DNA of 64,000 bases, taken from contig PEAN01000010.1 in NCBI GenBank assembly GCA_002753735.1, positions 6,937 through 70,936 of the forward strand. The letters are read 5' to 3'. Within the stretch, counting starts at the first letter, position 1. Every line of letters starts with the position of its first letter. Origin of the DNA: Magnetococcales bacterium DCbin4. Lineage in GTDB: Bacteria > Pseudomonadota > Magnetococcia > Magnetococcales > UBA8363. Both the position numbers and the translations under genes were made by a program. The notes under the pieces are model-generated. The model was not told the DNA's origin. It made no database searches and worked only from the letters and a program-made list of their open reading frames with translations. This document shows positions 1 through 64,000 of the stretch, piece by piece.

Positions 1-1
1 C

Positions 2-544
2 CGTCTGGCCATGACGGCCCTGGCCTGTCGGGATGTTCCCGAACTGGAGGCATGTGACATTGAAGTCATGCGCCCGACGACCGCCTATACCATCGACACC
101 CTGAGAGATCTTTCCACCCGTCATCCCGATCATGAACCGGTGTTCCTCATGGGCAGCGATCTGGTGGAGGAACTGCATTTATGGAAGTCGTGGCGCCGTC
201 TTCTGGAGGTTGCCCATCTATGCCTGATGTCCCGTCCGGGAACGACCGCCGACATCGATGATGGCAGCCCGACATGGGAATGGTTGCATCGGCATGAGCG
301 GACCGGCGTGAACACACTTTCCCGAGATTCCCAGGGGCATTTTGGGTATCTTCCTTTGCCGATCACCCGTTTGGCCATCAGTTCCTCGGACATCCGCAAC
401 CGGGTTCGTCTGGGGAAATCGATCCGTTTCCTGACTTCGGAACGGGTCATCGACTATATTGACCAGCATGGCTTGTACCGTGGCCATCTGGAACACCAGG
501 ATCAACCGGAGGGATCACCTTCAGGGAGTGAACATGGACAATGA
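2..544 (+). CDS. nadD: nicotinate-nucleotide adenylyltransferase, C-terminal part (5' end outside window)
   Basis: Frame is open to the window edge. Motifs FLMGSDL, ISSSDIRNRV and VIDYIDQHGLY match the NadD C-terminus. It is followed by rsfS and rlmH, the conserved nadD-rsfS-rlmH arrangement. Confidence 0.85.
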   Translation, partial: RLAMTALACRDVPELEACDIEVMRPTTAYTIDTLRDLSTRHPDHEPVFLMGSDLVEELHLWKSWRRLLEVAHLCLMSRPGTTADIDDGSPTWEWLHRHERTGVNTLSRDSQGHFGYLPLPITRLAISSSDIRNRVRLGKSIRFLTSERVIDYIDQHGLYRGHLEHQDQPEGSPSGSEHGQ

Positions 545-905
545 ACGGTTTCTCGATGCACTCAAGCAGGCATTGGATCAAAAAAAGGGAGAGGATATTC
601 AGGTCATCGATCTACGCAATCGGGCCATGTTCGCCGATTTTTTCCTGCTGGCCACCGGGACCTCCCGAACCCATGTCGCCGCCCTGGCCCAGGAAGTGGA
701 CCGGATCGCCACCGTTCATCAGGTTCATGTATTGGGGACCGAAGGATTGAGTGAAGCAAGCTGGGTCTTGCTGGACCTGGGTGACGTGGTCGTTCACCTG
801 TTCCAACGGCAGACCCGGGCATTTTTCAATCTGGAAAAACTTTGGAGTCCACGAACCATGATGTTGACCCATCCCATGCCATCCATTGAGGTTGGTGAGG
901 GATGA
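534..905 (+). CDS. rsfS: ribosomal silencing factor RsfS (iojap-like)
   Basis: GEDIQVIDLR...FADFFLLATGTSRTHVAALAQEV...WVLLDLGDVVVHLF...FFNLEKLW is a typical RsfS sequence. Start chosen at ATG 534 (MDNERF), preceded by GGGAGTG. The ORF-track start at 459 overlaps nadD. Confidence 0.9.
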   Translation: MDNERFLDALKQALDQKKGEDIQVIDLRNRAMFADFFLLATGTSRTHVAALAQEVDRIATVHQVHVLGTEGLSEASWVLLDLGDVVVHLFQRQTRAFFNLEKLWSPRTMMLTHPMPSIEVGEG

Positions 906-1381
906 TGAAGGTGACCATTCTTGCCGTCGGCCGGGGGATGGAACCTGCCATCGCCCATCTGGCCAAGGATTATCAAGGTCGCCTCCGTCGCCTGCTGCCG
1001 GTCGAATTGTTGGAGGTGGCGGAAGAACGCCGACCGCCCGGGCAAGCGGGACGAAAAGAAGAAGCGATGGCGAAGGAAGGGCGGCGTATTGATTCCAGAT
1101 TGCCCGAAGGGGCTTTGGTCGTTCCGTTGGATGGCCGCGGTGAAGCGCTTTCGTCCCTGGATCTGTCCCACCGCCTGCAAAAACTCATGGAAGAGGAGGT
1201 GCGGGAAATCGTGTTCGTCATTGGAGGACCCGATGGACTGGACCCGTCATTACTGGCTGACCGTTCCTGGATTTTTTCCCTGGGACCGATGACCTATCCC
1301 CACATGTTGGTACGGGTTCTCTTGCTGGAACAACTCTACCGTGCCATGAGCATCATCAAGGGGATCCCGTATCATCGTTAA
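902..1381 (+). CDS. rlmH: 23S rRNA (pseudouridine1915-N3)-methyltransferase RlmH
   Basis: MKVTILAVGR...VFVIGGPDGL...SLGPMTYPHMLVRVLLLEQLYRA...GIPYHR is the SPOUT RlmH signature. ATGA overlap with the rsfS stop. Confidence 0.9.
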   Translation: MMKVTILAVGRGMEPAIAHLAKDYQGRLRRLLPVELLEVAEERRPPGQAGRKEEAMAKEGRRIDSRLPEGALVVPLDGRGEALSSLDLSHRLQKLMEEEVREIVFVIGGPDGLDPSLLADRSWIFSLGPMTYPHMLVRVLLLEQLYRAMSIIKGIPYHR

Positions 1382-1470
1382 CCATGAACAACACCCCCTG
1401 AACGTCATGACCCCTTTTATGACCCTGCGATGGAGTCTACATCACAGACGAGCAAGCAATTCCTCCCGAA

Positions 1471-2112
1471 TCATGCCTTGGCACCCATTTTCTTCTTGAG
1501 TTCATCTAAGAAGCGCCTCGCCCAAGGTGACGCAGCACTGATCTTGCCTGGATCTATTATTGCGAGAAGTTTGAACGAATGCTCGCCTTTGCCATAGGGA
1601 GCCTTCGTCTTGCAATTGCCGCTCGCCTTGTCCAATCCATCATAGATCTGGGGCTTTAAAACACCTTCAATCGCATTCGCAGCCGCAGGAAGTAAATGAC
1701 TCTTGAAGCCCTGTCCGAAGAACTCCTTCAGAACATCGCGATCAGCAAGAAACCAACTTTCCATGACCTGCACCATGAGGTGACAATCAGTATCAAGACT
1801 GCCGTTGGGCTTTTCCCAACCATCGCCTTTGCGTTGCTTCAGGTGCTGCCATGGAAGCCACGTCTCGGGTTTCGCCGAATCCGACTGATACTCTGCGGCA
1901 ACAGACTCCTCGCTATCCACAAGCAGCATCGCATCTTCACCATGGCTGATCGCCGTGCAGAAAGACTCGTAGGCGTCTTTGCGGCTGCCACAAGCGACAA
2001 CCCGCGGACGCATGTTCAGTCCAGCATGGGTGATGAACGTCGAGAAACCCTCACGGCATGCTGCCTTAAGGGCAGCGGTATCGCCGCCACCTTCTACGTA
2101 GCGTTTTACCAA
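1471..2112 (-). CDS. DUF4276-like protein, putative TOPRIM-related partner of the upstream ATPase
   Basis: 213 aa. N-terminal YVEGGGD and later MLLVDSEE acidic motifs resemble a TOPRIM-style Glu plus DxD/E pair. The start overlaps the stop of the ATPase gene by 7 nt. Confidence 0.6.
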   Translation of the reverse strand: MVKRYVEGGGDTAALKAACREGFSTFITHAGLNMRPRVVACGSRKDAYESFCTAISHGEDAMLLVDSEESVAAEYQSDSAKPETWLPWQHLKQRKGDGWEKPNGSLDTDCHLMVQVMESWFLADRDVLKEFFGQGFKSHLLPAAANAIEGVLKPQIYDGLDKASGNCKTKAPYGKGEHSFKLLAIIDPGKISAASPWARRFLDELKKKMGAKA

Positions 2113-3281
2113 CGGACCCCCCCGATCTCACCTCGCGACCATAACTGCCCAAGGCGATATTTTTCAAGCCACGGTTTCAGTTTTTCGGCGTCCAGGCGTT
2201 CGAGCGTCGTACCGTTCTCAGTACGTCCAGCAACCAATATGGCTTCAGGCATGTCCGTCATCGCATCCACCAGGACATCGGAATGGGTCGTGACAATGAG
2301 TTGGGTTCGCTCGGAAGCTTTTTTCAAAAGCTGCGCCAAAGTCGGCAGAACATCGGGGTGCAGGCCAAGCTCCGGCTCCTCGATGCACACCAGAGGTCCC
2401 GGATTGGGGTGACAGAGGATCGCCAACAAACAAAGGTAGCGCAGTGTGCCATCTGAGAGACGGGTCGCAGGGATGGCATTGCGCCCCTCGTGGAAGAACA
2501 CTTGCACCGTTCCGCCTTCGATCTGGACATCAAAGTCATCGATACCGTCATACAAGATACGTAAAGCCTCCAACAACCGCTTCTTGACGACAGGTTCTCT
2601 GCGTAGGCGATTCAGAACCAAGCCGAAGTTGCTTGCATCGAGTTCCAAGTACTCGTTAGGTAAATCTGCCTTTTGTGGAAGGCGCTGCACCGTGTTGCGA
2701 CCGAAGTTCCATTCTCGATACAGCCGGAACTTGCTGAAGGTATTGCCCAAATAGGTCAGTTCCGGATACTGGTCCGGATCCTTGCGTTGCGACAAGATGG
2801 ATGCCGTGGGTTCGATCTCTTCATGTTGCAAGCGACGCTGCTGACCCTTGATGTTCAATACACCATGGCCATTTTCAAATCGGTAGTAGAAATACGGGCG
2901 AGCATGGCCATCATCCGTTTTTTCATTTTCGACATATTCATCAATGATTTCAAAACGCTGCCCGACCTCTGAAAAACTCAGGACATAACGGAGATCAACC
3001 GACCCCTTGGGATTGTCGAATACGGCATTGATCTTGGCGACGGGGATTTTGGCCGCGCCCTTCCAAAGCCAGTCTCGTACACCACCACCATCGCGAATAG
3101 CGGCGAGCAGATTGGATTTTTCCGAGGTGCTTGGGGCGGATCGAATGAGATCAATCGCTTCAATCAGATTGGATTTGCCCGATCCATTGGGCCCAATCAC
3201 AACGTTAAGCTGCCTCAGTTCGATGGGTGACGACGTCTCTCCAAAACTCAAAAAATTTTCGAGATGAATCGATTTAAGCAT
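2106..3281 (-). CDS. SMC/ABC-type AAA ATPase (AAA_21/AAA_15-like)
   Basis: MLKSIHLENFLSFGE, Walker A GPNGSGKSN, signature-like LSDGTLRYL, Walker B LVCIEEPELGLHP, H-loop TTHS. Start trimmed to the ATGATG at 3284/3281. Confidence 0.8.
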   Translation of the reverse strand: MLKSIHLENFLSFGETSSPIELRQLNVVIGPNGSGKSNLIEAIDLIRSAPSTSEKSNLLAAIRDGGGVRDWLWKGAAKIPVAKINAVFDNPKGSVDLRYVLSFSEVGQRFEIIDEYVENEKTDDGHARPYFYYRFENGHGVLNIKGQQRRLQHEEIEPTASILSQRKDPDQYPELTYLGNTFSKFRLYREWNFGRNTVQRLPQKADLPNEYLELDASNFGLVLNRLRREPVVKKRLLEALRILYDGIDDFDVQIEGGTVQVFFHEGRNAIPATRLSDGTLRYLCLLAILCHPNPGPLVCIEEPELGLHPDVLPTLAQLLKKASERTQLIVTTHSDVLVDAMTDMPEAILVAGRTENGTTLERLDAEKLKPWLEKYRLGQLWSRGEIGGVRW

Positions 3282-3438
3282 CATGACGACACCCATTGAA
3301 TCGATTACGAACCGAAATCCCCGCTGAGACGAATTCAGGGGGATTGGACCGGGCAGCGATTTCATAACCGAAACGCCCCAGATCAGATCGCGTTGATCTG
3401 TCTTCAGCAAGGGGGCACCCACTGGGACAGTTCATGAT

Positions 3439-4488
3439 CTAATGATGACGATCCACGGAGAACGTCGCCAACCGGATCAGGGCATCGCGTTCGCGTGAGG
3501 CGGGAAAACAGTCCGCTGCCTCCACCGCAGCCTCCGCCAGACTGCGCGCACGCGCCATGGCATAATCCAGGGAACCTCGTTGGCGCACCAGATCAATGGC
3601 CCGTTCCAGGCTTCCCTCGGGTTGATCTTTGGCTTCGATGCAACGGGTCCAAAAACGACGTTCTTCCTCGGAGCCATGATGAAAAGCATGGATCAAAGGA
3701 AGCGTGATCTTGCCTTCCTGGAAATCATCACCAATCCCCTTGCCCAGGGTTTCCCGGGTGGCGGAATAGTCCAGGGTATCATCCACCACCTGGTAGGCCT
3801 GTCCCAGAAGCAAACCATAGCGCGCAAGACGCTCTTCCTCGTCAACGGAACGATGATTCAACACGGCACCGATGCGGGCGGCGGCGGCGAATAATGTGGC
3901 GGTTTTTCTGGAAACCACTTCCATATATTGGGATTCGCTGGTCTCCAGATTGTTGCTGACCAACAATTGCATCACCTCTCCTTCCGAAATGACGGCACAG
4001 GCATCGGCGATGATTTCAAGCACACGCAGATCGCCATGCTCCACCAACATTTGGAAGGCACGGGAAAAAAGGAAATCACCAACGAGTACTGGAGCTTTGC
4101 TGCCCCAAACGGCATTGGCGGTCTGCCGCCCGCGCCGGGTGAGGGATTCATCCACCACATCATCGTGCAACAAAGTGGCGGTGTGAATGAATTCGACAAC
4201 CGCAGCCAGGGTGTAATGCTGTTCCCCCCGATAGCCAAACATGCGGGTTGCCAAAAGCGTCAGGATGGGCCGGAGCCGCTTGCCGCCACTGTTGATCAGG
4301 TGGGAACCCAGTTCGGGAATCAACGGCACCTGGGAATCAAGCCGATCAAGAATGACACGGTTGGTTTCCTTCAGGTCGGACCCGATGATGTCATGGAGAT
4401 AGTCAAGCACCGACTGGTCCCGTTCGCGAACCGACCGGTCCTGATGCGGGGATGCTTCCCGGGTCTGAGGCTGGACGAAGGCATCCAT
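3439..4488 (-). CDS. ispB: polyprenyl (octaprenyl) diphosphate synthase
   Basis: First DDxxD region LLHDDVVDESLTRRG and second motif YQVVDDTLDY. Overall trans-IPPS layout, 349 aa. Confidence 0.85.
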   Translation of the reverse strand: MDAFVQPQTREASPHQDRSVRERDQSVLDYLHDIIGSDLKETNRVILDRLDSQVPLIPELGSHLINSGGKRLRPILTLLATRMFGYRGEQHYTLAAVVEFIHTATLLHDDVVDESLTRRGRQTANAVWGSKAPVLVGDFLFSRAFQMLVEHGDLRVLEIIADACAVISEGEVMQLLVSNNLETSESQYMEVVSRKTATLFAAAARIGAVLNHRSVDEEERLARYGLLLGQAYQVVDDTLDYSATRETLGKGIGDDFQEGKITLPLIHAFHHGSEEERRFWTRCIEAKDQPEGSLERAIDLVRQRGSLDYAMARARSLAEAAVEAADCFPASRERDALIRLATFSVDRHH

Positions 4489-4787
4489 CTAGGAAAAAGT
4501 CCGTGAGGCAGTTTTCATCATTAATATTAAAAGAATTCTGTTCCAGCGACCACGTTATTTGAATGCGCGCATTCGGCTTGAAAGGCGGAGATTAAGTCCT
4601 GGTCAGCGTGTCGTCAAGTGTTCATTCATTCATCCGTCCCCATTAACCCAAAAAACATTCCCGACCATCCCCACCCCATGGCGCCCCCCTCAGGATTGAC
4701 GGATGAAAGAACCTGTGGTGAAATGAGGTCCATGACCTTGAGCCCGCGCCAATTTTGTTGCAATCCCCTGGACCGTTTGGAGTGTCT

Positions 4788-5420
4788 ATGATTTTGCCAC
4801 CGTTGCGCCCCCCGGGGTTGGAACAGATCGGACCCTTGCGGCTGGCGTCCGCCTCGCCCAGACGGTTGGAATTATTGCGCCAACTGGGTTTGGAACCGGA
4901 GGTCTTCCCACTGGACCTGGATGAAACACGACGCCCGGGAGAAACACCGTACGATTATTGCGTACGCATGGCCCAAACCAAGGCTGAAAAGGGATTTGCC
5001 CCGGGGATCATGGCCTGTCTCGGGGCAGATACCGTCGTCACGAAGGATGGCCGGGTTTTCGGCAAACCGGAACATGCCGCCCGGGCACGACAAACCCTCA
5101 ATGAGCTGGCGGGAGGCAGCCATCAAGTGTTGACCGCCGTGACGGTGGCCGCCGGCGCCCGACCGCACCTGCGTACCCGGGTCTCGACAACCGATGTCTG
5201 GATGAAAAAAGCGACCACCCGGGAACTCGATGCCTACATCGCCACCGGTGAGCCGATGGACAAGGCGGGCGCTTATGGCATACAAGGTCTGGGTGCCTTT
5301 CTGATCGAGCGAATCCATGGGTCCTATACCGGAGTCGTCGGACTGCCCTTGTTTGAAACCGTGGCTCTTTTACAGTGGGCAAAAAACCTGTATCTTGAAG
5401 GGAGCAATATTGCTGCCTGA
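4788..5420 (+). CDS. maf: Maf-like nucleoside triphosphate pyrophosphatase
   Basis: LRLASASPRRLELLRQLG, GADTVV, DKAGAYGIQG and GLPL motifs. ATG 4788 is preceded by GGAG. The track start at 4755 is a TTG. Confidence 0.85.
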   Translation: MILPPLRPPGLEQIGPLRLASASPRRLELLRQLGLEPEVFPLDLDETRRPGETPYDYCVRMAQTKAEKGFAPGIMACLGADTVVTKDGRVFGKPEHAARARQTLNELAGGSHQVLTAVTVAAGARPHLRTRVSTTDVWMKKATTRELDAYIATGEPMDKAGAYGIQGLGAFLIERIHGSYTGVVGLPLFETVALLQWAKNLYLEGSNIAA

Positions 5421-5461
5421 CTGACACCCCATGACCGCCATTTCCCAACCTTGGAGTCGTT

Positions 5462-6301
5462 GTGATTCAATCCTTGAAACGCACCTTGCGACCCCTCCTG
5501 GAACGATTGGGTTTATTGACCCCCTATGATCCCCCCAATTATCGCGCCGTGATGTTTGCAGCGTTGACACGCCTGAAACCTTCGCTTCAGGGACAGCGGG
5601 TTTTAGAAATCGGACCCAAGGATGGCAAGGATTCCGAACGGTTGGCCTCACTGCAACCCGAAACCCTGGTGTTGATGGACATCCCCGCCAACTTCACCCG
5701 GAATATCACCTCCAACGCCATCACTCCCAGAGAACACATCCCTTCATGGTTTCACCGCCTCCAACTGCCGGGCAAATCCTACAAGGAGGGCAACATCCTA
5801 TACCTGCCCCCCCGGGAACTCGATGCTCTGGGTCAGTTCGACCTGATCTGGTGTACCGGCGTGCTGTACCACAATCCGGAACCTTTGCGGTTCATCAAAC
5901 GTCTATTCAATCTGTTGCGCCCAGGCGGGTTGTTGATCCTTGAAACCTCCCTGACGCGACATCCGGTCCTGAAAAATTTCAACTGCGTTGAACTTCTGTG
6001 GCCAAAATCACAACAGTGTCTCCGATTGGGTGATGATGACAATACGCTGATTCCCAGCCTGGTCACCCCTGACGCCCGACAATCGCTGTCGATTCAAAGC
6101 AATGTTTCCCATCTCCCTTCCCGTCTGGCAGTGTTGAGCTGGTTGGAAATGACCGGATTCCAAGACATCATGGAAATTCCCATCCCCATTCCCGACCAGA
6201 CGAGGCTTGGATTGTCGGCCAGGAAAGAGACCTTTTCCGGTTATACCTACAGCAATCGTGGACCAACACCCTCACCCTACGGCATCGGAGATTCGTTATG
6301 A
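5462..6301 (+). CDS. class I SAM-dependent methyltransferase (DUF1698/CmoB-like)
   Basis: VLEIGPKDGKDSERL plus DLIWCTGVLYHNPEPLRFIKRLFNLLRPGGLLILET, a methyltransferase post-I/II pattern. GTG start. Confidence 0.6.
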   Translation: MIQSLKRTLRPLLERLGLLTPYDPPNYRAVMFAALTRLKPSLQGQRVLEIGPKDGKDSERLASLQPETLVLMDIPANFTRNITSNAITPREHIPSWFHRLQLPGKSYKEGNILYLPPRELDALGQFDLIWCTGVLYHNPEPLRFIKRLFNLLRPGGLLILETSLTRHPVLKNFNCVELLWPKSQQCLRLGDDDNTLIPSLVTPDARQSLSIQSNVSHLPSRLAVLSWLEMTGFQDIMEIPIPIPDQTRLGLSARKETFSGYTYSNRGPTPSPYGIGDSL

Positions 6302-6348
6302 TCCCGCGCCCCAAGAGATTCGGCATCCAGACCTTGGAGTAACGTCAC

Positions 6349-7749
6349 ATGCCCGGGCAGTTGTTCGCAGAAAAGGGTGCGACGGGAACAGGCCCGCTGC
6401 AATTGAAACCCCTTTGGATCATCCTCCTGAGCCTCTGGGCATTCCTGTTGGCCAGCGGTTGTGGTGGTGGTGACCGCACCAAGGATACCACCAGCAGTGA
6501 TTCCCCCACGTCCTCTTCGACCTCCTCGACCGCATCAACCTCATCCACCTGGTCCATCGCGGAAAAGAATGATTTCGTCCTGAGCCGCATGCGTGAATGG
6601 TATCTGTGGTACGATCAAATCCCCAGCAATCTCAACAGCAATAACTATTCTTCACCGGAAGCGGTGTTGGAAGCGGCAAGATACAAAGTCAAGGACCAAT
6701 GGAGTTATATCGCATCCCTGCAAGAGATCACTGCACAACTGTCCACGGGTGAATTCACCGGCATCGGAATCCGTACTTATCTGGATGATTCGATCAAACT
6801 TTGGGTCCGTCAGGTATTTCCCTCCTCACCCGCATCCACGGCTGGAATTCTCCGGGGAGATCGCATCTTAGGCATCAATGGCCGTACCGTCGAACAGATT
6901 CAGGCCGATAACGCTTGGGATCAGGCATTTGGCGCTGATTCCCCCGGAGTCACCATCACGCTGAACCTGTTGCGCTCGGGGGCGACCAAACTTGACATCA
7001 AGGTTACCAAAGCGACCTTTTTCGTCAACCCGGTTTATACCAGCAAGGTCATCCAGCAAGGCAGTACCAAAATCGCTTATCTGGCCTTTGATGCCTTCAC
7101 CAATGCCGCCTATCCCTCCATGCTCGATGCCTTCAATGATTTCAAAACCTCTGGCGTCACGGAAATGGTATTGGATCTGCGCTACAACTCCGGCGGGCTG
7201 GTTGACATTGCCGCCTATCTGTCCAGCCTGATGCGAGACGCCTCGGACAAGGATACCTTTGCAATTTTGAGCTATAATAATCGCCATACCTCCTCCAATC
7301 AGACCTTGAACTATACCCGGATGTCCTCCGATCTGAATCTTTCACGCATCTTTGTAATCACCACTTCAGCCACCTGCTCGGCCAGCGAAATGGTCATTCA
7401 GGGGTTGAAACCCTTCATTACCGTCGTGACCGTTGGTTCGACCACCTGTGGCAAACCGGTGGGGATGGATCTGGTTCCTTTCGATGATTTGGTTTTGGCT
7501 GCAATCACGTTCAGAATCACAAACGTCAACGGCGAGACCGATTATTTTGATGGCCTATCCCCCTCCTGTGCCGCCACCGATGATCTTTCACATGATTTGG
7601 GTGACACCAGTGAATCCTCACTGGCGGCTGCCTTGTCCTTTATTGCCCGTGGCAGCTGTCCTTCATCGACCAAACGCCTGCTGCCCAGGAATACCATGAC
7701 GGCCCTGCCACGCAGACTCCCCGATATGGGATGGGACGGCATGTGGTAG
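6349..7749 (+). CDS. S41-family peptidase lipoprotein with PDZ domain
   Basis: Lipobox LLASGC. Ser/Thr-rich linker. PDZ-like GIGIR...VRQVFPSSPASTAGILRGDRILGINGRTV. S41 core LDLRYNSGGL and TSATCSASEMV. Confidence 0.75.
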   Translation: MPGQLFAEKGATGTGPLQLKPLWIILLSLWAFLLASGCGGGDRTKDTTSSDSPTSSSTSSTASTSSTWSIAEKNDFVLSRMREWYLWYDQIPSNLNSNNYSSPEAVLEAARYKVKDQWSYIASLQEITAQLSTGEFTGIGIRTYLDDSIKLWVRQVFPSSPASTAGILRGDRILGINGRTVEQIQADNAWDQAFGADSPGVTITLNLLRSGATKLDIKVTKATFFVNPVYTSKVIQQGSTKIAYLAFDAFTNAAYPSMLDAFNDFKTSGVTEMVLDLRYNSGGLVDIAAYLSSLMRDASDKDTFAILSYNNRHTSSNQTLNYTRMSSDLNLSRIFVITTSATCSASEMVIQGLKPFITVVTVGSTTCGKPVGMDLVPFDDLVLAAITFRITNVNGETDYFDGLSPSCAATDDLSHDLGDTSESSLAAALSFIARGSCPSSTKRLLPRNTMTALPRRLPDMGWDGMW

Positions 7750-7804
7750 CAATGCATGGTAATTGCCATGGAAGTTTGGCAATCTTTTAAATCGCCTATA
7801 TATA

Positions 7805-7876
7805 ACAATATTATTGTGTTGTTAACACAATACAATCTCTTGAGATTAATTGTATTAATTCTATATTAATACAATT
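7805..7876. promoter_or_regulatory. cluster of inverted repeats (candidate operators) upstream of the MCP gene
   Basis: ACAATA-T-TATTGT (7805-7817). ATTGTGTT-GTT-AACACAAT (7813-7831). AATCTC-TT-GAGATT (7834-7847). Perfect 12-bp dyad AATTGTATTAAT-5nt-ATTAATACAATT (7848-7876). All lie in a very AT-rich spacer. Confidence 0.45.
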
Positions 7877-8017
7877 CATGGAGAAATATTGAAGTATAAA
7901 TGTCTGGCGAGCAGTAAATAATCATGGTAGATTTATTTCATGTGGTGATAAAAATTTCAACCGACGCAATGTACCACTTCCATTTTTTTAACACAAAAAA
8001 AACGGAGATTATCAACG

Positions 8018-9778
8018 ATGGCAAGCATGCTCCGAAAAATGCGTTTCCGCACTTTGATTATTCTTGTGTTCACCATTTCATACAGCGTCTTAGATCGGGT
8101 GATCAGTCTGAATTTTCGCGCCATCGGCGAAGTCAGGGACATGGGCCGACAATTACATAATGGCCCGATCAAACAACAGATTTTTTGGCAGGATATCGTC
8201 TTGGGTGTGCAAAAGGCGGAAGGGTTACGGCACCAATTCAGGCTGGACCACCATGCTGAAACGGTGCAACAGATGGAACAACTGGTAACAGAAATCAAAG
8301 GATCCTTGAGCACGCAGGGTAGCAAAGGTGACCAGAATGCATTTTTCGTGATGGTTGAATTGGATCAATATCACAAAGAATTCCTCGAACTGGTCGAAAC
8401 CCGAACTCAGTTGGACCAGTCCCGGGCGCAACTGGTCAAGAAACGGGAAGGGGTGGAAACCCTCATCTATGAAGCGGACAACGCTGGACTGGAAAAAGCG
8501 TTGGAAGAATTCATCATTGTCGAAATGACCTTTTTTACCGAGACCTCTTCTGGAGCCAAGATCAAAGGGGTACGGGTCATGCTGGATCGGCTGGATCGAG
8601 ACGGGGCTTCGATCAAAGATGAAAAGACCCGGTCTGGCCTGACCCGGGCGGTATCAGAATATCGAAAAGAATTCAATGCGCTTCTTGATTTTCAGGGACA
8701 AATGGCAAGCCGTTCCGAAGCCTTGCGCGACAGTGCCCAGCAGATGGTGAAAGATGTCAATGCAAGCACGGAACAGTCGCGCAACGAGGCGGAAACCGCA
8801 GCTCAGGCAGCCGACCAAATGGCACAGGATGCCCGCATGACCGCGTTGCTTTGGACATCCATCGGCATTGTCATCTCATTGCTGATGGCCGTGGGATTCG
8901 AACGCCGGATCAATCATCAGTTGGGTAGTGACCCGATTGAACTCGTGAATATTGTTCGTAACGTTGCGGATGGCAACCTGGTGGATGCGGTCAACAACAC
9001 CTGTGAAGGAACATCGGGTGTGATGTGCGATCTGCGGGGCATGTCGGTGCATTTGCGCTCGACGGTCACCGAAGTATTGGAAATCGCCCGGGGTGTGGAT
9101 GAGGGAGCCCAGGAAATGACAACCAACACCCGTATTCTGACCGATGGTGCCGTTGCCCAGGCCACGGCGATTGAACAGACTTCGGCAAGCATGGAAGAGA
9201 TCACGACCCTGGTCCGTTCCAACAGTGAAAGTGCCCGGCAGACGGAAGAAAAGGCCAATCAGGCAGCAACCGAGGCCCAGGAAAGTGGGACTGCGGTCAG
9301 TCGGGCGGTCAATGCCATGCGCGACATTGCCGGACGGGTGACGATCATCCAGGAAATCGCCCGCATGACCAACTTGTTGGCCTTGAATGCCGCCATTGAA
9401 GCGGCGCGGGCGGGAGAGCATGGGCGAGGATTTGCAGTCGTTTCATCCGAAGTGCGCAAACTGGCACAACGCAGTCAGGTGGCGGCGGGTGAAATCGATG
9501 CCTTGGCCAATTCAAGCCTTCAGGTGGCTGAGGATGCGGGTAATCGGATCCAAAGACTCTTGCCCACCATTCTTGAAACGGCCGAACAGGTTCGCTCCAT
9601 TGCTGCGGCGGGAAACAATCAGGAATCACATATTGGCCAAATCGATCAAGGGATCAAAAAGTTGGAGGCTGTGATCATGGCAAATCGTGAAGCGACTGAA
9701 CGAATTGCCTCCACAGCGGAGCTTCTTTCACAAAAGGCGGCACAACTCCCTGAAGAGTTGTCATTCTTCCGGGTTTGA
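8018..9778 (+). CDS. methyl-accepting chemotaxis protein
   Basis: N-terminal TM helix, roughly 250-aa periplasmic region, second TM ([18 protein letters not shown]), HAMP. Signalling hairpin [34 protein letters not shown]. Confidence 0.9.
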
Positions 9779-9925
9779 ACCCTGTTCAAAAAATAAGGCT
9801 CTTCCAGCGTTAGATGTGGTTGAATTGTGGAACCATTGCAAAACAGTCACTTTTTCTACTTTATCACATTCATTGATCAGGGATTATTGACAAAGTAGAA
9901 TTACAAAGCGTGAGGCATGACCAAA

Positions 9926-9945
9926 TGCGGCCCCGAAGGGCCGCA
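9926..9945 (-). terminator. GC-rich hairpin just downstream of the G/W-rich protein gene
   Basis: TGCGGCCC-cgaa-GGGCCGCA, a perfect 8-bp stem 13 nt after the stop at 9958. Only a weak T tract follows on the minus strand. Confidence 0.4.
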
Positions 9946-9957
9946 CGGTAAGACCTG

Positions 9958-10440
9958 TTATTGTTGCTGGGCAGCAGGAGCCGCTTCTTCGGCACCCTGG
10001 GGAGCCGCAGCGGGAGGAGCACCCCAACCGGGAGCACCACCCCAAGCACCCGGACCACCCGGACCAGCCGGACCGCCCCAAGCACCCGGACCGCCGCCCC
10101 AACCACCCGGACCACCCCAACCACCCGGACCACCCCAACCACCCGGATATCCGCCGTAAGGGCCGTAGCCATAACCGTTGTTCCAACCGTTGTTATTGTT
10201 CCAACCGTTGTTCCAACCATTATTGCCCGATCCGCCACCATCACCGCTCATGTTGAAACCGAAATTACCGGACGCACGACCGTTGCCAGTGCCGTTGCCG
10301 TTGTTCATCCAATTATTTCCCCAGTTGCCATTGTTATAGCCGGGGCCGTTACCCCACCAAGCCATGGCATCATCAGCGTTCATCATCACGACGCCCCCCA
10401 AAAGGGCCGCCACGGCCAACGTGGTCAATGTCTTCTTCAT
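9958..10440 (-). CDS. secreted Gly/Trp/Asn-rich repeat protein (sulfur-globule-protein-like architecture)
   Basis: Signal peptide MKKTLTTLAVAALLGGVVMMNADDAMA. Then WWGNGPGYNNGNWGNNW, central GNFGFNMSGDGGG, GWNN repeats, GGPGGW x3 (18-bp DNA tandem at about 10099-10150). Ala/Pro/Gln tail. Confidence 0.8.
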   Translation of the reverse strand: MKKTLTTLAVAALLGGVVMMNADDAMAWWGNGPGYNNGNWGNNWMNNGNGTGNGRASGNFGFNMSGDGGGSGNNGWNNGWNNNNGWNNGYGYGPYGGYPGGWGGPGGWGGPGGWGGGPGAWGGPAGPGGPGAWGGAPGWGAPPAAAPQGAEEAAPAAQQQ

Positions 10441-10510
10441 AGATTCGTTTCCTTACTCACATGGTTGATAAAAAAACACAAATCAAAAAATTCACTACCT
10501 TTTGAACAAA

Positions 10511-10933
10511 CTACCATCCCCAACCGCCGGGGCCACCCCAACGTCCAGGACCCCAGCCACCTGGACCACCCCAATTACCAGGACCCCAACCAACCGGACC
10601 ACCCCAACCCCCCGGGCCCCAGCCATTGTTACCCCAGCCATTGTTGCCCCAGCCATTGTTGCCCCAACCGTTGTTCCAACCGTTGTTCCACATATTGTTC
10701 CAGCCATCGCGGGTCAATCCTTCGAGATCCCCCTCCATGGTGAAATTCAAACGCGCCGTACCCCGCCCCCGACCATCGTTATTCCAATTATTTCCCCAAT
10801 TCCCCCCCCCATTGTTCCAACCCGGACCATCACCCCAACCCGGTCCCCACCAGGCAACGGATTCACTGGAAATCAGCATGCCAATGACCCCGATCAGAAC
10901 GGCCAAAACCGTCATTTGCAATTTTTTATTCAT
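10511..10933 (-). CDS. secreted Gly/Trp/Asn-rich repeat protein, paralog of 9958..10440
   Basis: Start at ATG 10933 (MNKKLQ) preceded by GAGGAG. Signal peptide ends SESVA-WWG. Central LNFTMEGD. GNNGW x3 (15-bp tandem at about 10619-10699). GGPGGWG repeats. Ends GGWGW. Confidence 0.8.
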   Translation of the reverse strand: MNKKLQMTVLAVLIGVIGMLISSESVAWWGPGWGDGPGWNNGGGNWGNNWNNDGRGRGTARLNFTMEGDLEGLTRDGWNNMWNNGWNNGWGNNGWGNNGWGNNGWGPGGWGGPVGWGPGNWGGPGGWGPGRWGGPGGWGW

Positions 10934-11116
10934 CCATCGACTCCTCATCCCGACAAAAAAAAAGCACCTTCCCCAGCAGCCCGCCAAAACGCCCTGGGGG
11001 TCTCAATGTCTCCAAAATATTCGTGTATGGACTAAAAACTAAAACAGGAATAAAGGTGGAAAAGAACAACCCAAGCCCTTCGTACACCCCGGCGCAACCC
11101 CACGCACCGACGTTTC

Positions 11117-11794
11117 CTACCATCGCCCCCCATCCCAATCGCCATATCCCCCATTGCCCCAGGGCCGCTCCTCCCACCCACGAGGGGGTCCATATGAGCG
11201 ATCCCCTCCCAATCCATGATCTGGGGCGCCCATATTGGGATTCACCGGAGAACCGTCACGGCCAAAACGCCAATCTCCACCCTCAGGACCTGCCCACCCG
11301 CCTGGATCGTGTTCCCAAGGGGCGATTGCTCCGGAACCATAATAATTCCGCCTCCGTTCCCAATCCCAATCGGCATGGGACGAAGAAGAGCCCCAAGGAT
11401 CATATTCCATCAAAGGCGAATTCCAATACCCCCACTGATTGGCACCCCATGGATCATACATGGGCACCGGTGTTCGATACCGATAGACATTCCTTCCATT
11501 TCCTTCAACCGGGCCATACCTCCGTTCATCAGCCTGCGGCGCATACCTGCCATCAGAAGCGCCTGCACTGCCCCGGTTCCCATCCACCCCTCCGGTCACA
11601 CCGGCATCACGCTTTGCACCGGACTTGCCCATTTCCTGCATGAAAGATCCCATGAACCGGCCAAACCGCTCACCCATATCCTGCAACTCACCATGGGCCG
11701 GAGCTTCACCACAATGGCCAAGTCCATTCCATAACAAAAGCACCTGAAAGAAACACCCAAAAACGATCAACCGTGTCATCAAGCTTTTTACCAT
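11117..11794 (-). CDS. secreted low-complexity W/G/D/R/P-rich protein
   Basis: Hydrophobic N-terminus MVKSLMTRLIVFGCFFQVLLLW. Then YDPWGANQWGYW, EYDPWG, DWDWERRR, GGDWRFGRDG. Ends DWDGGRW. Start uncertain (11794 or 11779). Confidence 0.6.
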   Translation of the reverse strand: MVKSLMTRLIVFGCFFQVLLLWNGLGHCGEAPAHGELQDMGERFGRFMGSFMQEMGKSGAKRDAGVTGGVDGNRGSAGASDGRYAPQADERRYGPVEGNGRNVYRYRTPVPMYDPWGANQWGYWNSPLMEYDPWGSSSSHADWDWERRRNYYGSGAIAPWEHDPGGWAGPEGGDWRFGRDGSPVNPNMGAPDHGLGGDRSYGPPRGWEERPWGNGGYGDWDGGRW

Positions 11795-11981
11795 GGCTCC
11801 CGGCAAGAAATGTTCCCTTTCCCTGTGTAAAATCCAATGCCATCGCCCCCATTTTATTATGACCACCATGCCACCTGAAAACCAGGATATATATTTTGAA
11901 TTTTTCATTATTCGAATATTATAAAATTCTAATATACAGACTGGGAGCACACTTTGCAAGAAAATAATCGGCGTTCCATCC

Positions 11982-12659
11982 TCATTTTTTCACCCCATCC
12001 GCCTGTGGAGGGGCACTGACTTTCTGAAATCCCGCCGGTAGATCAAACAAGGATTGAGGTTGCGCACCCTGTTTAAGGTTTTCCATATTCACTTCCAGGC
12101 CATCCACATAGGCTTCACGAATGGCAATTTTCAATCCAACATCCACCCACATCCGGGCATAAGGTTCAATCGAACCACCAGGGGCTGACGAACGCAACGA
12201 AATATCCCATAAACGGGTTTCACGCCCACCGATTGCCTGAACCCCCATCTCCCTGCAAACGAACTGAGGATCCTTGCGACACGGACTTTCCTGTTCATCC
12301 GGCATGGGTGGGCGACCGATGACCATCCCCTCGCTGACCGTATATACCTTCTGTTGCGGAAACAACGTCCAAACCAATTTTTCTTCGGGTTTGAAGATCA
12401 TCCATACCTTCTGTCCCGCCCGTTCACCTTCAGTCCGGACACCATGACGTCCCACATACATCCTTCCTTGGGTCACCCTGTTGTTTTCCTTTGTGTTCCT
12501 TCGCACAACATCCGCCGAAAATTCGTAAACCTCTGCGTCACCCTTTTCCGCCGCCGCTGCCAAGGTTGGCAGCCCGGCACAACAAAATACAGCCAAAAGC
12601 ACACCCCGAACCCACAAACGCTTAAGCGCCGAAGAAACCAATTGAATCGTAAAATTCAT
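11982..12659 (-). CDS. hypothetical periplasmic protein (ordinary composition, possibly LolA-like fold)
   Basis: Signal peptide LLAVFCCAGLPTLAAAAE. Globular composition unlike its neighbours. No motif I can name. Start set at MNFTIQL (12659). Confidence 0.55.
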   Translation of the reverse strand: MNFTIQLVSSALKRLWVRGVLLAVFCCAGLPTLAAAAEKGDAEVYEFSADVVRRNTKENNRVTQGRMYVGRHGVRTEGERAGQKVWMIFKPEEKLVWTLFPQQKVYTVSEGMVIGRPPMPDEQESPCRKDPQFVCREMGVQAIGGRETRLWDISLRSSAPGGSIEPYARMWVDVGLKIAIREAYVDGLEVNMENLKQGAQPQSLFDLPAGFQKVSAPPQADGVKK

Positions 12660-12954
12660 GAAATTCTGCCTGTGGAGACGATTGACCGGTATTGACATTC
12701 AAATAACAAAAAATGATTGGTAAATTGCATCAAGTCCATATTATGATTTAATACCATCACGGCAGCCTTGTCACACGATTTAAGATTTAAATAAAAAACA
12801 CCAGTTGGTTGAGGACAGGGCGTTGTCACGCATGATTGACCAATCACCCAAATTTCGGATCTCAAGCATGCGCCTGACAGGACGGAAACAACGCATAACT
12901 TGCTGGCGACTGGAAAGCAGGAAAACAATGTTTTTTACCATTCACCCGTTGGCA

Positions 12955-13325
12955 GGAAATCAATCAAAATCCCAGGTCCAATCCTTCAACATTCCTAAAC
13001 CGAGCCAAGCTTGGAATGCGCATTGTAACCATCCAGATCCACCCGCTTTTGGAAACAACCAAGAAAAAAAGGGTCCAGGAAAGGAAATTCCTCAAGGTTC
13101 TTCCATTATGCGCGTGATCGATCACCAATGAAAAACCTTGGGGGACTTCGTCCACCAGGTTTTGTTTTTTTCTTTTCCCGAAGGGACGTATCCTGAAACC
13201 AAAATCAAAACCAAAATCAAAACCTGGAGGACTTCGTCCCCCACACCCCCTGTGGGGGCTGTAAAACCAAAATCAAAATCTAAAGTCAAAACCCCGGGGG
13301 CAATCCCCCAGACCCCTTTTTTTTC
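12955..13325. repeat. intergenic repeat block, copy 1 of a dispersed hairpin-rich family
   Basis: Modules CAAAATCAAAACC, GGRGGACTTCGTCCCCC (GGGGGAC-ttc-GTCCCCC hairpin), CCCCCACA-ccccc-TGTGGGGG, GGGGGCAATCCCCC. A 10-bp inverted repeat CCAGGTTTTG (13155-13164) / CAAAACCTGG (13218-13227). Homologous blocks at 19212-19312 and 23221-23362. Confidence 0.7.
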
Positions 13326-13386
13326 TTAATAATGATGACAAAAACCACGTATCTAGAAGGCAGCGCGAATTTTTCTTGCTCAAGGG

Positions 13387-13728
13387 TCATCGCCGAAAAG
13401 CATCATCACCCCTGAACCGCGGTCCCCCCCCTGAAAGATCCTCCTCATCCTGCCACTCCAAAGGGACTTCACCCCAAGGCCGCACCGATTTCTGACGTGT
13501 CTGCGGCACAACCACCTTGTCCCCATCCTGATGCATCACGGCAGGCCACCCATATCGGGCACTTCCGGAAGCCGAAGGCGATGAAGTTCCATTCCGGCCG
13601 GTTGCCTGCGCGCCATCAGGGCGAATACGATATAAACCACTCCCCCAGGGGAGATCACCCGCCTGCCCCCACGCAGCAAAGGCCAATACCAATGCGACCG
13701 TCATTGAAATCCGAGAAAACGTCGACAT
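13387..13728 (-). CDS. small secreted hypothetical protein
   Basis: Signal peptide MSTFSRISMTVALVLAFAAWGQA. W/G/R/D-enriched mature part (DLPWGSG, RYGWP, RPWGEVPLEW). Confidence 0.55.
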   Translation of the reverse strand: MSTFSRISMTVALVLAFAAWGQAGDLPWGSGLYRIRPDGAQATGRNGTSSPSASGSARYGWPAVMHQDGDKVVVPQTRQKSVRPWGEVPLEWQDEEDLSGGGPRFRGDDAFRR

Positions 13729-13808
13729 GACAACCTACCGTCGACCAGAATTGAACATCAGGACAGGATGCCCTTGATGTGTTCATCCAACACGACCACT
13801 GCCCGCAC

Positions 13809-15047
13809 TCATCGCCACGGACCACGTACCGACCCCCCATCGGGATAATAACCACCCGGCCAGGAATAGGGATCATATCCCGGTCCATATCCCAAATCAT
13901 TCCCACGAAAGCCATCCCCTGGCCTCATCCACCCATCATAAGCAGGATTCAACCCCGGACTCGGAATCTCCCAGCTTCGATCACCACGATTCTCCCACCC
14001 CCCCGTCCACGAAAAACTGGAACCGCTTCCATTGCTTCCCATTCTCGAATCACCCACCCCCCCAGGGGCCACACGTCCCGGATGATCATCGCCATACTGC
14101 GGCCGATAAGGTCCGGAACCATATTCATAAGGATTGGAATCATAGGCCGTTCCCCTGCTTGGATCATCACCCGAACGCCCCTGATCAAGCCTCCCCGCAT
14201 CACCCGAATCGCGGAAACGTCCCTCCCCAACCTCGTCCTGACGAAAGCGACTCCCCGAAGGAGGATAACCATCATCCCGGTATCCATCTCCAGACCAACG
14301 CCCCGTCCCATCAACCGCACCACTTCGACCATCGCCCCAGAACCCCCGTGGCGGTTCCGCATGGACATCACGGCGCTGCTGCTTGCGCAAAAAATAAGGG
14401 TCAATCTCACGACGAGGGTCCAGCGTTTCCGAATCATAGAACTGATCCGAAGCCCCTGATCGATCAAAGTCGAAACGCCCCTCCCCGGATGAATCCCGCT
14501 CCGATCCCGATCCCACCCCCCGATCCTCACCAAATCTTGGATCGGGCAGTTTGCCATCACCATACCTCGGATCGGGCAGTCTGCCATCACCAAACCTCGG
14601 ATCGGGCAGTTTGCCATCACCAAACCTCGGATCGGGCAGTTTGCCATCACCCTCATTGCGAAATTCAGGCGGTGGATCCCAATAACGACTCCCCTCACCT
14701 GTATTCCAGCCCCACCCACGATTAGAGGCCGCCGGTGACGGTTGCCCAGTCGTGGTGGACTCCTTCCAACCATATACCCGATGTTCCGTACCAGCACCCG
14801 AAAAACCAACAGTGGCAGGATCGCTCGGCGATCCCTTCACTCCGGAATCATTGCCTTCTCTTCCTTCTTCTCCCATCCTTTGCGAACCGGAGGTGGAAAA
14901 CCGCTCCCCGGAGCTCACTGGACCCTGAACAACCGCCCCTTTCCCTGCCCCCGTTGCAGAAAATTCTCCGGCGGTGCCCACGACCGGGATCAAACCCAAA
15001 ACACACAGAACGAAAGGCAATGACTGTGCGCATGAAATTGGGCGCAT
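13809..15047 (-). CDS. secreted low-complexity G/D/R/P/W/Y-rich protein with decapeptide repeats
   Basis: ATG 15047 overlaps the RND stop (TGATG). Signal peptide MRPISCAQSLPFVLCVLGLIPVVGTAG. GDGKLPDPRF x4. Ends SVRGPWR. Confidence 0.7.
   Translation of the reverse strand: MRPISCAQSLPFVLCVLGLIPVVGTAGEFSATGAGKGAVVQGPVSSGERFSTSGSQRMGEEGREGNDSGVKGSPSDPATVGFSGAGTEHRVYGWKESTTTGQPSPAASNRGWGWNTGEGSRYWDPPPEFRNEGDGKLPDPRFGDGKLPDPRFGDGRLPDPRYGDGKLPDPRFGEDRGVGSGSERDSSGEGRFDFDRSGASDQFYDSETLDPRREIDPYFLRKQQRRDVHAEPPRGFWGDGRSGAVDGTGRWSGDGYRDDGYPPSGSRFRQDEVGEGRFRDSGDAGRLDQGRSGDDPSRGTAYDSNPYEYGSGPYRPQYGDDHPGRVAPGGVGDSRMGSNGSGSSFSWTGGWENRGDRSWEIPSPGLNPAYDGWMRPGDGFRGNDLGYGPGYDPYSWPGGYYPDGGSVRGPWR
14538..14652. 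repeat. 30-bp tandem repeat, about 3.8 copies, inside the coding sequence
   Basis: yGGATCGGGCAGTyTGCCATCACCAwACCT repeated head to tail. Encodes GDG(K/R)LPDPR(F/Y). Confidence 0.9.
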
Positions 15048-18000
15048 CACACCTCCTCGACGGTTCCTTCACCCGGATTCTTCGTCTTCAAACGAATCCC
15101 CCGCCGACCTCCGGTTGCCCCTTGCCCCTTGGATCGCCCCTGCGTTTGTCGCGAGGAAACACCCACATCCGCAGACTCAGGTTCCTTGACCGGCTCCAGC
15201 TCCTTGGGATCAAGCGCCACGGTATCCCTCTCAGCAACACCCGGGTGTTCACCCATGCCCACTTCTTCGACCATCTCCCTGGTCTGAGATTCATGATGAG
15301 TCGGTTCAATCTGATCTGCAACTGCCTCGCGTTCCTGAACCACAGCAGCTTCCTGAACCAAAGCAGCTTCCTGAACCACGACAGCTTCCTGAACCACGAC
15401 AGGCTCCTGAACCAAGACAGCTTCCTGTCCGACAGGATCTTGGACCTCGGCAGCCGCTTTTGGTTCCAACTCAATCTTGGCAGGTGATTCTTCGACCTGT
15501 ACCTGAGCGACCGTTTCCTGAACCATCACCTCGGACACGCCATCAGATTCCTTCGCCACGGCAACATCAACCTTGGGTTTCCGTGAGGTTGACCTCCCTT
15601 TTCCAGAACGCCGCCCCTTTTCTTCCACATCGTCACGCGCAACCTCCTTGCTTGCGACGATCTTGCGCAATTCGCTCTTGGCCCGGGTATAGGAATCCTT
15701 TTCCTCATTCACCGTTTCACTTTCACGCCATTCCACCGGAGCCGGGAGGTCAGGATCACATGCGGCACTGGCCCTGGCCGTCGACACACCACTACCCGGC
15801 CTGGCGAGGAAGCTTTCCGGTTCAGGGTGAACAAAACCACTCTGAGCCGTCACACATCCCAGGGGGATCACCAATAATGTCAACAAGGTGGAAACCAAAG
15901 CACCGAACAACAGCGAAATGGCCATCCCCTGAAAGATGAAATCCCCCAAAATCACGCTCGACCCCGCAACCAGGGCAAAAGCGGTAATCAGGATCGGACG
16001 TGTTCTGGCCTTACACGAAAGAATGACCGCATCCCGTACCGATACCCCTTTGAGGATCTCCTGTTGGGCGAAGTCGACCAACAGGATGGAGTTGCGCACG
16101 ATGATCCCCGCCAACGCAATGAAACCGATCATCGAGGTTGCGGTAAACTTGGCATTCAACAGCCAATGCCCGGGAATGATTCCCAACAGCGTCAACGGGA
16201 TGGGAGCCATGATGATGGCAGGGAGGATGAAGTTGCCAAATTCCCAGACCACCAACATGTAGATCAAAATCAAGGCGGCCCCAAACGCCATCCCCATGTC
16301 ACGGAAGGTTTCATAGGTCACGGTCCACTCGCCGGTCCACTCGAAACCAGACTGACTGTAGTTTTCCGGCGGCCCAAAATAGTTCCCTGAAATGGTCACG
16401 CCATCGGGCGTCTTGTACGTTGCGAGTTTCTCCTCGATCTCCGACATTCCATAGATCGGGGCATCCAAACGACCCGTCACCTCACCCGTGACGAACTCCA
16501 CCGGTCGTAAATCCTTATGGTAGATGATGGGATCTTGAAAATCCTTGATGAAACGTCCCAACTCACCCAATGGAATCGCCGTCCCATCCGGCGCAGAAAT
16601 GGGCAGGTCACTCATGCTGGATACCTTGGAACGAATTTCCAATGGGACCTGAAGGACAATGTAGGTCGGCTCCAGAATGCTCCCCCCTTTCACGTCACCC
16701 AACTGGGCCCCCCCCATCGCCATGGCCAGATTGCGATTGATGGCATCGACCGAGATACCCCGGCGTACCGCTTTTTCGGTATCGACCTCAAAGCGCCAGA
16801 ATTCATACGTTTGCTGGATGTAATTATCCACATCGACAATGCTTTCCGCTTCTTCGAAAAACCGGGTCATCTGTTCTGCCACCTGACGCCGGATCACAGC
16901 GGTCGGACCGGTCACCTCTGCCACGACCGACTGCAACACCGGCGGTCCGGGAGGCATTTCCACAACCTGAATGCGGGCACCCACCTTCTGGGCATAGGGG
17001 GTCAGGAATTCCCGGGTCGCCACCGCCAGATCATGACTGGTCCGTTTGCGATCACGCTTGTGCAACAGTTGCACCTGAATATCGGCCTCCCATGAATTGC
17101 GGCGCATATAGTAATGCCGCACCATCCCGTTGAAATTGAATGGCGAAGCGGTGCCGATATAAGTTTGCAAGGCCGTCACTTCGGGAACCTGACTCTTGAT
17201 CATTTCGGTCATGCGATTGGCCACATTGACCGTCCGTGGCAAAGCGGTCCCCTCGGGCATGTTGATGACCACATTAAACTCGGGTTTGTTGTCCAACGGC
17301 AGAATCTTCACCGTCACGTCAGTGGTATAGAACAAAAACATCGAACCAAAAAATCCCGCCACCAACAAACCCAGAAAGGCAAATCCCTTCACCCGGCTAT
17401 CCAACAGGCTGGGGATGATCCAACGATAAAACCGCTCCAGCCGCTCGACGCTCCGATGTTCCTTTTCCGAGTGAATGTGCAACGAACGCATGCTGGGTTT
17501 GATGAGCTGCGCCAGCCACGGGGTGAAAATGAACGCGGCAAACAATGAGAACAACATCGCCACCGACCCCAGCGCTGGAATCGGCTCCATGTACGGACCC
17601 ATCATCCCGCGGACAAACCCCATCGGCAGCAGGGCCGCAATCACGGTAAAGGTGGCCAGGATCGTGGGATTGCCCACCTCCCGCACCGCATCAATGGAAA
17701 TCAGATGACAGCATTGGTCTTCCAACAGCCAACGCCGATAGATGTTTTCCACCACCACAATGGCGTCGTCCACCAGAATACCGATGGAAAAAATCAGCGC
17801 GAACAACGAAACCCGGTCGATGGTGTACCCCAGGATCCAGGCGGCGAACACCGTCATCAGGATCACCACCGGGATCACCACCAACGTCACGATGGCCGGC
17901 TTGAACCCCAGGGAGTACCAGACCAGGAAGGTCACGGCCATGGTGGCGATCAACAATTTGAACAGCAGTTCGTTCACCTTTTCGTTGGCGGTTTCGCCAT

Positions 18001-19102
18001 AATTGCGGGTGACCGAAACATACACATTGTTGGGAATGAGATGCCCCTTCAACTCTTCCACCTTGGCCAACACCTGATTGGCGACGGTCACCCCGTTGGA
18101 GCCTTTTTTCTTGGCGATGGCCAGGGTTACCGCTGGAACGGAATTGGCCGCAGGGGTTTCCCCCTTGTAGGCGGGCCCGGTGGTGTAGGTCACCATCTGT
18201 TTGGTCTCTTCCGGTCCGGAAAACACCTGGGCCACATCCCGGACATAGACCGGCGAGTTGAACCGGGTTCCAACCATCAGCCGTGAAACATCCTGGGCAC
18301 TCTTGAGGAAGGATCCGGTATAGACCGTGAATCCCTGGTCGCCACTTTCAAGATGACCGATCCCCTGTTCGCTGTTGGCCGTCTTGATGGTTTGCGCAAT
18401 CTGGTCCAGACTGATCCCGAACCCCGACAACCGCTCCGGAAACACCTCCACCCGAATCTGCTCCGCCCGGCCACCGACGATAAACCCCTGGCTGGTATTA
18501 TCCACCTGTTTGATCTGTTGCAGCACATCCAGGGTCAAGGCACGCAAGGCACTGTCGTTGACATCCTCGCTCCACAAGGTCAACGTGACGATGGGAACGT
18601 CGTCCACCGCCTTGGGCTTCACCAGCGGCGGATTCACCCCAGGCGGAACCTTGTCCATGTTGGATTCGATCCGGTCGTACAACTTGACCAGCGATTCCTC
18701 CATATCCTGGCCGACATCAAACTCCACCGTGATCATCGCCTGCCCCCGCATCGATGCGGAATAGACATGCTTGACCCCCGATATTTCACTCATGATCCGT
18801 TCCAACGGATCGGTGACCAATGTCGCCACCTGCTCCGAAGAGGCACCGGGATATTGGACAAAAATATCCACCATCGGTACGGAAATCTGAGGATCCTCCT
18901 GGCGCGGCGTCAATAACAACCCCATCAACCCCATCGCCAGACACGCAAACAAAAACAACGGCGACAATGGCGAATGAATGAAGGCCTTGGCCATGTTGCC
19001 GGCCACGCCAAGGTTATGGTGAGGCCCTTCCATTTTTTCGGGTGGAGGAGGCAACTGACTACCTTTGGAATTGGAGGCTTTGGTCATGGTTCTTGGTTGC
19101 AA
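15047..19102 (-). CDS. RND efflux transporter permease (AcrB/AcrD/AcrF family) with long C-terminal low-complexity extension
   Basis: 12-TM RND layout with two large periplasmic loops (PMVDIFVQYPGAS..., GILVDDAIVVVENI, IALAGIIVRNSILLVDF). About 266 extra acidic residues follow the last TM. Alternative start at 19087. Confidence 0.85.
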   Translation of the reverse strand: MQPRTMTKASNSKGSQLPPPPEKMEGPHHNLGVAGNMAKAFIHSPLSPLFLFACLAMGLMGLLLTPRQEDPQISVPMVDIFVQYPGASSEQVATLVTDPLERIMSEISGVKHVYSASMRGQAMITVEFDVGQDMEESLVKLYDRIESNMDKVPPGVNPPLVKPKAVDDVPIVTLTLWSEDVNDSALRALTLDVLQQIKQVDNTSQGFIVGGRAEQIRVEVFPERLSGFGISLDQIAQTIKTANSEQGIGHLESGDQGFTVYTGSFLKSAQDVSRLMVGTRFNSPVYVRDVAQVFSGPEETKQMVTYTTGPAYKGETPAANSVPAVTLAIAKKKGSNGVTVANQVLAKVEELKGHLIPNNVYVSVTRNYGETANEKVNELLFKLLIATMAVTFLVWYSLGFKPAIVTLVVIPVVILMTVFAAWILGYTIDRVSLFALIFSIGILVDDAIVVVENIYRRWLLEDQCCHLISIDAVREVGNPTILATFTVIAALLPMGFVRGMMGPYMEPIPALGSVAMLFSLFAAFIFTPWLAQLIKPSMRSLHIHSEKEHRSVERLERFYRWIIPSLLDSRVKGFAFLGLLVAGFFGSMFLFYTTDVTVKILPLDNKPEFNVVINMPEGTALPRTVNVANRMTEMIKSQVPEVTALQTYIGTASPFNFNGMVRHYYMRRNSWEADIQVQLLHKRDRKRTSHDLAVATREFLTPYAQKVGARIQVVEMPPGPPVLQSVVAEVTGPTAVIRRQVAEQMTRFFEEAESIVDVDNYIQQTYEFWRFEVDTEKAVRRGISVDAINRNLAMAMGGAQLGDVKGGSILEPTYIVLQVPLEIRSKVSSMSDLPISAPDGTAIPLGELGRFIKDFQDPIIYHKDLRPVEFVTGEVTGRLDAPIYGMSEIEEKLATYKTPDGVTISGNYFGPPENYSQSGFEWTGEWTVTYETFRDMGMAFGAALILIYMLVVWEFGNFILPAIIMAPIPLTLLGIIPGHWLLNAKFTATSMIGFIALAGIIVRNSILLVDFAQQEILKGVSVRDAVILSCKARTRPILITAFALVAGSSVILGDFIFQGMAISLLFGALVSTLLTLLVIPLGCVTAQSGFVHPEPESFLARPGSGVSTARASAACDPDLPAPVEWRESETVNEEKDSYTRAKSELRKIVASKEVARDDVEEKGRRSGKGRSTSRKPKVDVAVAKESDGVSEVMVQETVAQVQVEESPAKIELEPKAAAEVQDPVGQEAVLVQEPVVVQEAVVVQEAALVQEAAVVQEREAVADQIEPTHHESQTREMVEEVGMGEHPGVAERDTVALDPKELEPVKEPESADVGVSSRQTQGRSKGQGATGGRRGIRLKTKNPGEGTVEEV
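15332..15429. repeat. 18-bp tandem repeat, about 5.4 copies, inside the RND tail coding region
   Basis: TTCCTGAACCAnrrCAGC units. Encodes the hexapeptide-periodic run QEAVLVQEPVVVQEAVVVQEAALVQEAAVVQE. Confidence 0.9.
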
Positions 19103-19211
19103 CCGGAAATTAAGGGTGTATGAATGGTATGTGCATTAGTGTTACCGCACCGACCGATCATCGGATTCATCATAACAATCGACAACAAAAATCCGATGCG
19201 TCCGCTCCATG

Positions 19212-19312
19212 AATTCAAAACTTTGGGGCAATCACCGCCCCCGATCCCCTGTTGAGGGATGTAAAACCATAAAAAAACAAAATCCCGGAGGCGATCCCCT
19301 GGCCCCCTGTCT
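19212..19312. repeat. intergenic repeat, copy 2 of the dispersed family
   Basis: CAAAACTTTGGGGCAATCACCGCCCCCGATCCCCTGTTGAGGGATGTAAAACCA...CAAAATCCCGGAGGCGATCCCCTGGCCCCC aligns module by module with 13214-13316. Confidence 0.65.
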
Positions 19313-19490
19313 TCCTCGATCCATGGTTCCGAGGAACCTTCCTTGAACCGCACCCCGCTTCAGATGCACCGTGTTCAAACGTGATTCCCGCAAACACTTT
19401 GGAATCCACCAGCGATGAACCTCACGTTGAATCCTGATGTCCCCCTCTTTCCCTGATCATGAGGGAAATGCATCTCGTACCGGCTGCGGA

Positions 19491-20726
19491 TCAGAACGAA
19501 GGTGATGGTTTTTCCTCTTCCTTGTCCTTGCCCTGCTGGGTATCCCAGCCTCCGATCATCCCTGCGGGTGGCTCGGCATAAATCTGCTCCCCAACCTGAA
19601 GCCCCGACAACACGCTGACCGAATCGGTTTCCACAAAACCACCCAGCCGGATCATGCGCAGTTCGGGTTCCTTCCCCGGCGTCACAATCAAAACCGCCGG
19701 CAGAGAACCGCGCCAGCTCACCGCCGACTTGGGGATGACAGGCAGACTGCGCACCGGGGTGGTGACGTCAGGAATCATCACCTCGGCATACATTCCCGGC
19801 CCCGCCGGAGAACCCTTGGCCAGATCCAGCTTGACCGTCACGGTATGCCGTTGCGGATCGGCCATGGGAAAGACCTGAGCCACCTTGGTTTCCGCTTCAA
19901 CCCCCCCGACATCAAGCTTGGCCGGAATCAACATCCCTTTTTTGACACCGGGCATGAGACGCGCAGGAATGTCCACCTTGATCTGAAGATGCCGGGTATC
20001 GGCAAAACTCAACAACGGCATCCCCGGCTGCACGGTATCGCCAAGTTCGATATGCTTGGCAACGATCACTCCGGCAAACGGGGAAATGGAACGGGTATCA
20101 CGCAGTTTGGCCTCCAGCTCCTGAAGCGCCGCCTGCGCCTGTGTCAATGCGTAACGGGCCTGGTCGATCTGGGTCCCCTGGGCATAGATCTGCGCCCTCC
20201 GGGTCAGTTCGGGACTGTCCAGCCCGATCATGTCGGACATGGGACGGGTCATCACCCGATCAAACATGCGGGGCATGTCCATCCCCATGTTATCCGAAGC
20301 CATGCTCGAACCCGAATAAACCTGACGGGTATACTGCACCCGGGCATTGCGCCAATTGGCGGTTGCCGTTGCCAATGCCGCCTGCGCCGATCGGCGCTTG
20401 GCCAGCAGGTCATCCTCGTCCAGGGCCACCAACACCACCCCCTTCTTGAACCAATCCCCCTCCACCCCGGCAATGTATTCCACCCGGCCGGGCATCTGGG
20501 CGGCAAACGACACCTCCCGATAGGGAACCACGGTTCCCCCCAGGGTCGTGGTTGCGCCGATGGCCGCTTCCCCCACGGTAATGATCCGGTGCCCACCTCC
20601 CGATGCTGCGGTGCCAACGGTTCCACTACCGGAAGCACTTTCGCCGGCTGCCCATGGCACATCGGGTCGAACAATCCAGACCGCAAGCGCCAGCAACAGC
20701 GCCATCAATGTGATCAATGTCCTCAT
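19491..20726 (-). CDS. efflux RND transporter periplasmic adaptor (MFP/HlyD family)
   Basis: Signal/TM MRTLITLMALLLALAVWI. Lipoyl-like, coiled-coil and beta-barrel layout (GGTVVPYREVSFAAQMPGRVEYI, ALTQAQAALQELEAKL, SISPFAGVIVAKHIELGDTV). Confidence 0.8.
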   Translation of the reverse strand: MRTLITLMALLLALAVWIVRPDVPWAAGESASGSGTVGTAASGGGHRIITVGEAAIGATTTLGGTVVPYREVSFAAQMPGRVEYIAGVEGDWFKKGVVLVALDEDDLLAKRRSAQAALATATANWRNARVQYTRQVYSGSSMASDNMGMDMPRMFDRVMTRPMSDMIGLDSPELTRRAQIYAQGTQIDQARYALTQAQAALQELEAKLRDTRSISPFAGVIVAKHIELGDTVQPGMPLLSFADTRHLQIKVDIPARLMPGVKKGMLIPAKLDVGGVEAETKVAQVFPMADPQRHTVTVKLDLAKGSPAGPGMYAEVMIPDVTTPVRSLPVIPKSAVSWRGSLPAVLIVTPGKEPELRMIRLGGFVETDSVSVLSGLQVGEQIYAEPPAGMIGGWDTQQGKDKEEEKPSPSF

Positions 20727-20839
20727 GGAACAAACCACCTCGCAAATCAGGAAGGGGATCCACCCATCATGACAGTAAATGGAAGCGGCCCGAAAAGACG
20801 CTTCAAGGCAAAACCTTCAGGGCGAATCGGCGCCCGGGT

Positions 20840-21235
20840 TCACACGCGTCCCATCACCGAAAAGGATTTGATGAATGGCGCCGCCATTCGTGGATCCTTG
20901 ATCATGGCACCGTAATCCCCCACGTTGAATTTAAGCTTGCGTGAGGTATAGGCCATGCCAAGACCCATCATGCCGATCCCTTTGGAAATCCATTTTTCCC
21001 AGTTGGCCTTGCTGGCGCGCAGATCCCAATTGAGGGGTTCTCCGTCGTAGGGACCGCTTTTGACGACCTTCCCCTTTTGCACCACAATCACACCGACGGG
21101 TTTGTCATCACCCTCGAAACCGTAGGCAATCGTCGAATTGAAATCGATTTCAGCCAGGGCATCGGAAAGTTCCTTTTCCTTATTCCACTCTTCCTGAAAA
21201 CGGGTCATCCATCCTGCGGAAAACAATTCGGCCAT
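20840..21235 (-). CDS. SCP2 sterol/lipid-binding domain-like protein
   Basis: 131 aa. ATG 21235 preceded by AAGGAG. SCP2-like pattern MAELFSAGWMTRFQEEWN...RASKANWEKWISKG...YTSRKLKFNVGDYGAM. Assignment by resemblance only. Confidence 0.5.
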   Translation of the reverse strand: MAELFSAGWMTRFQEEWNKEKELSDALAEIDFNSTIAYGFEGDDKPVGVIVVQKGKVVKSGPYDGEPLNWDLRASKANWEKWISKGIGMMGLGMAYTSRKLKFNVGDYGAMIKDPRMAAPFIKSFSVMGRV

Positions 21236-21428
21236 TTCAGCTCCTTTTCCTGTCATCAGATAGTTACACTGTACTTTTTCAATATGAGGATGTTTCTTGG
21301 TTTTATTAATTATTTCAAACGTTCCCTTTCATCCTGAAAGCGGTTCAACATACCGCATCACAGCCTGTTTGACAATCCTGAACTTCCCCTTCGGGGCAAA
21401 AAGTGGCTGTGGCGTGATGCAGTGAATC

Positions 21429-22226
21429 TCAGACGATGATGCGGCGACGCACCAATGCCACGGCAGCGACGAAGGAGATCATGGCATAAATGGCGATCAC
21501 CGCCAGATTCATCCCGATCTCTTCCGGCAGGCGGCCGTGCCCCGCGGGACGTACCAATGCCACGACATGGGTCAGGGGAAGCGATGACACCAGGAACTGG
21601 ACCAGGGACGGCAGTGAGGCGACCGGATAAAAGACGCCACAGAACAAAAACATTGGCGTCGTCACCAGGGTGAAATAATAAAGGAAAAAGTCGTACCCGG
21701 GAGAAATCGCCGTCACCACCATGGCCATGGCACCAAACGTCAAGCCCGACAGAAACACCACGGGCAGTGCCATGATGGCTGCTTGCGGCGGAAAGGCATC
21801 CAGCAGCATGGCGACGATGAAAATAGCCACCCCTGCGATCAGGGAACGGGTCGCGGCCCAGACCACCTCTCCCGCAACGACATCGGCCACCGTCAGTGGC
21901 GTTGCCAGCATGGCATGAAAGGTGTTTTGCCGAACCATCCGGGTGAATCCGCCGTAGACCGCCTCAAAGGTAGCGGTATTCATGCTGTTGGCGGCCAGGA
22001 TTCCCGAAGCCACATAGACCAGATAATCCATGTCGCCGATCATTCCCACAAACCGCCCCAGGCCATATCCCAAACCCACCAGATACAAAAAAGGTTCACC
22101 CAGACTTCCGGCAAGGGAAGCAGCCGCGGTTTTCCGCCATACCATGAAATGCCGCAGCCATACCTGGCCGAATCTTCTGGAGGGGATGAATCGCCACACC
22201 TGCCGCATCATGGAACCCCCGCTCAT
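21429..22226 (-). CDS. ABC-2 type transporter permease (NodJ-like)
   Basis: Six predicted TM helices. N-terminus WRFIPSRRFGQVWLRHFMVWRK is typical of ABC-2 permeases. ATGA overlap with the ATPase stop at 22223-22226. Confidence 0.75.
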   Translation of the reverse strand: MSGGSMMRQVWRFIPSRRFGQVWLRHFMVWRKTAAASLAGSLGEPFLYLVGLGYGLGRFVGMIGDMDYLVYVASGILAANSMNTATFEAVYGGFTRMVRQNTFHAMLATPLTVADVVAGEVVWAATRSLIAGVAIFIVAMLLDAFPPQAAIMALPVVFLSGLTFGAMAMVVTAISPGYDFFLYYFTLVTTPMFLFCGVFYPVASLPSLVQFLVSSLPLTHVVALVRPAGHGRLPEEIGMNLAVIAIYAMISFVAAVALVRRRIIV

Positions 22227-23143
22227 GAGCCTTCTCCCAGATCGTGACCGGTCAAACGCAAGAATACATCCTCCAGGTTGGCCGGACGCAGAAGACAGGA
22301 ATAGCCATCCCGTTGCCGCACCCGGGCACGCAACGATTCCAACTGCACGCCATGAACATAAAGGACATCCCCCACCCGTTCCAGTCGTCCCGGAAGTGGT
22401 CCGAACGTATTTGGATCGGGGCACCCCTTGTGGGTCCAAACTTCCAGCACTTCCGGTTCCACATGTTTGGCGATGAGGGCTTCAGGGGTCCCCTGATCAA
22501 GAATGCGTCCCTGGTCAAGGATCAACAACCGGTCACACAGACGGGAGGCCTCTTCCATGTAATGGGTCGTCAGGAGCAGGGTGACCCCGCGTTCCTTGAG
22601 GCTGGCCAACCGCTGCCAGATCAGATGCCGTGCCTGGGGATCCAATCCGGTCGTCGGTTCATCGAGAATGACCATTCTGGGTTGTGCCACCAGGGCACGG
22701 GCGATCACCAGACGGCGCATCATGCCACCCGAAAGGATGCGTACCGGGGCATCGCGCCGGTCGCTCAACTGGGCAAACTCCAAAAGATGTTCGATCCGTT
22801 CCGCCCGCGCCCTGGCCGGCATACCGAAATAGCGGCAATAGACCTCCAGATTTTCCGCCACCCCCAGATCGGTATCCAGATTGTTTTCCTGGGGAACGAT
22901 TCCCAATTGCGCCGCAATCAGGGGATCTTCCGGAACGACATCACGGCCCAGGATTTCCAGCCGGCCCCCATCCCTCGGAGTTAAACCGGTGATCATGCGC
23001 ATGGTGGTACTTTTGCCGGCCCCATTGGGTCCGAGAAACCCAAAGCATTCCCCTTGCCGGATTTCAAAATCGATCCCATCCACCACCATGCGCGCCCCAT
23101 AACGTTTGGTCAGATTGGAGGCCAGAATGATGGTCGATCGCAT
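22223..23143 (-). CDS. ABC transporter ATP-binding protein (NodI/DrrA-like)
   Basis: Walker A GPNGAGKST, Q-loop, signature LSGGMMRRL, Walker B ILDEPTTGLD, H-loop TTHYMEE. Start trimmed to MRSTII (23143). Confidence 0.85.
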   Translation of the reverse strand: MRSTIILASNLTKRYGARMVVDGIDFEIRQGECFGFLGPNGAGKSTTMRMITGLTPRDGGRLEILGRDVVPEDPLIAAQLGIVPQENNLDTDLGVAENLEVYCRYFGMPARARAERIEHLLEFAQLSDRRDAPVRILSGGMMRRLVIARALVAQPRMVILDEPTTGLDPQARHLIWQRLASLKERGVTLLLTTHYMEEASRLCDRLLILDQGRILDQGTPEALIAKHVEPEVLEVWTHKGCPDPNTFGPLPGRLERVGDVLYVHGVQLESLRARVRQRDGYSCLLRPANLEDVFLRLTGHDLGEGS

Positions 23144-23220
23144 GGTTGAATTCCCATTTATCGGTTGCACAGATGAAAAATACCCGTATTCTGGAAGCGC
23201 GTGTTCACATTCACAAAAAC

Positions 23221-23362
23221 AAACCATGAAAATTGGGGCTGGAACATTGCCCGAGGTTTTTGATTTTGATCTTTACCTGAACAATGATGAATACCTTGGA
23301 AGATTTCGTCCCCCGAACCCCCTGCTAGGGAAACTTCTGGACAACGTCACAATCAAAACCCT
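23221..23362. repeat. intergenic repeat, copy 3 of the dispersed family
   Basis: TTGGAAGATTTCGTCCCCCGAACCCCCTGCTAGGG matches TGGAGGACTTCGTCCCCCACACCCCCTGTGGGGG of copy 1. Flanked by GGTTTTTGATTTTGAT and ATCAAAACC in inverted orientation. Confidence 0.6.
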
Positions 23363-23452
23363 GTGAGCAAACCTCCAGCCCCATTTTTTAATTATTTGGC
23401 AACGATGGATCAACCGCTCTTTAAGTTTTTCACTCAAGACACGGATCAGACC

Positions 23453-25009
23453 ATGGCAAAACTACTGACCAGCGCCCAAATGCAGGAAGCGGACCGGCGA
23501 ACCATTGAGGAATTAGGACTGCCCGGCATGGTATTGATGGAAAACGCCGGCCAGGGAGTCGTCCAGATCCTCAAGGCTCAACTGGATGACTGGCACCAAC
23601 GACGCATCCTGATCGTGGCGGGAACGGGCAACAACGGTGGCGACGGGTTTGTCGTGGCACGACGCCTGTTGCAGGACGGTGTCTCCACCACAGTCCTCCT
23701 TCTGGGCCGCGTCCACACCCTCAAGGGGGATGCCGCCACCAATTATCAAGTATACCATCGGCTGGGGGGAAAAGTCCGAGAAATCGTTGTACCGGAAGAT
23801 CTGGATCGGCTGCAAAGCCGATTGAATCATGCCGGAGTGATCATTGACGCCCTGTTCGGCACCGGTCTGATTCGCCCCGTAACCGGCATCATCGCGACCG
23901 TCATCGACATGATCAACCAGACCGGCAAACCGGTGTTGGCGATCGATATCCCTTCGGGCGTCAGCGCCGATACCGGTCGCGTCATGGGAACCGCCATCCG
24001 CGCCGACTGGACCGTTACCTTTGCCGCCGAAAAGATCGGTCATCGCCTCTACCCCGGTGCCGGACTCTGCGGCCAACTGTTCCGGGTCGAGATTGGAATC
24101 CCGGCCGGTTATCTGGACCTTCCCCAACATCGGGTTGCCCGCAATCTGCCTGATGATCTCATCATTCCCGCTCGTCCCCGAGACAGTCACAAAGGACGGT
24201 TCGGTCATCTGTTCATTGTCGCCGGATCGGTTGGCAAGGAGGGTGCTGCCGCGCTGAGTGCCCTGGGAGCGCACAGTGTCGGTCCCGGACTCATCACCGT
24301 CGCCACCCCCGGCATCGCCCAACCCGCCGTCGCCTCCAAATTATTGGAAGCGATGAGCCTCCCCCTCCCCGACGACGGTCTGGCCTGCATCCAACCCGAA
24401 GCCCTCACCACGCTGCTCAATCACACCACCCAACCCTCGGCGATTGCCATCGGACCGGGATTGGGAACGGGTGATGGGACGGTTGCCGTCGTCACCGGCC
24501 TGCTGCACCATTGGCCTGACATTCCCATGGTCATCGATGCCGATGGCCTCAACGCCCTGGCCCGCAACCATGAGCCACCGCTACGACACCACCGCTCCGC
24601 CGCCACCGTACTGACCCCCCACCCGGGAGAAATGTCGCGTCTCTTGTGTCAACCGGTCGCTGCCATCCAGGGAGATCGGTTGTCCGCTGCGGCGACCCTG
24701 GCGGCCAGCCTTCAGGCATGGGTCGTTCTCAAAGGAGCCGACAGCGTGATCGCCGCCCCCGATGGCCGTCTGTGGATCAATGACACCGGCAATTCGGGTC
24801 TTGCCGCCGGTGGCAGCGGCGACATCCTCACCGGAGTGATCTCCGGCCTGCTGACGCGAGGCTGGCCGGTCGAAAGTGCGGTTCGGGCGGGCGTATGGGT
24901 TCATGGCCGGGCCGCCGAAGCAGCCGCAGCCGCCTTTGGTGGCGTCGCCGGGATCAAAGCGGGAGAACTCCCCCCCTTCATCCGCAGTGCCATCAACGCA
25001 CTGGGATAG
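23453..25009 (+). CDS. nnr: bifunctional NAD(P)H-hydrate repair enzyme (epimerase/dehydratase, YjeF)
   Basis: N-terminal YjeF_N (MQEADRRTIEELGLPGMVLMENAG, GTGNNGGDG). C-terminal carbohydrate-kinase-like part (GSVGKEGAAAL, TPHPGEM, VLKG, GGSGDILTG). Confidence 0.85.
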   Translation: MAKLLTSAQMQEADRRTIEELGLPGMVLMENAGQGVVQILKAQLDDWHQRRILIVAGTGNNGGDGFVVARRLLQDGVSTTVLLLGRVHTLKGDAATNYQVYHRLGGKVREIVVPEDLDRLQSRLNHAGVIIDALFGTGLIRPVTGIIATVIDMINQTGKPVLAIDIPSGVSADTGRVMGTAIRADWTVTFAAEKIGHRLYPGAGLCGQLFRVEIGIPAGYLDLPQHRVARNLPDDLIIPARPRDSHKGRFGHLFIVAGSVGKEGAAALSALGAHSVGPGLITVATPGIAQPAVASKLLEAMSLPLPDDGLACIQPEALTTLLNHTTQPSAIAIGPGLGTGDGTVAVVTGLLHHWPDIPMVIDADGLNALARNHEPPLRHHRSAATVLTPHPGEMSRLLCQPVAAIQGDRLSAAATLAASLQAWVVLKGADSVIAAPDGRLWINDTGNSGLAAGGSGDILTGVISGLLTRGWPVESAVRAGVWVHGRAAEAAAAAFGGVAGIKAGELPPFIRSAINALG

Positions 25010-25234
25010 CGGAAGAGGGATGCCATGGAACGACGGCGCTTCGGCAAAACCGACCGTCTGCTTTCGATTTCCACCCTGGGGACCATGCGTTTCTGGTCCA
25101 CCGGGCCCATCAGGAATTTTCCTGAAATCATTCACCTGTCATCAGGGAAAACAGGGGGGGCAACCTTCGCAGAAATGACGAAAGATTGCCCCGGTCCTTT
25201 TTTTCCTGATCATTTCCTGGACGAGGAAGCACCC

Positions 25235-25948
25235 ATGATGACCCCTGAAGAGCAGGCCGTATTGGCGCGGCAAAGCCGGTTCAAGGTGCATGGTCGCAAG
25301 AAGGGGATGCTCAAACGCAGTGAGGCGGACTGGTTACCCGAACGGGTTCGGCAATTGTCCCCCCCCTGGGCCGAAACCCGCAGGGAACTGTTGACCCGCT
25401 GGCACGCCAATCCCGACCATGCCCGTCTATGGTTGGAAATCGGCTTCGGCAATGGCGACACCCTGACCCACATGGCGACCCATGCCCCCCAGGATCGCCT
25501 GATCGGTATTGATGTTTTCATGGAAGGTTTTTCGGCATTGCTGCGACGGATGGAACGGTTGCACCTCGACAACATTGCCGTGGAAGCGGGGCATGCCCTG
25601 GAGATTCTTGAAACAAGGGGGGTAACCCATCTGTTCGACCGGGTCATGATCAACTTTCCCGATCCCTGGCCCAAAAAACGCCATCACAAGCGCCGTCTGA
25701 TCCAAACCGATTTTCTCGACACCCTCGCCCGGGCGATGACGCCCGGAGGACTCCTGACGCTGGCCACCGACTGGCCTGAATATGGTATCTGGATGCTGGA
25801 TCATCTGGAACGCCACCCCGCATTCATCAACGCCTACGGTCCCCGCCAGCCCGCTCCCGAACCCGACTTGTGGCTCCCCACCTGTTTCCAGAAAAAAGGG
25901 GAAGCGGCAGGCCGCACCATTCTCCATCTGGCCTACCATCGTCCGTAG
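25235..25948 (+). CDS. trmB: tRNA (guanine-N7)-methyltransferase
   Basis: LEIGFGNGD, IGIDV and NFPDPWPKKRHHKRRL are TrmB hallmark motifs. Start set at ATGATG 25235 after AGGAAG. The upstream 70 codons of the track ORF have no support. Confidence 0.8.
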   Translation: MMTPEEQAVLARQSRFKVHGRKKGMLKRSEADWLPERVRQLSPPWAETRRELLTRWHANPDHARLWLEIGFGNGDTLTHMATHAPQDRLIGIDVFMEGFSALLRRMERLHLDNIAVEAGHALEILETRGVTHLFDRVMINFPDPWPKKRHHKRRLIQTDFLDTLARAMTPGGLLTLATDWPEYGIWMLDHLERHPAFINAYGPRQPAPEPDLWLPTCFQKKGEAAGRTILHLAYHRP

Positions 25949-25999
25949 GCCCGCTCCTGCAACCTTCCATGCCATGGAGATTCAAGAAAACGAATAAAG

Positions 26000-26036
26000 A
26001 AAGGGTATGAGGCTGCGCCCCATACCCTTTCTTTTC
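26000..26036. terminator. bidirectional intrinsic terminator between trmB and ampG
   Basis: AAAGGGTATG-11 nt-CATACCCTTT, a perfect 10-bp stem, followed by CTTTTCC. An A-rich tract on the other side serves the minus strand. Confidence 0.6.
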
Positions 26037-26065
26037 CAACAATTGATTTTTTATGTCAACACACC

Positions 26066-27448
26066 CTAGTCGATACCATTGACCATCTGTTCGTTCGGTT
26101 CAGAAGGAAACCGTTTGATCATCCACGCCAACAATAACAATCCGGGAAGCGCCGCTGCGGTCGTGACCAGAAAGAACAGCTCCCAGGACATATGGTCCGC
26201 CAACCAGCCCCCCGTAGAGGAAAGGATGGTGCGACCAAAGGACATGAACGAGGAAAGCAGTGCATACTGGGTGGCGGTATAGGCGATGTTGCACAGGGAA
26301 GAAAGATAGGCGACAAAGGCGGCGGTTCCCATGCCACCGCTTAAATTTTCGATCAGGATCGTCATCGTGAATGCGGTCATGTCATTACCCGCACGGGCCA
26401 GAATCACGAACATCAGGTTGGAGGCCAGTTGCAACACGCCACACCAGAGCAGCGAACGCATGACCCCCAGACGGTTGACCATCCACCCCCCCAGAAACGC
26501 CCCGACGATGGTGGCGGTCAACCCCACCACCTTGCTGATATCGGCGATTTGGATGCGGGTAAAACCCAGTTCGGTATAGAACGGATTGCCCATCACCCCG
26601 GCCAGGGCGTCGCCCAATTTGTAGAGCAGGATGAACAGCAACACCTGCACCCATCCCCTGCGGGTCATGAACTCGGCAAAAGGACCAATCACCGCCCCGG
26701 AAAACCACAACACCAAATTCCGGCCCGTCTCTCCCAGGTTGAGGGTCGCGATGCGGGCGCGCATCTTTCGTTCCAGCCGGAGCGAAGCGCCACTCACCGG
26801 GATCTCCGGTTCGGGGGCCAACAGCACGGTCAACATTCCCACACTCATGAGACCCGCCATGACCAGATAGGTGATCTTCCAGCCAAACCAGGTCGCCAGA
26901 TACAAGGCCAAAGCCCCGGAAGCCAACATCCCCAGGCGATACCCCAATACCACCACCGCCGCACCCGCCCCGTAATGATCAGCGTCAAGCGCTTCCACCC
27001 GATAGGCGTCAATCACGATGTCCTGGGTGGCAGACCAAAAGGCGGTACTCAAGGCGAACACGGCGGTCCACCACGGCACGATATCCGGAGATGACAACCC
27101 CATGGCCGCAATGGAACACACAAGGAAAAACTGGGTCAGCAACGCCCAACCGCGTCTGCGGCCAAAGGCCCGGGTCACCCCCGGAATCGGCAGACGATCC
27201 ACCAAAGGGGCCCAAAGAAATTTGAACGTGTACGGAATTCCCGTCAACGCAAACAGGCCAATGGAAGTTTTACTCACCCCCGATTCGGACAACCACAGCG
27301 ACAACGTGCCAAAGGTCAACGCCAACGGCAGCCCACTGGAAAACCCCAGGAACAACACCACTACGACCCGTGGATGTCCATAAACGTGGAAAAAATCAGT
27401 CACACTTGCCCATGGGTTGGATGAACCCCGTTGCATGCTCGTTCCCAT
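26066..27448 (-). CDS. ampG: MFS transporter, AmpG family (muropeptide permease)
   Basis: FLGFSSGLPLALTFGTLSLWL...GLFALTGIPYTFKFLWAPLVDR...GRRRGW is the AmpG signature. About 12-14 TM helices. Confidence 0.8.
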   Translation of the reverse strand: MGTSMQRGSSNPWASVTDFFHVYGHPRVVVVLFLGFSSGLPLALTFGTLSLWLSESGVSKTSIGLFALTGIPYTFKFLWAPLVDRLPIPGVTRAFGRRRGWALLTQFFLVCSIAAMGLSSPDIVPWWTAVFALSTAFWSATQDIVIDAYRVEALDADHYGAGAAVVVLGYRLGMLASGALALYLATWFGWKITYLVMAGLMSVGMLTVLLAPEPEIPVSGASLRLERKMRARIATLNLGETGRNLVLWFSGAVIGPFAEFMTRRGWVQVLLFILLYKLGDALAGVMGNPFYTELGFTRIQIADISKVVGLTATIVGAFLGGWMVNRLGVMRSLLWCGVLQLASNLMFVILARAGNDMTAFTMTILIENLSGGMGTAAFVAYLSSLCNIAYTATQYALLSSFMSFGRTILSSTGGWLADHMSWELFFLVTTAAALPGLLLLAWMIKRFPSEPNEQMVNGID

Positions 27449-27549
27449 CCCTCCTTAGTTTGATCCAAAAGAACGGTGATCGTAACCTTATTCCCCTGCA
27501 ACAGACACGGTTGATCAGCAGACATCGTCACTTTACAAAAATTAAATCG

Positions 27550-27804
27550 TCAGACTGAAGCACGACCCGGTGTCATCGCCTTAATCGATTGAACCAAGGC
27601 ATCGATTGTGGTCATGGACATCAACGCTTCGATGGAAAACCGAATATTGAAAATTTCCTCGGCCCTGGTAATGACTTGCATGTGGATGATGCTATCCCAG
27701 TTGGGAATATCCATCATGACCAGTTCCGGGACGATTTCCATGGTGTCATCTCCAAGGATCTTGCGGATTTCGTGAATCATGGTATCGAGGATCTGTGAGG
27801 ACAT
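27550..27804 (-). CDS. acyl carrier protein-like (phosphopantetheine attachment site)
   Basis: 84 aa. DIPNWDSIIHMQVI carries the DS(I/L) Ser attachment motif in ACP helix-II context. Confidence 0.65.
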   Translation of the reverse strand: MSSQILDTMIHEIRKILGDDTMEIVPELVMMDIPNWDSIIHMQVITRAEEIFNIRFSIEALMSMTTIDALVQSIKAMTPGRASV

Positions 27805-27950
27805 GGGGGGATCTCCCTATTGAACCTGGAATAGACAACAGCACCCGAAATCTTGAAATAGATACATGATTTTCCCACACGTTCATCGACCGGGAAGCCA
27901 TTTTGTACGCATTACGCATCTGGTGAAAAGACTGAAAATACCCATCGGCG

Positions 27951-29045
27951 TCATAATCCTTGATCTCCTTCACCAAGAACAAAATAATATCCCCCCTGCA
28001 AAATTGCCTGCAACAATTCCGTTGGACCTTTCATGAGACCACCGGCATCACCCGGGGTGACGACCTTGAAACGATGACGATTCAACCAGGAACGAACCCA
28101 CGGATAATCAAAGGAAGACAAACCCCGATATTCATTGCGGGCAGCCCACTGCATCACCCCGTCGAACAGGACACCGCCCACCTGGTCGATATCTGAATCA
28201 ACCCACAGATCAAGACATTCCAGGTAGGGGTATCCTCGCACAATCCGCCGCTCAAAAATTGCATATCCAGCCAGCGTCTCTCCCTGAAAACATCCAAACA
28301 GTAATTTCATTTTGGATGGAACGCTGAAACAATACCAGTTAACATACGTTGCATTGCGAACCCGGGTCGTCGAAAATGCGGTTCGAGTTCGCTGCCAAAG
28401 ATGATCAAATGCGACCCCTGCTTGGTTTAACTGTTTCACCTGCCAGGGTCCACTGGAATATTTTTGGGACAACAGCAACTTAATTCGAACATACCACTGA
28501 TGAAATGATCCCAGTCTCCATTGTAATCCGATGGGCCATCGTCGGATGATGGATACATCGTGAAGCCAAGCGAAAATACTTGAAAAAACCAGGATACGTT
28601 GCGAAAACGGGTAGGGAATTGGCTGATAATGGAGTCGTTCAACTATTGCTCCAGACAAATTATTAAGTGTCGTATTCCATATAATTGTATCAGCCCCTTC
28701 CCTCAATACGGATAGAAATAGAATCAGGCCATTTTTCCTGTATTCCGGAGTCACATACCAAGAAGATACAGTCAATGTCAATCGTTCCTTCCCTGCCAAC
28801 TGGAAAAGAATCGGAATACAGCTAATAAACCCAACAATTCGTCCTTCTGCCCTTAGTAACCAGCCCCGAGGGATTGAATCCTCACGGAAAGGATTTTTAT
28901 CCCACCACATGGCAAATTTTCCTTGCCAATATTCATTAGATCGTACAGTGTTCCGGAAATCATGTAATAATTCCGCAATACCATCATAATCATTCGGAGT
29001 AACGCCATGAACAGAAACTGCGTGAGTTGGCTGTGGATTATTCAT
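27951..29045 (-). CDS. GNAT-like acyltransferase family protein
   Basis: GWLLRAEGRIVGFISCIPI...SSWYVTPEYRKNGLILFLSVL is a GNAT motif-A-like region. Similar layout to the ORF at 60885..61754. Confidence 0.55.
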   Translation of the reverse strand: MNNPQPTHAVSVHGVTPNDYDGIAELLHDFRNTVRSNEYWQGKFAMWWDKNPFREDSIPRGWLLRAEGRIVGFISCIPILFQLAGKERLTLTVSSWYVTPEYRKNGLILFLSVLREGADTIIWNTTLNNLSGAIVERLHYQPIPYPFSQRILVFSSIFAWLHDVSIIRRWPIGLQWRLGSFHQWYVRIKLLLSQKYSSGPWQVKQLNQAGVAFDHLWQRTRTAFSTTRVRNATYVNWYCFSVPSKMKLLFGCFQGETLAGYAIFERRIVRGYPYLECLDLWVDSDIDQVGGVLFDGVMQWAARNEYRGLSSFDYPWVRSWLNRHRFKVVTPGDAGGLMKGPTELLQAILQGGYYFVLGEGDQGL

Positions 29046-29787
29046 ATCACACGAACATGATCTGTAAAAACCGTTTATTTATACTCAATTACCTTTTAGG
29101 CGACATGTTTATTCCGTCATCCGACAACGAAACAAAACGACTTTGCAACTGGCCACAAAACGGTCAATGACTTCCATAGCCAATATCTGCTCCCGTTTTG
29201 AAACACCGTGCAATAATGGCATAAGGGCGGTACAACCCATAGTGAATCCAATAAATGCCTGCATCACTTCGAAATCAGATCCAGGTAACGACTTAACCAT
29301 GATGATCCCGGTAATCGATACCATTGATCCACGACAAATGGATATCACGTTTTTCTAAGAAATATTCAATAATTAGCTTGAAATTTCATTCGCCCTCCGC
29401 GACAAGGCAAGAAAATCATCATAGCCATTTTCGGCACAAACAGAATGTGCCGATATACCAAGTCAGGGCCATTCAGTATCATTTCCACCTGGGGCGAACA
29501 CCGTCTGCCATCAGGAAGAATACTCAATAATATTTCCATAATCCAAACCATCAGAAAGCTGCCAGGATATCAGGATTATGGGCGACAATTTGTTCAATGA
29601 TATCGGATATCCCGTAATCCTCATGATCATTCATGAAAACAAATACTGAATACGTCATCATATTCTTATTGTGTCAGATATTCATGAAGAAGAGTAAAAG
29701 CCATGGAGCGCGCCCACTTTGGCATCCCTGGGTCTTGTTTGACATTGGAGTGTATTGTCAAGCAGGCGACCTTGATCAGTTTCTCTG

Positions 29788-29991
29788 TCATGTACAATCA
29801 ACAACTCCCAATAGATTCCCATCTGGATCAGTCACCGGAAAATGATTATTCCTGAAGCGGTGAACAAATGACCCGGTGAAGGGATGCCGCATGCAGCGAA
29901 GCCTGGTTAAGAAGACCAAAGCTGGCAAGATCGGATTCGAAACAGCTCCAAAGGTGGATTTGATAATGCGCGTCCCTGTTTGGCTGATCAT
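29788..29991 (-). pseudogene. possible remnant of a VOC/glyoxalase-fold gene
   Basis: The ORF ends ...NHFPVTDPDGNLLGVV, resembling the FxDPDGNxxEl C-terminus of VOC proteins. No intact N-terminal half. Neighbouring short ORFs lie in other frames. Confidence 0.3.
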
Positions 29992-30823
29992 TACGGCATC
30001 GAGACAATATGCCCTTTGAAAAAAAAAAAGTCAAAACCAAACCGCGGACAGATCATTCCTCCACACGATCCAGCAATACGTGACGGGGCAAAGACCCTGC
30101 TTGATCAAGCTGAAAGCATCCGACACCTAGGGAACATTAAGGATCAACAACAGATCCTCCTTGCCCGCATTCTCATGAACATCATCGGACCGATCAATGG
30201 TCGTCCCATTTCCGACACCGCTCCGGCCGATAGTTGCCGCTAAAAATCATCAATATTCAACCCCCCACATCCCAGTTGCCAATTGGATCGCCACCTTTTC
30301 GCACAACGGGTGCCGGGAACACCCTGACCATGGATTCATGCGACCAGCCTGTTCATTGATCAAAAGAAAAAATAGAAAAAACCCCCCAACGCCATCATTG
30401 CAGTGCAACGACTGGAAGATGTTCGCACAACACCGTCACCCCCTGGGATCATTCCTTCTGTTCCACCATGGCCTCGTCACGACCCTCGTCCATGCCTGGC
30501 GCCCCGCCATCCACCTTGACAGAACCCTTTCCATTCGCGCCCCCAACCACCCCTGTTCATCTCCCATGGCATTGCCCCCCGTCATTTATCCTTTCTTTAT
30601 TCTGAAATCGTGACACCAAACCGACCACGCTGACGATTCCATCACCATCTAATCATTTGTTTTAGAATATTTTATTTTAATATTTCCCCCAACACCCCCA
30701 ATCACCTGGAATTTATCATGACAATTTGATATAAACCAAGCATAAAGAATCGAAGGGGAAATAACGCTGCAGGAACCAGAATACCTCTATTTTTCAACAT
30801 CAAACCATTCATAAAGGATTTGT

Positions 30824-32182
30824 ATGCAACGGTTCATCCTCATGCTGTTGACTGCATTTCTGGCCCCCGCCACTGCATGGGCCAGCTCCACCACGCCAAA
30901 CATGGAGGGGCCGGCACTCTTTGGCATCCCCCTCGATTTCATGTTGTTCGCCCTGGTCCTCCTCGGTGTGGCACTCTTTCACAACAATACCTTGCAGGTC
31001 GCCGTCACCGGTGTCACCACCATCATCATCTATAAATTGATCTTCACCGGTTTCAAACACGGAGATGGCCTGACTGGACTGGCGCTGCATTTCCAGCATG
31101 AATGGGTCATTCTGACCAATCTGCTCTGTCTGCTCATGGGATTTGCCCTGCTGTCCAACCATTTTGAACACAGCAAGGTACCTGACATTCTCCCCCGCTT
31201 CCTCCCTGGCGGCTGGGTCGGTAATTTTATCCTGCTGATTTTAATCTTCGTCCTTTCCAGCTTCCTCGACAACATCGCCGCCGCCCTCATCGGTGGCACC
31301 ATCGCCAAAAGCGTCTTTCGCAACAAGGTTCATATCGGTTATCTGGCCGCCATCGTCGCCGCCTCCAATGCCGGAGGAGCAGGCAGTGTCGTCGGTGATA
31401 CCACCACCACCATGATGTGGATCGCAGGCATCAGCCCCCTGGCGGTCCTCCACGCTTATGCCGGGGCATTCGCCGCCCTGCTGATCTTCGGCATCCCGGC
31501 ATCCATCCAGCAAGACAAACACTGCGCCATCAATTCCGATATCCCCGCCGACATCAAAGTCGATGGCCTGCGGGTCGCTCTGGTGGCCTTCATCCTGGTC
31601 ATGGCCATCAGTGTCAACACGTTCATCAATGTCAAGTTCAATGAAATTTCTGATACCTTCCCCTTCATCGGCGTTGCCGTCTGGATCGCAATCCTGGTCT
31701 CCGCCCCCATCCGCAGCCCCGATTGGAAACTGCTCCCTGATACCTTCAAGGGAAGCATTTTTCTCCTCTCTCTCGTGGTATGTGCCTCACTGATGCCGGT
31801 AGAAAAGCTTCCCGCCGCCTCCTGGGCCACCGCATTGGGACTGGGTTACGTCTCCGCCGTCTTCGACAACATCCCCTTGACGGCCCTGGCGATCAAACAG
31901 GGTGGCTACGATTGGGGGGTTCTCGCCTATTCAGTTGGTTTCGGCGGTTCAATGATCTGGTTCGGCTCATCTGCCGGGGTCGCCCTCTCCAACATGTTCC
32001 ATGAAGCGAAATCGGTGGGCCAATGGCTCAAACACGGTTGGCATGTCGCCGTCGCCTACACCATCGGATTTTTCATCATGCTCACCCTCGTTGGCTGGCA
32101 TCCGACCGCAGATCGTTACCACCAGGGAACCAATGGTCATCCCACCACTCCAGTCGAAATGACCGCACCCGCGCCTCACTGA
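30824..32182 (+). CDS. NhaD/ArsB/CitMHS-superfamily ion transporter (NhaD-like antiporter)
   Basis: 452 aa and highly hydrophobic. SFLDNIAAALIGG and SAVFDNIPLTALAI are repeated half-motifs typical of this permease superfamily. Confidence 0.6.
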   Translation: MQRFILMLLTAFLAPATAWASSTTPNMEGPALFGIPLDFMLFALVLLGVALFHNNTLQVAVTGVTTIIIYKLIFTGFKHGDGLTGLALHFQHEWVILTNLLCLLMGFALLSNHFEHSKVPDILPRFLPGGWVGNFILLILIFVLSSFLDNIAAALIGGTIAKSVFRNKVHIGYLAAIVAASNAGGAGSVVGDTTTTMMWIAGISPLAVLHAYAGAFAALLIFGIPASIQQDKHCAINSDIPADIKVDGLRVALVAFILVMAISVNTFINVKFNEISDTFPFIGVAVWIAILVSAPIRSPDWKLLPDTFKGSIFLLSLVVCASLMPVEKLPAASWATALGLGYVSAVFDNIPLTALAIKQGGYDWGVLAYSVGFGGSMIWFGSSAGVALSNMFHEAKSVGQWLKHGWHVAVAYTIGFFIMLTLVGWHPTADRYHQGTNGHPTTPVEMTAPAPH

Positions 32183-32251
32183 GACATGGTGTTTGTCATT
32201 CCAGGCAAGAGCGGCAATGACCTGAAACAATGAAGGTCCAACATTCAAAAG

Positions 32252-32286
32252 AAAAAAGGGGGCTTGATGATTGCCCCCTTTTTTCT
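32252..32286. terminator. bidirectional intrinsic terminator between the transporter gene and tex
   Basis: AAAAAA-GGGGGC-ttgatgatt-GCCCCC-TTTTTT, with an A tract on one side and a T tract on the other. Confidence 0.75.
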
Positions 32287-32303
32287 TGATCAATCCTCCG
32301 CCG

Positions 32304-34634
32304 TCAAATCCGCTTGCCCGCCTTGATGAACGCCGCAGCCATGGCACTCTCACCAACGGCAGGTTCCTGGCTTTTCTTCCGCTCCTGCGGAACCTGAACA
32401 GACGGACCCCGTTTGGAACGGTCGGTCGGTTCAAGCGGGTCATTCAACCGCATGCTCAAGGCAACGCGCCGCCGTTTCAAATCGATCTCCATCACCCGTA
32501 CCTTCACCACATCTCCCGCCCGAACCACGGCATGGGGATCTTTGACGAACCGGTCCGCCATGGCTGAAATATGGACCAGGCCGTCCTGATGAACGCCAAT
32601 ATCCACAAATGCGCCAAAATTGGTGACATTGCTGACCACTCCCTCCAAAATCATTCCAGGCTGCAAATCCTTGAGATCCTCCACCCCTTCCTTGAACGTT
32701 GCGGTGCGAAACACAGGACGGGGATCACGCCCGGGCTTTTCCAACTCCTGCAAAATATCCTGAACCGTCGGTTCCCCAAATCGGGCATCGATGAAATCAG
32801 CAGCCCTGAGACCCCGCAATACCTTCTGGTTGCCAATCAGCTCCGGCAAGGAAAGACCCGTTTTTCTCTGGATCCGTTCCACCAGGACATAGGACTCCGG
32901 ATGAACCGCAGAGGCATCCAACGGGGTATCGCCATGGTTGATGCGTAAAAATCCGGCGGCCAGTTCAAACGTTTTCACCCCGAACCTGGGCACCTTGTTG
33001 AGCGCCTGACGATTGGGAAACGGGCCATTTTTATCGCGAAAACGGACAATATTGCCTGCAAGCGTGGCATTCAACCCCGACACCCGTTCCAATAACGGTT
33101 GCGAAGCGGTATTCACATCCACGCCCACGGCATTGACCGCATCCTCCACCACCCCGTCCAAAGAAAGCGATAAACGGCGTGGATCGACATCATGCTGATA
33201 TTGCCCCACCCCAATGGACTTGGGATCGATTTTGACCAATTCCGCCAACGGATCCTGTAAACGACGGGCGATGGAAACCGCTCCCCGCAAAGAAACATCC
33301 AATTCAGGTAATTCCTTCGAGGCATACTCCGAAGCGGAATAGACCGATGCCCCCGCCTCACTCACCATCACCCCTTCCACCTTCAACTCGGGATGATCCT
33401 TTCTCAATTCCGCCACCAGACGCTCCGTTTCCCTTGATCCAGTGCCATTGCCGATGGCGATCAATCGAACACCGAATTCCTGCACCAACAAAGCCAGACG
33501 TCGTTTGGCCTCCTGCCACTGGTTCTTCGGGGGATGGGGATGGATCGTCGTTGTGATCAGCACCTTGCCGGTTTCATCCACCACCGCCACTTTCACCCCG
33601 GTCCGCAATCCGGGATCCAATCCCATCACGCCAACCATCCCCGCCGGTGCCGACAACAACAGGTCACGCAAATTGGCAGAAAACACCCGAACCGCCTCCT
33701 CCTCAGCGTTCTCGGCCAAACGGTTGAACAAGTCGCCATGCGTATGAGGCTTCAATTTTTTCAGCCAAACCTCATGCACCACCTCCATCAACCAGGGATC
33801 GGCAGGACGCCCCGCGTTCCGGATGGAACAATGATGACCGATCAATGCCTCGCATGCAGCCATCCTTTTACCCTCTGCCGCCACATCCCGGACATGTTCA
33901 ATGCCCAACCGCAGAATCCCCAGGCTTTTGCCGCGCAGGAGCGCCAGGATTCGATGGGGAGGAAGTTTTTTCACCGGCTCATCAAAATTGAAATAATCGG
34001 CGAACCTTTCCCCCTCCTCCTCCTTCCCTTTGACCAGGCGCGCCTGCAAGATTCCCTCATCCCACAGCGCATCCCGGATCCGACCGACCAATGCCGCATC
34101 TTCCGCAATCGTTTCGGACAAAACATGTAACGCCCCCTCCAAGGCCGCCCCCACATCGGCAACGCCCTTCGCCGGATCGACAAAAGCTTTGGCCTCCTGT
34201 TCCGGAACCATTTGCGGATTCTGGAACAGCTTCATGGCCAAAGGCTCCAGACCCGCCTCCCGGGCAATCATCGCCTTGGTACGACGTTTGGGCCGGTAGG
34301 GGAGGTAAAGATCCTCAAGCCGGGTCCGGCTTTCCGCCGCCATGATCACCGCTTCCAATTCCGCAGTCAGTTTTCCCTGTTCACGGATGCTTTTCAACAC
34401 CGCTTCCCGGCGTTCCTCCAATTCACGCAATTGTCCCAACCGTTCCTGGAGCAGACGCATATGGGTATCGGTCAACCCCCCGGTGACTTCCTTGCGGTAG
34501 CGGGCAATGAAGGGAACCGTGGCCCCTTCATCCAAAAGTGCAACCGCAGCGGTCACCTGGTCTTCCCGTACACCCAGTTCCTGGGCAATCCGTCGATTGA
34601 TCCCGCCAATGACATGTTCCGTGGGTATATACAT
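32304..34634 (-). CDS. tex: transcription accessory protein Tex (S1 RNA-binding)
   Basis: ATVPFIARYRKEVTGGL, a YqgF-like middle part and a C-terminal S1 domain (GMILEGVVSNVTNFGAFVDIG...GDVVKVRVMEIDLKRRRVALSMR). ATG 34634 follows GGAGG. Confidence 0.9.
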   Translation of the reverse strand: MYIPTEHVIGGINRRIAQELGVREDQVTAAVALLDEGATVPFIARYRKEVTGGLTDTHMRLLQERLGQLRELEERREAVLKSIREQGKLTAELEAVIMAAESRTRLEDLYLPYRPKRRTKAMIAREAGLEPLAMKLFQNPQMVPEQEAKAFVDPAKGVADVGAALEGALHVLSETIAEDAALVGRIRDALWDEGILQARLVKGKEEEGERFADYFNFDEPVKKLPPHRILALLRGKSLGILRLGIEHVRDVAAEGKRMAACEALIGHHCSIRNAGRPADPWLMEVVHEVWLKKLKPHTHGDLFNRLAENAEEEAVRVFSANLRDLLLSAPAGMVGVMGLDPGLRTGVKVAVVDETGKVLITTTIHPHPPKNQWQEAKRRLALLVQEFGVRLIAIGNGTGSRETERLVAELRKDHPELKVEGVMVSEAGASVYSASEYASKELPELDVSLRGAVSIARRLQDPLAELVKIDPKSIGVGQYQHDVDPRRLSLSLDGVVEDAVNAVGVDVNTASQPLLERVSGLNATLAGNIVRFRDKNGPFPNRQALNKVPRFGVKTFELAAGFLRINHGDTPLDASAVHPESYVLVERIQRKTGLSLPELIGNQKVLRGLRAADFIDARFGEPTVQDILQELEKPGRDPRPVFRTATFKEGVEDLKDLQPGMILEGVVSNVTNFGAFVDIGVHQDGLVHISAMADRFVKDPHAVVRAGDVVKVRVMEIDLKRRRVALSMRLNDPLEPTDRSKRGPSVQVPQERKKSQEPAVGESAMAAAFIKAGKRI

Positions 34635-34859
34635 CAATGGGTTCCCTCCCCGAGTTGAACTGCCTGAATACCTGTTTATCGCAGATTCAAGGTCGATACC
34701 TTGCCGTAACCCCATTCATCAGATTCGATTCCTGCGTTTCGATGAAAGGATGCCGTTTCCTTTCAGCGGATAAAAGAGTAACATCGCCGACCGTGCCCTT
34801 AAGAACAAGATTAAGAAAACTTAAAATTGTTACACTGTCCTTAATCCAGGAATACCCAT

Positions 34860-35225
34860 GTGAGCATCCGTCGTTTCAGCCTGCCCCTGCTTTTGGGTAA
34901 GGTTCGTCGTTTCCTGATGGTACGGTTCCGTCCGAACACCATAGCGCAACGTGCAGCATTGCGGCAGGGTGACTGCCATCGATGCGCCATCTGTTGCGAA
35001 CTCCTCTACCGTTGCCCAATGTTGTCCAAAGACAATTTGTGCATGGTCTATCATTCGCCGTTGCGGCCAGCCGTATGCCAACACTTTCCCCTGGATGATC
35101 GCGATTTGCGCGATGTCGCCCGTCTGGGTCGAGGCATCGGTTGTGGCTACGCCTTCGTGCGACAGATCGAAGGGCATCCCGTCGCGGAACGCACCAAGGA
35201 AGCCTTGGAGCCCCGTTGCCCCTGA
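34860..35225 (+). CDS. YkgJ-family cysteine-cluster protein
   Basis: CHRCAICC is an exact CxxCxxCC motif. Further Cys residues downstream (CPMLSKDNLCMVY...CQHFP). GTG start. Confidence 0.6.
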   Translation: MSIRRFSLPLLLGKVRRFLMVRFRPNTIAQRAALRQGDCHRCAICCELLYRCPMLSKDNLCMVYHSPLRPAVCQHFPLDDRDLRDVARLGRGIGCGYAFVRQIEGHPVAERTKEALEPRCP

Positions 35226-35232
35226 GATCTCT

Positions 35233-35745
35233 TCATTTCCGAAGATGACCCAGATGCAGTTCGATGGCCTGATGGATCTCGCCGCAACCGACATCCAGTG
35301 TGGCACACAGAAGAATCATGTGTCTGGGAAACATGAAGGACCATGAAGCATGCAGGATACGGCACCACATCGTCCGACCCGTGGGAAGATGTGGATGGGT
35401 CAAGGTCACTACCACTGCGGGCAGCACGACCCCCAGCCATCCCCGGGTCCGCCTCACCCCGACAACATCGGTCCATGGAACGACCTGATCGCTCAAACGA
35501 AAATCGGTGATCCCCCCGTGGTTGATCCGGAGGATCATTTTGCACCCGGGGCGCAACAGGCGCCGAACCGCCAGGAAGGCGAAAAACATCCCCGGCAGAC
35601 CCGGCACCGCCCCGACCTTGACGCTGAACATCCCCGACATTTTCCAGGCCACGTAGAGCAGCAGGAGCCCCATGACGAACATGAAACCAACCCGGTTGTC
35701 ATCCGATTGGGCATTGATGTTGGGTGGAGGGATTATCGAAGTCAT
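35233..35745 (-). CDS. hypothetical membrane protein (two N-terminal TM helices, PH-like C-terminal part)
   Basis: FMFVMGLLLLYVAW and GLPGMFFAFLAV helices, then ILRINHGGITDFRL...VPWTDVVGV. Start trimmed to 35745 to avoid overlap with gpsA. Confidence 0.45.
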   Translation of the reverse strand: MTSIIPPPNINAQSDDNRVGFMFVMGLLLLYVAWKMSGMFSVKVGAVPGLPGMFFAFLAVRRLLRPGCKMILRINHGGITDFRLSDQVVPWTDVVGVRRTRGWLGVVLPAVVVTLTHPHLPTGRTMWCRILHASWSFMFPRHMILLCATLDVGCGEIHQAIELHLGHLRK

Positions 35746-35791
35746 GGTTCGACCGTAGGCCGGTTGGAGTGAGCGCCTGGAGACATCAACA

Positions 35792-36796
35792 TCACGTTTC
35801 ACCTTTGAGGTCACGTTCCATCAACTCCGACACCACGGATCGTGGCGATCGGTGTTCATGGAGGATTTCATGGACGGCGTTGGAGATCGGCATGTCAATG
35901 GCACATCGGCGTGCCAGTTGATAGACCGCCTGGGCAGTCCGTACCCCTTCGGCCACTTCTCCCGCACCGATTCGTATCATTTCCAAAGTTTCACCCTGTC
36001 CAATGCGAATGCCCACTGAACGATTGCGTGATTGATCCGAAGTCGCCGTCAGGAGGAGATCGCCCAGGCCGGACAGTCCGGCGAACGTCCCCGGTTGGGC
36101 GCCGAGGTGGACCCCCAGGCGGATCATCTCCGCCAGCCCGCGGGTGATCAACGCCGCGCGCGCGCTGTGACCAAAACCCAGACCATCACTGATCCCCGCC
36201 GCCAGGGCGATGATATTTTTCAGTGCCCCGCCAAGTTCCAGCCCAACGACATCGGAAGTACGATAAATACGAAAATAAGAGTTTGAACAAAAATGTTGCA
36301 ATGTTTGCAAAAGATCCTCCCGGAACCCCGCCAAGGCCACAGCGGTTGGCAACCCCGCCAGGACATCGCTGGCAAATGAGGGACCGGAGAGGAAACAGGT
36401 CCGCGCCAACCCTTCCGGTCCGAACACCTGGCGATAGATTTCCGAGATCAAGGTCAAGGTATCGACTTCGATCCCCTTGGATGCGGAAATAAAGATACGC
36501 TCACCATGGATATGGTCGCGCAACGCATGGAGGATGGCACGGGTGAACTGGGTGGGGACGACGATGAGCAGAAGTTGATTTCGCGCCGCATCCTGCAACC
36601 GGGTGGTGGCATGGAGGTTATCGGGCAGGTGATATTGGGAGACAAACAGGGGATTTCGATGCCGTTCGTTGATCCCCCGGGCAACCTCTTCCTCACGGCA
36701 CCACAGGGTTACGGACCGGGCTTTGGCCGCCAGGAGGGCCGCCAGGGCGGTCCCCCAGGAACCGGCACCAATGACGGAAACATGTTGCAGATCCAT
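35792..36796 (-). CDS. gpsA: NAD(P)H-dependent glycerol-3-phosphate dehydrogenase
   Basis: VIGAGSWGTALAALLA Rossmann motif, NERHRNPLF, GALKNIIALAAG, SDQSRNRSVG. Confidence 0.9.
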   Translation of the reverse strand: MDLQHVSVIGAGSWGTALAALLAAKARSVTLWCREEEVARGINERHRNPLFVSQYHLPDNLHATTRLQDAARNQLLLIVVPTQFTRAILHALRDHIHGERIFISASKGIEVDTLTLISEIYRQVFGPEGLARTCFLSGPSFASDVLAGLPTAVALAGFREDLLQTLQHFCSNSYFRIYRTSDVVGLELGGALKNIIALAAGISDGLGFGHSARAALITRGLAEMIRLGVHLGAQPGTFAGLSGLGDLLLTATSDQSRNRSVGIRIGQGETLEMIRIGAGEVAEGVRTAQAVYQLARRCAIDMPISNAVHEILHEHRSPRSVVSELMERDLKGET

Positions 36797-36931
36797 GGAA
36801 CATCCTGTTATTTCAATGGGAAAAAATTAATATGACAAAGCCGCCGCAAGCGATGACCCCAAAAATCGTGATTTCAACCTTTGCCTGGAGGGTATCATGT
36901 TTTCCATCGTCAAAACCCTGGAGACCATCCC

Positions 36932-38011
36932 TCAAGATCTCTTTTTTTCTTCAATTGTTTCCCTGCACAGATCGCGGATGGGCCAACGGGCACGGGCATC
37001 CAGTGTCCCCCGGGAAGAATCCGAGGGTTGTTGCAATTGCGCCCAACCCGCCAGGGCAATCATGGCAGCATTGTCAGTACATAATGCCATGGGAGGGAAA
37101 TGCAAGGTGATTCCCCCCTCACGGGCCTCCTGAAGCAACCGTTCACGCAACCTTTGGTTGGCCCCCACCCCACCCGCCACCAACAAACGCCGACACCCCA
37201 CATGACGACATGCCCGAATCGACTTGAACGTCAGTGTATCGATAATCGCTTCCTGATAGGAAGCAGCCACATCCTCAAGAGGCTGTACCGGGATCGTTCC
37301 CGCCTGTTGACGCAGCAGTTCGGTCCTGAGCGCCGTTTTCAGACCGGAGAAAGAAAAATCGAATTTTTCCTTATCCAGCAGGATGCGTGGGAAGGCAATC
37401 CGGTGCCGATCCCCCCGTTGTGCCGCCTGTTCGATGGCAGGTCCCCCCGGATACCCCAGACCCAATACCCTGGCCCCTTTGTCGAACGCCTCACCCACGG
37501 CATCATCCCGGGTCTGCCCCAAAAATTCATAATCCCGCACCCCCCGGACATGCAATAAGAGGGTATGACCGCCCGAAACCAAGAGTGCCACAAAAGGGAA
37601 ATGGATCGGTTCCGGAACGGAGGGTGCCAGAAAAGGGCTCAACAGATGCCCTTCCATGTGATGAACGCCAACCAGTGGAATCCCGGCAGCCAGGGCAATC
37701 CCTTTGGCCACTGCCAATCCGACCAGAAGACCTCCGATCAACCCGGGACCCCGGGTCACCGCAACGGCATCCAATTCACCCGGTAGCACCCCCGCCGCAT
37801 GCAACGTCTGGGCAAGGATGGGTCCGATATGACGAATATGGGCACGGCTGGCCAATTCCGGCACCACACCACCATATTTGGCATGTTCATCCAATTGACT
37901 CCAGACCACATTGGCCAAAACCCGGGCTTGCGCCAAGGTTGCGCCATCATCGAACTGCACGATGGCCGCAGCGGTTTCATCGCAACTGGACTCCAACCCC
38001 AATATGATCAT
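36932..38011 (-). CDS. tsaD: tRNA N6-adenosine threonylcarbamoyltransferase
   Basis: MIILGLESSCDETAAAIV, GVHHMEGHL, LVSGGHT, VAGGVGAN. Start set at 38011. Confidence 0.9.
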   Translation of the reverse strand: MIILGLESSCDETAAAIVQFDDGATLAQARVLANVVWSQLDEHAKYGGVVPELASRAHIRHIGPILAQTLHAAGVLPGELDAVAVTRGPGLIGGLLVGLAVAKGIALAAGIPLVGVHHMEGHLLSPFLAPSVPEPIHFPFVALLVSGGHTLLLHVRGVRDYEFLGQTRDDAVGEAFDKGARVLGLGYPGGPAIEQAAQRGDRHRIAFPRILLDKEKFDFSFSGLKTALRTELLRQQAGTIPVQPLEDVAASYQEAIIDTLTFKSIRACRHVGCRRLLVAGGVGANQRLRERLLQEAREGGITLHFPPMALCTDNAAMIALAGWAQLQQPSDSSRGTLDARARWPIRDLCRETIEEKKRS

Positions 38012-38118
38012 CCCCTTGTCCCCGGTCCATTCCATGTCTATCCTGCCTGCACATCCACTGAAGGAGTGTACGTCCGATCCCTTCGACCTTAAAGACTTGT
38101 TGTGGGAGAACGCCATCC

Positions 38119-39063
38119 ATGGCCAAGAAGAATGTAAACATCGGCACGCGCAGCAGCGCCCTGGCCCTGTGGCAGGCCCGTTGGGTCAAATCGAAGATCG
38201 AATCCCTGCACGATGCCGTGACGGTGGAACTGATTCCCATCAAAACCCGTGGCGACAAGATCCTGGATGTCCCCCTGGCCAAGGTTGGCGGTAAAGGATT
38301 GTTCGTCAAGGAACTGGAAGATGCCCTCCTCGATGGTCGTTGCGACCTGGCGGTCCATTCCATGAAGGATGTCCCGGTCGATTTTCCCGAAGGGTTGATG
38401 TTGGGGCCCATTCTGCCTCGGGAAGATCCACGCGATGCCTTGTTGTCGGTCGCCTATTCAGGATTGCATGACCTGCCCCATGGGGCACGGGTGGGATCTT
38501 CATCACTCAGACGCCAAAGTCAATTATTGGCCATCCGCCCCGACCTGCGCATCCTCTCCCTGCGCGGCAATGTCAATACCCGCATCGACAAACTGCTTGC
38601 AGGTCAATTCGATGCCATCGTCCTGGCGGCGGCGGGGGTCAAACGTCTGGAGGCGACACAACATGTCGTGGAATATCTCGACATCCAGAAAATGCTGCCC
38701 GCCAATGGTCAAGGGGCGGTCGGGATCGAACTGCGTTGCGCTGATCCCGAAATTCAGGCATTGGTGCAACCCCTTGATGATCTGGCCACCCGGCATTGCG
38801 TCCTGGCGGAACGGGCTTTTTTAAAAACATTGGAAGGGGGATGCCAAACCCCCATCGCCGGTCATGCCACCCTGAACGGTGACCTGCTCCATCTTCGGGG
38901 ACGGGTCGCTTCGCTCGATGGCGGAATCTGTTACGAAGAGGTCATTGAAGGCGCCGCCCGAGAGGCGGAAGACCTTGGCGTCGCACTGGCCCAACGTCTG
39001 TTGGCCTCAGGAGCGGACCGACTCCTGGCCGATCTGCTGCGCGCCGCCCATGAACACCCCTGA
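38119..39063 (+). CDS. hemC: hydroxymethylbilane synthase (porphobilinogen deaminase)
   Basis: IGTRSSALALWQA, IKTRGDKILD, LAKVGGKGLFVKELE, AVHSMKDVP, GSSSLRR. Confidence 0.9.
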   Translation: MAKKNVNIGTRSSALALWQARWVKSKIESLHDAVTVELIPIKTRGDKILDVPLAKVGGKGLFVKELEDALLDGRCDLAVHSMKDVPVDFPEGLMLGPILPREDPRDALLSVAYSGLHDLPHGARVGSSSLRRQSQLLAIRPDLRILSLRGNVNTRIDKLLAGQFDAIVLAAAGVKRLEATQHVVEYLDIQKMLPANGQGAVGIELRCADPEIQALVQPLDDLATRHCVLAERAFLKTLEGGCQTPIAGHATLNGDLLHLRGRVASLDGGICYEEVIEGAAREAEDLGVALAQRLLASGADRLLADLLRAAHEHP

Positions 39064-39859
39064 GGCGATCAACCCTCATTGCGCCGATCACAAACCGGGA
39101 TCCAACCTGGCGGGTCGCCTGCTGTTGATCACCCGTCCTCTGCCGGAAGCACGAACCACCGCCCGCCAGTTGGAACGTCTCGGTGCCACGGCAAGGGTAA
39201 GCCCGGTCCTCCACCTTCAACCGCCCGATGATCCCGCCCCCTTCCGGGAAGCCCTCGCCCATCTGACCCGCTATGACGGCATCATCTTCACCAGTGCCCA
39301 TGCCGTCCGGGTCTTCCTGGATGATCCCGTTGCCAAAACCCCGCTTCCCAGGATTTATGCCGTTGGCAACAAAACCGCTTCCTTGCTGATTGCGGCAGGT
39401 CTCACCCCCGAAGTCCCCGACCGTCCCCTGGGGGGACACGAACTGGCATTGGAACTACTGCAAAACCACCCTTCGGACCGCCGATTTTTGTTTCTCCGCG
39501 CCCAGGAGGGGCGGGATGAATTGATCACCACCCTCCGTCAGGCTGGCAAGGCGGTCGATCTGGTCGCAGCCTACGCCATGGCCCCCACCCCCCACCTCGA
39601 CCCCGAAACGCTGCACCTGTTGGAACAGCGGCGCATCGATGCCATCCCTTTTTTCAGCGGACGGACGGCACAGGTGTTTTTCAATCTGCTGCCAGACGAC
39701 ACCCGACACGCCCTGCTCGACAGACCCCTTCTGGCCGCCCTCTCCGTCACCACCGCCCGCGCCATGGAAACCGCAGGGATGAGGGTGGATCTCATTTGCC
39801 ATCAACCCGGAACCGAAGCCATGATCGCCACCCTGGAAGAAGCATTTCGGCTGTCATGA
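39050..39859 (+). CDS. hemD: uroporphyrinogen-III synthase
   Basis: Follows hemC with a 14-nt overlap. LLLITRPLPEA..., IIFTSAHAV, FSGRTA are HemD-like half-domain motifs. The ORF-track start at 38879 lies inside hemC. Confidence 0.7.
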   Translation: MNTPEAINPHCADHKPGSNLAGRLLLITRPLPEARTTARQLERLGATARVSPVLHLQPPDDPAPFREALAHLTRYDGIIFTSAHAVRVFLDDPVAKTPLPRIYAVGNKTASLLIAAGLTPEVPDRPLGGHELALELLQNHPSDRRFLFLRAQEGRDELITTLRQAGKAVDLVAAYAMAPTPHLDPETLHLLEQRRIDAIPFFSGRTAQVFFNLLPDDTRHALLDRPLLAALSVTTARAMETAGMRVDLICHQPGTEAMIATLEEAFRLS

Positions 39860-40660
39860 TATTTTTTTCATCGTTCCAAACAGAATGAATCTTCCCGCAA
39901 ACCAGAAGCCAAGGGGTTTGAACATCATGAGCAGCAGCCGGTCCAGACGAGCGAGCATCGGGTAACTGTCGGGGACGATCCGGGTCACGAACATGTTGAA
40001 AAACAGGGTTTGTGATTGTGCCAACATGGCACGGCATGCGGCAAGATCGTGTTCGTTGAGCTTGACTTCATCCTCGGTGATATACGGTTTTTCGTTTTTG
40101 TAGATGAACGAGACCAGGCGCGGGTAGAAGAATTCGCAAACCCAGCGGGATTCGCGTATTTTCTGGATCAGGGAATGGGTATAATTTTCATTGATCATCA
40201 CCATGGCCCCGGGGTTGGCCATGTGGGACAATGCCGCCAACGCCTTGCCAACCTCCACATGGTGCAGAATGTCCCGGGCAAGGATCAAATCGAATGTGTG
40301 CCCGTGAAGGGAAGGTTGTTCCGCCGAGGTAACCTGGAAGTCGATGGTCAATCCTTCCCGGTCGGCGAGGTCACGCGCCAATCCGATCATGTCGGGACTC
40401 AGGTCGAAGGCGGTCACGCGATACCCCAACCGGGTCAACAGTCTGGCATCATCCCCCTGACCGCATCCCACCACCAAAGCCGATTTCCCCGCCCCCGGAT
40501 AACGGCGCAGCAGGGTGTACATGGTCCAATAACCATTCCACCAACGGCGCTGGTTGCTGGTGATGACATTGAGATCGACGGAGGCCCCCTTTTCCCGGCA
40601 AAGCAGGGCATGATCGCAATGGTATTCGCGTTCACGATGTTGTCGTGTCGTCAGGTTCAT
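39854..40660 (-). CDS. class I SAM-dependent methyltransferase
   Basis: ALVVGCGQGDDARLL (motif I), VTAFDLSPDMI, FDLILARDILHHV. Start trimmed to 40660 because the longer ORF runs into the tRNA gene. Confidence 0.7.
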   Translation of the reverse strand: MNLTTRQHREREYHCDHALLCREKGASVDLNVITSNQRRWWNGYWTMYTLLRRYPGAGKSALVVGCGQGDDARLLTRLGYRVTAFDLSPDMIGLARDLADREGLTIDFQVTSAEQPSLHGHTFDLILARDILHHVEVGKALAALSHMANPGAMVMINENYTHSLIQKIRESRWVCEFFYPRLVSFIYKNEKPYITEDEVKLNEHDLAACRAMLAQSQTLFFNMFVTRIVPDSYPMLARLDRLLLMMFKPLGFWFAGRFILFGTMKKIS

Positions 40661-40731
40661 CGATGTATGGCCACGGGTGTGAACCAACGAAAAACGGCCC
40701 GAATGGAATCCCATCCAGGCCGTTGAATTTT

Positions 40732-40807
<76 letters not shown>

Positions 40808-41254
40808 ATGGTTCAGAACAGGAAAGGGCAGGCTTTGTCAGGAAAATAACGCCCCCTTTCCGGAAGACCGATATTAGGGGGTCGCTTTTTGCGGGTCAAG
40901 GAACTTCCCGGCGACTTGGAAAAATTTTCTCGCGCGTCTCACATGGCCCTTTTATTGCGTGATCCATAGGCATAAGACAACACCGTTTCCCAGGAGTTCA
41001 GATGATGAAACGCAATCCCATGTGCATCAAGGATACCGAAGGAAAAGGGGCGAAAACCTTTTTTATTGCCACTCGGGGCGACCTTCTGGAGTGTCTCGAC
41101 GAACGGAGGCTGAGCGGAAGCAAAGCCAAGAACGGCAGCCTGAACCCTCCGGGAAGATCAATTGCACTCAAAACCCGGATGCCCGAATGAATGGATCCAT
41201 GGCGGTCGTGAAACGATCCGGACCGGGATCCATTCTTCACGCCTCGGAGGTTTC

Positions 41255-42013
41255 ATGTCGCTTGATGATGCCCAGATTGAACGTTACTCCCGTCAACTTC
41301 TGTTGAAGGAGTGGGGGGGAGCGGGACAGGAACAGTTACTCAATTCCAGGGTATTTCTCCTGGGAGTCGGAGGGCTTGGGGCGCCAGCGGCGTTGTATCT
41401 GGCTGCGGCGGGCGTTGGAACCCTGATCATCGCCGATTCCGACCGGGTGGAACGTTCCAACCTGCAACGTCAAATTCTCTATGGCACCCCCGACATCGGG
41501 CAACCCAAGGGGGAGACCGCAGCCCGGGTATTGCGTCGGCTCAACCCCGATGTCGAGGTTCAAGTCATTGGAACACGGGTCACCGATGCCATTCTTGATG
41601 ATCTCCTGCCCCGATGTGATCTGGCGCTGGATGCCAGCGATAATTTCGACACCCGTTATGCATTGAACGCGGCGTGTCTGCGCCATGGAAAACGGTTGGT
41701 GACGGGGGCTGTGCTTGGATTTGAAGGGCAGGTGGCGGTGTTCCACCATGGCATCGACGCCAACGCCTCATGTTATCGCTGCCTGTATCCCGCACCGTCA
41801 CAACGGTGTCAGGCGACCTGTGCCACGGCGGGCGTTCTGGGCGGGGTGGCCGGAATGATCGGCACCTTGCAAGCAGTAGAAGCGATCAAGGAATTGTTGG
41901 GCATCGGCACCACCCTGGCGGGACAGGTGCTTCTCATCAATACCCTTGACACCGTGTTCCACCGCGTCCGCGTCCCCCGCAATCCATCCTGCCCCACCTG
42001 CCGCCGCTCCTGA
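41255..42013 (+). CDS. moeB: HesA/MoeB/ThiF-family adenylyltransferase (molybdopterin-synthase adenylyltransferase-like)
   Basis: IERYSRQLLL, LLGVGGLGAPAALYLAAAGVG, DRVERSNLQRQ, zinc CxxC pairs CYRC and CPTC. GGAGG lies upstream of ATG 41255. Confidence 0.8.
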   Translation: MSLDDAQIERYSRQLLLKEWGGAGQEQLLNSRVFLLGVGGLGAPAALYLAAAGVGTLIIADSDRVERSNLQRQILYGTPDIGQPKGETAARVLRRLNPDVEVQVIGTRVTDAILDDLLPRCDLALDASDNFDTRYALNAACLRHGKRLVTGAVLGFEGQVAVFHHGIDANASCYRCLYPAPSQRCQATCATAGVLGGVAGMIGTLQAVEAIKELLGIGTTLAGQVLLINTLDTVFHRVRVPRNPSCPTCRRS

Positions 42014-42124
42014 GAAATTGGAAGCCACCAACCTGTTGTCGGCTTTCCACTTCTACTTTGTCACATTCATTAACAGGAGAGGATGGCTGGCAATTGACTG
42101 ATATGCATAGGAATATTGAAAGAG

Positions 42125-42160
42125 AAAAGGGGGCTTGAGGGATTGCCCCCTTTTTTCTTT
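42125..42160. terminator. bidirectional intrinsic terminator between moeB and the PP2C regulator gene
   Basis: GAAAA-GGGGGC-ttgagggatt-GCCCCC-TTTTTT. Nearly identical to the hairpin at 32252-32286. Confidence 0.7.
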
Positions 42161-42320
42161 CAATAATTAATTCAAAATCATCATATTGCAGTAAAACGAT
42201 GTGTTCACCCACATTTAACGCTAGAAGAGCCAATGAAAACCCTTGTTGAACCCATGCGCCTGATCATGAACCCTGGGAGATTGCGTCCTTCCTCTTTCTG
42301 CCGCTCTACGGACCCAGGGA

Positions 42321-43850
42321 TCAACATTCAATTCCCACCACGGTCATGTCGTCACTCTGCCCCTTCCCCGCACGATATCCTCGTAGCGCATTCTCAAGCA
42401 TTTCCAACGATTCGTTTCGATTGATCATCTGACTCAAAAGTTTTTCCATTTTTTCCTGGCCAAACATATTGCCCTCCGCATCCCGTTCCTCGACCCACCC
42501 ATCCGTGAAGGCGAAGATTCGGTCACCAGGTTGAAGATCAACGGTTTGACCCGAGCAAACAGGCCGATTGAGCACACCAAGAGGAAAACATTTCGACCCC
42601 AGACGGTGAAGAAGCCGTCCTTTTCGAAAAACCAGGATGTCCGGGATGGTACAATTCCAGACGGTCAGCATCCTTCGATCCAGGGAAATCTCTAAAGATC
42701 CTGCGGCCATGAACATGTTGACAGGCGTCTTCTTGGTAAGCATGGCATTGATCTCGTTTACGATTTCCGCAAGCGGAATATTTTGTTCCGTCATGGAATA
42801 AAAAATATCCGCGACCAAAGCCCCCCCCACGGCTGCTGGAAGACCATGTCCGGTAAAGTCCCCCAGGAACACATGTTGGCTTCCATCGGAACGAAAGGCG
42901 GAAAGGAGCAAATCGCCGGTGGTATGTTCCACCGGCGATTGCAGGAAATGAAGGGATCGGGAATCGAACTCCTCATTCGTGCGCATTCGGACAATGATCT
43001 CTTCAATGATTTCCCGTTCACAGCTGAGATGGTCTCGGTGTTTCTTGATCTCATCCTCCAACTCTTTTTGCTGTGTGATATTTTCGGTGAACATCATGAC
43101 CCCACCCGTTTTTCCGTCCTCCTTTTGCCAGGGAAAGGCTTCCCATCGGTACCATTGAACCCGCCCATTCCGATCTTCGATGGGATCGGCGTCATGCCTT
43201 TCCCATGCACCGTTCAGACAACGCTGATGAATGTCCCGCCAATATTTTATATCATTCGGAAGGAGATCATAATGACATTGATGTATGACCGACTGATGAA
43301 CGAGGCCGAAATCATCGAGCCATTTTTGGCTGGCATGTAGATAGCGCATTTGCTCGTCGAACATGGCAATGGCAACAGGCGCTTTATGCATGAACAGTTT
43401 GATCCGCTCATCCCGTTCACGAATGATCTTCAAATGTTCATGGATTATGTGAAGATTTTTTTGTTGCCGCAGAAGAAGCCGAATGCGTTGATGAAGAACC
43501 GCCCAATTGATGGGCTTGGTGATATATTCCTGGGCGCCACTTTCAAACGCCCTGTTGACCAAATCCTCATCTTCCAGACCCGTCACCAAGACGACAGGGA
43601 CATCCTTCCCATTGGCGCTTTCCTTCACCAGACGGCAAGCATGAAAACCGTCCATTATTGGCATGTCTGCATCAAGGAGCACCAAGGAGGGTTCATGCTC
43701 TATGAACAAATCAACTGATTCCTTACCATTTCCCGCCTTGATCACGCCGTATCCGGCCTGTTTCAGATAATGAGTCATGGCATCCAGCATGTACTCATCA
43801 TCGTCTGCGACAAGGATGGTATCCGGGCAGGCAGAGTGAAGCGCGCTCAT
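42321..43850 (-). CDS. response regulator with PAS and PP2C/SpoIIE phosphatase domains (RsbU-like)
   Basis: REC (ILVADDDEYM...LLDADMPIMDG...K). PAS (APVAIAMFDEQMRYLHASQKW...). PP2C (GDFTGHGLPAAV...FTDGW...GQSDDMTVVGIE). GGGGGA lies before ATG 43850. Confidence 0.8.
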   Translation of the reverse strand: MSALHSACPDTILVADDDEYMLDAMTHYLKQAGYGVIKAGNGKESVDLFIEHEPSLVLLDADMPIMDGFHACRLVKESANGKDVPVVLVTGLEDEDLVNRAFESGAQEYITKPINWAVLHQRIRLLLRQQKNLHIIHEHLKIIRERDERIKLFMHKAPVAIAMFDEQMRYLHASQKWLDDFGLVHQSVIHQCHYDLLPNDIKYWRDIHQRCLNGAWERHDADPIEDRNGRVQWYRWEAFPWQKEDGKTGGVMMFTENITQQKELEDEIKKHRDHLSCEREIIEEIIVRMRTNEEFDSRSLHFLQSPVEHTTGDLLLSAFRSDGSQHVFLGDFTGHGLPAAVGGALVADIFYSMTEQNIPLAEIVNEINAMLTKKTPVNMFMAAGSLEISLDRRMLTVWNCTIPDILVFRKGRLLHRLGSKCFPLGVLNRPVCSGQTVDLQPGDRIFAFTDGWVEERDAEGNMFGQEKMEKLLSQMINRNESLEMLENALRGYRAGKGQSDDMTVVGIEC

Positions 43851-44217
43851 GACGATCCCCCATAACAACAAAAATCCACAATCTCCATCTTTCCATGATG
43901 GAGATCCAATAGAAGCTAAAACATAAAAATTATATCACTTTGAAAGTAATCACAGGAATGACGACCGTATCAATTATCGCAAAGTTGTATTTTGCTGGCT
44001 ATTGCTCCAATTTTTCCCCATTTTACCACAGAGAGTTTATGAAGATAAAGCCAGCATAAATCCATGCATTGATGATCGACAAAAACAATCAAGGAATATT
44101 TCTTGGCAGATTTGCGAAAAAAAATCTCCATGATAGTGATGAAAAAAACCTGAATCACAATCATGGAGACAATTCCCCGTCATTCCCGCGAATGGGGGAA
44201 CCCTTCATTTTTCTTGA

Positions 44218-45354
44218 TCATTGTACGGAATCGATCGGCACGTTGAGATCGATCATGAGACTTTGCAATCGATTGTCGCGCAAAAACGTCAATACAGGCC
44301 GAGGATTGCGCTCGCGGGAACGCAGCAACCGGACCAGTGTGTGCGACGAAGTCAGGGGGGCATCATCCAGGCGCAAAGGACGATCACCCACCTTCAAACC
44401 TGCCCGAGCGGCAGGAGAATCCGGCGTCACCTCGGTAATGACCAACGCGGAAGCAACCATCTCCAGAGCAACCCCCAGCCGGGACAGGGGGATGTCGGAC
44501 GGCGGCGGTGGCGTTCCCCAGGCAAAATCGGCAGCCATCGCTGGCAGCGGTTGTTCCTGACCATTCCAAGGCAGAAGCGTCACTGTCTCTTTCTCTAGTC
44601 CCATGGCGGCCAGTTGATGGGGAATCCCATGCTTCATCAACAGGTGACCCGAACCTGCAAGGGCAACGATCCGCCCCCGTGGATGCCGTTGCACCCACTG
44701 GGCAATCGCCCGGGCCATGACCCCATCCCACAAGCGCTGGGCATCGATGAAATATTCCAGATTGCCCGCACGTGACATCATCGGATGGCTGTCGAACACC
44801 TCCTGCAACCGTTCCCGATACTCGGGGACAGCGGGTGCCAGAGTCGGCAACTCTTTTTTGACCGCATCCTCCAGTTGCTCCAACCCCCGGGTTCGCACCT
44901 GGCTGACGATGGTGCGATCAATGTTCATCGCGACCAGGGGAATCCGATGCGTGCGTGCCAGACGCAGAAGTGGCAGATAAAGTTCAGCATCGAATCCCCA
45001 GGTGAAATACCAGGTTACGGCATCGAGGAATTCCGTCTCGGTCATCCCCCCCGCGATCCATCGATCCAGAACGGGTTGCAGATGACGGGGAAACATTTCC
45101 ATCGCCAACGCCACCTCCCCCCCGCGTTCCAGCATGGCGGTCAAGACCGCTTTTTGTACCTCATGGTGCCCTGGATCATCATGGGTTTCCCCCACCAGAA
45201 TGATGCGATGGCGCGCCAACTCCGACATGAGCGCGCCCTGCTCCAATCGCCGCCCCTGCGCAAGCCAGACGATCTCCCCCGGTTCAATGTTCAATCCACC
45301 CATACCCATTACCTGCTGCATGATGAGAAAGGCGACAACGGTAAATGGAACCAT
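44218..45354 (-). CDS. ChaN-family (Tiki/haem-binding uptake superfamily) protein with C-terminal PDZ domain
   Basis: IILVGETHDDPGHHEVQ...LAMEMF...Q..LD...YLPLLRLARTHRIPLVAMNI is the ChaN pattern. C-terminal VITEVTPDSPAARAGLKVGDRPLRLD is PDZ-like. Confidence 0.65.
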   Translation of the reverse strand: MVPFTVVAFLIMQQVMGMGGLNIEPGEIVWLAQGRRLEQGALMSELARHRIILVGETHDDPGHHEVQKAVLTAMLERGGEVALAMEMFPRHLQPVLDRWIAGGMTETEFLDAVTWYFTWGFDAELYLPLLRLARTHRIPLVAMNIDRTIVSQVRTRGLEQLEDAVKKELPTLAPAVPEYRERLQEVFDSHPMMSRAGNLEYFIDAQRLWDGVMARAIAQWVQRHPRGRIVALAGSGHLLMKHGIPHQLAAMGLEKETVTLLPWNGQEQPLPAMAADFAWGTPPPPSDIPLSRLGVALEMVASALVITEVTPDSPAARAGLKVGDRPLRLDDAPLTSSHTLVRLLRSRERNPRPVLTFLRDNRLQSLMIDLNVPIDSVQ

Positions 45355-45464
45355 TTTTCAACGCCTTGAGTTTGATTGTGGAAAAATTGGGACAAACAGA
45401 GTCTTTAAGGATCATTCCCTGTCAGTACCATGAAAAGGGCCACCTGTTTTTCCTGCAAGGCCCC

Positions 45465-47018
45465 TCAGGCCAGCCAGGGACTCAGTCCTTCCAGGGCCAA
45501 TGCCCGAACCTGGTCGGTCACCCGGGGATCGACGAATACGCGGGCCAGGCGGCGGCGACTCTGGCCGAGGAAATGAACCAATGGACTGACCTGTTCTGCG
45601 GGTCGCACCGTCCCCTCCTGCGTGATGACATAGACCGGATCCGCGCCCAAGGGATCATATTGCAGGTGGGAATAGGGGGCACGCTGAATCCGATCCACCC
45701 GTGCCAACAAACGCAACGGAACATTCAAATAACCCCCATCCTCCTGAGGGGTTGCGATCATGTCCTCATCATGGTCGCGAAAAAACCGTTCAACCCGTTC
45801 CACAAGCTGAGGGTCATGGATCAAATCGGTCGCCTGTGGTGCTGCCCGTAACGTCGGATCCAATGCCACGCCCCCGGGGAACGGGGTGAAACCAAAAGAC
45901 AACTGCCCTTGATCCTCGCCTCCCGTCGGCATGTTCCACCTCAGTCGGCGATAAATGGACTGGCGATGACAAAACATGCGGCAACGCTGCCGCAACTCGC
46001 CCTGTACCGCCGTGCGCGGTTCCATGCTGGCCCAACGTCCAAGGGCATAATCGACCACCGTATCATCCAAAGCAAGAAATGCTTCGACCCCGGGATCCCG
46101 TCCCTGACGGGCGCTGGTCAGAAAAGTCACCAATGGCGGTGGTGTTTCAGGGGGTGGCGCTCCTTCAAGGGTCCAGATCCAATCGATGAGGCCGAAAATA
46201 TGGACCAGCAAGGTTTCAAAGGCGCGCACCGTCTTGTGATCATAGACCTGACGATACATGTGATCCCGGGCGAAAATATAGCTTTCCAGGGCGGCAGGCC
46301 CTTTACCCAGATCGACACACAACCGCAAACGTCCATCCACCGGTTGCACGTTCAAGGAGTGCAGCAGCCATTCCAGATCGAATCGGCCATAGGAGACCCC
46401 GGTACAATGGGCATCGCGCAACAGATAATCCATGCGGTCGGCGTCCAATTGACTGGAGATGAACGGCCTGCCGCTTAACCGTTCACTGGCACACGTACCG
46501 GAAGGCTGCCATATGTCACGCAAGGCATCCATGAACCGGTCCATCGCCAACCCCAATCGGTGACCATGTCGCTCCAGGAGGGTTCTGGGCAGACCCGGTT
46601 CCGAAAGAATGCGCCATCCCCAAGCTTCATGGTTGGGCAGATCGGGGAAAATATGTTCAAAGGCATGGGAATGGGGACCATGCCCGATATCGTGAAACAA
46701 GGCGGACACCTTGATGGCGAGGAGTTCAACCGGCTCAAGTCCGGTGAAACCACCCTGAATCGCCTGGGCGATCATTCTTTTGGCCAGGTGGAGCGTTCCC
46801 AGGGAATGCGAAAACCGTGAATGTTCCGCCGAAGGATAAATTTTCGCGGCGGGTCCCAACTGCCGGATGCGCCGCAGTCGTTGCATGGGGAGGGTATCGA
46901 TCAGGTCCAACAGCAACGCATCCCCCCAATCAACCGGGGCACAATCAGGGCCCTGGTCGATCCGATGCAGGATGATCATGTCATGCACCGCATCACGAAA
47001 TACCTTGCGGGCAACCAT
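45465..47018 (-). CDS. SAMHD1-like HD-domain dNTP triphosphohydrolase family protein
   Basis: KVFRDAVHDMIILH...LIDTLPMQRLRRIRQLG...SAEHSRFSHSLGTLHLA...ALFHDIGHGPHSHAFE...DADRMDYLLRDAHCTGVSYG. Start trimmed to 47018. Confidence 0.75.
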   Translation of the reverse strand: MVARKVFRDAVHDMIILHRIDQGPDCAPVDWGDALLLDLIDTLPMQRLRRIRQLGPAAKIYPSAEHSRFSHSLGTLHLAKRMIAQAIQGGFTGLEPVELLAIKVSALFHDIGHGPHSHAFEHIFPDLPNHEAWGWRILSEPGLPRTLLERHGHRLGLAMDRFMDALRDIWQPSGTCASERLSGRPFISSQLDADRMDYLLRDAHCTGVSYGRFDLEWLLHSLNVQPVDGRLRLCVDLGKGPAALESYIFARDHMYRQVYDHKTVRAFETLLVHIFGLIDWIWTLEGAPPPETPPPLVTFLTSARQGRDPGVEAFLALDDTVVDYALGRWASMEPRTAVQGELRQRCRMFCHRQSIYRRLRWNMPTGGEDQGQLSFGFTPFPGGVALDPTLRAAPQATDLIHDPQLVERVERFFRDHDEDMIATPQEDGGYLNVPLRLLARVDRIQRAPYSHLQYDPLGADPVYVITQEGTVRPAEQVSPLVHFLGQSRRRLARVFVDPRVTDQVRALALEGLSPWLA

Positions 47019-47129
47019 CCAGATCCCCCATTTTCCAAGTCGTGTTGGTAACAATGAATTGTTCTGGCACCAAAGGAATCGGCTACAATTCGGTAACGTG
47101 TATGATGACCAGGGCTTCCAACATTTTGG

Positions 47130-47149
47130 CCCCCCCCCCCCCGGGGGGG
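47130..47149. repeat. homopolymer tract C13 followed by G7
   Basis: ggCCCCCCCCCCCCCGGGGGGGatg read directly. Intergenic, between the helicase stop (47196) and the HD gene start (47018). Confidence 0.95.
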
Positions 47150-47195
47150 ATGATTGATGATCATTTTGGTCGTGATTTGTTGTCACAGGGAAAGT

Positions 47196-49514
47196 TCAGC
47201 TTGCTTGAGTCTTCCTCAGTGCCTCCCAAGCTGATTGAGGGTCGAAGACATTGCCAGCCAATTCCAGGTCAAGCAGTTCTTCCGAAAGATACGGATGATG
47301 CTTCTCGGTTTTCTTGATCGCTACATGACGGGCCAATGTCAGTGGCTCAGGGGGGCCATGCGCCACGAACCGTGACAACAGTGCTTCAACCTCTGGCACT
47401 TTGCACTTGTCGAGCCGCAGGAGCGTCCACTCCTGATTGGCTTTAATCCCTTCGGCAACCAACCAGAATCGCAGGGTATGCAAAACGCGGTCCCCCTGCC
47501 AGACAAACAATAACACCTCCGTCCCCTCTTGCAAAAGCCTGACCCTCCCTAAATCCAAACGCCGAAAATGGTCTCGTCCTTCCACCAACAACCTTTGAGC
47601 CCCGGCATCCAAATAGGGGGGGACATCGTCTGCCCCGTACAGGGCGAACATCTCCTGCCGTACCGCATCATGAATCCATGCCCCATTGCCGCTGAACAGG
47701 GGGGGTTGACCACCTTGACTGGGAGTCAAAATGATGGCCCGGCCCTTTTCATTGATTTCAAGGATCTGCCAGCGCTTTCCGGCAAACAGCAACATCTGGC
47801 CAGGTGCCAGGGGAAAATCCACCGGCAGCGTGCCCAGGGTCTTGCCGTTGCTGATCAAACGATATTCCTCAGGCGTTTGGAATGCGGCATAGAACGTGTA
47901 GTGGTTGACCACACGCTCTCCCATTGCTGCCAAAACCAATGTGCCGTCATGGTCCTGGGTGATGAGGTCGTGTTTCGCCAGATCCCTCAGGAGTTGCTTG
48001 AAATGGTTATTTCCCAATCCATGGAACGGACCCGTCTGACAGAACACCCGCCACGCCTCGTGCGGCTGGATACCACCCCGTTGCGCCAGGAGGGAAAGCA
48101 GCTGCTGCACCAGGGTGGAAAGATGCAACCGATTGGGACGGGGCGGTTCCGTCCAGCGTCGCAGCATCAGGTTAACCATGGCCACGGTTTGGAAGAAACG
48201 CATTCGCAAAAGGTCAACGACACTGACCAAGGGTGTCAGCGCACGCTCCTGGACATACAACCGCAACACGGAAGGGGATCCGCGTCGACCTGATCGACCC
48301 AACCGTTGCCGCAGGGCTGCAACTGACGGTGGACAGCCGATCTGGGCCACACTGGCCATTTGTCCAATATCGATCCCCAGTTCCAGGGTGGAAGTGCAGA
48401 TGGCCGTGGCAGGAGTGTCGCGCTGTTTCAAAGCCGCTTCCACATCTTCCCGTATGGCCTTGGACAAATTGCCATGGTGCGGCCAGAACTCGTTGGGGAG
48501 ATGCTGATCTTCGCACCTCCGGCGCAGCTTGTCGGCAATGATTTCCACCGTGCCCCTGGCATTGGCGAATACCAGATGCGAATCCCCACGTAAAGTTTGA
48601 AAAAGTGCCGTGATGATCTCATCCTGGTTCTCCTCATGCGGGGGCTTTTCATCCTCCGACGAAGAACCCCGTTGCCGGAACGGATCCCTTTCAATAAAAC
48701 CGTGCAGTTTTAAACGCACGGTCTGTCCGCCACCATCCGCTTGTACGATCTGACACGGCCATCGCCCATCGTGGCGCAGGGCACGCACGGCAAGCCCCGG
48801 TTCACCCAGGGTTGCGCTCAGACCGATGCGGGGCACCCGCCGACGGATGGTCAGCTCCAGTCGATGCAGCAAGGACTGGAGCTGCATCCCCCGTTCCGTG
48901 CCGATAAACGCGTGCAATTCATCCACCACAATACCGCACAGGGGCTGAAACAATGATGCCACCTGGCTACCACGCAGCACCATGAGGGCTTCCAACGATT
49001 CCGGGGTGATCAGGAGCACGCCTCCCGGTTCCTTGATGGCTCTGCCCTTCTCGGATGCCGAAACGTCCCCGTGGCGACGATGCAAAGGGAGATCCAGACG
49101 TTCACACAATCCTTGCAGGCGGTCGTATTGATCGTTGATCAAGGCTTTGAGGGGACTCACTGAGAGTACCCGGAAGCCCATGATCGTCGAGGTTTCTTGC
49201 AACAGGCGGGTAGCGAGGGGGAGATAAGCCGCCTCGGTTTTACCAGCGGCGGTGGCAGCGGAGACCACCACATCACGGTCTGCGGCAAGGATGGGCGGGA
49301 TGGCCCGTTCCTGGACATCGCGCAAGGTCGCCCACCCCTGTTCCCAGACCCATCGCTGAACTTGAGGATGCAATACGGCAAAGGCGTTGGATGGCCCGCA
49401 TTCGGCAGAGGATTCCACCGGATTGGCGACCCTGGCGGGAACGCCATCAGAGGCGGAAGTCATGGAGGTCGTCATCTCCGGTCGAAAGTGGCGTTGTCGG
49501 CCCGTCGGTGTCAT
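47196..49514 (-). CDS. DExH-box (Lhr/Ski2-like) helicase, third gene of the TerB-ATPase-helicase operon
   Basis: Motif I ATAAGKTEA, II VVDELHAF, III SATL, V TSTLELGIDIG, VI QRLGRSGRRG. Large C-terminal extension. Start ambiguous (49514, 49475 or 49463); all overlap the upstream gene. Confidence 0.8.
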   Translation of the reverse strand: MTPTGRQRHFRPEMTTSMTSASDGVPARVANPVESSAECGPSNAFAVLHPQVQRWVWEQGWATLRDVQERAIPPILAADRDVVVSAATAAGKTEAAYLPLATRLLQETSTIMGFRVLSVSPLKALINDQYDRLQGLCERLDLPLHRRHGDVSASEKGRAIKEPGGVLLITPESLEALMVLRGSQVASLFQPLCGIVVDELHAFIGTERGMQLQSLLHRLELTIRRRVPRIGLSATLGEPGLAVRALRHDGRWPCQIVQADGGGQTVRLKLHGFIERDPFRQRGSSSEDEKPPHEENQDEIITALFQTLRGDSHLVFANARGTVEIIADKLRRRCEDQHLPNEFWPHHGNLSKAIREDVEAALKQRDTPATAICTSTLELGIDIGQMASVAQIGCPPSVAALRQRLGRSGRRGSPSVLRLYVQERALTPLVSVVDLLRMRFFQTVAMVNLMLRRWTEPPRPNRLHLSTLVQQLLSLLAQRGGIQPHEAWRVFCQTGPFHGLGNNHFKQLLRDLAKHDLITQDHDGTLVLAAMGERVVNHYTFYAAFQTPEEYRLISNGKTLGTLPVDFPLAPGQMLLFAGKRWQILEINEKGRAIILTPSQGGQPPLFSGNGAWIHDAVRQEMFALYGADDVPPYLDAGAQRLLVEGRDHFRRLDLGRVRLLQEGTEVLLFVWQGDRVLHTLRFWLVAEGIKANQEWTLLRLDKCKVPEVEALLSRFVAHGPPEPLTLARHVAIKKTEKHHPYLSEELLDLELAGNVFDPQSAWEALRKTQAS

Positions 49515-50790
49515 CGAAGGTCAGGGGAACCAGATCCAGATTTTCTTCCTTCTGGATTTGAACCCGACCCAAAAGGTCCTCCCATGCCATACCGGGTGCG
49601 TGTTCCAGGACCGCAAGGAGGTCCAGAAAGGCCCGGATGGTGTTGCGAGGGGTTTGGAAATAGGCGCTGCCCATGGTTTGGGCGCAATGATGCATGAAGG
49701 CGTGCAAGGCTTCGTCGGGCACGGCCAACTTCGTCGGATCGCCACCAGCCTGCACCAGCCGCAGTTTACCCAACAGCACGTAAAGATCCTCCTGTGTCAG
49801 GTTGGCCAAGCGGATCACCGGACCGGAAAAGTCCCTCACTCCTGCCTGAGCCGCGAAGCGGTTCTCCCGCAAACGGCTTTCCAACGCAGAATAACTGTAA
49901 AGTCCCCGGCGGGGATCGGTCAGGAATTCCGGAGTCCCGGCCATCAGAAATCCCAATCCCTCCGTAGCACCCTGGAGGGCATCGTTGAGGATGCGCAGAA
50001 TCTGTTCATAATTACCCTGCCGCGCCTGGGTGTTGGCCATCTTGTAAAGATTGACCATTTCATCCAACCCCACCAGCAGCCCTCGATAGTCTGCCAGTCG
50101 GACGAAGCGGGCCATCAGTTTGAGCTGGTCGTAAACATTGGCATCGTCCACAATGGTCCGCACCCCCAGGGCGTGGCGCGCTTCGGTTCGGGTGGCATAC
50201 TCCCCGCGCAACCAGCGGACGGCATCGGTCTTAAGCGAATCATTACCACTCTCGTGTCCGCGCCAATAGGCCGCAATGACCTCAGCGAAATCATAGCCGC
50301 CCACCATCTCTGAAAGATGCTCCAGACGGCGGTAGATCACTGTTTCCACAGACTCCCCAGAGTTCTTGCCCTCTTTGAGGGCCGTACTGACGAACCGTTC
50401 CACGACACTGGATAAGGCACCCCCCTCGTGTTTGGTGCGCGTGGCCAGGTTTCGCATCAGTTCGGCGTACAGGATACGTGCTTGTCCCCGGGTGGCGTGT
50501 AAACGGCGATCGGGGTTGAGGTCGGCTGTAGCGACCACGAGACCTTTTTCCAATGCAATGGCGCGAATCAGATTGAGAAAGAACGTCTTTCCGGATCCGT
50601 AATCGCCGATGATGAAGCGAATGGTCGCCCCACCATCCAGCAGACGGTCCAGATCGTCCACCAAGGCATGCACTTCCTCAGCCCGTCCCACTTGGATGTG
50701 TTGCAGGCCATGGCGCGGCGCCACTCCGGCGCGCAAAGATTGCAGGATGGCGCTGCGTTCCCGGGGACGCAGTGGAACGACATGGCTCAT
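49447..50790 (-). CDS. DUF2791/BrxD-like P-loop ATPase, second gene of the operon
   Basis: SAILQSLRAGVAPRHGLQHIQVGRAEEV...RFIIGDYGSGKTFFL (Walker A), LLVGLDEM (Walker B). ATGA overlap with the TerB gene stop at 50787-50790. Confidence 0.75.
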   Translation of the reverse strand: MSHVVPLRPRERSAILQSLRAGVAPRHGLQHIQVGRAEEVHALVDDLDRLLDGGATIRFIIGDYGSGKTFFLNLIRAIALEKGLVVATADLNPDRRLHATRGQARILYAELMRNLATRTKHEGGALSSVVERFVSTALKEGKNSGESVETVIYRRLEHLSEMVGGYDFAEVIAAYWRGHESGNDSLKTDAVRWLRGEYATRTEARHALGVRTIVDDANVYDQLKLMARFVRLADYRGLLVGLDEMVNLYKMANTQARQGNYEQILRILNDALQGATEGLGFLMAGTPEFLTDPRRGLYSYSALESRLRENRFAAQAGVRDFSGPVIRLANLTQEDLYVLLGKLRLVQAGGDPTKLAVPDEALHAFMHHCAQTMGSAYFQTPRNTIRAFLDLLAVLEHAPGMAWEDLLGRVQIQKEENLDLVPLTFDDTDGPTTPLSTGDDDLHDFRL

Positions 50791-53387
50791 GAGATCATCT
50801 CCTCGACGATATCCCGATTGACAGTGATGGGATCCTCTCCTTCCACCAGGGGATTGCCACACGCGACAAAGGCCGCTTCGTTGATCGCTTCCATGGCGCC
50901 GTCGGGTAGCAACGCCAATTCAGCGCACAGGATCTCATAAGAGGCTCTGGCCCATGTCCCCTGCTCCCGCAACCGGTGGAACAGGCTCAGGAGTTCACCC
51001 TCCAATCCCGGCACGCTTGGCAGCGCAACCTCTGCGGAAGCGGACACGACGGGTGCTGTGACAGGTGTGGGTTCATCTTGTTCTGCGACAAAAATCGTTG
51101 CCAACAATCGTTGCACGGCCTCGGTATTGGCCATGGTGGACGCCACCTTGCGCATATCGAGTTGGACCCCCGGCACGGGGAGATGACCCAAAACCCCTGT
51201 CGGCGGTTGCATCAAGGGCATTTGTTGGCCGTGGTCCCACCCGTCCATGACTGGTTGGCGGGAAGCCGCCTGGAAGGCATGCAAGTCTGAGTGGATGGAC
51301 GCGGGATCCAGATGAAGCAATGGGTATAGGTTACCCAGAATTTTGATCTCGGCTGGATCAATGTGACCGTCAGAACCGGCAATGGCCATCAGGAATCGGG
51401 CAATCGTTTTCCCTTGTTCGACCGTCAACGCCCCCAGACGGCTTTTCAATCCGCTCAACCGGGGCCGTTCCTCCAACAACCATTCCAAGTGGGCCCCCAA
51501 ACGCCTTCTTTCCCAGAGTTCGAGTCCGTCCAGACAGACGAGGTACTCTGCCAATTGCTGGTATTCCTCTTGGGAGACCTGGCCATCGGCGCCGACCATC
51601 GTGGCCGCAAAATGTAAAGTGACCGCCGCGTTCTTAAAGGCTTGGGAGGGGGCCGCCCCCTCTGTTTCCTGTTGCCGGAAAAGGCAGAGTTTGCCATTTG
51701 GTTTGAGCTGAAACGGGCCAAAACGGATGTCGGGCTCCAATCCCACATGGAGCTTGCCCAGGAGTTGGGCCATGGCGACCGCTTCTTTTTTACTCACCCT
51801 GCCCGTTTCCTGCAACGGCCAGTGATGGAGCAGGTCGGCAGCCACCACCACCACCTGTTCTTCCCGCCCCAGGATCGTCCGGAGTGCCGAGGCCAGGGGC
51901 TCCAGGGGGGGCTCATTGACTTTTGCACGCAAAAGCACGGGGTGGAGCAGGGTCAACGCAGTCAGACTTCCAATCCGTTCGGGATCCCTCCCCAACAACC
52001 GGCTGTACGGCTCCAATTCCTCCATGCACCACTCGGCAATCTCCCGAATGGCCCTCATGGGTTTTTTCAAGGCGCTCACATCCGGCAAGGATGAAAGATG
52101 CTCCATGATTCGATGACCGAATCCACCACTGGCAGGTTGATAGGTCGCCTTGAGCAGGGTTTTGTTGGGCGGGATGATCATCCCTTCCAAATAATCCTGA
52201 TCGTAGCGCCAAAAGAACAGCTTGGCGAACATCTCCCAACAACGCGTGGCCGGTGTCCTCAGTCGGCTCTCGGGATCGGCCAACAGCCAAGCCAGGGCAA
52301 GATGCGCAGGAATCGGCTGATGCTCATGAACCAGCCGTCCAATATGGATCAACACATCCGATGGTGGATTATTCCAAACCCCCTGTTCCAGCAGATGGGT
52401 CTGCGTCAAAGGAACAGTAAAACCGTCGCGCAACGCCAGGAACGCCAGCAATCCGCCGGAATATCTACGAAACGAACCGTTGTTGCCATAAATCCGTCTC
52501 AGACGGAGGATCTCCCGGGACAATACAGGCCGCTCCTCCCGGGCATGCTCCGAGGTATCGACATCGACCAGCAGGCGGCGCTCCAGACCGTAATAATAGA
52601 GGAACACATAGCCGATGTTGGTATCCGGGGATTGGGCACCGTCGGCAAGCCACTCCAAATACGCTGCCCGGGCGCTTGGCCGAAACTCGGAGTAGGAGGG
52701 CCAATAGTCCAATGTACTGCCTGACCGATCCGGCAGGAGGGAATCGATGGGTTGGCGGGGGCGGATGAGGGATGGTTCCACACCATCCGCTTTGAAAGCG
52801 CCAAATGCGGATGAAAGCTGGTTGCCCACATAGACCATGCCCCCCGGGATCACGTACCCTTGCACTGAAACCGGCTTGCCTGCCGGAATCCAGCAATCGT
52901 CTCCATGTTGTGCCAAGGTCGGAAGCGGGGATGACGGTAAAGTCCATTCGCGTCGTGCTTCGACTTCATCAATTCGCAGCGCGACAAGTGATCGATCATG
53001 CAGATCTGGGATCGGCTCCGATGAAGGTTGGTGGATGCAATGTCGGGATTGAGGAAACCACTCTTGCGAAGAACTGAGTTGAGAAGGGGAAGAGGTGACC
53101 TCACATTCATGCCCCCCACAGTGACTTCCCCCATCTTGCGACAGACTGTCGGGTGATGGAACTGGGGTTTCGGGCGGTCTGGTCACATGTTTTGATTTTG
53201 GAGCATACGCACCCGTGGGTGGTTGTGGAAAAGGGGATTTGCGCAGTCTGGTCACATGTTTTGATTTTGGAACAGGCGCGCCCGTGGAGGGATTTGGGGA
53301 TTGAGATGGATCAGAAGGTTTGGCTTTTTCTCCAAACAACCAACGATGGCCAATGAACACCACTCCGAGCAGAAGCAAAAACTCCAT
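50787..53387 (-). CDS. TerB-domain protein (TerB-N / TerB / TerB-C-like), first gene of the operon
   Basis: N-terminal TM helix MEFLLLLGVVFIG and a Pro-rich duplicated linker. WIPAGKPVSVQGYVIPGGMVYVG is TerB-N-like. Two TerB-type motifs: ATMVGADGQVSQEEYQQL and MAIAGSDGHIDPAEIKIL. Confidence 0.7.
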   Translation of the reverse strand: MEFLLLLGVVFIGHRWLFGEKAKPSDPSQSPNPSTGAPVPKSKHVTRLRKSPFPQPPTGAYAPKSKHVTRPPETPVPSPDSLSQDGGSHCGGHECEVTSSPSQLSSSQEWFPQSRHCIHQPSSEPIPDLHDRSLVALRIDEVEARREWTLPSSPLPTLAQHGDDCWIPAGKPVSVQGYVIPGGMVYVGNQLSSAFGAFKADGVEPSLIRPRQPIDSLLPDRSGSTLDYWPSYSEFRPSARAAYLEWLADGAQSPDTNIGYVFLYYYGLERRLLVDVDTSEHAREERPVLSREILRLRRIYGNNGSFRRYSGGLLAFLALRDGFTVPLTQTHLLEQGVWNNPPSDVLIHIGRLVHEHQPIPAHLALAWLLADPESRLRTPATRCWEMFAKLFFWRYDQDYLEGMIIPPNKTLLKATYQPASGGFGHRIMEHLSSLPDVSALKKPMRAIREIAEWCMEELEPYSRLLGRDPERIGSLTALTLLHPVLLRAKVNEPPLEPLASALRTILGREEQVVVVAADLLHHWPLQETGRVSKKEAVAMAQLLGKLHVGLEPDIRFGPFQLKPNGKLCLFRQQETEGAAPSQAFKNAAVTLHFAATMVGADGQVSQEEYQQLAEYLVCLDGLELWERRRLGAHLEWLLEERPRLSGLKSRLGALTVEQGKTIARFLMAIAGSDGHIDPAEIKILGNLYPLLHLDPASIHSDLHAFQAASRQPVMDGWDHGQQMPLMQPPTGVLGHLPVPGVQLDMRKVASTMANTEAVQRLLATIFVAEQDEPTPVTAPVVSASAEVALPSVPGLEGELLSLFHRLREQGTWARASYEILCAELALLPDGAMEAINEAAFVACGNPLVEGEDPITVNRDIVEEMIS

Positions 53388-53663
53388 GCACTTTCCCCAG
53401 AGGCTTTGGATTTCATTCGATATGGCATGATCATATCAGTTGTTTATTTCTTCCGCAAGACGACAGCATACCCTTCACAGGCTTGCAATCATGCCATCCA
53501 TACCTCACAACATTAAACTTTACTTTGATTGTCGATCAGGAACGAAAAAACTTCATATACTATGATAAAAAACACCAGGCAGGAGTGAATCGGGGGACCA
53601 ACCGCTCCACGCATCATGCATGAAAGCATTCATGACAATCCCTTGATCCCCATTTGATCTTGA

Positions 53664-54098
53664 TCATACCGACGGAAGGTCGTTGAGTGTCGCCCAGGCC
53701 CTTTGATAACGCTGCATCCGCGCCCAATCCCGTTCATCGGGGACATGATCCAGACGGCGAACATCCATGTTGTCGATCAAATCCAATAATTTGATCTTCC
53801 GGGCAACCCGATTGGGCTTCAACCGCGCGATATAATCTTCATAACTGTCCTCAGCACGGTGGGTCAGAAGATCCACCACCGATAAAACCGATTCGGAAAA
53901 CCCTTCGCGCTCCAAATCTTTCAAGGTGATCGGGGTATCCTCCACCACATCATGAAGCAGGGCGATCATCTGATGGGAGGGATCGTCCAACTGCATCATC
54001 AACCGAAGTGGGTGCAGGATATACGGCTGACCCGACCGGTCAACCTGCCCCTCATGATACCGGGCCGCCAGGGCCAAAGCCTTCTCCAGAGTAGACAT
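53664..54098 (-). CDS. small HD-domain protein (SpoT/RelA hydrolase-like, putative alarmone hydrolase)
   Basis: ALALAARYHEGQVDRSGQPYILHPLRL...ALLHDVVEDT is the HD_4 pattern. 144 aa. Confidence 0.7.
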   Translation of the reverse strand: MSTLEKALALAARYHEGQVDRSGQPYILHPLRLMMQLDDPSHQMIALLHDVVEDTPITLKDLEREGFSESVLSVVDLLTHRAEDSYEDYIARLKPNRVARKIKLLDLIDNMDVRRLDHVPDERDWARMQRYQRAWATLNDLPSV

Positions 54099-54111
54099 GA
54101 TCACCTGCCGA

Positions 54112-55218
54112 TCAACTGACGGAAAGCATCCGTTCCAAGGCCAGTTTGGCCAGTTGCGCTTCCCGTTGGGGAACGGAAATGCGATTGACCAACCGCCCTT
54201 GGACCAATTGTTCCAAAGTCCAACACAAATGTTGGGTGTCGATGCGAAACATCGTCGAACACATGCAGATGGTCGGACACAAAAAATGAATTTCCCGGTC
54301 AGGGAGTTCGTGTTTCAAACGGTTGACCAGGTTCAATTCGGTACCGATGGCAAACCGGCTCCCGGGCGGGGCAGAGCGTACCACCTGCTGGATCTTCTCG
54401 GTGGAACCCAACTCGTCGGCCAGGTCACACACTTCCATCGAACATTCGGGATGCACCACGATCCGAATGCCAGGAACCCTTTTGCGGAACAATTCCACAT
54501 GGGCCGGTTGAAACATTTGATGGACCGAACAATATCCATTCCACAAAATCACCCGCGCCTTGCGGATGGCGTCCTCGGTCAATCCCCCCAGGGGGAGATC
54601 GGGCTGGTACAGGACGATCTCGTCCAGCGGGATCCCCATCCGTTTGGCACTGTTGCGCCCCAAATGTTGATCCGGGAAGAAAAACACCTTGGGACGTTGG
54701 GAGAATGCCCATTTTAATATGTTTGTGGCATTGGAAGAGGTACAGACGATCCCTTGATGGGCACCACAAAAAGCCTTGAGTTCAGCAGTCGAATTGACGT
54801 AGGTAACAGGCGTCACCTGGGATTCCACGGGAATGACCCGTTCCAATTCCTTCCAGGCCGCCGTCACCTGAAGCAAATCGGCCATATCAGCCATGGAACA
54901 CCCTGCCGCCAGATCAGGCAGGAGGGTCACCTGATTGGGACCGGAAAGGATGTCTGCGACCTCGGCCATGAAATGGACACCGCAGAACACAATCGTCTCG
55001 GCCCGGGTTCGTTGTGAGGCCAGGCGCGACAATTTCAACGAATCGCCCGTCAGATCAGCGAATTGATAGACCTCCTCCCGTTGATAGTGGTGGCACAGGA
55101 TCACCAGTTTTTCCCCAAGCTGGTCCCGTGCCGCCTGAATACGCCGGTTCAGTTCCTGATCGCTGCACTGATACAGGGATTCCAGCAATGATTGGGAAGA
55201 ATCGGCAACAGCATTCAT
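54112..55218 (-). CDS. nadA: quinolinate synthase
   Basis: LVILCHHYQREEV, VFCGVHFMAE, CSMADM, VCTSSNA, CPTICMCSTM are NadA motifs with the cluster Cys residues. Start trimmed to 55218. Confidence 0.85.
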   Translation of the reverse strand: MNAVADSSQSLLESLYQCSDQELNRRIQAARDQLGEKLVILCHHYQREEVYQFADLTGDSLKLSRLASQRTRAETIVFCGVHFMAEVADILSGPNQVTLLPDLAAGCSMADMADLLQVTAAWKELERVIPVESQVTPVTYVNSTAELKAFCGAHQGIVCTSSNATNILKWAFSQRPKVFFFPDQHLGRNSAKRMGIPLDEIVLYQPDLPLGGLTEDAIRKARVILWNGYCSVHQMFQPAHVELFRKRVPGIRIVVHPECSMEVCDLADELGSTEKIQQVVRSAPPGSRFAIGTELNLVNRLKHELPDREIHFLCPTICMCSTMFRIDTQHLCWTLEQLVQGRLVNRISVPQREAQLAKLALERMLSVS

Positions 55219-55285
55219 GAACGAACCCGTCAGGATGGGGGTGGACGATTCCCGGAGGAAACCGGTCGGCAGTGAGCACCACGGC

Positions 55286-56464
55286 ATGGACAATGGTAAC
55301 AATCCCTGGCTGAAACTGAAAGAGTCCTTGCGTGCCCGGGCACATGCATTGGGATTTGACGCCGTCGGTTTCGCCGCCCCGCACCCCCCGCCAGGGAGTC
55401 ACCATTTCCCATCATGGATCGAATCGGGCCGACATGGCTCCATGGAATGGCTCGCAAACCATGTGGAACGCCGCCTGGATCCGGGTCGATTATTGCCGGG
55501 GGCCGGGGTCGTGATGACCCTGGGGATGAATTACCGCCCCCGGGAGGCCACTGATGACCATGACCCGGCACCGCACCGGCCACGAATGGCCGCCTTTTGC
55601 CGCATCGATGATTATCACGTCGTGGTCAAGCAACGATTGAAGGAACTGGCACGGTGGCTGGAACGGGAATGGGGGGCACCCCTGGAAGGACGTGTATTCG
55701 TGGATACCGCACCGATCATGGAAAAACCCTTGGCCATGGCCTCCGGACTGGGATGGCAGGGAAAAAATACCCTGTTGGTGTCAAGAAAATGGGGCTGCTG
55801 GTTGTTTCTGGGAGAATATGTACTCCCCCTCCCCTTGCCCCCCGACCCTCCCGCCACCTCCCATTGCGGACGGTGCCGACGCTGTTGCATCGTCTGTCCC
55901 ACCGGCGCCCTGGAAGGCAATGGCGGCATGGATGCCCGACGCTGCATCGCCTATCTGACCATCGAATCCCGGGATCCCATCCCCAGAGATTGCCGCACCG
56001 CCATGGGCAACCGCCTGGTGGGATGTGACGATTGTCTGCGCATCTGTCCATGGAATCGTTTCGCCCCGCCAACCCGTGAACCACGATTCAATCCGAGAAC
56101 AACCCTGGCCAAACGTTCACTATTGGCGTATGTGACCCTGGATGACACCGCATTCCGCCGCCGGTTCCACAAAACCGGCATCCAACGGCTGGGACGGACA
56201 CGATTTTTACGCAATCTGGCCATCACACTGGGCAACTGGGGAACGGCGGCGGCGGCAGAAGGTTTGAAACGATTGTTGCACGAAACCGAACCCCTGATCC
56301 GGGGTGCAGCGGTGTGGGGCCTGGGTCAGGTCGCCGTTAATTCCCGGGAAAATGGTCAAAAAATATTCCCGATCTTGCGGGAAATGGCACAACGGGAACA
56401 AAATCTCCAAGTACGGGAAGAAATCGACCAAACCCTGTCGCCCTGCACGAAGTCATATCAATAG
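55286..56464 (+). CDS. queG: tRNA epoxyqueuosine(34) reductase
   Basis: Two 4Fe-4S motifs (CGRCRRCCIVCPTGAL, CDDCLRICPWN), CIAYLTIE, C-terminal HEAT-like repeats. Divergent from nadA. Confidence 0.85.
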   Translation: MDNGNNPWLKLKESLRARAHALGFDAVGFAAPHPPPGSHHFPSWIESGRHGSMEWLANHVERRLDPGRLLPGAGVVMTLGMNYRPREATDDHDPAPHRPRMAAFCRIDDYHVVVKQRLKELARWLEREWGAPLEGRVFVDTAPIMEKPLAMASGLGWQGKNTLLVSRKWGCWLFLGEYVLPLPLPPDPPATSHCGRCRRCCIVCPTGALEGNGGMDARRCIAYLTIESRDPIPRDCRTAMGNRLVGCDDCLRICPWNRFAPPTREPRFNPRTTLAKRSLLAYVTLDDTAFRRRFHKTGIQRLGRTRFLRNLAITLGNWGTAAAAEGLKRLLHETEPLIRGAAVWGLGQVAVNSRENGQKIFPILREMAQREQNLQVREEIDQTLSPCTKSYQ

Positions 56465-56482
56465 ATAAATGACACTCCATCC

Positions 56483-59400
56483 ATGACAATCCCGATCATG
56501 ACCAAACGTTACCTTGGCGCCATACTCCCCTGGGTGATTCTGCTCACCGGCTTTGCGATCACCGGCCTGCTGCATCACATGGCCCAAAACCATGCCTACA
56601 ACGTATTGCAGGACAATTTTCAGTCCCAGACCCGGGAGATCACCGCGCGGATCAAACAACGGATGATCTCTTATGAGCAGGTTTTATGGGGGATCAAAGG
56701 GTTGTTTGCCGCCTCGGAACAGGTCACCCGCACCGAATTTCACCGCTTTGTGGAAGCACTCCAGTTACCCCTCCAATTCCCGGGGATCCAGGCGGTCGGT
56801 TTTACACGGATCATCCCGCCCCGGGATAAAGAAAAACATATCCAGGAACTCAGAAATGAAGGTTTTCCCCAGTATACCCTCCACCCGGAGGGAGAACGGT
56901 CGATTTATTCCGCCATCACTTATGTGGAACCGTTTTCCGGTCGCAACCTGAAGGCTTTCGGGTTCGACATGTATTCCGAAGCGATCCGCCGCGTCGCCAT
57001 GGAGCGTGCCCGCGATTCAGACCAGGCCGTCATCTCGGGCAAGGTCACCCTGGTGCAGGAAGACCAGCAACAAATTCAGTCCGGATTTTTAATGTATGTC
57101 CCGATCTATGCCAATGGCCCCCCACACACAACCCTCGAAGAGCGCCGGACCCATCTGATCGGCTGGAGTTATGCCGCGTTTCGCATGAACGACCTCATGA
57201 ACGGAATTCTCGGCCATTTGTATGACCATTTCGATCTGGAAATTTACGATCAACCCAACCCGACCCCCGATTCGGTGATGTTCGACGCCGATGGATGGTT
57301 ATCCTTGAATCCCCGGGAGGGGAAATCAACGTTGTTCCAAAGCATGGAGCGTTTGGACCTCGCCAGACATACCTGGAGCATCATCATCCACTCGCTGCCG
57401 ACCCTCGAGGAGCAACTTGACCGGCAACGCCCAAGGATTGTCATGATGTCGGGTCTCCTGACCAGCGTATTGCTGTCACTGCTGGTCTGGTCGTTGGCGA
57501 CAGGTCGAATTCGCGCCCTCAAACTGGCGCACAGGATGACCCATGAACTGCAACAAAGCGAACATCGTTGGAAATTCGCCATCGAAGGGGCGGGCGATGG
57601 ACTCTGGGATTGGGACCTGGTCACTGGAACGGTGTTTTATTCCAAACGATGGAAGGAGATGCTCGGATTTTCGGAACACGAAATCGGGGAACGGTTGGAG
57701 GAGTGGCAACAACGGATCCATCCCGAAGATCAAAACCAGGTATTGGCAAGAATACAGGCGCACCTGAATGGCGAAAAACCGATCTACCAGAGCGAACACC
57801 GGTTTCAGTGCAAGGATGGCCAATGGAAATGGATGCTGGATCGGGGAATGGTGGTCCATTGGGATGCCCATGGCAAACCCAAACGGCTGATCGGCACCCA
57901 TTCCGACATCACCGAACGCAAACAGGCAGAAGATGTCCTGATTCTCTCACGCAAAGTATTCGACAACGTCGGCGAAGCCATCCTGATCACCAATGAAAAG
58001 GGATTGATCACTGACGTCAATCCCGCCTACGAACGGATCACCGGTTACCGCCGGGAGGAACTGTTGGGAAAAAGTCCCGGCACTGCAAAATCGGGACGGC
58101 ACGATGCCGATTTTTATCGCCACATGTGGGAGAAACTGACGCAGGAGGGACGATGGGAAGGGGAAATATGGGATCGGCGCAAGAATGGGGAACTCTTTCC
58201 CAAATGGCTTTCCATCAATGCCATCCGCAACGCCATCGGTGAACTGACCCACTATGTCGGGGTGTTTATCGACATCAGTGACCGCAAGGATGCGGAACAA
58301 AAGTTGGTGCAACTGGCCTTTTACGATCCATTGACGGGACTGCCCAACCGTTTGTTCTTCCGCGACCGCCTGACGCATGAACTGGTCCATGCCGGAAATC
58401 GAGAACACCCCATGGCCTTGATGTTTCTTGATCTGGACCGATTCAAGTGGGTCAACGACACCCTGGGTCATGCCGCCGGCGATGATTTGCTCAAGGAAGT
58501 CGCCAAACGTCTGCAAGGGTGCGTCCAGGACAACGATACGGTCGCACGTCTGGGAGGGGACGAATTCACCATCATCCTGGCCAACGGCCAGGGACCGGAA
58601 CAGGCCACCCTCGTTGCTGAACAGATCATCAATCGGGTTCGCGAACCGATGACCCTCCACGGTCAGGTCGTGCATGTAGGGGTCAGTATCGGGATTGCCG
58701 TTTATCCCGGCGACGCCAGGGAGATGGAAGATTTGATCAAATTTGCCGACATGGCGATGTATCAGGCCAAGGAAGCAGGACGCAACACCTTCCGTTTCGC
58801 CTCCAATGAATTGCATATTCGGGCCTTTGCACGTTTGGCGCTGGAAAGCGACCTGCACCAGGCACTCGACCGGCAGGAACTGGTCCCCTACTATCAACCC
58901 AAGTTTAATCTGCACGACAACCGGTTGATCGGTGCCGAAGCCCTGGTCCGTTGGATCAAACCGGATGGTCGGCTGGTGAACCCCGGTCAATTCATCCCCC
59001 TCGCCGAAGAAACGGGTTTGGTCGTTCCCATGGGTAAATTGATCCGGCAACAAGCCTGCCAATGCACCGCTCAATGGTTTGCAGACCGGGAAACTCCGTT
59101 TGTCATGGCGATCAATCTTTCCTCGCGGGAATTCCAACAACCTGATCTGTTGGCACGCATCCTGGACACATTGGATCAGACCCGCCTCTCCCCGGAACGG
59201 ATGGAGCTGGAGATCACCGAAAGCGCGGTCATGGGCAATCTGGAACAGGCCATCCATATCATGCGAGGATTGCGCGACGCCGGCATCGCCCTGGCGATGG
59301 ACGATTTCGGCACCGGTTATTCATCGTTGGGATATCTTAAAAAATTTCCCCTGAACACCCTCAAGATTGACCAATCCTTCATCCGGGATCTGCCGGGGTG

Positions 59401-59611
59401 TCATGGTGACGGGGCCATTGTGGAAGCGATCCTCTCCATGGCCCACAGCCTGAAATTGAAGGTGGTGGCGGAAGGGGTTGAAACCGTGGCGCAACTGGAA
59501 TATCTGCGGCAGAAAGGGTGTGAAGCGGTTCAGGGATATCTGCTGGGCAAACCGATGCCGGAAAAAGAGTTTGTCCCGCTTTTGGATGCATCCCCATTCA
59601 ACGTGGCCTGA
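56483..59611 (+). CDS. CHASE-PAS-PAS-GGDEF-EAL sensor protein (c-di-GMP turnover)
   Basis: N-terminal TM plus CHASE-like periplasmic domain (ITYVEPFSGRNLKAFGFDM), second TM, two PAS domains, RLGGDEF, EALVRW with DDFGTGYSSL. Confidence 0.9.
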   Translation: MTIPIMTKRYLGAILPWVILLTGFAITGLLHHMAQNHAYNVLQDNFQSQTREITARIKQRMISYEQVLWGIKGLFAASEQVTRTEFHRFVEALQLPLQFPGIQAVGFTRIIPPRDKEKHIQELRNEGFPQYTLHPEGERSIYSAITYVEPFSGRNLKAFGFDMYSEAIRRVAMERARDSDQAVISGKVTLVQEDQQQIQSGFLMYVPIYANGPPHTTLEERRTHLIGWSYAAFRMNDLMNGILGHLYDHFDLEIYDQPNPTPDSVMFDADGWLSLNPREGKSTLFQSMERLDLARHTWSIIIHSLPTLEEQLDRQRPRIVMMSGLLTSVLLSLLVWSLATGRIRALKLAHRMTHELQQSEHRWKFAIEGAGDGLWDWDLVTGTVFYSKRWKEMLGFSEHEIGERLEEWQQRIHPEDQNQVLARIQAHLNGEKPIYQSEHRFQCKDGQWKWMLDRGMVVHWDAHGKPKRLIGTHSDITERKQAEDVLILSRKVFDNVGEAILITNEKGLITDVNPAYERITGYRREELLGKSPGTAKSGRHDADFYRHMWEKLTQEGRWEGEIWDRRKNGELFPKWLSINAIRNAIGELTHYVGVFIDISDRKDAEQKLVQLAFYDPLTGLPNRLFFRDRLTHELVHAGNREHPMALMFLDLDRFKWVNDTLGHAAGDDLLKEVAKRLQGCVQDNDTVARLGGDEFTIILANGQGPEQATLVAEQIINRVREPMTLHGQVVHVGVSIGIAVYPGDAREMEDLIKFADMAMYQAKEAGRNTFRFASNELHIRAFARLALESDLHQALDRQELVPYYQPKFNLHDNRLIGAEALVRWIKPDGRLVNPGQFIPLAEETGLVVPMGKLIRQQACQCTAQWFADRETPFVMAINLSSREFQQPDLLARILDTLDQTRLSPERMELEITESAVMGNLEQAIHIMRGLRDAGIALAMDDFGTGYSSLGYLKKFPLNTLKIDQSFIRDLPGCHGDGAIVEAILSMAHSLKLKVVAEGVETVAQLEYLRQKGCEAVQGYLLGKPMPEKEFVPLLDASPFNVA

Positions 59612-59697
59612 CCCACCCCCTTGAAGCCGGGCCAGAAGAACATGGTCCATCGCCATGTCAGGATGATGCGGCGATGGACCAAATTCAAACAGATCGT

Positions 59698-59805
59698 TCA
59701 GATCTTTTCAAACGCTTCCGGCCCCTCGCCACACACCGGACATCTTTTGGGTGGGGCGTCGCCTTCATGGATGTGGTCACACACCGTGCATTTCCACTTT
59801 TTCAT
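59698..59805 (-). CDS. 35-aa rubredoxin-like zinc-ribbon mini-protein (absent from the ORF track)
   Basis: My own translation of the minus strand gives MKKWKCTVCDHIHEGDAPPKRCPVCGEGPEAFEKI. CxxC-12-CPxCG spacing as in rubredoxin and the rubrerythrin C-terminal domain. GGAG lies 6 nt upstream. Confidence 0.55.
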   Translation of the reverse strand: MKKWKCTVCDHIHEGDAPPKRCPVCGEGPEAFEKI

Positions 59806-59977
59806 GATCATCTCCGTAAAATTTAAGATCGAAGGAACCTCAATATCCGTTCACTGTACCACGAACCCCGTGGAACGGCACAACGCGGCAGCATCCAACC
59901 GCCACGATCCATGCTATTGGAGCCTATCCGCCGGCCCAAGGGAAGGGACAACGCATTTGAAATACCACAATGTTGCA

Positions 59978-60637
59978 TTATTGATCGACACCCCTCTGGC
60001 ACCCCGGTTCCCGCTCCTCGTTTAATCGGGAGGTCAAAAACGTTGTAATGACGTGGTCGAAAATCAGATGGGCATCTTCTACCGGACCATATTCCCCGCG
60101 ATGCGTTTCAACCTTGAGGACATGGTGTGCCATGTTCCCCAGTTGACCGCCATCGAATCCAACCAGAGCGATGACAATCCCCCCCCTTTCCTTGGCGAAC
60201 CGGGCCGCCTCCACCACATTGGGGCTGTTACCGCTGGCAGAAATGACCACCAGGACATCGCGTTCCTGGAACAAAAACATCATTTGAGTTGTAAAGATGT
60301 TATGGTAGCCATAATCATTGCCGGCGGCGGTAATGTAGGAAACATTATCCGTCAGACTCAACGTCCTGAACCCTTTGACCTTGGCCTTCCGGCCCACTTC
60401 CGCCAGATCCTGACAAAAATGGGAAGCGGTCGCGGCACTGCCGCCATTCCCAGCAAAGAAAATGGTGCGCCCCTCTTCTCGGGCACGAAGAAAGACCTGT
60501 CCGACCGCTTCCAACTGCGCAAGATCGACAGTTTCCAGGCATCGGTGCAGGTAGGAGGCGTATCCGGTATAAAAAGCGGCCAGACCGGGTGAACGGGCCA
60601 GGAGGTCGGAAATTGAATCGCCTGTGCAAACATCCAT
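59978..60637 (-). CDS. SIS-domain sugar-phosphate isomerase (GmhA-like)
   Basis: IFFAGNGGSAATASHFCQDL, VLVVISASGNSPNVVEA, ALVGFDGG are phosphoheptose isomerase-type motifs. Confidence 0.75.
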   Translation of the reverse strand: MDVCTGDSISDLLARSPGLAAFYTGYASYLHRCLETVDLAQLEAVGQVFLRAREEGRTIFFAGNGGSAATASHFCQDLAEVGRKAKVKGFRTLSLTDNVSYITAAGNDYGYHNIFTTQMMFLFQERDVLVVISASGNSPNVVEAARFAKERGGIVIALVGFDGGQLGNMAHHVLKVETHRGEYGPVEDAHLIFDHVITTFLTSRLNEEREPGCQRGVDQ

Positions 60638-60884
60638 ATTTTGGTTCCTTTTCCCTGAACCAGAAATGATCCCAAAACGTAATAATATATAATTTCATGA
60701 GGGTGGGGCAATGGGCTGGAACGGCGGATGGAGATCGCTCATGAACAAAATCCGTTGCGCAGGGTGAGACCGCGCTTGCAAGATCGTCAGGAACCAAAGA
60801 AAATTGGTCCGTGTTCTTTGATTTTCCGACGCACAGGAGGGTGACCGAACCCCTGATGGTCAAGCAGAGAAGGAGGTACCCCCC

Positions 60885-61754
60885 ATGAGCACGGATCACG
60901 ATCTTCAAATCCCTGAACTCCATCCCATCGAAGATCGAGATCTTGATGGCGTTTGTCGGTTTCTCCAAGCCAATCTTAATCCAAAAGTATCCCTGGAAGA
61001 ATGGATGCGGGCTTATCGTCATCCCTGGGATCCGGAAAAGCCGAACAACGGATTCATGTTACGGTATCAAGAGAGGATCGTTGGGGTGTTCATGGCCATT
61101 TACAGTCGGCAAACCATTCGGGGTCATGTGGAACCATTCTGCAATCCGAACAGTTGGGTTGTTGAACGTGATTTTCGCAAATATAGCAACCTTCTGTATC
61201 GCGCCCTGCTGGCCCAGAAAGCCTATCACTTTTTCATCACCACACCCAACCCCGTTGTCGCGAAAATTTTCAGCAGGTCAAACTTTCAATATATGCCTGA
61301 TCAAATCACGGTATTGCCCTGCGTTCCTTTGCGCTGGAGTTCAGGACGGATTATAGACAATGGCCGGGATTTTGAAAATTTTCTTGATGCCACTTCCTAT
61401 CAAATTTTTAATGATCACCGTGACATTCCCTGGTTGCATCACGTTGCGGCAGGCAGTCCGGAACATTATGTCTACATGATCTTCAAACGGGTTCGGTTAA
61501 AAAGGATGAACAGTATTCGTATTTTGCATGTCAGCAATCCAGATCATTTTTTGGATTACCGTCATCTGTTGGCAATTCATTTTTTTCGACGTTATTTTGC
61601 GATCACCATGCAGATCGACCGTCGTTTTCTCAGTCAAACGCCACTCGTTTCTCTGAACAGGCAGGACGGACAACCGAAAATGTATTTCAGCGACCATCTG
61701 GGCGCTGCTGATTTCGGCTATATTTATTCTGAATCGACAGCTCTGGATCAATGA
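60885..61754 (+). CDS. GNAT-like acyltransferase family protein (paralog-like of 27951..29045)
   Basis: GFMLRYQERIVGVFMAIYS...NSWVVERDFRKYSNLLYRAL mirrors GWLLRAEGRIVGFISCIPI...SSWYVTPEYRKNGLILFLSVL. Confidence 0.5.
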   Translation: MSTDHDLQIPELHPIEDRDLDGVCRFLQANLNPKVSLEEWMRAYRHPWDPEKPNNGFMLRYQERIVGVFMAIYSRQTIRGHVEPFCNPNSWVVERDFRKYSNLLYRALLAQKAYHFFITTPNPVVAKIFSRSNFQYMPDQITVLPCVPLRWSSGRIIDNGRDFENFLDATSYQIFNDHRDIPWLHHVAAGSPEHYVYMIFKRVRLKRMNSIRILHVSNPDHFLDYRHLLAIHFFRRYFAITMQIDRRFLSQTPLVSLNRQDGQPKMYFSDHLGAADFGYIYSESTALDQ

Positions 61755-61811
61755 CGGATCGAATGGCTTCAGTACAATCGATTTTTCCATGGGTATGGGA
61801 GGTTTGGTTTC

Positions 61812-62036
61812 ATGAATATGCAATGGACCGCTGTTTTCAAGAAAGTTTCGGAAGGATATATCGGCTTTGTCGAGGAACTTCCCGGGGCGAACACCCAGGG
61901 GGCCACCCTGGAAGAAGCCCGAACCAACCTGGAGGAGGCCATCCAAATGGTGATTGAGGCCAACAGGATGATTGCGGAAGAATCATTACAAGGGGATGGA
62001 TGGATCCGTGAATCATTCACTCTGGTCATTGCATGA
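61812..62036 (+). CDS. hicB: type II antitoxin, HicB family
   Basis: 74 aa. YIGFVEELPGANTQGATLEEARTNLEEAIQMVIE is the HicB/UPF0150 N-terminal fold signature. GGGAGG upstream. 4-nt overlap with hicA. Confidence 0.8.
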   Translation: MNMQWTAVFKKVSEGYIGFVEELPGANTQGATLEEARTNLEEAIQMVIEANRMIAEESLQGDGWIRESFTLVIA

Positions 62037-62230
62037 AACGGCGTGATTTGATTCGCCACCTTGAACGCTGTGGATGTGAATTGTTACGCGAAGGAAATCG
62101 GCATTCATTGTTCATCCATCGCACCGGAAACAAGATCTCAACCGTTCCCAGACATCGAGAAATCAACGAAAGTCTTGCCATAAAGATATGCAAAGACCTG
62201 GATATCCCAAAACCTGATTCGATTCGCTGA
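62033..62230 (+). CDS. hicA: type II toxin, HicA mRNA interferase
   Basis: MKRRDLIRHLERCGCELLREGNRHSLF...STVPRHREINESLAIKICKDLDIP is the canonical HicA sequence pattern. 65 aa. Confidence 0.88.
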   Translation: MKRRDLIRHLERCGCELLREGNRHSLFIHRTGNKISTVPRHREINESLAIKICKDLDIPKPDSIR

Positions 62231-62276
62231 ATGAAACCGCAACCAGATTGGGAATGGAGATGAACCTGAACTCCAC

Positions 62277-63659
62277 TCACCCCTTGACCGATTCATTCTG
62301 GGTGATGAAGGTGTGGTAGGGCAGGTCCAGAATATGGCGAAAGGTGATGATGACGGCCACCATGAAGGTGAGGAGGCAGGCACCGAAATAACCGAATCCA
62401 TAATAGGGAAATCCTTGATTCATGGAGATCACCGTCAGACAGGCATTGGATCCCAGGAAAAAAAGACTCACCTTCAACGCCTTGCGGCGGCAGTCGAAAT
62501 AGGACAACAAAATATTCAAAAACAGGATGGAGACGTGATAAAACGCCCCCAGAACCCCCAGGCGATACATTCCCATCTGTTTGAAATTGATGCCAAACCA
62601 TTGAAAAATACTCGGCGCCAGCAGGATGGCGAGCAAACTGACCCCTCCCTGAAGGATCAGAAAATTGCGCCCGCTCACATGGACCGCCTGGACCAGTGCC
62701 CGGTGATTGGCCTCGATGGCCTGAAAAGAAACATGTTTTTGGATATCGCGATAAAATTTTAAATAATGTTCATAAAACCGGGTCTCCATGCTCAAAACAA
62801 AGGAGGCCATGGAGGGGACGATGGACAGATAGGCCAGAAACATGGCGCTGTCATAGTTGGAATAGGAATAAAACCCACCCGCCACCGTTTCCCGCTCGGG
62901 GGCGAACCACATGATCCACTTGTCCACCCAGGCGGCCAGGTTGAAGGTCAATCCGACCAGCGCCAGATCCCAATAACGGCGAAAATGGCCCATGAATCCA
63001 AAGAAATCTTTTGCTTCATAGGGATATTCGGCAAACACCCTGGCGATGATCCCAAAAAAGATGATCGCAAGGCCGGCATTGAACCCGAAGAACATCCCCA
63101 CCACCCCCAAATCCTTGGCCAGAAACGGATTGGCCACCGCGCCCAAGGTCATCCCCATGAAAAAAACACGGATGACCATTTTGTAATCCTTCAGGGCGGT
63201 CACAAAGATGGTCACCAGCCAGACGCCATTGATCAGGAAATAATTGACGAAGGCACTGACGGCCGTCATGAATTCCAATTGGACATGGACGAAATAAAAA
63301 TAGAATGCCACGGGAAACTGTACGGCATAGACCAACATCAACCCGCCCAGAAGGGCACCCGGGGCCTTTTCCACCTCCTTGAGGAAAATCAGATCGGAGA
63401 CATATCGGGTGAGCACCATGACGATGGGGCCGGAAATCACCAGGGAAAATGAAAAATTATAAATCACGACGATGCGAAAGGTGATCTGCTGCTCGAACGT
63501 GGTGAAATAGGAACCGAGCGAAAGAATGCCGGTCAACGCAAGGATGGTGAAGAGCCACGGACCCGTTGCCACCAGGGCGGAATAACCAAACCCACTCAAC
63601 AGACCGATCAGGTTGTCCTTGGTCGTCAGATTGCGCAAGACGAAACCGATGCCCGCCAT
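62277..63659 (-). CDS. pelG: Pel exopolysaccharide biosynthesis membrane protein PelG
   Basis: MAGIGFVLRNL...LIGLLSGFGYSALVATGPWLFTILAL is the PelG N-terminus. About 12 TM helices, 460 aa. Immediately follows pelF. Confidence 0.8.
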   Translation of the reverse strand: MAGIGFVLRNLTTKDNLIGLLSGFGYSALVATGPWLFTILALTGILSLGSYFTTFEQQITFRIVVIYNFSFSLVISGPIVMVLTRYVSDLIFLKEVEKAPGALLGGLMLVYAVQFPVAFYFYFVHVQLEFMTAVSAFVNYFLINGVWLVTIFVTALKDYKMVIRVFFMGMTLGAVANPFLAKDLGVVGMFFGFNAGLAIIFFGIIARVFAEYPYEAKDFFGFMGHFRRYWDLALVGLTFNLAAWVDKWIMWFAPERETVAGGFYSYSNYDSAMFLAYLSIVPSMASFVLSMETRFYEHYLKFYRDIQKHVSFQAIEANHRALVQAVHVSGRNFLILQGGVSLLAILLAPSIFQWFGINFKQMGMYRLGVLGAFYHVSILFLNILLSYFDCRRKALKVSLFFLGSNACLTVISMNQGFPYYGFGYFGACLLTFMVAVIITFRHILDLPYHTFITQNESVKG

Positions 63660-63662
63660 GGT

Positions 63663-64000
63663 CTACCCCTGCCCCTCGGTCTCACGCTGGCACAACTCCG
63701 TATAAATTTTGCGGTAGGTTTGCGTCAGCGTTTCCTGATCATAATAGCTTTTCACCCGTTGGCGAATGGCCCGGGAACATTGCTGCCACCATGCGGGCTG
63801 GGTCAACAGACGCACCAATTCATGCGCCGTCTCCGCAGGACTGGAGACCCGGGTCACCGCCCCCGCCGGCCCCAGGGGCGGATCTTCATCGGGCATCCCC
63901 AAAATCATCTCGCGACATGCCCCGACATCGGTCGCCACCGTCGGCACCCCCGCCGCCCCCGCCTCCAGAATCACCAAAGGTTGCCCTTCACTGATGCTGG
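63663..64000 (-). CDS. pelF: GT4 glycosyltransferase PelF, C-terminal part (5' end outside window)
   Basis: Open to the window edge. ...PLVILEAGAAGVPTVATDVGACREMI... is the GT-B C-terminal EX7E region. Position upstream of pelG. Confidence 0.75.
   Translation of the reverse strand, partial: SISEGQPLVILEAGAAGVPTVATDVGACREMILGMPDEDPPLGPAGAVTRVSSPAETAHELVRLLTQPAWWQQCSRAIRQRVKSYYDQETLTQTYRKIYTELCQRETEGQG

Follow-up and report, generated by a model that had tools for sequence, protein, structure and literature searches.

In a 64-kb window of Magnetococcales DNA (the window being the whole stretch that was analyzed), a check of open reading frames and sequence revealed two overlapping minus-strand genes that fill the junction between ispB and rlmH. 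This raises the question of what the gene pair is, how it came to lie between two core genes, and whether it could protect its host from phage. An earlier note, made from the sequence alone, had called the pair a conflict or defense cassette consisting of an ATPase and a TOPRIM-related effector. We found that the pair is almost certainly a typical, horizontally acquired copy of HEC-01, which is already catalogued. The best overall explanation, to which we give a probability of roughly 0.7, is that this horizontally acquired HEC-01 copy is a candidate anti-phage system. The cassette reading of the earlier note is supported by the HEC-01 identity, the synteny, and the donor scars described below.

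Layout of the locus and identity of the gene pair

The upstream gene (positions 2106 to 3284, minus strand) encodes HEC-01A, an ABC-type (AAA_21/SMC_N-like) ATPase of 392 amino acids, assigned through Pfam, PADLOC, and the alignment of homologue starts. The downstream gene (1471 to 2112, minus strand), assigned through Pfam, PADLOC, and AF2, has a TTG start and encodes HEC-01B, a DUF4276 protein of 213 amino acids and a predicted TOPRIM-like nuclease effector. The 7-nucleotide overlap that had been reported between them is real: the ATPase stop codon (TAA, 2108 to 2106) overlaps the DUF4276 gene at its TTG start (2106 to 2112, minus strand). Homologous loci L056, L060, L068, and L071 share this overlap, L069 has one of 6 to 7 nucleotides, and this arrangement suggests that HEC-01A and HEC-01B are probably coupled translationally.

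As had been claimed, core genes flank the pair on both sides, and they were identified through Pfam as rlmH, encoding a SPOUT methyltransferase (902 to 1381, plus strand; SPOUT_MTase, 8.9e-46), and ispB, encoding a polyprenyl synthase (3439 to 4488, minus strand; polyprenyl_synt, 1.6e-76). Farther out lie nadD (11 to 544) and rsfS (534 to 905) on the rlmH side and maf (4755 to 5420) on the ispB side, all three on the plus strand. The description of the cassette as convergent to the nadD-rsfS-rlmH cluster holds for rlmH. However, ispB lies immediately upstream on the same strand as the pair, so the cassette lies downstream of ispB and converges with rlmH alone. When we scanned the spacers of the locus for sigma-70-like promoters and terminators, nothing exceeded the shuffled expectation; the pair would likely be transcribed by read-through from ispB or from an unrecognized promoter.

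The start of the ATPase gene is most likely the first of two adjacent ATG codons (3284, MMLKS..., 392 amino acids), because the 392-residue homologues align from that ATG, as is also seen in the start alignment with L083, the nearest ATPase relative. The earlier note had used the second ATG (3281), and the NCBI annotation begins at 3296. We rejected as spurious a 438-amino-acid reading frame that begins at a GTG (3422), because it exists through the loss of the stop codon of the gene remnant upstream. Thus, the ATPase is most likely 392 rather than 391 residues long. All of the motifs that had been quoted for it are present. They follow the canonical order, given here in the 391-residue numbering and all on the minus strand: the Walker A motif or P-loop GPNGSGKS (residues 30 to 37; 3171 to 3194); the ABC signature-like LSDGTLRYL (residues 275 to 283, with LSDGT at 275 to 279; 2433 to 2459), which aligns with the C-terminal region of the SMC head; the Walker B motif and D-loop LVCIEEPELGLHP (residues 297 to 309, with CIEEPE at 299 to 304; 2355 to 2393); and the H-loop TTHS (residues 331 to 334; 2280 to 2291).

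The ATPase matched Pfam AAA_21 over the entire model (6.4e-41, model positions 1 to 304 of 304), with further matches to AAA_15 and SMC_N, and the small protein matched DUF4276 (4.8e-22). These AAA_21 and DUF4276 matches are far beyond chance. In PADLOC, residues 1 to 391 of the ATPase matched positions 4 to 393 of the 393-position HEC-01A model PDLC04177 (8.2e-186), and residues 2 to 209 of the small protein matched positions 4 to 200 of the 202-position HEC-01B model PDLC04201 (1.6e-76). The HMM and PADLOC searches that had been proposed for the pair thus returned AAA_21 and DUF4276, as well as HEC-01A and HEC-01B over full length. HEC-01, or Hma-embedded candidate 01 of PADLOC-DB, was described as "ABC ATPase + TOPRIM" by Payne et al. 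(10.1101/2024.01.29.577857). The window pair has the same two proteins, encoded by adjacent genes in the same order and on the same strand with the same overlap, and its close relatives lie within defense loci. What differs is the setting: the window copy stands alone between rlmH and ispB with only scars of its former neighbors, there are no BREX genes in the window, and embedding in a multigene defense system is therefore absent. Embedding was the basis on which HEC-01 was discovered and is not required for its detection.

The junction in relatives and the remnants of a donor locus

We compared the ispB/rlmH junction with that of the five closest Magnetococcales species (L001 to L005). In all five, ispB and rlmH are adjacent, 68 to 660 nucleotides apart, without the cassette. 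IspB is 84 to 85% identical in these species and at most 58% identical outside the Magnetococcales. The cassette has homologues among proteins of Beta-, Gamma-, and Alphaproteobacteria: the ATPase, whose homologues are 386 to 392 amino acids long, is 76 to 85% identical and the DUF4276 protein 63 to 87% identical to proteins of Burkholderia, Cupriavidus, Xanthomonas, Bradyrhizobium, and Thalassospira. Several close homologues (78 to 85% ATPase identity) belong to type 3 BREX loci, where brxC and pglXI flank them, L083 directly follows brxC, and the HEC-01 relatives that were sampled lie inside type 3 BREX rather than Hma.

Both ends of the cassette carry short scars of such a locus. At the upstream end, a brxC/pglY-type gene has left its final five codons (RFVID; 3300 to 3314, minus strand), and its former stop position (3297 to 3299) is now TCA. 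The BrxC/PglY genes of L083, L056, L067, and L071 end in LRFV(I/V)E and a stop codon, a few nucleotides before the ATPase start, and PADLOC identifies the BrxC of L056 with an E value of 0. This scar is only 15 nucleotides long; anchored alignment with L083 gives 12 matches in 14 nucleotides. At the downstream end are the first ten codons (MIREELLARL) of a Schlafen/AlbA_2-domain gene (1445 to 1474, minus strand), a remnant ended by a TGA at 1442 to 1444. Here, 25 of 25 nucleotides are identical to positions 916 to 940 of L082, the closest homologous contig (blastn-short, E = 7e-8), and the alignment ends at window position 1445. The gene that follows DUF4276 in L082 matches Pfam SLFN_AlbA_2 (1.2e-17).

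Read from the sequence, the imported fragment runs from one scar to the other, about 1870 bp in all (about 1445 to 3314). This fragment was evidently cut from a BREX-type locus with the order brxC/pglY, HEC-01A, HEC-01B, and Schlafen/AlbA_2 gene, and evidently inserted into the variable ispB/rlmH spacer of one Magnetococcales lineage. Two other assemblies carry this junction with 100% identity, evidence against a chimera. A search for flanking repeats or a target-site duplication at the cassette found only chance-level short repeats, and the boundaries were set by donor homology. The remaining spacers, one between the ispB stop and the fragment (3315 to 3438), possibly native, and one between the fragment and the rlmH stop (1382 to 1444), had no match elsewhere. 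Absence from the junction in the five closest species, together with the donor scars, bears out the earlier claim that the cassette was inserted. The locus is a cleanly delimited natural example of a defense module excised from BREX and retained by itself between core genes, and such a solo copy is relevant to the question of whether "embedded" systems can stand alone.

The cassette had also been thought to be less GC-rich than its flanks. This difference is only marginal: the GC content of the cassette genes is 0.52 to 0.53 versus a mean of 0.558 (standard deviation, 0.038) for genes of the window, and their z-scores against the window are −0.5 and −0.75 for GC3 and −0.26 and −1.89 for codon usage. 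GC, GC3, and codon usage were not outliers, and composition was rejected as a sign of foreign origin.

The DUF4276 protein and comparison with known systems

The earlier note had seen in the small protein two acidic motifs, YVEGGGD and LLVDSEE, and had taken them for the Glu and DxD/E pair of TOPRIM nucleases. Both are present (2080 to 2100 and 1906 to 1926, respectively, minus strand), and HEC-01B homologues begin MVKLYVEGGGD. In the AF2 model of HEC-01B (pLDDT 93.9), the elements follow the order β1-α1-β2-α2-β3...β4, which fits the TOPRIM order, with β1 at residues 3 to 9, β3 at 61 to 65, and β4 at 110 to 112. E7, at the end of β1, matches the TOPRIM Glu; D66-x-E68, right after β3, corresponds to the TOPRIM DxD in the form DxE; and E118 and D124, in the motif VMESWFLADRD (1735 to 1767, minus strand), follow β4 as a candidate second metal site. 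We assessed conservation in an alignment (A3) of 125 diverse DUF4276 representatives with 37 to 58% identity. D66 and E68 are its sole two invariant columns, and E7, G8, G9, E118, and D124 are each conserved in at least 90% of the sequences. The motif pairing therefore stands, and in the model the conserved E7, D66-x-E68, and E118 are at the predicted positions of the catalytic acids of a TOPRIM metal-dependent nuclease.

Comparison of the fold itself gave a mixed answer, with the conserved acids well placed but the TOPRIM match not significant. A Foldseek search of the HEC-01B model against 350,542 PDB chains had the Thermus OLD nuclease 6P74 at the top (probability, 0.77; E = 0.13, not significant). 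A truncated model (pLDDT 75) had hits to generic α/β folds only, with no TOPRIM match. The hhalign comparison of the DUF4276 profile with a single P2 Old TOPRIM sequence was not significant; in it, YVEGGG falls on LLVEGKTE. Attempts at an OLD TOPRIM profile gave 5 fragments when the P2 Old TOPRIM domain was used to search for homologues and 9 near-identical Old genes from a scan of viral contigs, and tblastn against plasmids found nothing. There were no matches to Pfam families of the TOPRIM clan among the 125 diverse DUF4276 members at E values up to 1. With no significant TOPRIM match from our own fold searches, the assignment rests on motif placement and on published structural analyses. 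In these, DUF4276/HEC-01B has already been assigned to TOPRIM and shares a conserved metal site with OLD (10.1101/2024.01.29.577857; PMC12065111), and the sheet order β2-β1-β3-β4 has been asserted for DUF4276 (PMC12065111).

Several known systems resemble the pair. PARIS likewise consists of two genes, for an AAA_15/AAA_21-class ABC ATPase and a separate small TOPRIM-type effector, and the AAA15/21 tree of its authors also includes ATPases with a DUF4276 partner (PMC11464382). In PARIS, a cage of the ATPase AriA frees the nuclease AriB upon sensing a phage protein (PMC11464382), and by this likeness PARIS is the best mechanistic analogy for what the window pair may do. However, AriB is a DUF4435 protein, whereas the small protein of the window matches only DUF4276/HEC-01B and not AriB. 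The window ATPase is also about 70 amino acids shorter, and its likeness to AriA is limited to the generic C-terminal ABC region. It matched AriA in the PDB (8UX9) at an E value of 7e-5 over residues 249 to 343, and the closest solved ATPases match HEC-01A only over the generic ABC head. In length, range, and score, the AriA model PDLC02980 equals the generic Pfam AAA_21, and PDLC02979 covers only residues 236 to 337. We therefore rejected a PARIS identity: the ATPase is not an AriA orthologue and the effector is not AriB.

MADS, the methylation-associated defense system, shares with the pair a Mad3-type ATPase (PADLOC mad3, 2.2e-25; NCBIfam MAD3, 6e-25) and a DUF4276-type protein, Mad4 being the DUF4276 homologue within that system (PMC12065111). 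It was rejected at 88 bits against an NCBIfam MAD3 cutoff of 420 and with no Mad4 match, and neither a methyltransferase gene nor any other mad gene was found near the cassette. OLD and Gabija GajA join the same ATPase class to TOPRIM nuclease chemistry, but in a fused polypeptide, whereas the window has separate reading frames for ATPase and nuclease. Both were rejected: there was no Pfam OLD-like_TOPRIM match, and PADLOC Old covers only residues 297 to 361; no GajB/UvrD helicase gene, the partner expected for class 2 OLD and Gabija, adjoins the cassette. In NsnC variants of Menshen, DUF4276 is a predicted TOPRIM effector under the ABC ATPase NsnB (PMC12065111). That system has three genes, NsnA, NsnB, and NsnC, with DUF4276 as the C-terminal domain of NsnC, whereas DUF4276 stands alone in the window; the ATPase matched NsnB at only 1.9e-21, and there is no NsnA at the locus. 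AbiL is a two-gene abortive-infection system of an ATPase and a small partner. It was rejected because the AbiLi match was 1.6e-25 against 8e-186 for HEC-01A and the small protein had no AbiLii match.

Defense function and its alternatives

HEC-01 has been assayed by others. The representative chosen by its discoverers failed to protect against any of the phages tried (10.1101/2024.01.29.577857), and one representative in a cold-seep study protected Escherichia coli from at least one of T4, T5, and T7, in an overexpression spot assay for which the magnitude of the HEC-01 effect is not stated there. With two assays of HEC-01, and with the Mad4 homologue in MADS, the view that a DUF4276 partner has no experimentally defined function is outdated. 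We consider an anti-phage role of the HEC-01 pair, predicted for the window copy, to be reasonably likely. Under such a role, an oligomer of the ATPase would bind and restrain the nuclease and act as the sensor. A phage cue, with ATP binding or hydrolysis, would license the TOPRIM protein to cut nucleic acid, either phage DNA or host RNA such as tRNA, and this cutting would block the phage directly or through abortive infection. This specific sensor-and-release mechanism is tentative and is modeled purely on PARIS, Septu, Gabija, and OLD. It is unlikely, though conceivable, that HEC-01 evolved as a BREX-embedded guard that fires on an anti-BREX or anti-restriction protein of the phage, sensing that protein directly and possibly attacking RNA or tRNA, in the manner of PARIS, instead of DNA. 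Direct sensing would mean that the pair still works after excision from BREX, and the solo copy with both scars would then be a natural demonstration of a self-sufficient sensor-effector.

An origin within BREX also allows the opposite outcome, that the pair works only as a guard or helper of BREX and that, once detached, it is functionless cargo kept by chance. The closest homologues, including L083, lie directly after brxC, the window has scars of a BREX context and no BREX genes, and HEC-01 alone in E. coli gave no defense (10.1101/2024.01.29.577857). However, both reading frames are intact with every catalytic motif present, and a solo HEC-01 was reported active in the cold-seep study. Solo copies at 78 to 83% identity also occur in unrelated genomes, where one island with transposon and toxin-antitoxin genes and one region resembling a plasmid or ICE carry them. 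Purifying selection appears strong across the HEC-01 family (DUF4276 gene dN/dS of 0.10 versus L082; ATPase pN of 0.10 to 0.14 with synonymous sites saturated), a measure that does not address the lineage of the window itself. We regard detached cargo as an improbable account of the locus.

It is still less probable that the pair is a selfish addiction module akin to a toxin-antitoxin system, in which the TOPRIM protein is a toxin neutralized by the ATPase and the genes persist by postsegregational killing. The genes are tightly coupled and overlapping, they occur patchily on mobile islands, and the Pfam label of AAA_21 is "putative AbiEii toxin, Type IV TA system." The consistent same-orientation embedding in BREX loci fits defense better, though, and the family is absent from PLSDB plasmids at more than 30% identity; a search of PLSDB and INPHARED returned only homologues below 30%, and DUF4276 has no PHROG family. 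Moreover, toxin-antitoxin behavior and abortive infection are not mutually exclusive, as PARIS illustrates (PMC11464382). The least probable account, to a degree that we consider negligible, is a native housekeeping pair for DNA repair or chromosome maintenance, with a RecF/SMC-like ATPase and a nuclease. Weak SMC_N/RecF-type matches to the N-terminal head, the core-gene neighbors, and the host-like composition would suit it, but the ATPase falls far short of the NCBIfam cutoffs for SMC and RecF, and the proteins are 76 to 87% identical to those of distant classes. The lack of the cassette at the junction in the five closest species and the donor scars refute it in practice.

As a horizontally acquired HEC-01 copy, the locus brings few new insights: it would automatically be labeled HEC-01 by PADLOC, and HEC-01 is abundant, with 2188 DUF4276 clusters at 50% identity. 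At NCBI, the two proteins are labeled "AAA family ATPase" and "DUF4276 family protein." HEC-01 is poorly understood in its trigger, target, and activity, and any clearly bounded copy could therefore serve for experimental tests. Gene calls of 95 to 103 amino acids in some homologous loci suggested decay of DUF4276, which we rejected, as all are intact. Translation of the five short-called loci gave an ATG start in L067 and GTG starts in L063, L064, and L071, while L066 carries the window's own TTG-start gene. In the homologous loci with overlapping genes, the DUF4276 start codon is ATG or GTG, versus TTG in the window.

Identity of the gene pair between rlmH and ispB

We found two minus-strand ORFs between rlmH (902-1381, plus strand) and ispB (3439-4488, minus strand). 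The upstream ORF encodes the ATPase (probable start 3284, end 2106; 392 aa), and the downstream ORF encodes the DUF4276 protein (1471-2112, TTG start, 213 aa). The two share a 7-nt overlap. The ATPase motifs are located where expected (GPNGSGKS for Walker A, LSDGTLRYL for the ABC signature, LVCIEEPELGLHP for Walker B/D-loop, and TTHS for the H-loop), and the small protein contains YVEGGGD and LLVDSEE. Thus, the pair, its motifs, its overlap, and its core-gene flanks are all as the earlier note had described them. In Pfam, the ATPase matched AAA_21 (6.4e-41), as well as AAA_15 and SMC_N, and the small protein matched DUF4276 (4.8e-22). The strength of the AAA_21 and DUF4276 matches demonstrates that the two-gene pattern is not due to chance.

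Payne et al. (10.1101/2024.01.29.577857) defined HEC-01 as the pairing of an ABC ATPase with a TOPRIM-like protein, found nested in Hma defence systems. Searching the PADLOC-DB profiles, we observed full-length matches of the ATPase to HEC-01A (PDLC04177, 8.2e-186) and of the DUF4276 protein to HEC-01B (PDLC04201, 1.6e-76). The AriA, mad3, AbiLi, NsnB, Old, and PtuA models gave the ATPase far lower scores or matched only the generic ABC core, and the small protein had no match in Pfam, PADLOC-DB, or NCBIfam beyond the HEC-01B and DUF4276 models. Judged by its sequence, the cassette agrees with HEC-01 in every feature of sequence and architecture. The suggestion that this is a defence-type ATPase-DUF4276 pair is therefore upheld by profiles that match end to end, and the interpretation in the earlier note was essentially right. 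HEC-01 is already catalogued, the cassette is a typical member, and both exact proteins are already public as "AAA family ATPase" and "DUF4276 family protein [Magnetococcales bacterium]."

We considered whether the cassette belongs to one of the better-known related systems. PARIS is ruled out because its effector is a DUF4435 protein while that of the cassette is DUF4276. MADS is ruled out as well, since the ATPase scores 88 bits against Mad3, below the cutoff of 420, and mad genes are absent from the neighbourhood. An OLD or Gabija nuclease is ruled out by the unfused ATPase and TOPRIM-like parts and by the lack of a helicase; nor is the cassette a member of AbiL. By analogy, the HEC-01 cassette nevertheless probably works like these systems. 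Among PDB sequences, the ATPase has no closely related solved structure, and its best matches are partial: SMC and OLD (6P74) for the N-terminal head, and AriA (8UX9), PtuA, and retron ATPases for the C-terminal signature/Walker B region.

Horizontal origin from a BREX-embedded context

The IspB protein is 84-85% identical to that of five MAG species, which places the window in a Magnetococcales bacterium. In all five of these closest species, ispB and rlmH are convergent neighbours and the cassette is absent from their junction. The gap is empty in one species (68 nt), holds palindromic AT-rich repeats in two (240-298 nt), and holds a 142-aa Cupin_2 ORF, with a hydrophobic N terminus suggesting a signal peptide, in two (512-660 nt; for example, L004 11041-11702). 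The repeats (for example, L002 11026-11267) are long and palindromic, with GGGG/CCCC-flanked arms and a MITE-like look. Since the spacer contents differ, the junction is variable in this clade and the 2057-nt gap of the window is lineage specific. In more distant Magnetococcales, rlmH is located elsewhere. Another Magnetococcales MAG, WMHbinv6, has a distant ATPase relative (L014 16936-17577, minus strand; 29% identity across 221 aa) roughly 6 kb downstream of its ispB.

Homologues in distant proteobacteria (Burkholderia pseudomallei, Cupriavidus, Bordetella, Xanthomonas, Bradyrhizobium, Thioclava, and Thalassospira) share 76-85% identity with the ATPase and 63-87% with the DUF4276 protein, while IspB identity outside Magnetococcales is only 47-58%. 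This discordance between the sequences is a clear signal of horizontal transfer. Two other public assemblies contain this arrangement at 100% identity, which is evidence against a chimeric assembly. We found no flanking repeats or mobility genes beside the cassette.

In B. pseudomallei, Cupriavidus, and GCA_008633285, the pair directly follows a BrxC/PglY gene and has the same 7-nt overlap. The B. pseudomallei neighbours identified by PADLOC are BrxF, BrxC, PglXI, BrxH, and PglZ, and by gene content this locus is a type 3 BREX system with HEC-01 embedded between brxC and pglXI. There are solo copies as well, one lying in a transposase/BrnTA island and another in Thalassospira, within a plasmid- or ICE-like region. 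In the Cupriavidus BREX locus (L067/L068 9925-17179), HEC-01 is followed by a HATPase_c_3 protein (629 aa) and a 454-aa protein ahead of the methyltransferase, after which comes a SLFN_AlbA_2/HATPase_c_4/Fic-like_C protein; these extra nested genes indicate that several cassettes are stacked within one BREX locus.

Both ends of the cassette carry donor scars. The downstream scar (1474-1445, minus strand; ATGATTCGGGAGGAATTGCTTGCTCGTCTG, 30 nt) overlaps the last 4 nt of the DUF4276 gene and corresponds to the first ten codons of the gene after DUF4276 in the closest contig, L082 (25/25 nt identical, E 7e-8), whose product matches SLFN_AlbA_2 (1.2e-17). Homology ends at 1445. The upstream scar (3314-3300, minus strand; CGGTTCGTAATCGAT, RFVID) corresponds to the last five brxC/pglY codons, which end in LRFVIE* in the contig with the nearest ATPase (L083), L056, and L067 and in LRFVVE* in L071. 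The stop of this brxC remnant has mutated from TAG/TGA to TCA at 3297-3299, joining the remnant in frame to the ATPase gene. A 438-aa ORF from GTG 3422, which extends the ATPase frame upstream across 3285-3422 (minus strand), is an artefact of that lost stop. The NCBI annotation of the ATPase (ATG 3296, 396 aa) also starts inside the remnant region; the start is most likely the first of two consecutive ATGs (3284), which aligns with the start of homologues. The scars bound an imported piece of about 1870 bp (1445-3314), and the remaining spacers (1382-1444 and 3315-3438) have no matches elsewhere. Thus, the proposed insertion is confirmed by the cassette-free junctions and the scars. This clean reconstruction of an origin from a BREX-embedded context is the only added value of the cassette, and its solo state raises the question of whether HEC-01 works without BREX.

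The small protein and a possible mechanism

An AlphaFold2 model of the DUF4276 protein, built with 120 homologues as input, was very confident (pLDDT 93.9, pTM 0.89). Its predicted elements run β1(3-9)-α1-β2(37-42)-α2-β3(61-65)-...-β4(110-112)-α, and the remaining C-terminal half is helical. Clustering at 50% identity divides the family into 2188 clusters. When 125 diverse representatives sharing 37-58% identity with the query were aligned, only the D66 and E68 columns were invariant, and conservation was at least 90% at E7, G8, G9, E118, and D124. In TOPRIM domains as defined in PMC12065111, a Glu comes after β1, the DxD motif follows β3, and β4 precedes additional acidic ligands; in the model, the conserved acids occupy exactly these predicted positions. 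In a Foldseek search of the PDB (350,542 chains), the top-ranked match was the OLD nuclease of Thermus scotoductus (6P74), which was not significant (E 0.13, prob 0.77, TMq 0.36). A less confident model of the truncated core gave generic α/β matches only, and hhalign placed YVEGGG on LLVEGKTE of the P2 Old TOPRIM domain, also not significantly. Thus, the TOPRIM-like acids noticed earlier stood, while fold comparison gave no significant TOPRIM match; the predicted assignment rests on motif placement and two independent published structural analyses (10.1101/2024.01.29.577857, PMC12065111).

What the sequence shows is an ABC ATPase gene whose end overlaps the start of a second gene, encoding a small protein that has conserved acids of the TOPRIM-like kind. 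By analogy with PARIS (PMC11464382), Septu, Gabija, and OLD, an ATPase oligomer would keep the nuclease inactive and sense a phage cue, ATP binding or hydrolysis would release or activate the nuclease, and the activated nuclease would cleave phage DNA or host RNA. Experiments give only thin support for a defence role of HEC-01. It gave no protection in its discoverers' E. coli assays (10.1101/2024.01.29.577857), and a cold-seep representative protected against at least one of T4, T5, and T7 in an IPTG-induced spot assay reported with no magnitude. The BREX embedding invites the idea that the HEC-01 pair may guard BREX against anti-BREX proteins, a kind of role that Payne et al. (10.1101/2024.01.29.577857) consider for other embedded ABC-ATPase systems.

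Maintenance, composition, and other genes of the window

Both ORFs are intact and retain all catalytic residues. The dN/dS of DUF4276 against its closest relative is 0.10 and the pN of the ATPase is 0.10-0.14 with saturated synonymous sites, figures that cover the entire path between lineages and not specifically the time after insertion. Short DUF4276 gene calls (95-180 aa) in five public contigs are artefacts, as the full-length ORF is intact in 5/5 translated. The start, which overlaps the ATPase gene and which the gene caller apparently overlooks, is ATG in L067, GTG in L063, L064, and L071, and TTG in L066, the contig that carries the window's own gene.

A complete Shango-like defence operon occupies 45465-53387 (minus strand). 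It consists of SngA (TerB_N/TerB/TerB_C, 50787-53387; PADLOC 1.5e-78), a P-loop ATPase ORF with GDYGSGKT that is a putative SngB (49447-50862), and the SngC helicase (47196-49514; PADLOC 5.4e-263); an HD-domain protein comes next (45465-47186). With about 43 kb between the operon and the HEC-01 pair, they do not belong to a single island.

The cassette had looked less GC-rich than its flanks. Its GC of 0.52-0.53 is indeed slightly below that of the genes of the window (mean 0.558, sd 0.038), but neither GC nor GC3 (z-scores -0.5 and -0.75) makes it a compositional outlier among them. Two other genes are clearly atypical and exceed it as outliers: a GNAT acetyltransferase-like gene (27951-29045, minus strand; GC 0.45, GC3 z = -3.0, codon z = -2.7) and an ORF with no Pfam or PADLOC match (60885-61754, plus strand; GC 0.46, GC3 z = -2.1). 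There is also a sharp intergenic GC dip at 7600-8200 (0.36-0.40 versus 0.55), upstream of a methyl-accepting chemotaxis protein gene (8018-9778).

Follow-up and report, generated by a model that had tools for sequence, protein, structure and literature searches.

A tandem pair of predicted secreted, Trp/Asn-rich proteins in the Magnetococcales as candidate members of a divergent sulfur globule protein branch

Two adjacent genes, A and B, on a 64,000-nucleotide stretch of DNA from an uncultured member of the Magnetococcales (hereafter the window) probably encode a branch of the sulfur globule proteins (Sgp) that is specific to the Magnetococcales, is shifted in composition and would coat periplasmic sulfur globules. 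Sequence comparison indicates that A, though divergent, is genuinely homologous to the Sgp family, with a similarity that goes beyond composition, and that B is clearly paralogous to A, tied to canonical Sgp mainly through A and weakly when considered alone. Sulfur-oxidising magnetotactic cocci abound at oxic-anoxic interfaces, and their sulfur globules are well documented; the literature searchable here names no globule coat protein for them. Sulfur globules occur in many of these cocci, which also carry rDsr, FccAB and SoxYZ (PMC6783814), the globule phenotype being known for the order Magnetococcales and not for the uncultured host itself. The globule envelope is built of Sgp proteins, which are exported by the Sec pathway and without which globule formation fails (PMC10386293). 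A and B, whose genes are so far annotated as 'hypothetical', are concrete candidates for the coat in magnetotactic cocci, with two proteins per cluster.

Two genes under strong purifying selection

A tandem pair of open reading frames encoding proteins of 160 and 140 residues had been proposed from the sequence alone, and both frames are found on the minus strand where that reading placed them (Table 1). The length of B is counted from MNKK, the mechanical ORF list running out to a TTG at 10987. The 160- and 140-residue products have also been called independently in four NCBI assemblies, and window positions 9958-12698 are identical in sequence to contig JADFWW010000009.1 of GCA_015234015.1. 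Each gene has a Shine-Dalgarno sequence: for A it is AAGGA (10450-10454), separated from the start ATG by 9 nt, and for B it is GAGGAG (10941-10946), with a spacing of 7 nt. The GC-rich hairpin directly 3' of the A stop codon (-25.7 kcal/mol, z = -3.8) resembles a terminator with a weak U tract; it was absent from the output of a consensus terminator scan.

Table 1. Positions of the genes, motifs, repeats and neighbouring features in the window
Feature	Position	Strand	Basis
GC-rich hairpin GUGCGGCCC-UUCG-GGGCCGCAU, directly 3' of the A stop codon	9925..9946	-	folding
Gene A, 160 aa, Sgp-like, A-type	9958..10440	-	ORF, homology, dN/dS
18-bp tandem repeat, 6.1 copies, encoding PGGWGG of A	10036..10147	-	TRF
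Central motif of A, GNFGFNMSGD, residues 58-67	10240..10269	-	alignments
Predicted signal peptide of A, residues 1-27, MKKTLTTLAVAALLGGVVMMNADDAMA, before WW	10360..10440	-	sequence, alignments A1 and A3
Gene B, 140 aa, B-type Sgp-like paralogue of A	10511..10933	-	ORF, alignment, dN/dS
33-bp tandem repeat, 3.3 copies, encoding PGGWGGPGGWG of B	10518..10625	-	TRF
15-bp tandem repeat, 4 copies, encoding NNGWG of B	10616..10675	-	TRF
Central motif of B, LNFTMEGD, residues 62-69	10727..10750	-	alignment A4
Predicted signal peptide of B, residues 1-27, MNKKLQMTVLAVLIGVIGMLISSESVA, before WW	10853..10933	-	sequence, alignment A4
g225, 225 aa, secreted W/G/D/R-rich low-complexity protein	11117..11794	-	synteny
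g226, 226 aa, periplasmic, LolA-superfamily fold (predicted)	11982..12662	-	AF2, Foldseek
g113, small secreted low-complexity protein, syntenic in L013	13387..13728	-	synteny
g413, secreted G/D/R/P-rich protein with GDGKLPDPRF repeats	13809..15050	-	synteny
RND efflux permease, ACR_tran at residues 38-1081 of 1351	15047..19102	-	Pfam, synteny
RND periplasmic adaptor (membrane fusion protein)	19491..20738	-	family match

The surrounding DNA is G+C-rich and full of tandem repeats, and between 9870 and 11035 both strands contain long ORFs, as would be expected if A and B were chance open frames and not genes. Against the orthologues in another Magnetococcales MAG (locus L013), dN/dS was 0.08 for A and 0.06 for B at a dS above 1. 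Both genes are under strong purifying selection, which identifies the minus-strand frames as the coding ones despite the long antisense ORFs in this repetitive DNA. These ratios already refute the chance-frame explanation, to which we assign a probability of practically nil; the ribosome-binding sites and signal peptides of A and B, their conservation across Magnetococcales and their homology to a known protein family also speak against it.

Homology to the sulfur globule protein family

A phmmer search with A against 5.8 billion proteins returned 12 matches, 10 carrying PF17228 (the Pfam SGP family), at E-values of 1.7e-10 to 7e-3. The domain was confirmed on five of the matches, which served as positive controls, at 33-77 bits, and one match bears the JGI name 'Sulphur globule protein'. 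A is colinear with the PF17228 proteins from the leader through A-x-A/WW, G-x-GPG, W-G-[ND]-x-W, the core motif and the repeats to the Pro/Ala tail. On an HMM built from ten PF17228-positive proteins (the canonical HMM) mature A scored 20.8 bits, compared with -33 ± 5 for 300 residue shuffles (maximum -17.7), and none of 200 shuffles in five-residue blocks reached the observed score. In hhalign, mature A scored 80.8 against the PF17228 proteins and its reversed control 38.0. Nominal E-values are inflated in this low-complexity family: reversed controls reach hhalign E-values of 3e-6 to 6e-12, and E-values obtained with the signal peptides included overstate homology. Because of this composition-driven inflation we rely on differences from controls. 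The sequence-only reading had noted the resemblance to Sgp and left homology open; phmmer, the shuffle-controlled HMM and hhalign against the reversed control together decide the matter in favour of homology for A, the comparison with the family having been run against PF17228-positive proteins. The link thus defined runs via Pfam-positive metagenomic proteins, not via the experimentally characterised SgpA, SgpB and SgpC sequences of A. vinosum.

The PF17228 model itself returned nothing for A or B even at E ≤ 10. Nine relatives were tested with it as well: eight other Magnetococcales proteins gave nothing, and P0013 reached 8.4 bits. The gathering threshold is 26.7 bits, and A and B, lying below it, are therefore not members of PF17228 as currently modelled. 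We suggest that the Magnetococcales coat has been missed because the Pfam model is tuned to Tyr-rich gammaproteobacterial members; a model seeded with alignments A3 and A4 could recover the Magnetococcales branch. Scans of A and B against Pfam and NCBIfam gave no usable family match. Two candidate assignments were rejected: a rodlin match (NCBIfam NF041022; 17.8 bits, E 0.0024, cut-off 75 bits) spans residues 1-60, mostly signal peptide, and an SbtA match covers the signal peptide alone.

For B, the evidence of kinship with A comes from direct alignment. Smith-Waterman alignment of mature A with mature B scored 363, where residue shuffles gave 172 ± 16 and 10-residue block shuffles 224 ± 25 (0 of 500 reaching 363), and hhalign gave 128.8 with a reversed score of 67.9; BLASTP with composition adjustment found no significant similarity between the two (E 4.3). 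Searched alone with phmmer, B returned a single match, P0001, at E 6e-3. Its score on the canonical HMM, -11 bits, lies above that of residue shuffles (-40 ± 5) and is indistinguishable from that of block shuffles, 25 of 200 block-10 shuffles reaching it, while hhalign of mature B against the canonical proteins gave 68.2 and the reversed control 48.7. The Sgp resemblance that had been proposed for the pair as a whole accordingly holds for A as homology; B by itself is weakly tied to the family, doing no better than block shuffles.

Conserved architecture with a shifted composition

Both proteins carry a predicted Sec-type signal peptide with predicted cleavage before an aromatic residue, a feature used to define the Sgp family. 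The leader of A consists of MKK, a hydrophobic core and A-M-A, that of B of MNKK, a hydrophobic core and S-V-A, and WWG follows in each. These leaders were judged by eye from their n-, h- and c-regions and from the family-wide conservation of A-x-A/WW; the signal peptides that had been read before WWG in both proteins are seen in the sequence, and their junction is conserved in the alignments.

The central motifs picked out earlier, GNFGFNMSGD in A and RLNFTMEGD in B, are likewise present. That of A is the best-conserved block common to A and the PF17228 proteins (GDF-x-[FM]-x-MSG), and in that of B, F64 and D69 are invariant in six B-type proteins (alignment A4). Set against the core G-[DN]-F-x-[FM]-x-M-S-G, A has GNFGFNMSG, and B has diverged to RLNFTMEG, keeping the F and the M. 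The 18-bp and 15-bp DNA repeats described by the sequence-only reading were recovered by TRF, which also confirms 12-bp units encoding GWNN, but the coding assignment of one of them needs correction: the 15-bp unit encodes NNGWG, not GWGP, and the GWGGP/GWGP part of B has a 33-bp period, not a 15-bp one. The 18-bp repeat of A differs in copy number from that of the L013 orthologue, and the 15-bp repeat of B is missing from its orthologue there.

In A and B alike, the leader is followed by the same modules in the same sequence. A proceeds from an N/W/G-rich N-terminal part through the core and the GWNN and PGGWGG repeats to a Pro/Ala-rich acidic tail; B is without the Pro/Ala tail and, like all B-type proteins, ends in Trp. 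Both proteins are nearly devoid of Lys and Arg. Tyr makes up 3.8% of A and 0% of B, compared with 11-15% of PF17228 proteins, and against the Tyr of 11-15% and Asn of 1-7% in PF17228-positive proteins stand Trp at 10-18% and Asn at 17-19% here. The Gly/aromatic/Pro repeats of the family are present in A and B, but the aromatic residue is Trp, and the Pro/Ala tail is found in A only. This shift from Tyr to Trp and Asn on a conserved scaffold provides a natural experiment on the chemistry needed by a sulfur-wetting coat.

The extent of the shift in Trp and Asn away from canonical Sgp, together with the failure of the Pfam SGP model on A, B and their relatives, could also mean that A and B are Sgp homologues that have been repurposed as structural or condensate proteins of the periplasm or envelope, organising something other than sulfur. 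Such a change of function would agree with our finding no sox, dsr, sqr or fcc genes within the 64-kb window and with the several kinds of inclusion that magnetotactic cocci contain (bioRxiv 10.64898/2025.12.17.695019). However, the core motif, N-terminus and layout have been kept under strong purifying selection, no Sec-exported Gly/aromatic coats are known for the other reported inclusions (polyphosphate, nitrate vacuoles, carbonate), and the taxa in which relatives occur are sulfur oxidisers (Magnetococcales, Thiotrichaceae). We therefore regard repurposing as distinctly unlikely and continue to favour a coat for sulfur globules.

Gene neighbourhood and distribution

A genome scan with alignment A2 placed relatives in ten loci, seven from Magnetococcales MAGs and three from MAGs of Gammaproteobacteria or Thiotrichaceae. 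L013, L017, L022 and L023 all retain the B-then-A pair; in L016 the same position is occupied by two tail-less copies with a C-terminal Trp and a Gly/Tyr-rich third copy. In the window the pair follows the conserved order adaptor - RND - g413 - g113 - LolA-like - g225 - B - A, a cluster headed by the RND permease. The RND stop codon and the start of g413 overlap. Among the cluster loci, identity drops to about 40% for g226 and to 68% for the RND protein. The g225 gene always lies directly upstream of the B-A pair; its product is annotated as a 'hypothetical protein' of Magnetococcales and has no family match in Pfam or NCBIfam. Pfam likewise returned nothing for the 138-aa, g225-like, g113-like and g413-like proteins, and a provisional assignment of the 138-aa protein as SCP2-like was dropped when Pfam gave it no support. 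Peptidase_M48 genes adjoin P0001 and P0010, with no counterpart beside the window pair.

In Magnetococcales, and also in locus L008, the g226 gene keeps its place beside Sgp-like genes. Its product has a signal peptide and a conserved Cys pair (C128 and C136), and it matched no Pfam family or PDB chain by sequence. An AF2 model from a seven-sequence alignment reached a mean pLDDT of 82 (46 for a single-sequence model), and Foldseek matched it to EPDR1, LolA, RseB and LprG with E-values of 7e-8 to 1e-5, a probability of 1.0 and TM scores of 0.4-0.6. The model thus predicts for g226 the open beta half-barrel fold of the LolA-superfamily periplasmic carriers of hydrophobic ligands.

Given these neighbours, A and B might be clients or partners of the RND/adaptor/LolA-fold cluster: once exported by Sec, they would be delivered to the outer membrane or the surface of the cell, where they would form a hydrophobic layer or matrix instead of remaining on periplasmic globules. 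The cluster order is conserved, wholly or largely, in five further Magnetococcales loci, and the predicted fold of g226 is typical of periplasmic carriers of hydrophobic cargo. Outer-membrane proteins have a C-terminal aromatic residue, which the terminal Trp of every B-type protein recalls. However, synteny within a single order may reflect inheritance and not function. Unrelated genes replace the RND part in the near-identical MAG L002, A-type genes occur without the RND/LolA-like cluster in L012, L014 and L015, and the cluster has no recognisable outer-membrane factor or secretin. We give a surface destination little credence.

The transporters also raise the prospect that A and B, which are small, Gly-rich and secreted, are antimicrobial peptides or bacteriocins whose export is aided by the ABC-2 and ABC ATPase genes and the RND pump, all within 13 kb. 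Their leaders are of the ordinary Sec type and not double-glycine leaders, neither a C39 peptidase nor an immunity gene was recognised, the bacteriocin families of Pfam and NCBIfam were unmatched, and homology points to the SGP family, making this explanation extremely unlikely.

Proposed role in coating sulfur globules

As constituents of a globule coat, A and B would be made with a Sec signal peptide and exported to the periplasm, where cleavage after A-x-A would leave mature proteins beginning with WW. On the model of SgpA, SgpB and SgpC from Allochromatium vinosum, they may then assemble into a thin envelope around the periplasmic globules of elemental sulfur that arise during sulfide or thiosulfate oxidation. 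The aromatic side chains (Trp, not Tyr), spaced by Gly and Pro, would face the sulfur, and the Asn/Gly backbone and the Pro/Ala acidic tail of A would face the water. A keeps the complete canonical layout; B, the tail-less paralogue with a terminal Trp, may have a distinct role, for which the effect of SgpC on globule expansion in A. vinosum offers an analogy. We infer in this way the export and cleavage of A and B, their location on sulfur globules, the orientation of their residues and any division of labour between them.

The LolA-fold carrier, the RND pump and the secreted low-complexity proteins are candidates for a globule-assembly machinery. In the most far-reaching form of this idea, B and A would be the end of a dedicated, Magnetococcales-wide cluster for globule biogenesis comprising an ABC-2 transporter, the 138-aa protein, the RND adaptor and pump, two secreted low-complexity proteins, the LolA-fold carrier, the secreted W/G/D/R-rich protein, Sgp-B and Sgp-A. 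The RND and LolA-fold proteins would move a hydrophobic cargo, whether zero-valent sulfur, polysulfane species or the very hydrophobic coat proteins themselves, and the extra low-complexity proteins would be new envelope components. We put this forward tentatively and think it rather unlikely. If true, this would give globule assembly its first genetic module, scattered coat-protein genes being all that is known to date, and would parallel the unexplained adjacency of sgpD and an exporter gene in A. vinosum.

Comparison with known systems

A and B most closely resemble the SgpA/SgpB type (PF17228; Alvin_1905 and Alvin_0358 of A. vinosum), found in Chromatiaceae and Thiotrichaceae. They are alike in size (about 10-13 kDa when mature) and share a Sec leader with A-x-A/W(W), a WWG-GPG N-terminus and the motif G-[DN]-F-x-[FM]-x-M-S-G (PMC10386293), as well as Gly/aromatic repeats with regularly spaced Pro and, in A, a Pro/Ala-rich C-terminal tail. 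They differ in that Tyr is mostly replaced by Trp, Asn is abundant (GWNN, NNGWG, PGGWGG), the Magnetococcales proteins tested get no PF17228 score, and the host belongs to the Magnetococcales whereas the hosts of the canonical proteins are Gammaproteobacteria. The sgp genes of A. vinosum form separate transcription units (PMC10386293), while here tandem paralogues end a conserved cluster.

Loci L018-L020, from Thiotrichaceae and Gammaproteobacteria MAGs, also hold tandem genes for small, Sec-exported, Asn/Tyr-rich Sgp proteins. Like A and B they have N-rich N-terminal parts (WWGDNGYNNNNWNNNW...), their GNFGFNM core is that of A, and one of them (L018:8513-8860) reaches 54.5 bits on PF17228. 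Their C-terminal halves, in contrast, consist of canonical Tyr/Pro repeats, and LolA-like and RND neighbours were not detected at these loci.

For the neighbouring genes, the likeness of g226 to the LolA superfamily (LolA, RseB/MucB, LprG and the ependymin-related EPDR1) lies in its predicted fold alone; there is no sequence-level match, and g226 has the conserved C128/C136 pair. The sgpD gene of A. vinosum (Alvin_2515) adjoins a hydrophobe/amphiphile exporter gene of RND type (PMC10386293), and the window pair likewise lies near an RND gene. Mature SgpD also begins with Trp. SgpD differs in being reported as helical or coiled-coil and restricted to Chromatiaceae; it is likened to A and B here by description, not by sequence, and the parallel in neighbourhood may be a coincidence. 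A further parallel is offered by SgpC (Alvin_1325), a second, differently built envelope protein that stands beside the SgpA/B type in A. vinosum and has a role in globule expansion: by analogy, it could be the functional counterpart of B, or of the third copy in L016, which is Gly/Tyr-only.

Genes A and B and their coding status

The minus-strand genes A and B encode small Gly/Trp/Asn-rich proteins that are predicted to be exported. The sequence-only reading had described two adjacent ORFs of 160 and 140 aa, each with a Sec signal peptide, and both parts held: identical gene calls are present in four NCBI assemblies, and Sec-type leaders can be read from the sequence of A (MKK, a hydrophobic core, then A-M-A|WWG) and of B (MNKK, a hydrophobic core, then S-V-A|WWG). 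Shine-Dalgarno sequences precede each ATG (AAGGA, 9 nt 5' of A; GAGGAG, 7 nt 5' of B), and a stable GC-rich hairpin lies 3' of the stop codon of A. The mature proteins are composed of 37% Gly, 17-19% Asn and 10-18% Trp. Tandem Repeats Finder (TRF) recovered the 18-bp and 15-bp DNA units reported earlier, with a single detail to correct. The 18-bp unit in A (6.1 copies) encodes PGGWGG, and the 15-bp unit in B (4 copies) encodes NNGWG rather than the GWGP assigned to it. B also contains a 33-bp unit (3.3 copies, PGGWGGPGGWG), and 12-bp units encoding GWNN are found in both genes.

Long ORFs on both strands are common in repetitive G+C-rich DNA and are present here, and A and B might on this ground be taken for non-genes. 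Codon alignments with the orthologues in L013, another Magnetococcales metagenome-assembled genome (MAG), refute this, with omega values of 0.08 for A (dN = 0.09, dS = 1.1) and 0.06 for B (dN = 0.13, dS = 2.1). It follows that the reading frames on the minus strand are coding and that purifying selection on them is strong. Length differences between the orthologues in the repeat tracts are in whole units: B of L013 has no NNGWG array, and PGGWGG copy numbers are unequal. The repeats are thus length-plastic, and the N-terminal half of the proteins is conserved.

Features of the window and of related loci (L numbers; other positions are in the window)
Feature	Position	Strand	Remark
AAA_21/AAA_15 ATPase (438 aa), then 213-aa ORF	1471-3422	minus	
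Peptidase_S41/PDZ gene	6349-7749		about 2 kb from A
Methyl-accepting chemotaxis gene	8018-9778	plus	converges on A/B
Gene A	9958-10440	minus	ORF, 160 aa
Gene B	10511-10933	minus	ORF, 140 aa counted from MNKK
Secreted W/G/D/R-rich low-complexity protein	11117-11794	minus	directly before B, A in conserved run
g226, periplasmic protein, 226 aa	11982-12662	minus	conserved run
Small secreted low-complexity protein	13387-13728	minus	conserved run
Secreted G/D/R/P-rich protein, GDGKLPDPRF repeats	13809-15050	minus	start overlaps stop codon of RND pump
RND pump/permease, 1351 aa	15047-19102	minus	conserved run
RND adaptor	19491-20738	minus	start of conserved run
138-aa cytoplasmic-looking protein	20840-21256	minus	between ABC-2 transporter genes and RND adaptor
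tRNA-Asn(GTT)	40732-40807	minus	only RNA gene by Rfam and ARAGORN
Defence-like gene run	45465-53387	minus	
ParA/MinD/CbiA-type P-loop ATPase	L012 10012-10686; L014 9483-10127; L016 9668-10387; L022 10989-11669		
Peptidase_M48 gene	L005 765-1649; L008 1591-2727		

Kinship with sulfur globule proteins

Pfam and NCBIfam scans of A and B gave no usable match, even at E <= 10. Querying 5.8 billion proteins with A by phmmer gave 12 matches, ten of them carrying PF17228 (SGP, 'Sulphur globule protein'), one of which is named 'Sulphur globule protein' by JGI; we verified the domain at 33-77 bits on five matches. A aligns colinearly with the PF17228 proteins: a signal peptide, A-x-A|WW, G-x-GPG, W-G-[ND]-x-W, the core G-[DN]-F-x-[FM]-x-M-S-G, Gly/aromatic/Pro repeats and a Pro/Ala tail.

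Because low complexity inflates scores, shuffled and reversed controls were run. Against an HMM built from ten PF17228-positive proteins, mature A scored 20.8 bits, compared with -33 +/- 5 (maximum -17.7) for residue shuffles; this score was attained by none of 200 shuffles of 5-residue blocks and by one of 200 with 10-residue blocks. Aligning the mature regions with hhalign gave 80.8 for A against canonical (Tyr-rich, PF17228-positive) Sgp and 38.0 when reversed. Since E-values of 3e-6 to 6e-12, still 'significant', were obtained with the reversed controls, nominal E-values in this family cannot be taken at face value, and the weight of evidence lies in the gaps between observed and control scores. 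These gaps show that A is a genuine, divergent Sgp homologue, and the earlier suggestion of a resemblance to Sgp is upheld for A beyond composition.

For B the tie to canonical Sgp is weaker: it scored -11 bits against the canonical HMM (residue shuffles, -40 +/- 5), 25 of 200 shuffles of 10-residue blocks did as well, and hhalign gave 68.2 (reversed, 48.7). The kinship of B runs mainly through A, of which it is clearly a paralogue as judged from alignment scores (Smith-Waterman 363, with 10-residue block shuffles at 224 +/- 25 and 0 of 500 attaining 363; hhalign 128.8, reversed 67.9), in agreement with the tandem pair first proposed.

Distribution of relatives

When 1.84 billion representative proteins were searched exhaustively by profile, using A, B and the two proteins closest to them, just 30 passed E <= 1e-3, mostly ordinary Tyr-rich Sgp-like proteins. 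One database protein, P0013, looks like a B-type orthologue and scored only 8.4 bits on PF17228. Scanning 185,579 species genomes identified ten loci, seven in Magnetococcales MAGs and three in Gammaproteobacteria or Thiotrichaceae MAGs with Asn/Tyr-rich Sgp genes in tandem arrays; one protein from the gammaproteobacterial arrays scored 54.5 bits on PF17228. The model matched none of eight further Magnetococcales proteins, and this silence explains why such genes are annotated as hypothetical. Window positions 9958-12698 are identical to contig JADFWW010000009.1 of GCA_015234015.1, and a gene neighbouring A/B is annotated 'Magnetococcales bacterium'.

The Pro/Ala-rich tail of canonical Sgp is retained in A-type proteins. 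B-type proteins are tail-less; their core (NF-x-[FMV]...GD) has diverged, and their last residue is always Trp. The B-then-A order recurs in L013, L017, L022 and L023; the duplication is therefore old, with both copies maintained. L016 has two tail-less copies with terminal Trp and a third that is Gly/Tyr-only.

Gene neighbourhood

Five further Magnetococcales loci share the order of the same-strand gene run upstream of B-A, at identities down to 68% (RND) and about 40% (g226). The ACR_tran match covers only residues 38-1081 of the RND permease, which therefore has a C-terminal extension of ~270 aa, poorly conserved in L013; curated NCBIfam RND models all scored far below their cut-offs, so the permease is of a divergent RND type. 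The three secreted low-complexity proteins of the run received no family assignment. Their synteny extends across Magnetococcales, many of these proteins and of their orthologues have W, WR or WQ at the C-terminus, and they are possible further constituents of the envelope. Although g226 has no sequence match in Pfam, NCBIfam or PDB, an AF2 model from seven sequences (mean pLDDT 82) and Foldseek (LolA, EPDR1, RseB, LprG; E about 1e-7) yield a confident predicted LolA-superfamily fold, and its cysteines C128 and C136 are invariant. Its position beside Sgp-like genes is conserved across six loci of Magnetococcales, and a homologue (E 4e-10) adjoins Sgp-like P0010 on an unrelated metagenomic contig (L008).

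Such conservation would suit an unlikely alternative reading in which A and B are clients of the neighbouring export genes, bound for the outer membrane or surface. Against a functional link, every clear case comes from a single order, and A-type genes occur without the cluster in L012, L014 and L015. Moreover, in the MAG L002 (near-identical to L001 and L004), LysR, hydrolase and nuo genes replace the RND cluster 5' of a small 87-aa gene, through either rearrangement or mis-assembly at that point. We regard the two-gene arrangement as conserved and the neighbourhood as possibly meaningful.

Several other genes were observed in these regions. Several Magnetococcales loci have, just 3' of their Sgp-like genes, a gene for a ParA/MinD/CbiA-type P-loop ATPase; it is absent beside the A/B pair, where a chemotaxis gene converges instead. 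Peptidase_M48 genes adjoin Sgp-like P0001 and P0010 on metagenomic contigs, and the window has a Peptidase_S41/PDZ gene instead. The 138-aa protein has no Pfam match and is highly conserved in L022 and L023. The defence-like run includes an HD-domain protein, a DEAD/Lhr-type helicase, a BrxC/BrxD-family ATPase (PF10923, E 2e-151) and a large TerB-N/TerB/TerB-C protein. Two-gene modules like the AAA ATPase and its 213-aa partner, annotated DUF4276 in L003, are often linked to phage defence.

Proposed role and known systems

Taken together, the results indicate that A and B form a compositionally shifted branch of the known Sgp family, missed by Pfam, in a plausible host. Sulfur globules are present in many magnetotactic cocci, thiosulfate or sulfide supports growth of cultivated strains, and Magnetococcales genomes encode reverse Dsr, FccAB and SoxYZ, with SoxXYZAB in marine strains (PMC6783814; bioRxiv 10.64898/2025.12.17.695019). 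We consider it probable that A and B are coat proteins of periplasmic sulfur globules: they would be exported by Sec, cleaved ahead of WW and assembled into a protein skin, with Trp in place of Tyr facing the sulfur, and Asn, Gly and the acidic Pro/Ala tail of A facing the water. No sox, dsr, sqr or fcc genes lie within the 64-kb window, and an Sgp-derived coat on something other than sulfur is a less favoured alternative. A bacteriocin role for these small proteins is very unlikely.

Putative sgp genes are reported, from a book chapter cited in PMC10386293, for almost all sequenced globule-forming Proteobacteria, so those of magnetotactic cocci may already have been noticed by others; the papers retrieved by searches combining these subjects name no Sgp gene in Magnetococcales. 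In A. vinosum, the Sec-exported, extremely hydrophobic SgpA, SgpB and SgpC make up the globule envelope, in which SgpA and SgpB are redundant and SgpC influences globule expansion; a mutant without SgpB and SgpC forms no globules (PMC10386293). There, sgpD is reported to adjoin a hydrophobe/amphiphile exporter gene (PMC10386293), an intriguing if perhaps coincidental parallel to the position of A and B beside RND genes.

Follow-up and report, generated by a model that had tools for sequence, protein, structure and literature searches.

Why should an RND exporter and its periplasmic adaptor (MFP) be encoded on the same strand as a series of exported proteins, most of them of extreme low complexity? 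The question is raised by a locus of Magnetococcales bacterium DCbin4 (contig PEAN01000010.1), which lies in a stretch of 64,000 nucleotides referred to here as the window. A preliminary description of the locus listed eight genes, all on the minus strand, and their order agrees with the coordinates collected in Table 1.

Table 1. Genes and sequence elements of the array in the window
Feature	Position	Strand	Basis
p131, 131 aa; ninth conserved gene of the unit, beyond 9958-20726	20840..21235	-	conservation
Adaptor (MFP) gene	19491..20726	-	ORF list
REP-like GC-rich hairpin element in the 403-bp MFP-RND spacer	19225..19310	-	hairpin prediction
Leader of ~40 nt directly 5' of the RND start	19088..19127	-	kept in Magnetococcales (five spacers aligned)
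RND gene, 1346 aa	15047..19087	-	ORF list
RND core, AcrB-like (HAE1 type)	15833..19087	-	Pfam ACR_tran 492.9 bits, residues 38-1081
RND C-terminal tail, ~260 aa, acidic, low-complexity	15047..15832	-	translation
RRGIRLK, end motif of the RND tail	15086-15106	-	translation
p412, 412 aa	13809..15047	-	ORF list
p113, 113 aa	13387..13728	-	ORF list
Terminator-like/REP-like composite element	13140..13330	-	GC hairpins, each with a U-run, and (GATTTT)n
p225o, 225-aa 'ordinary' protein	11982..12659	-	ORF list
p225w, 225-aa W/G/D/R protein	11117..11794	-	ORF list
sgp140, 140 aa	10511..10933	-	ORF list
sgp160, 160 aa	9958..10440	-	ORF list
Stable hairpin directly 3' of the last gene (sgp160)	9925..9947	-	-25.7 kcal/mol, z -3.4

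Organization of the array

It had been proposed that the pump is translationally coupled to all six of the secreted proteins. This holds for p412, the start of which overlaps the RND stop as TGATG, with GAGGAGG upstream. RND/p412 is, however, the sole overlapping gene pair in the array; the adaptor and RND genes are 403 bp apart, and the spacers after p412 are 80, 727, 187, 183 and 70 bp. The 727-bp spacer carries the composite element, two GC hairpins with U-runs lying directly 3' of the p113 gene. Sister-MAG contigs stop or fork at this element, which is also found at the cluster end in Magnetococcus sp. THC-1. As orthologous clusters are tightly packed, the 727-bp spacer with its hairpins is a local insertion in the window genome. 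Because this spacer and the 403-bp MFP-RND spacer split the array, its genes are unlikely to be transcribed together from end to end in the window genome, which speaks against a single operon there. The hairpin that follows sgp160 probably terminates the array. The flanking regions of 10 loci, and the remainder of the window, contained no sox, dsr or fcc genes.

Exported low-complexity proteins

By inspection, a signal-peptide-like segment opens each of the six non-pump products, in agreement with the preliminary description. Five of them are, as also described, poor in aliphatic residues after this segment: the I+L+V+M content is 7.0% in p412, 13.3% in p113, 8.7% in p225w, 5.3% in sgp140 and 1.5% in sgp160, compared with 23-31% in the ordinary proteins of the window. 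The W-containing tails attributed to all five exist in part; ...RGPWR, ...DGGRW (the end of p225w) and ...GGWGW are present in the sequences, whereas sgp160 (...AAPAAQQQ) and p113 (...DAFRR) end without one.

p412, a G/D/R/P/W protein with a 30-bp repeat (x4.2) encoding GDGKLPDPRF, yielded homologues in Magnetococcales only, always directly 3' of the RND gene (dN/dS 0.30-0.40). p113 bears an RPWGE.P motif. Among 3846 ORFs of the fetched loci 29 contain RPWG, and ~24 of these sit between the RND gene and an SGP or LolA-like gene, in Magnetococcales and in the gamma-type loci described below. The orthologues of p113 are C-terminally longer (174-214 aa) and end in ...PGPFGW or ...PDPFDW. p225w, which has no family match in Pfam or NCBIfam, has orthologues at the equivalent position in Magnetococcales (dN/dS 0.12-0.19). 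HMMs of p412, p113 and p225w gave no matches beyond Magnetococcales. Across the array the ORFs have Magnetococcales orthologues with dN/dS of 0.06-0.49 at saturated dS, and the low-complexity ORFs are real genes under purifying selection.

Predicted relatives of sulfur globule proteins

In phmmer searches sgp160 matched PF17228-bearing proteins (E 1.7e-10 to 5e-5), one of which is named 'Sulphur globule protein' by JGI. Motifs collinear between sgp160 and the SGPs comprise the signal peptide, AWWG, GNFGFNMSG, G[WY]GGP repeats and APPAAAP. sgp140 shares this architecture (alignment A3), and comparison of A3 with PF17228-positive proteins (hhalign) returned a probability of 99.5 and an E of 6e-23. 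When only the mature regions were compared the profile score was 85.6, against 41.4 for the reversed control and at most 20.7 for 30 column shuffles. Judged by sequence, the two proteins are divergent members of the SgpA/SgpB family (Pfam SGP-like). Like SgpA and SgpB they are small and predicted to be Sec-exported, with an AWWG-like mature N-terminus, a central G-x-F-x-F-x-M-S-G, Gly/aromatic/Pro repeats and an Ala/Pro tail. Unlike those proteins they have W and N in place of the canonical Y and G or D, and fall below the Pfam threshold, with no match to Pfam SGP even at E<=10. Sulfur had been listed among several conceivable deposits, a suggestion that this homology supports. The view that such proteins lack a characterized precedent does not stand, as SgpA/SgpB-type proteins are already characterized. 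Both genes are conserved (dN/dS 0.06-0.19 for sgp140 and 0.08-0.10 for sgp160); solitary SGP genes, away from the pump cluster, also exist.

The transport proteins

The adaptor matches Pfam HlyD_D23 and HlyD_3, and NCBIfam RND_mfp at 145 bits (cut-off 94.9), and contains a Met-rich loop, GMGMPxLFDxxxTRPM..MMG, that is conserved throughout the subfamily. The spacer between adaptor and pump differs in length among genomes (~100 to 400 bp), and the leader that precedes the RND start has no match in Rfam. The closest solved structure to the RND protein is 6vej (E 1e-62). TM4 of the RND protein, GILVDDAIVVVEN, aligns with the DD stretch of AcrB-type pumps, which assigns to it the AcrB-type proton-relay motif of the predicted hydrophobe/amphiphile class; the score of 436 bits is far under the NCBIfam subfamily cut-off of 1250. 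The C-terminal tail (dN/dS 0.31-0.34) contains an 18-bp coding tandem repeat (15332-15427), and 25 of 28 subfamily RND ORFs carry [KR]RRGIRLK, as does that of the window.

p131, which heads the conserved module, lacks a signal peptide and is cytoplasmic. It is 63-95% identical across Magnetococcales, Ectothiorhodospiraceae and Thiotrichales loci (dN/dS 0.026), and in at least 327 metagenome matches (tblastn) the adaptor and then the RND gene always lie downstream where the contig permits. Its name at NCBI is 'SCP-2 sterol transfer family protein'; no match was found in Pfam, NCBIfam or PDB sequences.

The AlphaFold2 model of p225o (pLDDT 82) matches EPDR1 (6jl9, E 5e-8) in the PDB by Foldseek, followed by LolA, RseB, LprG and VioE. 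p225o is thus modelled as a periplasmic protein of LolA/ependymin-like fold; elsewhere the LolA fold is a carrier of hydrophobic ligands. C128 and C136 are invariant, 11 metagenome loci have a homologue at the equivalent position (E 1e-42 to 1e-54), and a library of 1.84 billion proteins holds 440 representatives at E<=1e-10. There is no Pfam or NCBIfam model for p225o, and no sequence relation to the LolA or LprG families.

Conservation of the cluster

At least 7 distinct Magnetococcales genomes share the order p131-MFP-RND-p412-p113-LolA-like-p225w-SGP-SGP, and in some of these genomes the RND-to-LolA-like genes overlap or abut. In the gamma-type order, found in ~10 sediment-metagenome contigs, p131, MFP and RND are followed by 1-3 secreted low-complexity proteins, an SGP and the LolA-like gene, so that the SGP is 5' of the LolA-like gene rather than 3' as in Magnetococcales. 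The gamma-type SGPs score 12-48 bits against Pfam SGP, and four of the seven scanned reach the 26.7-bit threshold. Ectothiorhodospiraceae and Thiotrichales MAGs, the named carriers beyond Magnetococcales, retain p131-MFP-RND-(low-complexity ORF)-LolA-like. The linkage is conserved in two bacterial classes, and the co-occurrence of the tailed RND subfamily with secreted W/G/Y-rich low-complexity proteins, which had been proposed as a test, is seen in Magnetococcales, a Thiotrichales MAG and the sediment contigs. Flanking genes vary by lineage, and the linkage is therefore not explained by shared ancestry of the whole neighbourhood. Four p131-MFP-RND loci (L045, L074, L102 and L107) lack both SGP and LolA-like genes downstream. 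In this small sample RRGIRLK is missing in two of the three scored loci without the SGP/LolA-like extension, and every scored locus with the extension retains the motif intact or nearly intact.

Discussion

In our view the locus is probably a cluster for sulfur-globule envelope and transport, in its Magnetococcales version; the pump and the LolA-fold protein would shift a hydrophobic component to the globule. The transport module would consist of p131, the adaptor and the AcrB-type RND protein with its RRGIRLK-ended tail; the second part would be the periplasmic LolA-fold protein, and the third the Sec-exported low-complexity proteins, including sgp140 and sgp160. Periplasmic sulfur globules would most likely owe their protein envelope or matrix to the exported proteins. 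Together with the LolA-fold protein, the pump would pick up its cargo at the inner membrane and pass it to the globule, a route for which an outer-membrane channel would not be required. The parts may also be in physical contact. A hydrophobic cargo is proposed because of the AcrB-type DD motif, the LolA/LprG/ependymin-like fold and the SCP-2-like name of p131; candidates would be membrane-made zero-valent sulfur or polysulfane, or a lipid-like constituent of the envelope. Magnetotactic cocci are reported to hold sulfur globules (preprint 10.64898/2025.12.17.695019), and those of A. vinosum are periplasmic, with a coat of Sec-exported Sgp proteins (PMC10386293).

Known systems resemble parts of this arrangement. 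AcrAB-type (HAE1) pumps share the 12-helix ACR_tran core, the TM4 DD proton relay and the adaptor gene partner, but the window cluster has no outer-membrane factor gene, its pump is tailed, its adaptor has the Met-rich loop, and p131 and the LolA-fold protein are conserved partners. In A. vinosum the sgp genes are described as separate transcription units (PMC10386293), in contrast with the pump-clustered SGP-like genes of the window. The A. vinosum sgpD gene (Alvin_2515) does adjoin a hydrophobe/amphiphile exporter gene, although SgpD belongs to another protein family (PMC10386293). Azospira suillum Dsui_3440-3443 (unknown protein, RND pump, SQR and MFP) similarly places pump and adaptor in one operon together with an enzyme of sulfide oxidation, and neither an SGP nor a LolA-like gene is reported for it (PMC5358917). 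This operon is induced while H2S is oxidised, a process that deposits elemental sulfur, and its deletion leaves the sulfide oxidation rate unaffected (PMC5358917).

It could be argued that the pump serves ordinary efflux, for instance of hydrophobic toxic compounds or of metal-sulfide complexes where the habitat is sulfidic, and lies beside structural SGP genes without a shared mechanism. The Azospira study interpreted the induction of RND pumps by sulfide as a response to metal-sulfide stress (PMC5358917), and in A. vinosum the gene after sgpD, Alvin_2516, reportedly lacks co-regulation with it (PMC10386293). The limited coupling and the long, hairpin-bearing spacers of the window, the pump loci devoid of SGP and LolA-like genes and the solitary SGP genes point the same way. 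Although it survives best among the alternatives, this explanation is unlikely, as the linkage recurs in two classes with both flanks and internal order different, RND-to-LolA-like genes overlap or abut in several genomes, and RRGIRLK tends, in the few loci scored, to accompany the extension.

A second possibility, which we regard as doubtful, is that an inclusion or envelope is indeed built in the periplasm, but that the cargo is a lipid or lipoprotein component and not sulfur. LprG-Rv1410 (P55) of Mycobacterium tuberculosis and LolCDE-LolA likewise pair an inner-membrane transporter with a LolA-fold carrier of hydrophobic cargo, and the transporter and carrier of each pair work together; these transporters, however, are MFS and ABC proteins, respectively, and not RND. 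The best fold matches of p225o include LolA, LprG and RseB, the name of p131 is that of a lipid-carrier family, and the gamma-type RPWGE proteins have lipobox-like signal peptides (..AGCSDDEP). Against this, the signal peptide of p113, the Magnetococcales RPWGE protein, has no Cys, p225o is not itself a lipoprotein, and published work describes the envelope of the globule as a layer of protein (PMC10386293).

It is improbable that the W/G-rich proteins make up a matrix in the periplasm or on the cell surface, or cover a different inclusion, for example carbonate or phosphate-rich granules, their SGP likeness being a material property and not a sign of shared cargo. Magnetotactic cocci do contain several kinds of inclusion (preprint 10.64898/2025.12.17.695019), and sgp140 and sgp160 are sub-threshold and unusual in composition. 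The collinear motifs and a profile score far above the composition controls argue otherwise, as do the Pfam-detectable SGPs in the equivalent place of gamma-type clusters and the identity of the named carriers outside Magnetococcales. Moreover, polyphosphate and carbonate granules are generally considered cytoplasmic, whereas the window proteins have signal peptides. That the low-complexity ORFs are by-products of skewed, repetitive DNA, as overlapping ORFs in several frames, strong GC skew and coding tandem repeats might suggest, is extremely improbable and contradicted by their dN/dS and by orthologues that keep frame, order, signal peptides and motifs where synonymous sites are saturated.

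A literature search found no paper describing linkage of an RND pump with SGP genes, and the cluster is widespread in sulfur-oxidising bacteria and apparently undescribed so far. As a probable envelope and transport unit, it provides a concrete candidate for the building or supply of sulfur globules.

Results

Relatives of sulfur globule proteins in a nine-gene array

The nine genes of the array, all co-oriented on the minus strand, encode a 131-residue cytoplasmic protein (p131), a periplasmic adaptor (MFP), an AcrB-type RND pump with a C-terminal tail, three secreted low-complexity proteins (p412, p113 and p225w), an ordinary 225-residue protein (p225o) and two G/W/N-rich proteins, sgp140 and sgp160, which resemble sulfur globule proteins (SGP; Pfam PF17228). 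The window is identical (100%) to a stretch of contig JADFWW010000009.1 (assembly GCA_015234015.1), and four sister MAGs, labelled 'Magnetococcales bacterium' by NCBI, contribute contigs that are 99.2-99.7% identical to it.

Features of the array, its flanks and compared loci. Handles beginning with L denote compared loci; dN/dS was computed against two orthologous loci, L019 and L018, and the values are rough owing to saturated dS.
Feature	Locus	Position	Strand	dN/dS
p131	window	20840-21235	-	0.026
Adaptor (MFP)	window	19491-20726	-	
RND	window	15047-19087	-	
RND core	window			0.05
RND tail	window			0.31-0.34
p412	window	13809-15047	-	0.30-0.40
p113	window	13387-13728	-	0.44-0.49
p225o	window	11982-12659	-	
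p225w	window	11117-11794	-	0.12-0.19
sgp140	window	10511-10933	-	0.06-0.19
sgp160	window	9958-10440	-	0.08-0.10
Conserved RND leader	window	19088-19127		
NodI/NodJ-like ABC-2 exporter pair	window	21429-23143		
REP-like element	window	13140-13330; 19225-19310		
REP-like element	L018	~14341-14724		
REP-like element	L019	~4100-4250		
REP-like element	L002	7090-7240		
Coding tandem repeats	window	15332-15427; 14527-14651		
Coding tandem repeats	L007	8225-8326		
Coding tandem repeats	L009	9138-9202		
Stand-alone SGP-like genes near Peptidase_M48	L011	1591-2727		
Stand-alone SGP-like genes near Peptidase_M48	L015	765-1649		
Stand-alone SGP-like genes near Peptidase_M48	L016	1986-2870		
ParA/MinD-like ATPase	L029	10688-11500		
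ParA/MinD-like ATPase	L030	10701-11372		
ParA/MinD-like ATPase	L049	18711-19373		
ParA/MinD-like ATPase	five other metagenome loci			
Pyridine-nucleotide-disulfide oxidoreductase	L029	12431-13567		
Low-GC stretch	window	27951-32182		
Four-gene block	window	45465-53387	-	

By inspection and alignment, both sgp140 and sgp160 carry a Sec-type signal peptide followed by an (A)WWG-like mature start (...AMA|WWGNG and ...SVA|WWGPG), which aligns with the AQA|WWGGG of PF17228-positive proteins. Their mature forms, of 113 and 133 residues, have the size and composition of SGPs (~10-15 kDa, repetitive, rich in glycine and aromatics): coding tandem repeats are present, and the residues include 37% Gly, 10-18% W and only 1.5-5% I+L+V+M, the aromatic residue being W where SgpA and SgpB, in contrast, use Y. 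Neither protein matched the Pfam SGP model even at E<=10 (gathering threshold 26.7 bits); in the same scan the relatives P0002, P0004 and P0006 scored 33-71 bits. A phmmer search with sgp160 returned ten proteins, of which eight contain PF17228 (E 1.7e-10 to 5e-5 for the PF17228-bearing proteins), one of these eight being named 'Sulphur globule protein' by JGI. These relatives display a collinear plan comprising signal peptide, AWWG start, central GxGxF.F.MSG, P-G-[WY]-G-G repeats and an Ala/Pro tail. Profile-profile alignment by hhalign of 13 Magnetococcales-type sequences with eight PF17228-positive sequences gave a probability of 99.5 (E 6e-23) and, when signal peptides were removed, a score of 85.6; the reversed control reached 41.4, and none of 30 column shuffles exceeded 20.7. 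Because of the collinear plan, and of a profile score above that of the reversed and shuffled controls, we file sgp140 and sgp160 as divergent relatives of the SgpA/SgpB family that lie below the Pfam threshold. SGP genes elsewhere also occur alone, and in two unrelated metagenome loci the stand-alone SGP-like genes adjoin a Peptidase_M48 (HtpX-like) gene.

The pump and its adaptor

The RND core aligns over its whole architecture with PF00873 (ACR_tran; 492.9 bits, residues 38-1081) and finds relatives in the PDB at E 1e-62 to 1e-42. The Asp-Asp pair in TM4 of AcrB-type pumps is the proton relay, and TM4 of the window protein, GILVDDAIVVVEN, matches the AcrB-type LVDDAIVVVEN residue for residue. 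The AcrB-like core and this TM4 thus assign the protein to the hydrophobe/amphiphile pumps and not to the metal pumps. It falls in no named NCBIfam subfamily, the best model being RND_permease_2 (436 bits, where 1250 are required). The adaptor contains a conserved Met-rich loop. No OEP/TolC-like gene was found between 9.9 and 23 kb of the window, and the OEP genes seen in some metagenome flanks belong with other RND pumps; an outer-membrane factor may be encoded elsewhere than in the cluster.

The low-complexity tail of the pump, ~260 residues long, has RRGIRLK at its end, a motif that 25 of the subfamily's 28 ORFs contain. Tails of the Magnetococcales and of loci outside this order (here termed gamma-type, which for metagenome contigs is a group label and not a taxonomic assignment) both terminate in RRGIRLK; gamma-type tails (L029, L030, L036-L101) have in addition a segment of 19 strongly hydrophobic residues that may be a 13th helix and is missing from Magnetococcales tails.

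Secreted low-complexity proteins

The preliminary description, in which five of the six secreted proteins are nearly devoid of aliphatic residues beyond the signal peptide, is borne out by composition: with signal peptides assigned by eye, I+L+V+M amounts to 1.5-13% of the low-complexity ORFs after this segment, whereas ordinary proteins encoded in the window have 23-31%. These ORFs are, on sequence grounds, evidently genes. Orthologues in other Magnetococcales keep order and frame at saturated synonymous divergence, and dN/dS values are listed in the table. Searches of Pfam and NCBIfam with the six secreted proteins found no family; the sole match, to rodlin (E 0.0024), falls on a signal peptide and is meaningless. 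HMMs of Magnetococcales p412, p113 and p225w had no match among metagenome ORFs. In both lineages the ORF immediately preceding the SGP or LolA-like gene contains an RPWG[ET].P motif and usually has W as its last residue. Since p412, p113 and p225w are linked to the gamma-type proteins solely by the short motif RPWG and by a W at the C-terminus, homology between the two sets is not claimed.

The coding tandem repeats of the RND tail (18 bp x5.3) and p412 (30 bp x4.2, GDGKLPDPRF) vary in copy number among nearly identical sister strains, and in one MAG the RND gene is annotated as two pieces.

A LolA-like protein and p131

An AlphaFold2 model of p225o (pLDDT 82) has 11 strands arranged as an open beta-barrel or half-barrel, and Foldseek matched it in the PDB to EPDR1 (ependymin-related), LolA, RseB, VioE and LprG (probability 1.00, E 5e-8 to 1e-5, TM 0.4-0.6). 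The model thus assigns p225o to the predicted fold of the LolA-like superfamily (LolA/LolB/LprG/RseB/ependymin), and Pfam and NCBIfam, including their LolA, LolB and LprG models, returned no match. Two Cys residues of p225o are invariant, which fits a periplasmic disulfide. In a library of 1.84 billion proteins the family numbers 440 representatives (E<=1e-10).

Extremely conserved p131 bears the NCBI product name SCP-2-like (SCP-2 sterol transfer family). This name is the sole support for the assignment, which was not reproduced: nine family members had no Pfam match at E<=10, a profile search of PDB sequences yielded only a MaoC protein (E 0.23), and hhalign against human SCP2 (approximate query sequence) gave a probability of 0.4. 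The single-sequence structure model of p131 (pLDDT 41) was too poor for use.

Probable transcription units and a dispersed spacer element

Translational coupling to the pump, as first proposed for the secreted proteins, holds for RND and p412, whose stop and start codons have one base in common (TGATG) with GAGGAGG just upstream, and does not extend to the other junctions, where the spacers are 134, 403, 80, 727, 187, 183 and 70 bp. Two GC-rich hairpins, both with a U-run behind them, lie directly 3' of p113 within a REP-like composite element, and a strong hairpin lies 3' of the stop codon of sgp160, the last gene. The array in this genome is therefore probably divided into several transcription units, at least RND-p412-p113 and a separate downstream group. 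The 727-bp spacer is read as a local insertion because the orthologous genes are contiguous: in Magnetococcus sp. THC-1 the RND, p412-type, p113-type and LolA-like genes overlap or abut, and in isolate C5_bin.1 the first three overlap. The window's p113 has lost a C-terminal stretch of 60-100 residues (...PGPFGW) found in orthologues, and this loss coincides with the spacer, where the REP-like region is inserted.

This dispersed element consists of an A-run, the GC hairpin GGGGTCTGGGGGATTGCCCCCGGGG, (GATTTT)n and a second hairpin. A related copy of the post-p113 element lies in the MFP-RND spacer, and the intergenic spacer occupied differs among Magnetococcales. Contigs of the sister MAGs break or fork exactly at the element. 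On the sister MAG contig L002 a LysR and an NADH dehydrogenase gene stand beside the SGP half of the array; since this junction falls exactly at the REP-like element, it is explained as an assembly fork or REP-mediated variant, and was rejected as evidence that the halves of the array are independent.

An Rfam scan of the window from 9 to 24 kb found no RNA family. The eight upstream regions had no k-mer meaningfully in common, so evidence for a common regulator site is absent. A leader of approximately 40 nt directly 5' of the RND start codon is conserved among Magnetococcales, unlike the remaining spacer; it has no Rfam match and may control translation or transcription.

Co-occurrence across genomes

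The proposed association of this pump subfamily with secreted low-complexity proteins recurs in Magnetococcales, in a Thiotrichales MAG and in metagenome contigs. Within Magnetococcales, seven distinct genomes in which the RND gene is complete keep the entire order. The Ectothiorhodospiraceae and Thiotrichales MAGs retain p131-MFP-RND(+tail)-LolA-like, and in the latter a secreted W/G/R/D ORF separates RND from the LolA-like gene. These genomes come from one scan with Magnetococcales-biased peptide patterns, which would miss gamma-type LolA-like genes of cultured species. Metagenomes hold at least 327 relatives of p131, and all ~10 distinct long contigs of one gamma-type group display the order p131, MFP, RND(+tail), secreted proteins (one to three, P/Q/Y/G/W-rich), a small SGP-like gene and LolA-like. 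Seven of their SGP-like genes were scanned against Pfam SGP and give 12-48 bits, with four reaching 26.7 bits, and their LolA-like genes match the p225o family at E 1e-42 to 1e-54. Additional SGP genes (41-63 bits; three scanned) lie upstream of p131 in three gamma-type loci. Where the pump is complete and the downstream DNA long enough (~24 loci), SGP genes are present in ~17 and a LolA-like gene in ~20; four have neither.

It could be argued that these genes stay together simply as an inherited neighbourhood. The flanks of the cluster, however, differ among lineages, and because the linkage is this broad and the surroundings this variable, inheritance is insufficient as the sole cause.

The flanks of 10 long metagenome loci revealed no enrichment of sulfur-oxidation enzymes, and their only recurrent neighbour is a ParA/MinD-like ATPase gene, usually directly 3' of the LolA-like gene in gamma-type clusters and not there in the window, which could hint at positioning of an inclusion. 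In the Ectothiorhodospiraceae MAG (L029) an SQR/NDH-2-like flavoprotein is encoded 2 kb downstream of the cluster. In every Magnetococcales locus the NodI/NodJ-like exporter pair is the immediate upstream neighbour of p131, a place it does not occupy in the gamma-type loci.

The remaining window contains housekeeping genes and a probable defence island, and no magnetosome or sulfur-oxidation operon was found there. What resembles a phage-defence island is a block of four adjacent genes, whose products are an HD-domain protein, a DEAD/Lhr-like helicase, an ATPase of the BrxC/BrxD family and a protein with TerB_N/TerB/TerB_C. A stretch of low GC (0.44 versus ~0.55), with a GNAT-domain ORF and a 452-residue ORF without a Pfam match, may be acquired DNA.

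Discussion

The most economical reading is a role for the cluster in the sulfur-globule envelope and in supplying it. On this view the low-complexity proteins, once exported, would form a coat or matrix of the globules, and the AcrB-type pump and LolA-fold protein would act on a hydrophobic component that is either zero-valent sulfur or lipid-like. This reading starts from the observed anatomy, homologies and co-occurrence of the cluster; the location of the proteins on globules, the cargo and the contacts among the parts we infer.

The globules of A. vinosum lie in the periplasm and bear a coat of Sec-exported Sgp proteins (PMC10386293), and sulfur globules have been reported from magnetotactic cocci (preprint 10.64898/2025.12.17.695019). 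In the literature searched we found no paper linking sgp genes with Magnetococcales and none on a pump/SGP/LolA-like linkage. The nearest hints are that sgpD adjoins a hydrophobe/amphiphile exporter gene (PMC10386293, which also reports that the gene next after sgpD, Alvin_2516, is not co-regulated with sgpD), and that Azospira has a sulfide-induced SQR-RND-MFP operon (PMC5358917). The introduction to globules in PMC10386293 deals with coat proteins only.

A more specific proposal, which we regard as rather unlikely, is that the cluster is a dedicated zero-valent-sulfur machine. Hydrophobic sulfur or polysulfane arising at the inner membrane would be taken up by the pump with its Met-rich adaptor and handed, directly or via the LolA-fold carrier, to periplasmic globules, whose envelope would be built of SGPs and the neighbouring W-ended disordered proteins; gating of the pump would fall to cytoplasmic p131 and to the RRGIRLK tail. 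We know of no settled account of how elemental sulfur is delivered to periplasmic globules, retained there and later mobilized. If true, such a machine would supply the missing step of sulfur entry into globules, and perhaps of exit.

The cluster extends the SGP family to Magnetococcales, and it defines three uncharacterised families (p131, the LolA-like p225o family and the RPWGE-motif proteins) as well as an RND subfamily marked by its conserved tail motif. By joining putative coat proteins of globules with an energy-driven pump for hydrophobes and a protein of a carrier fold, this conserved cluster supplies named genes for deletion and proteins for localisation.
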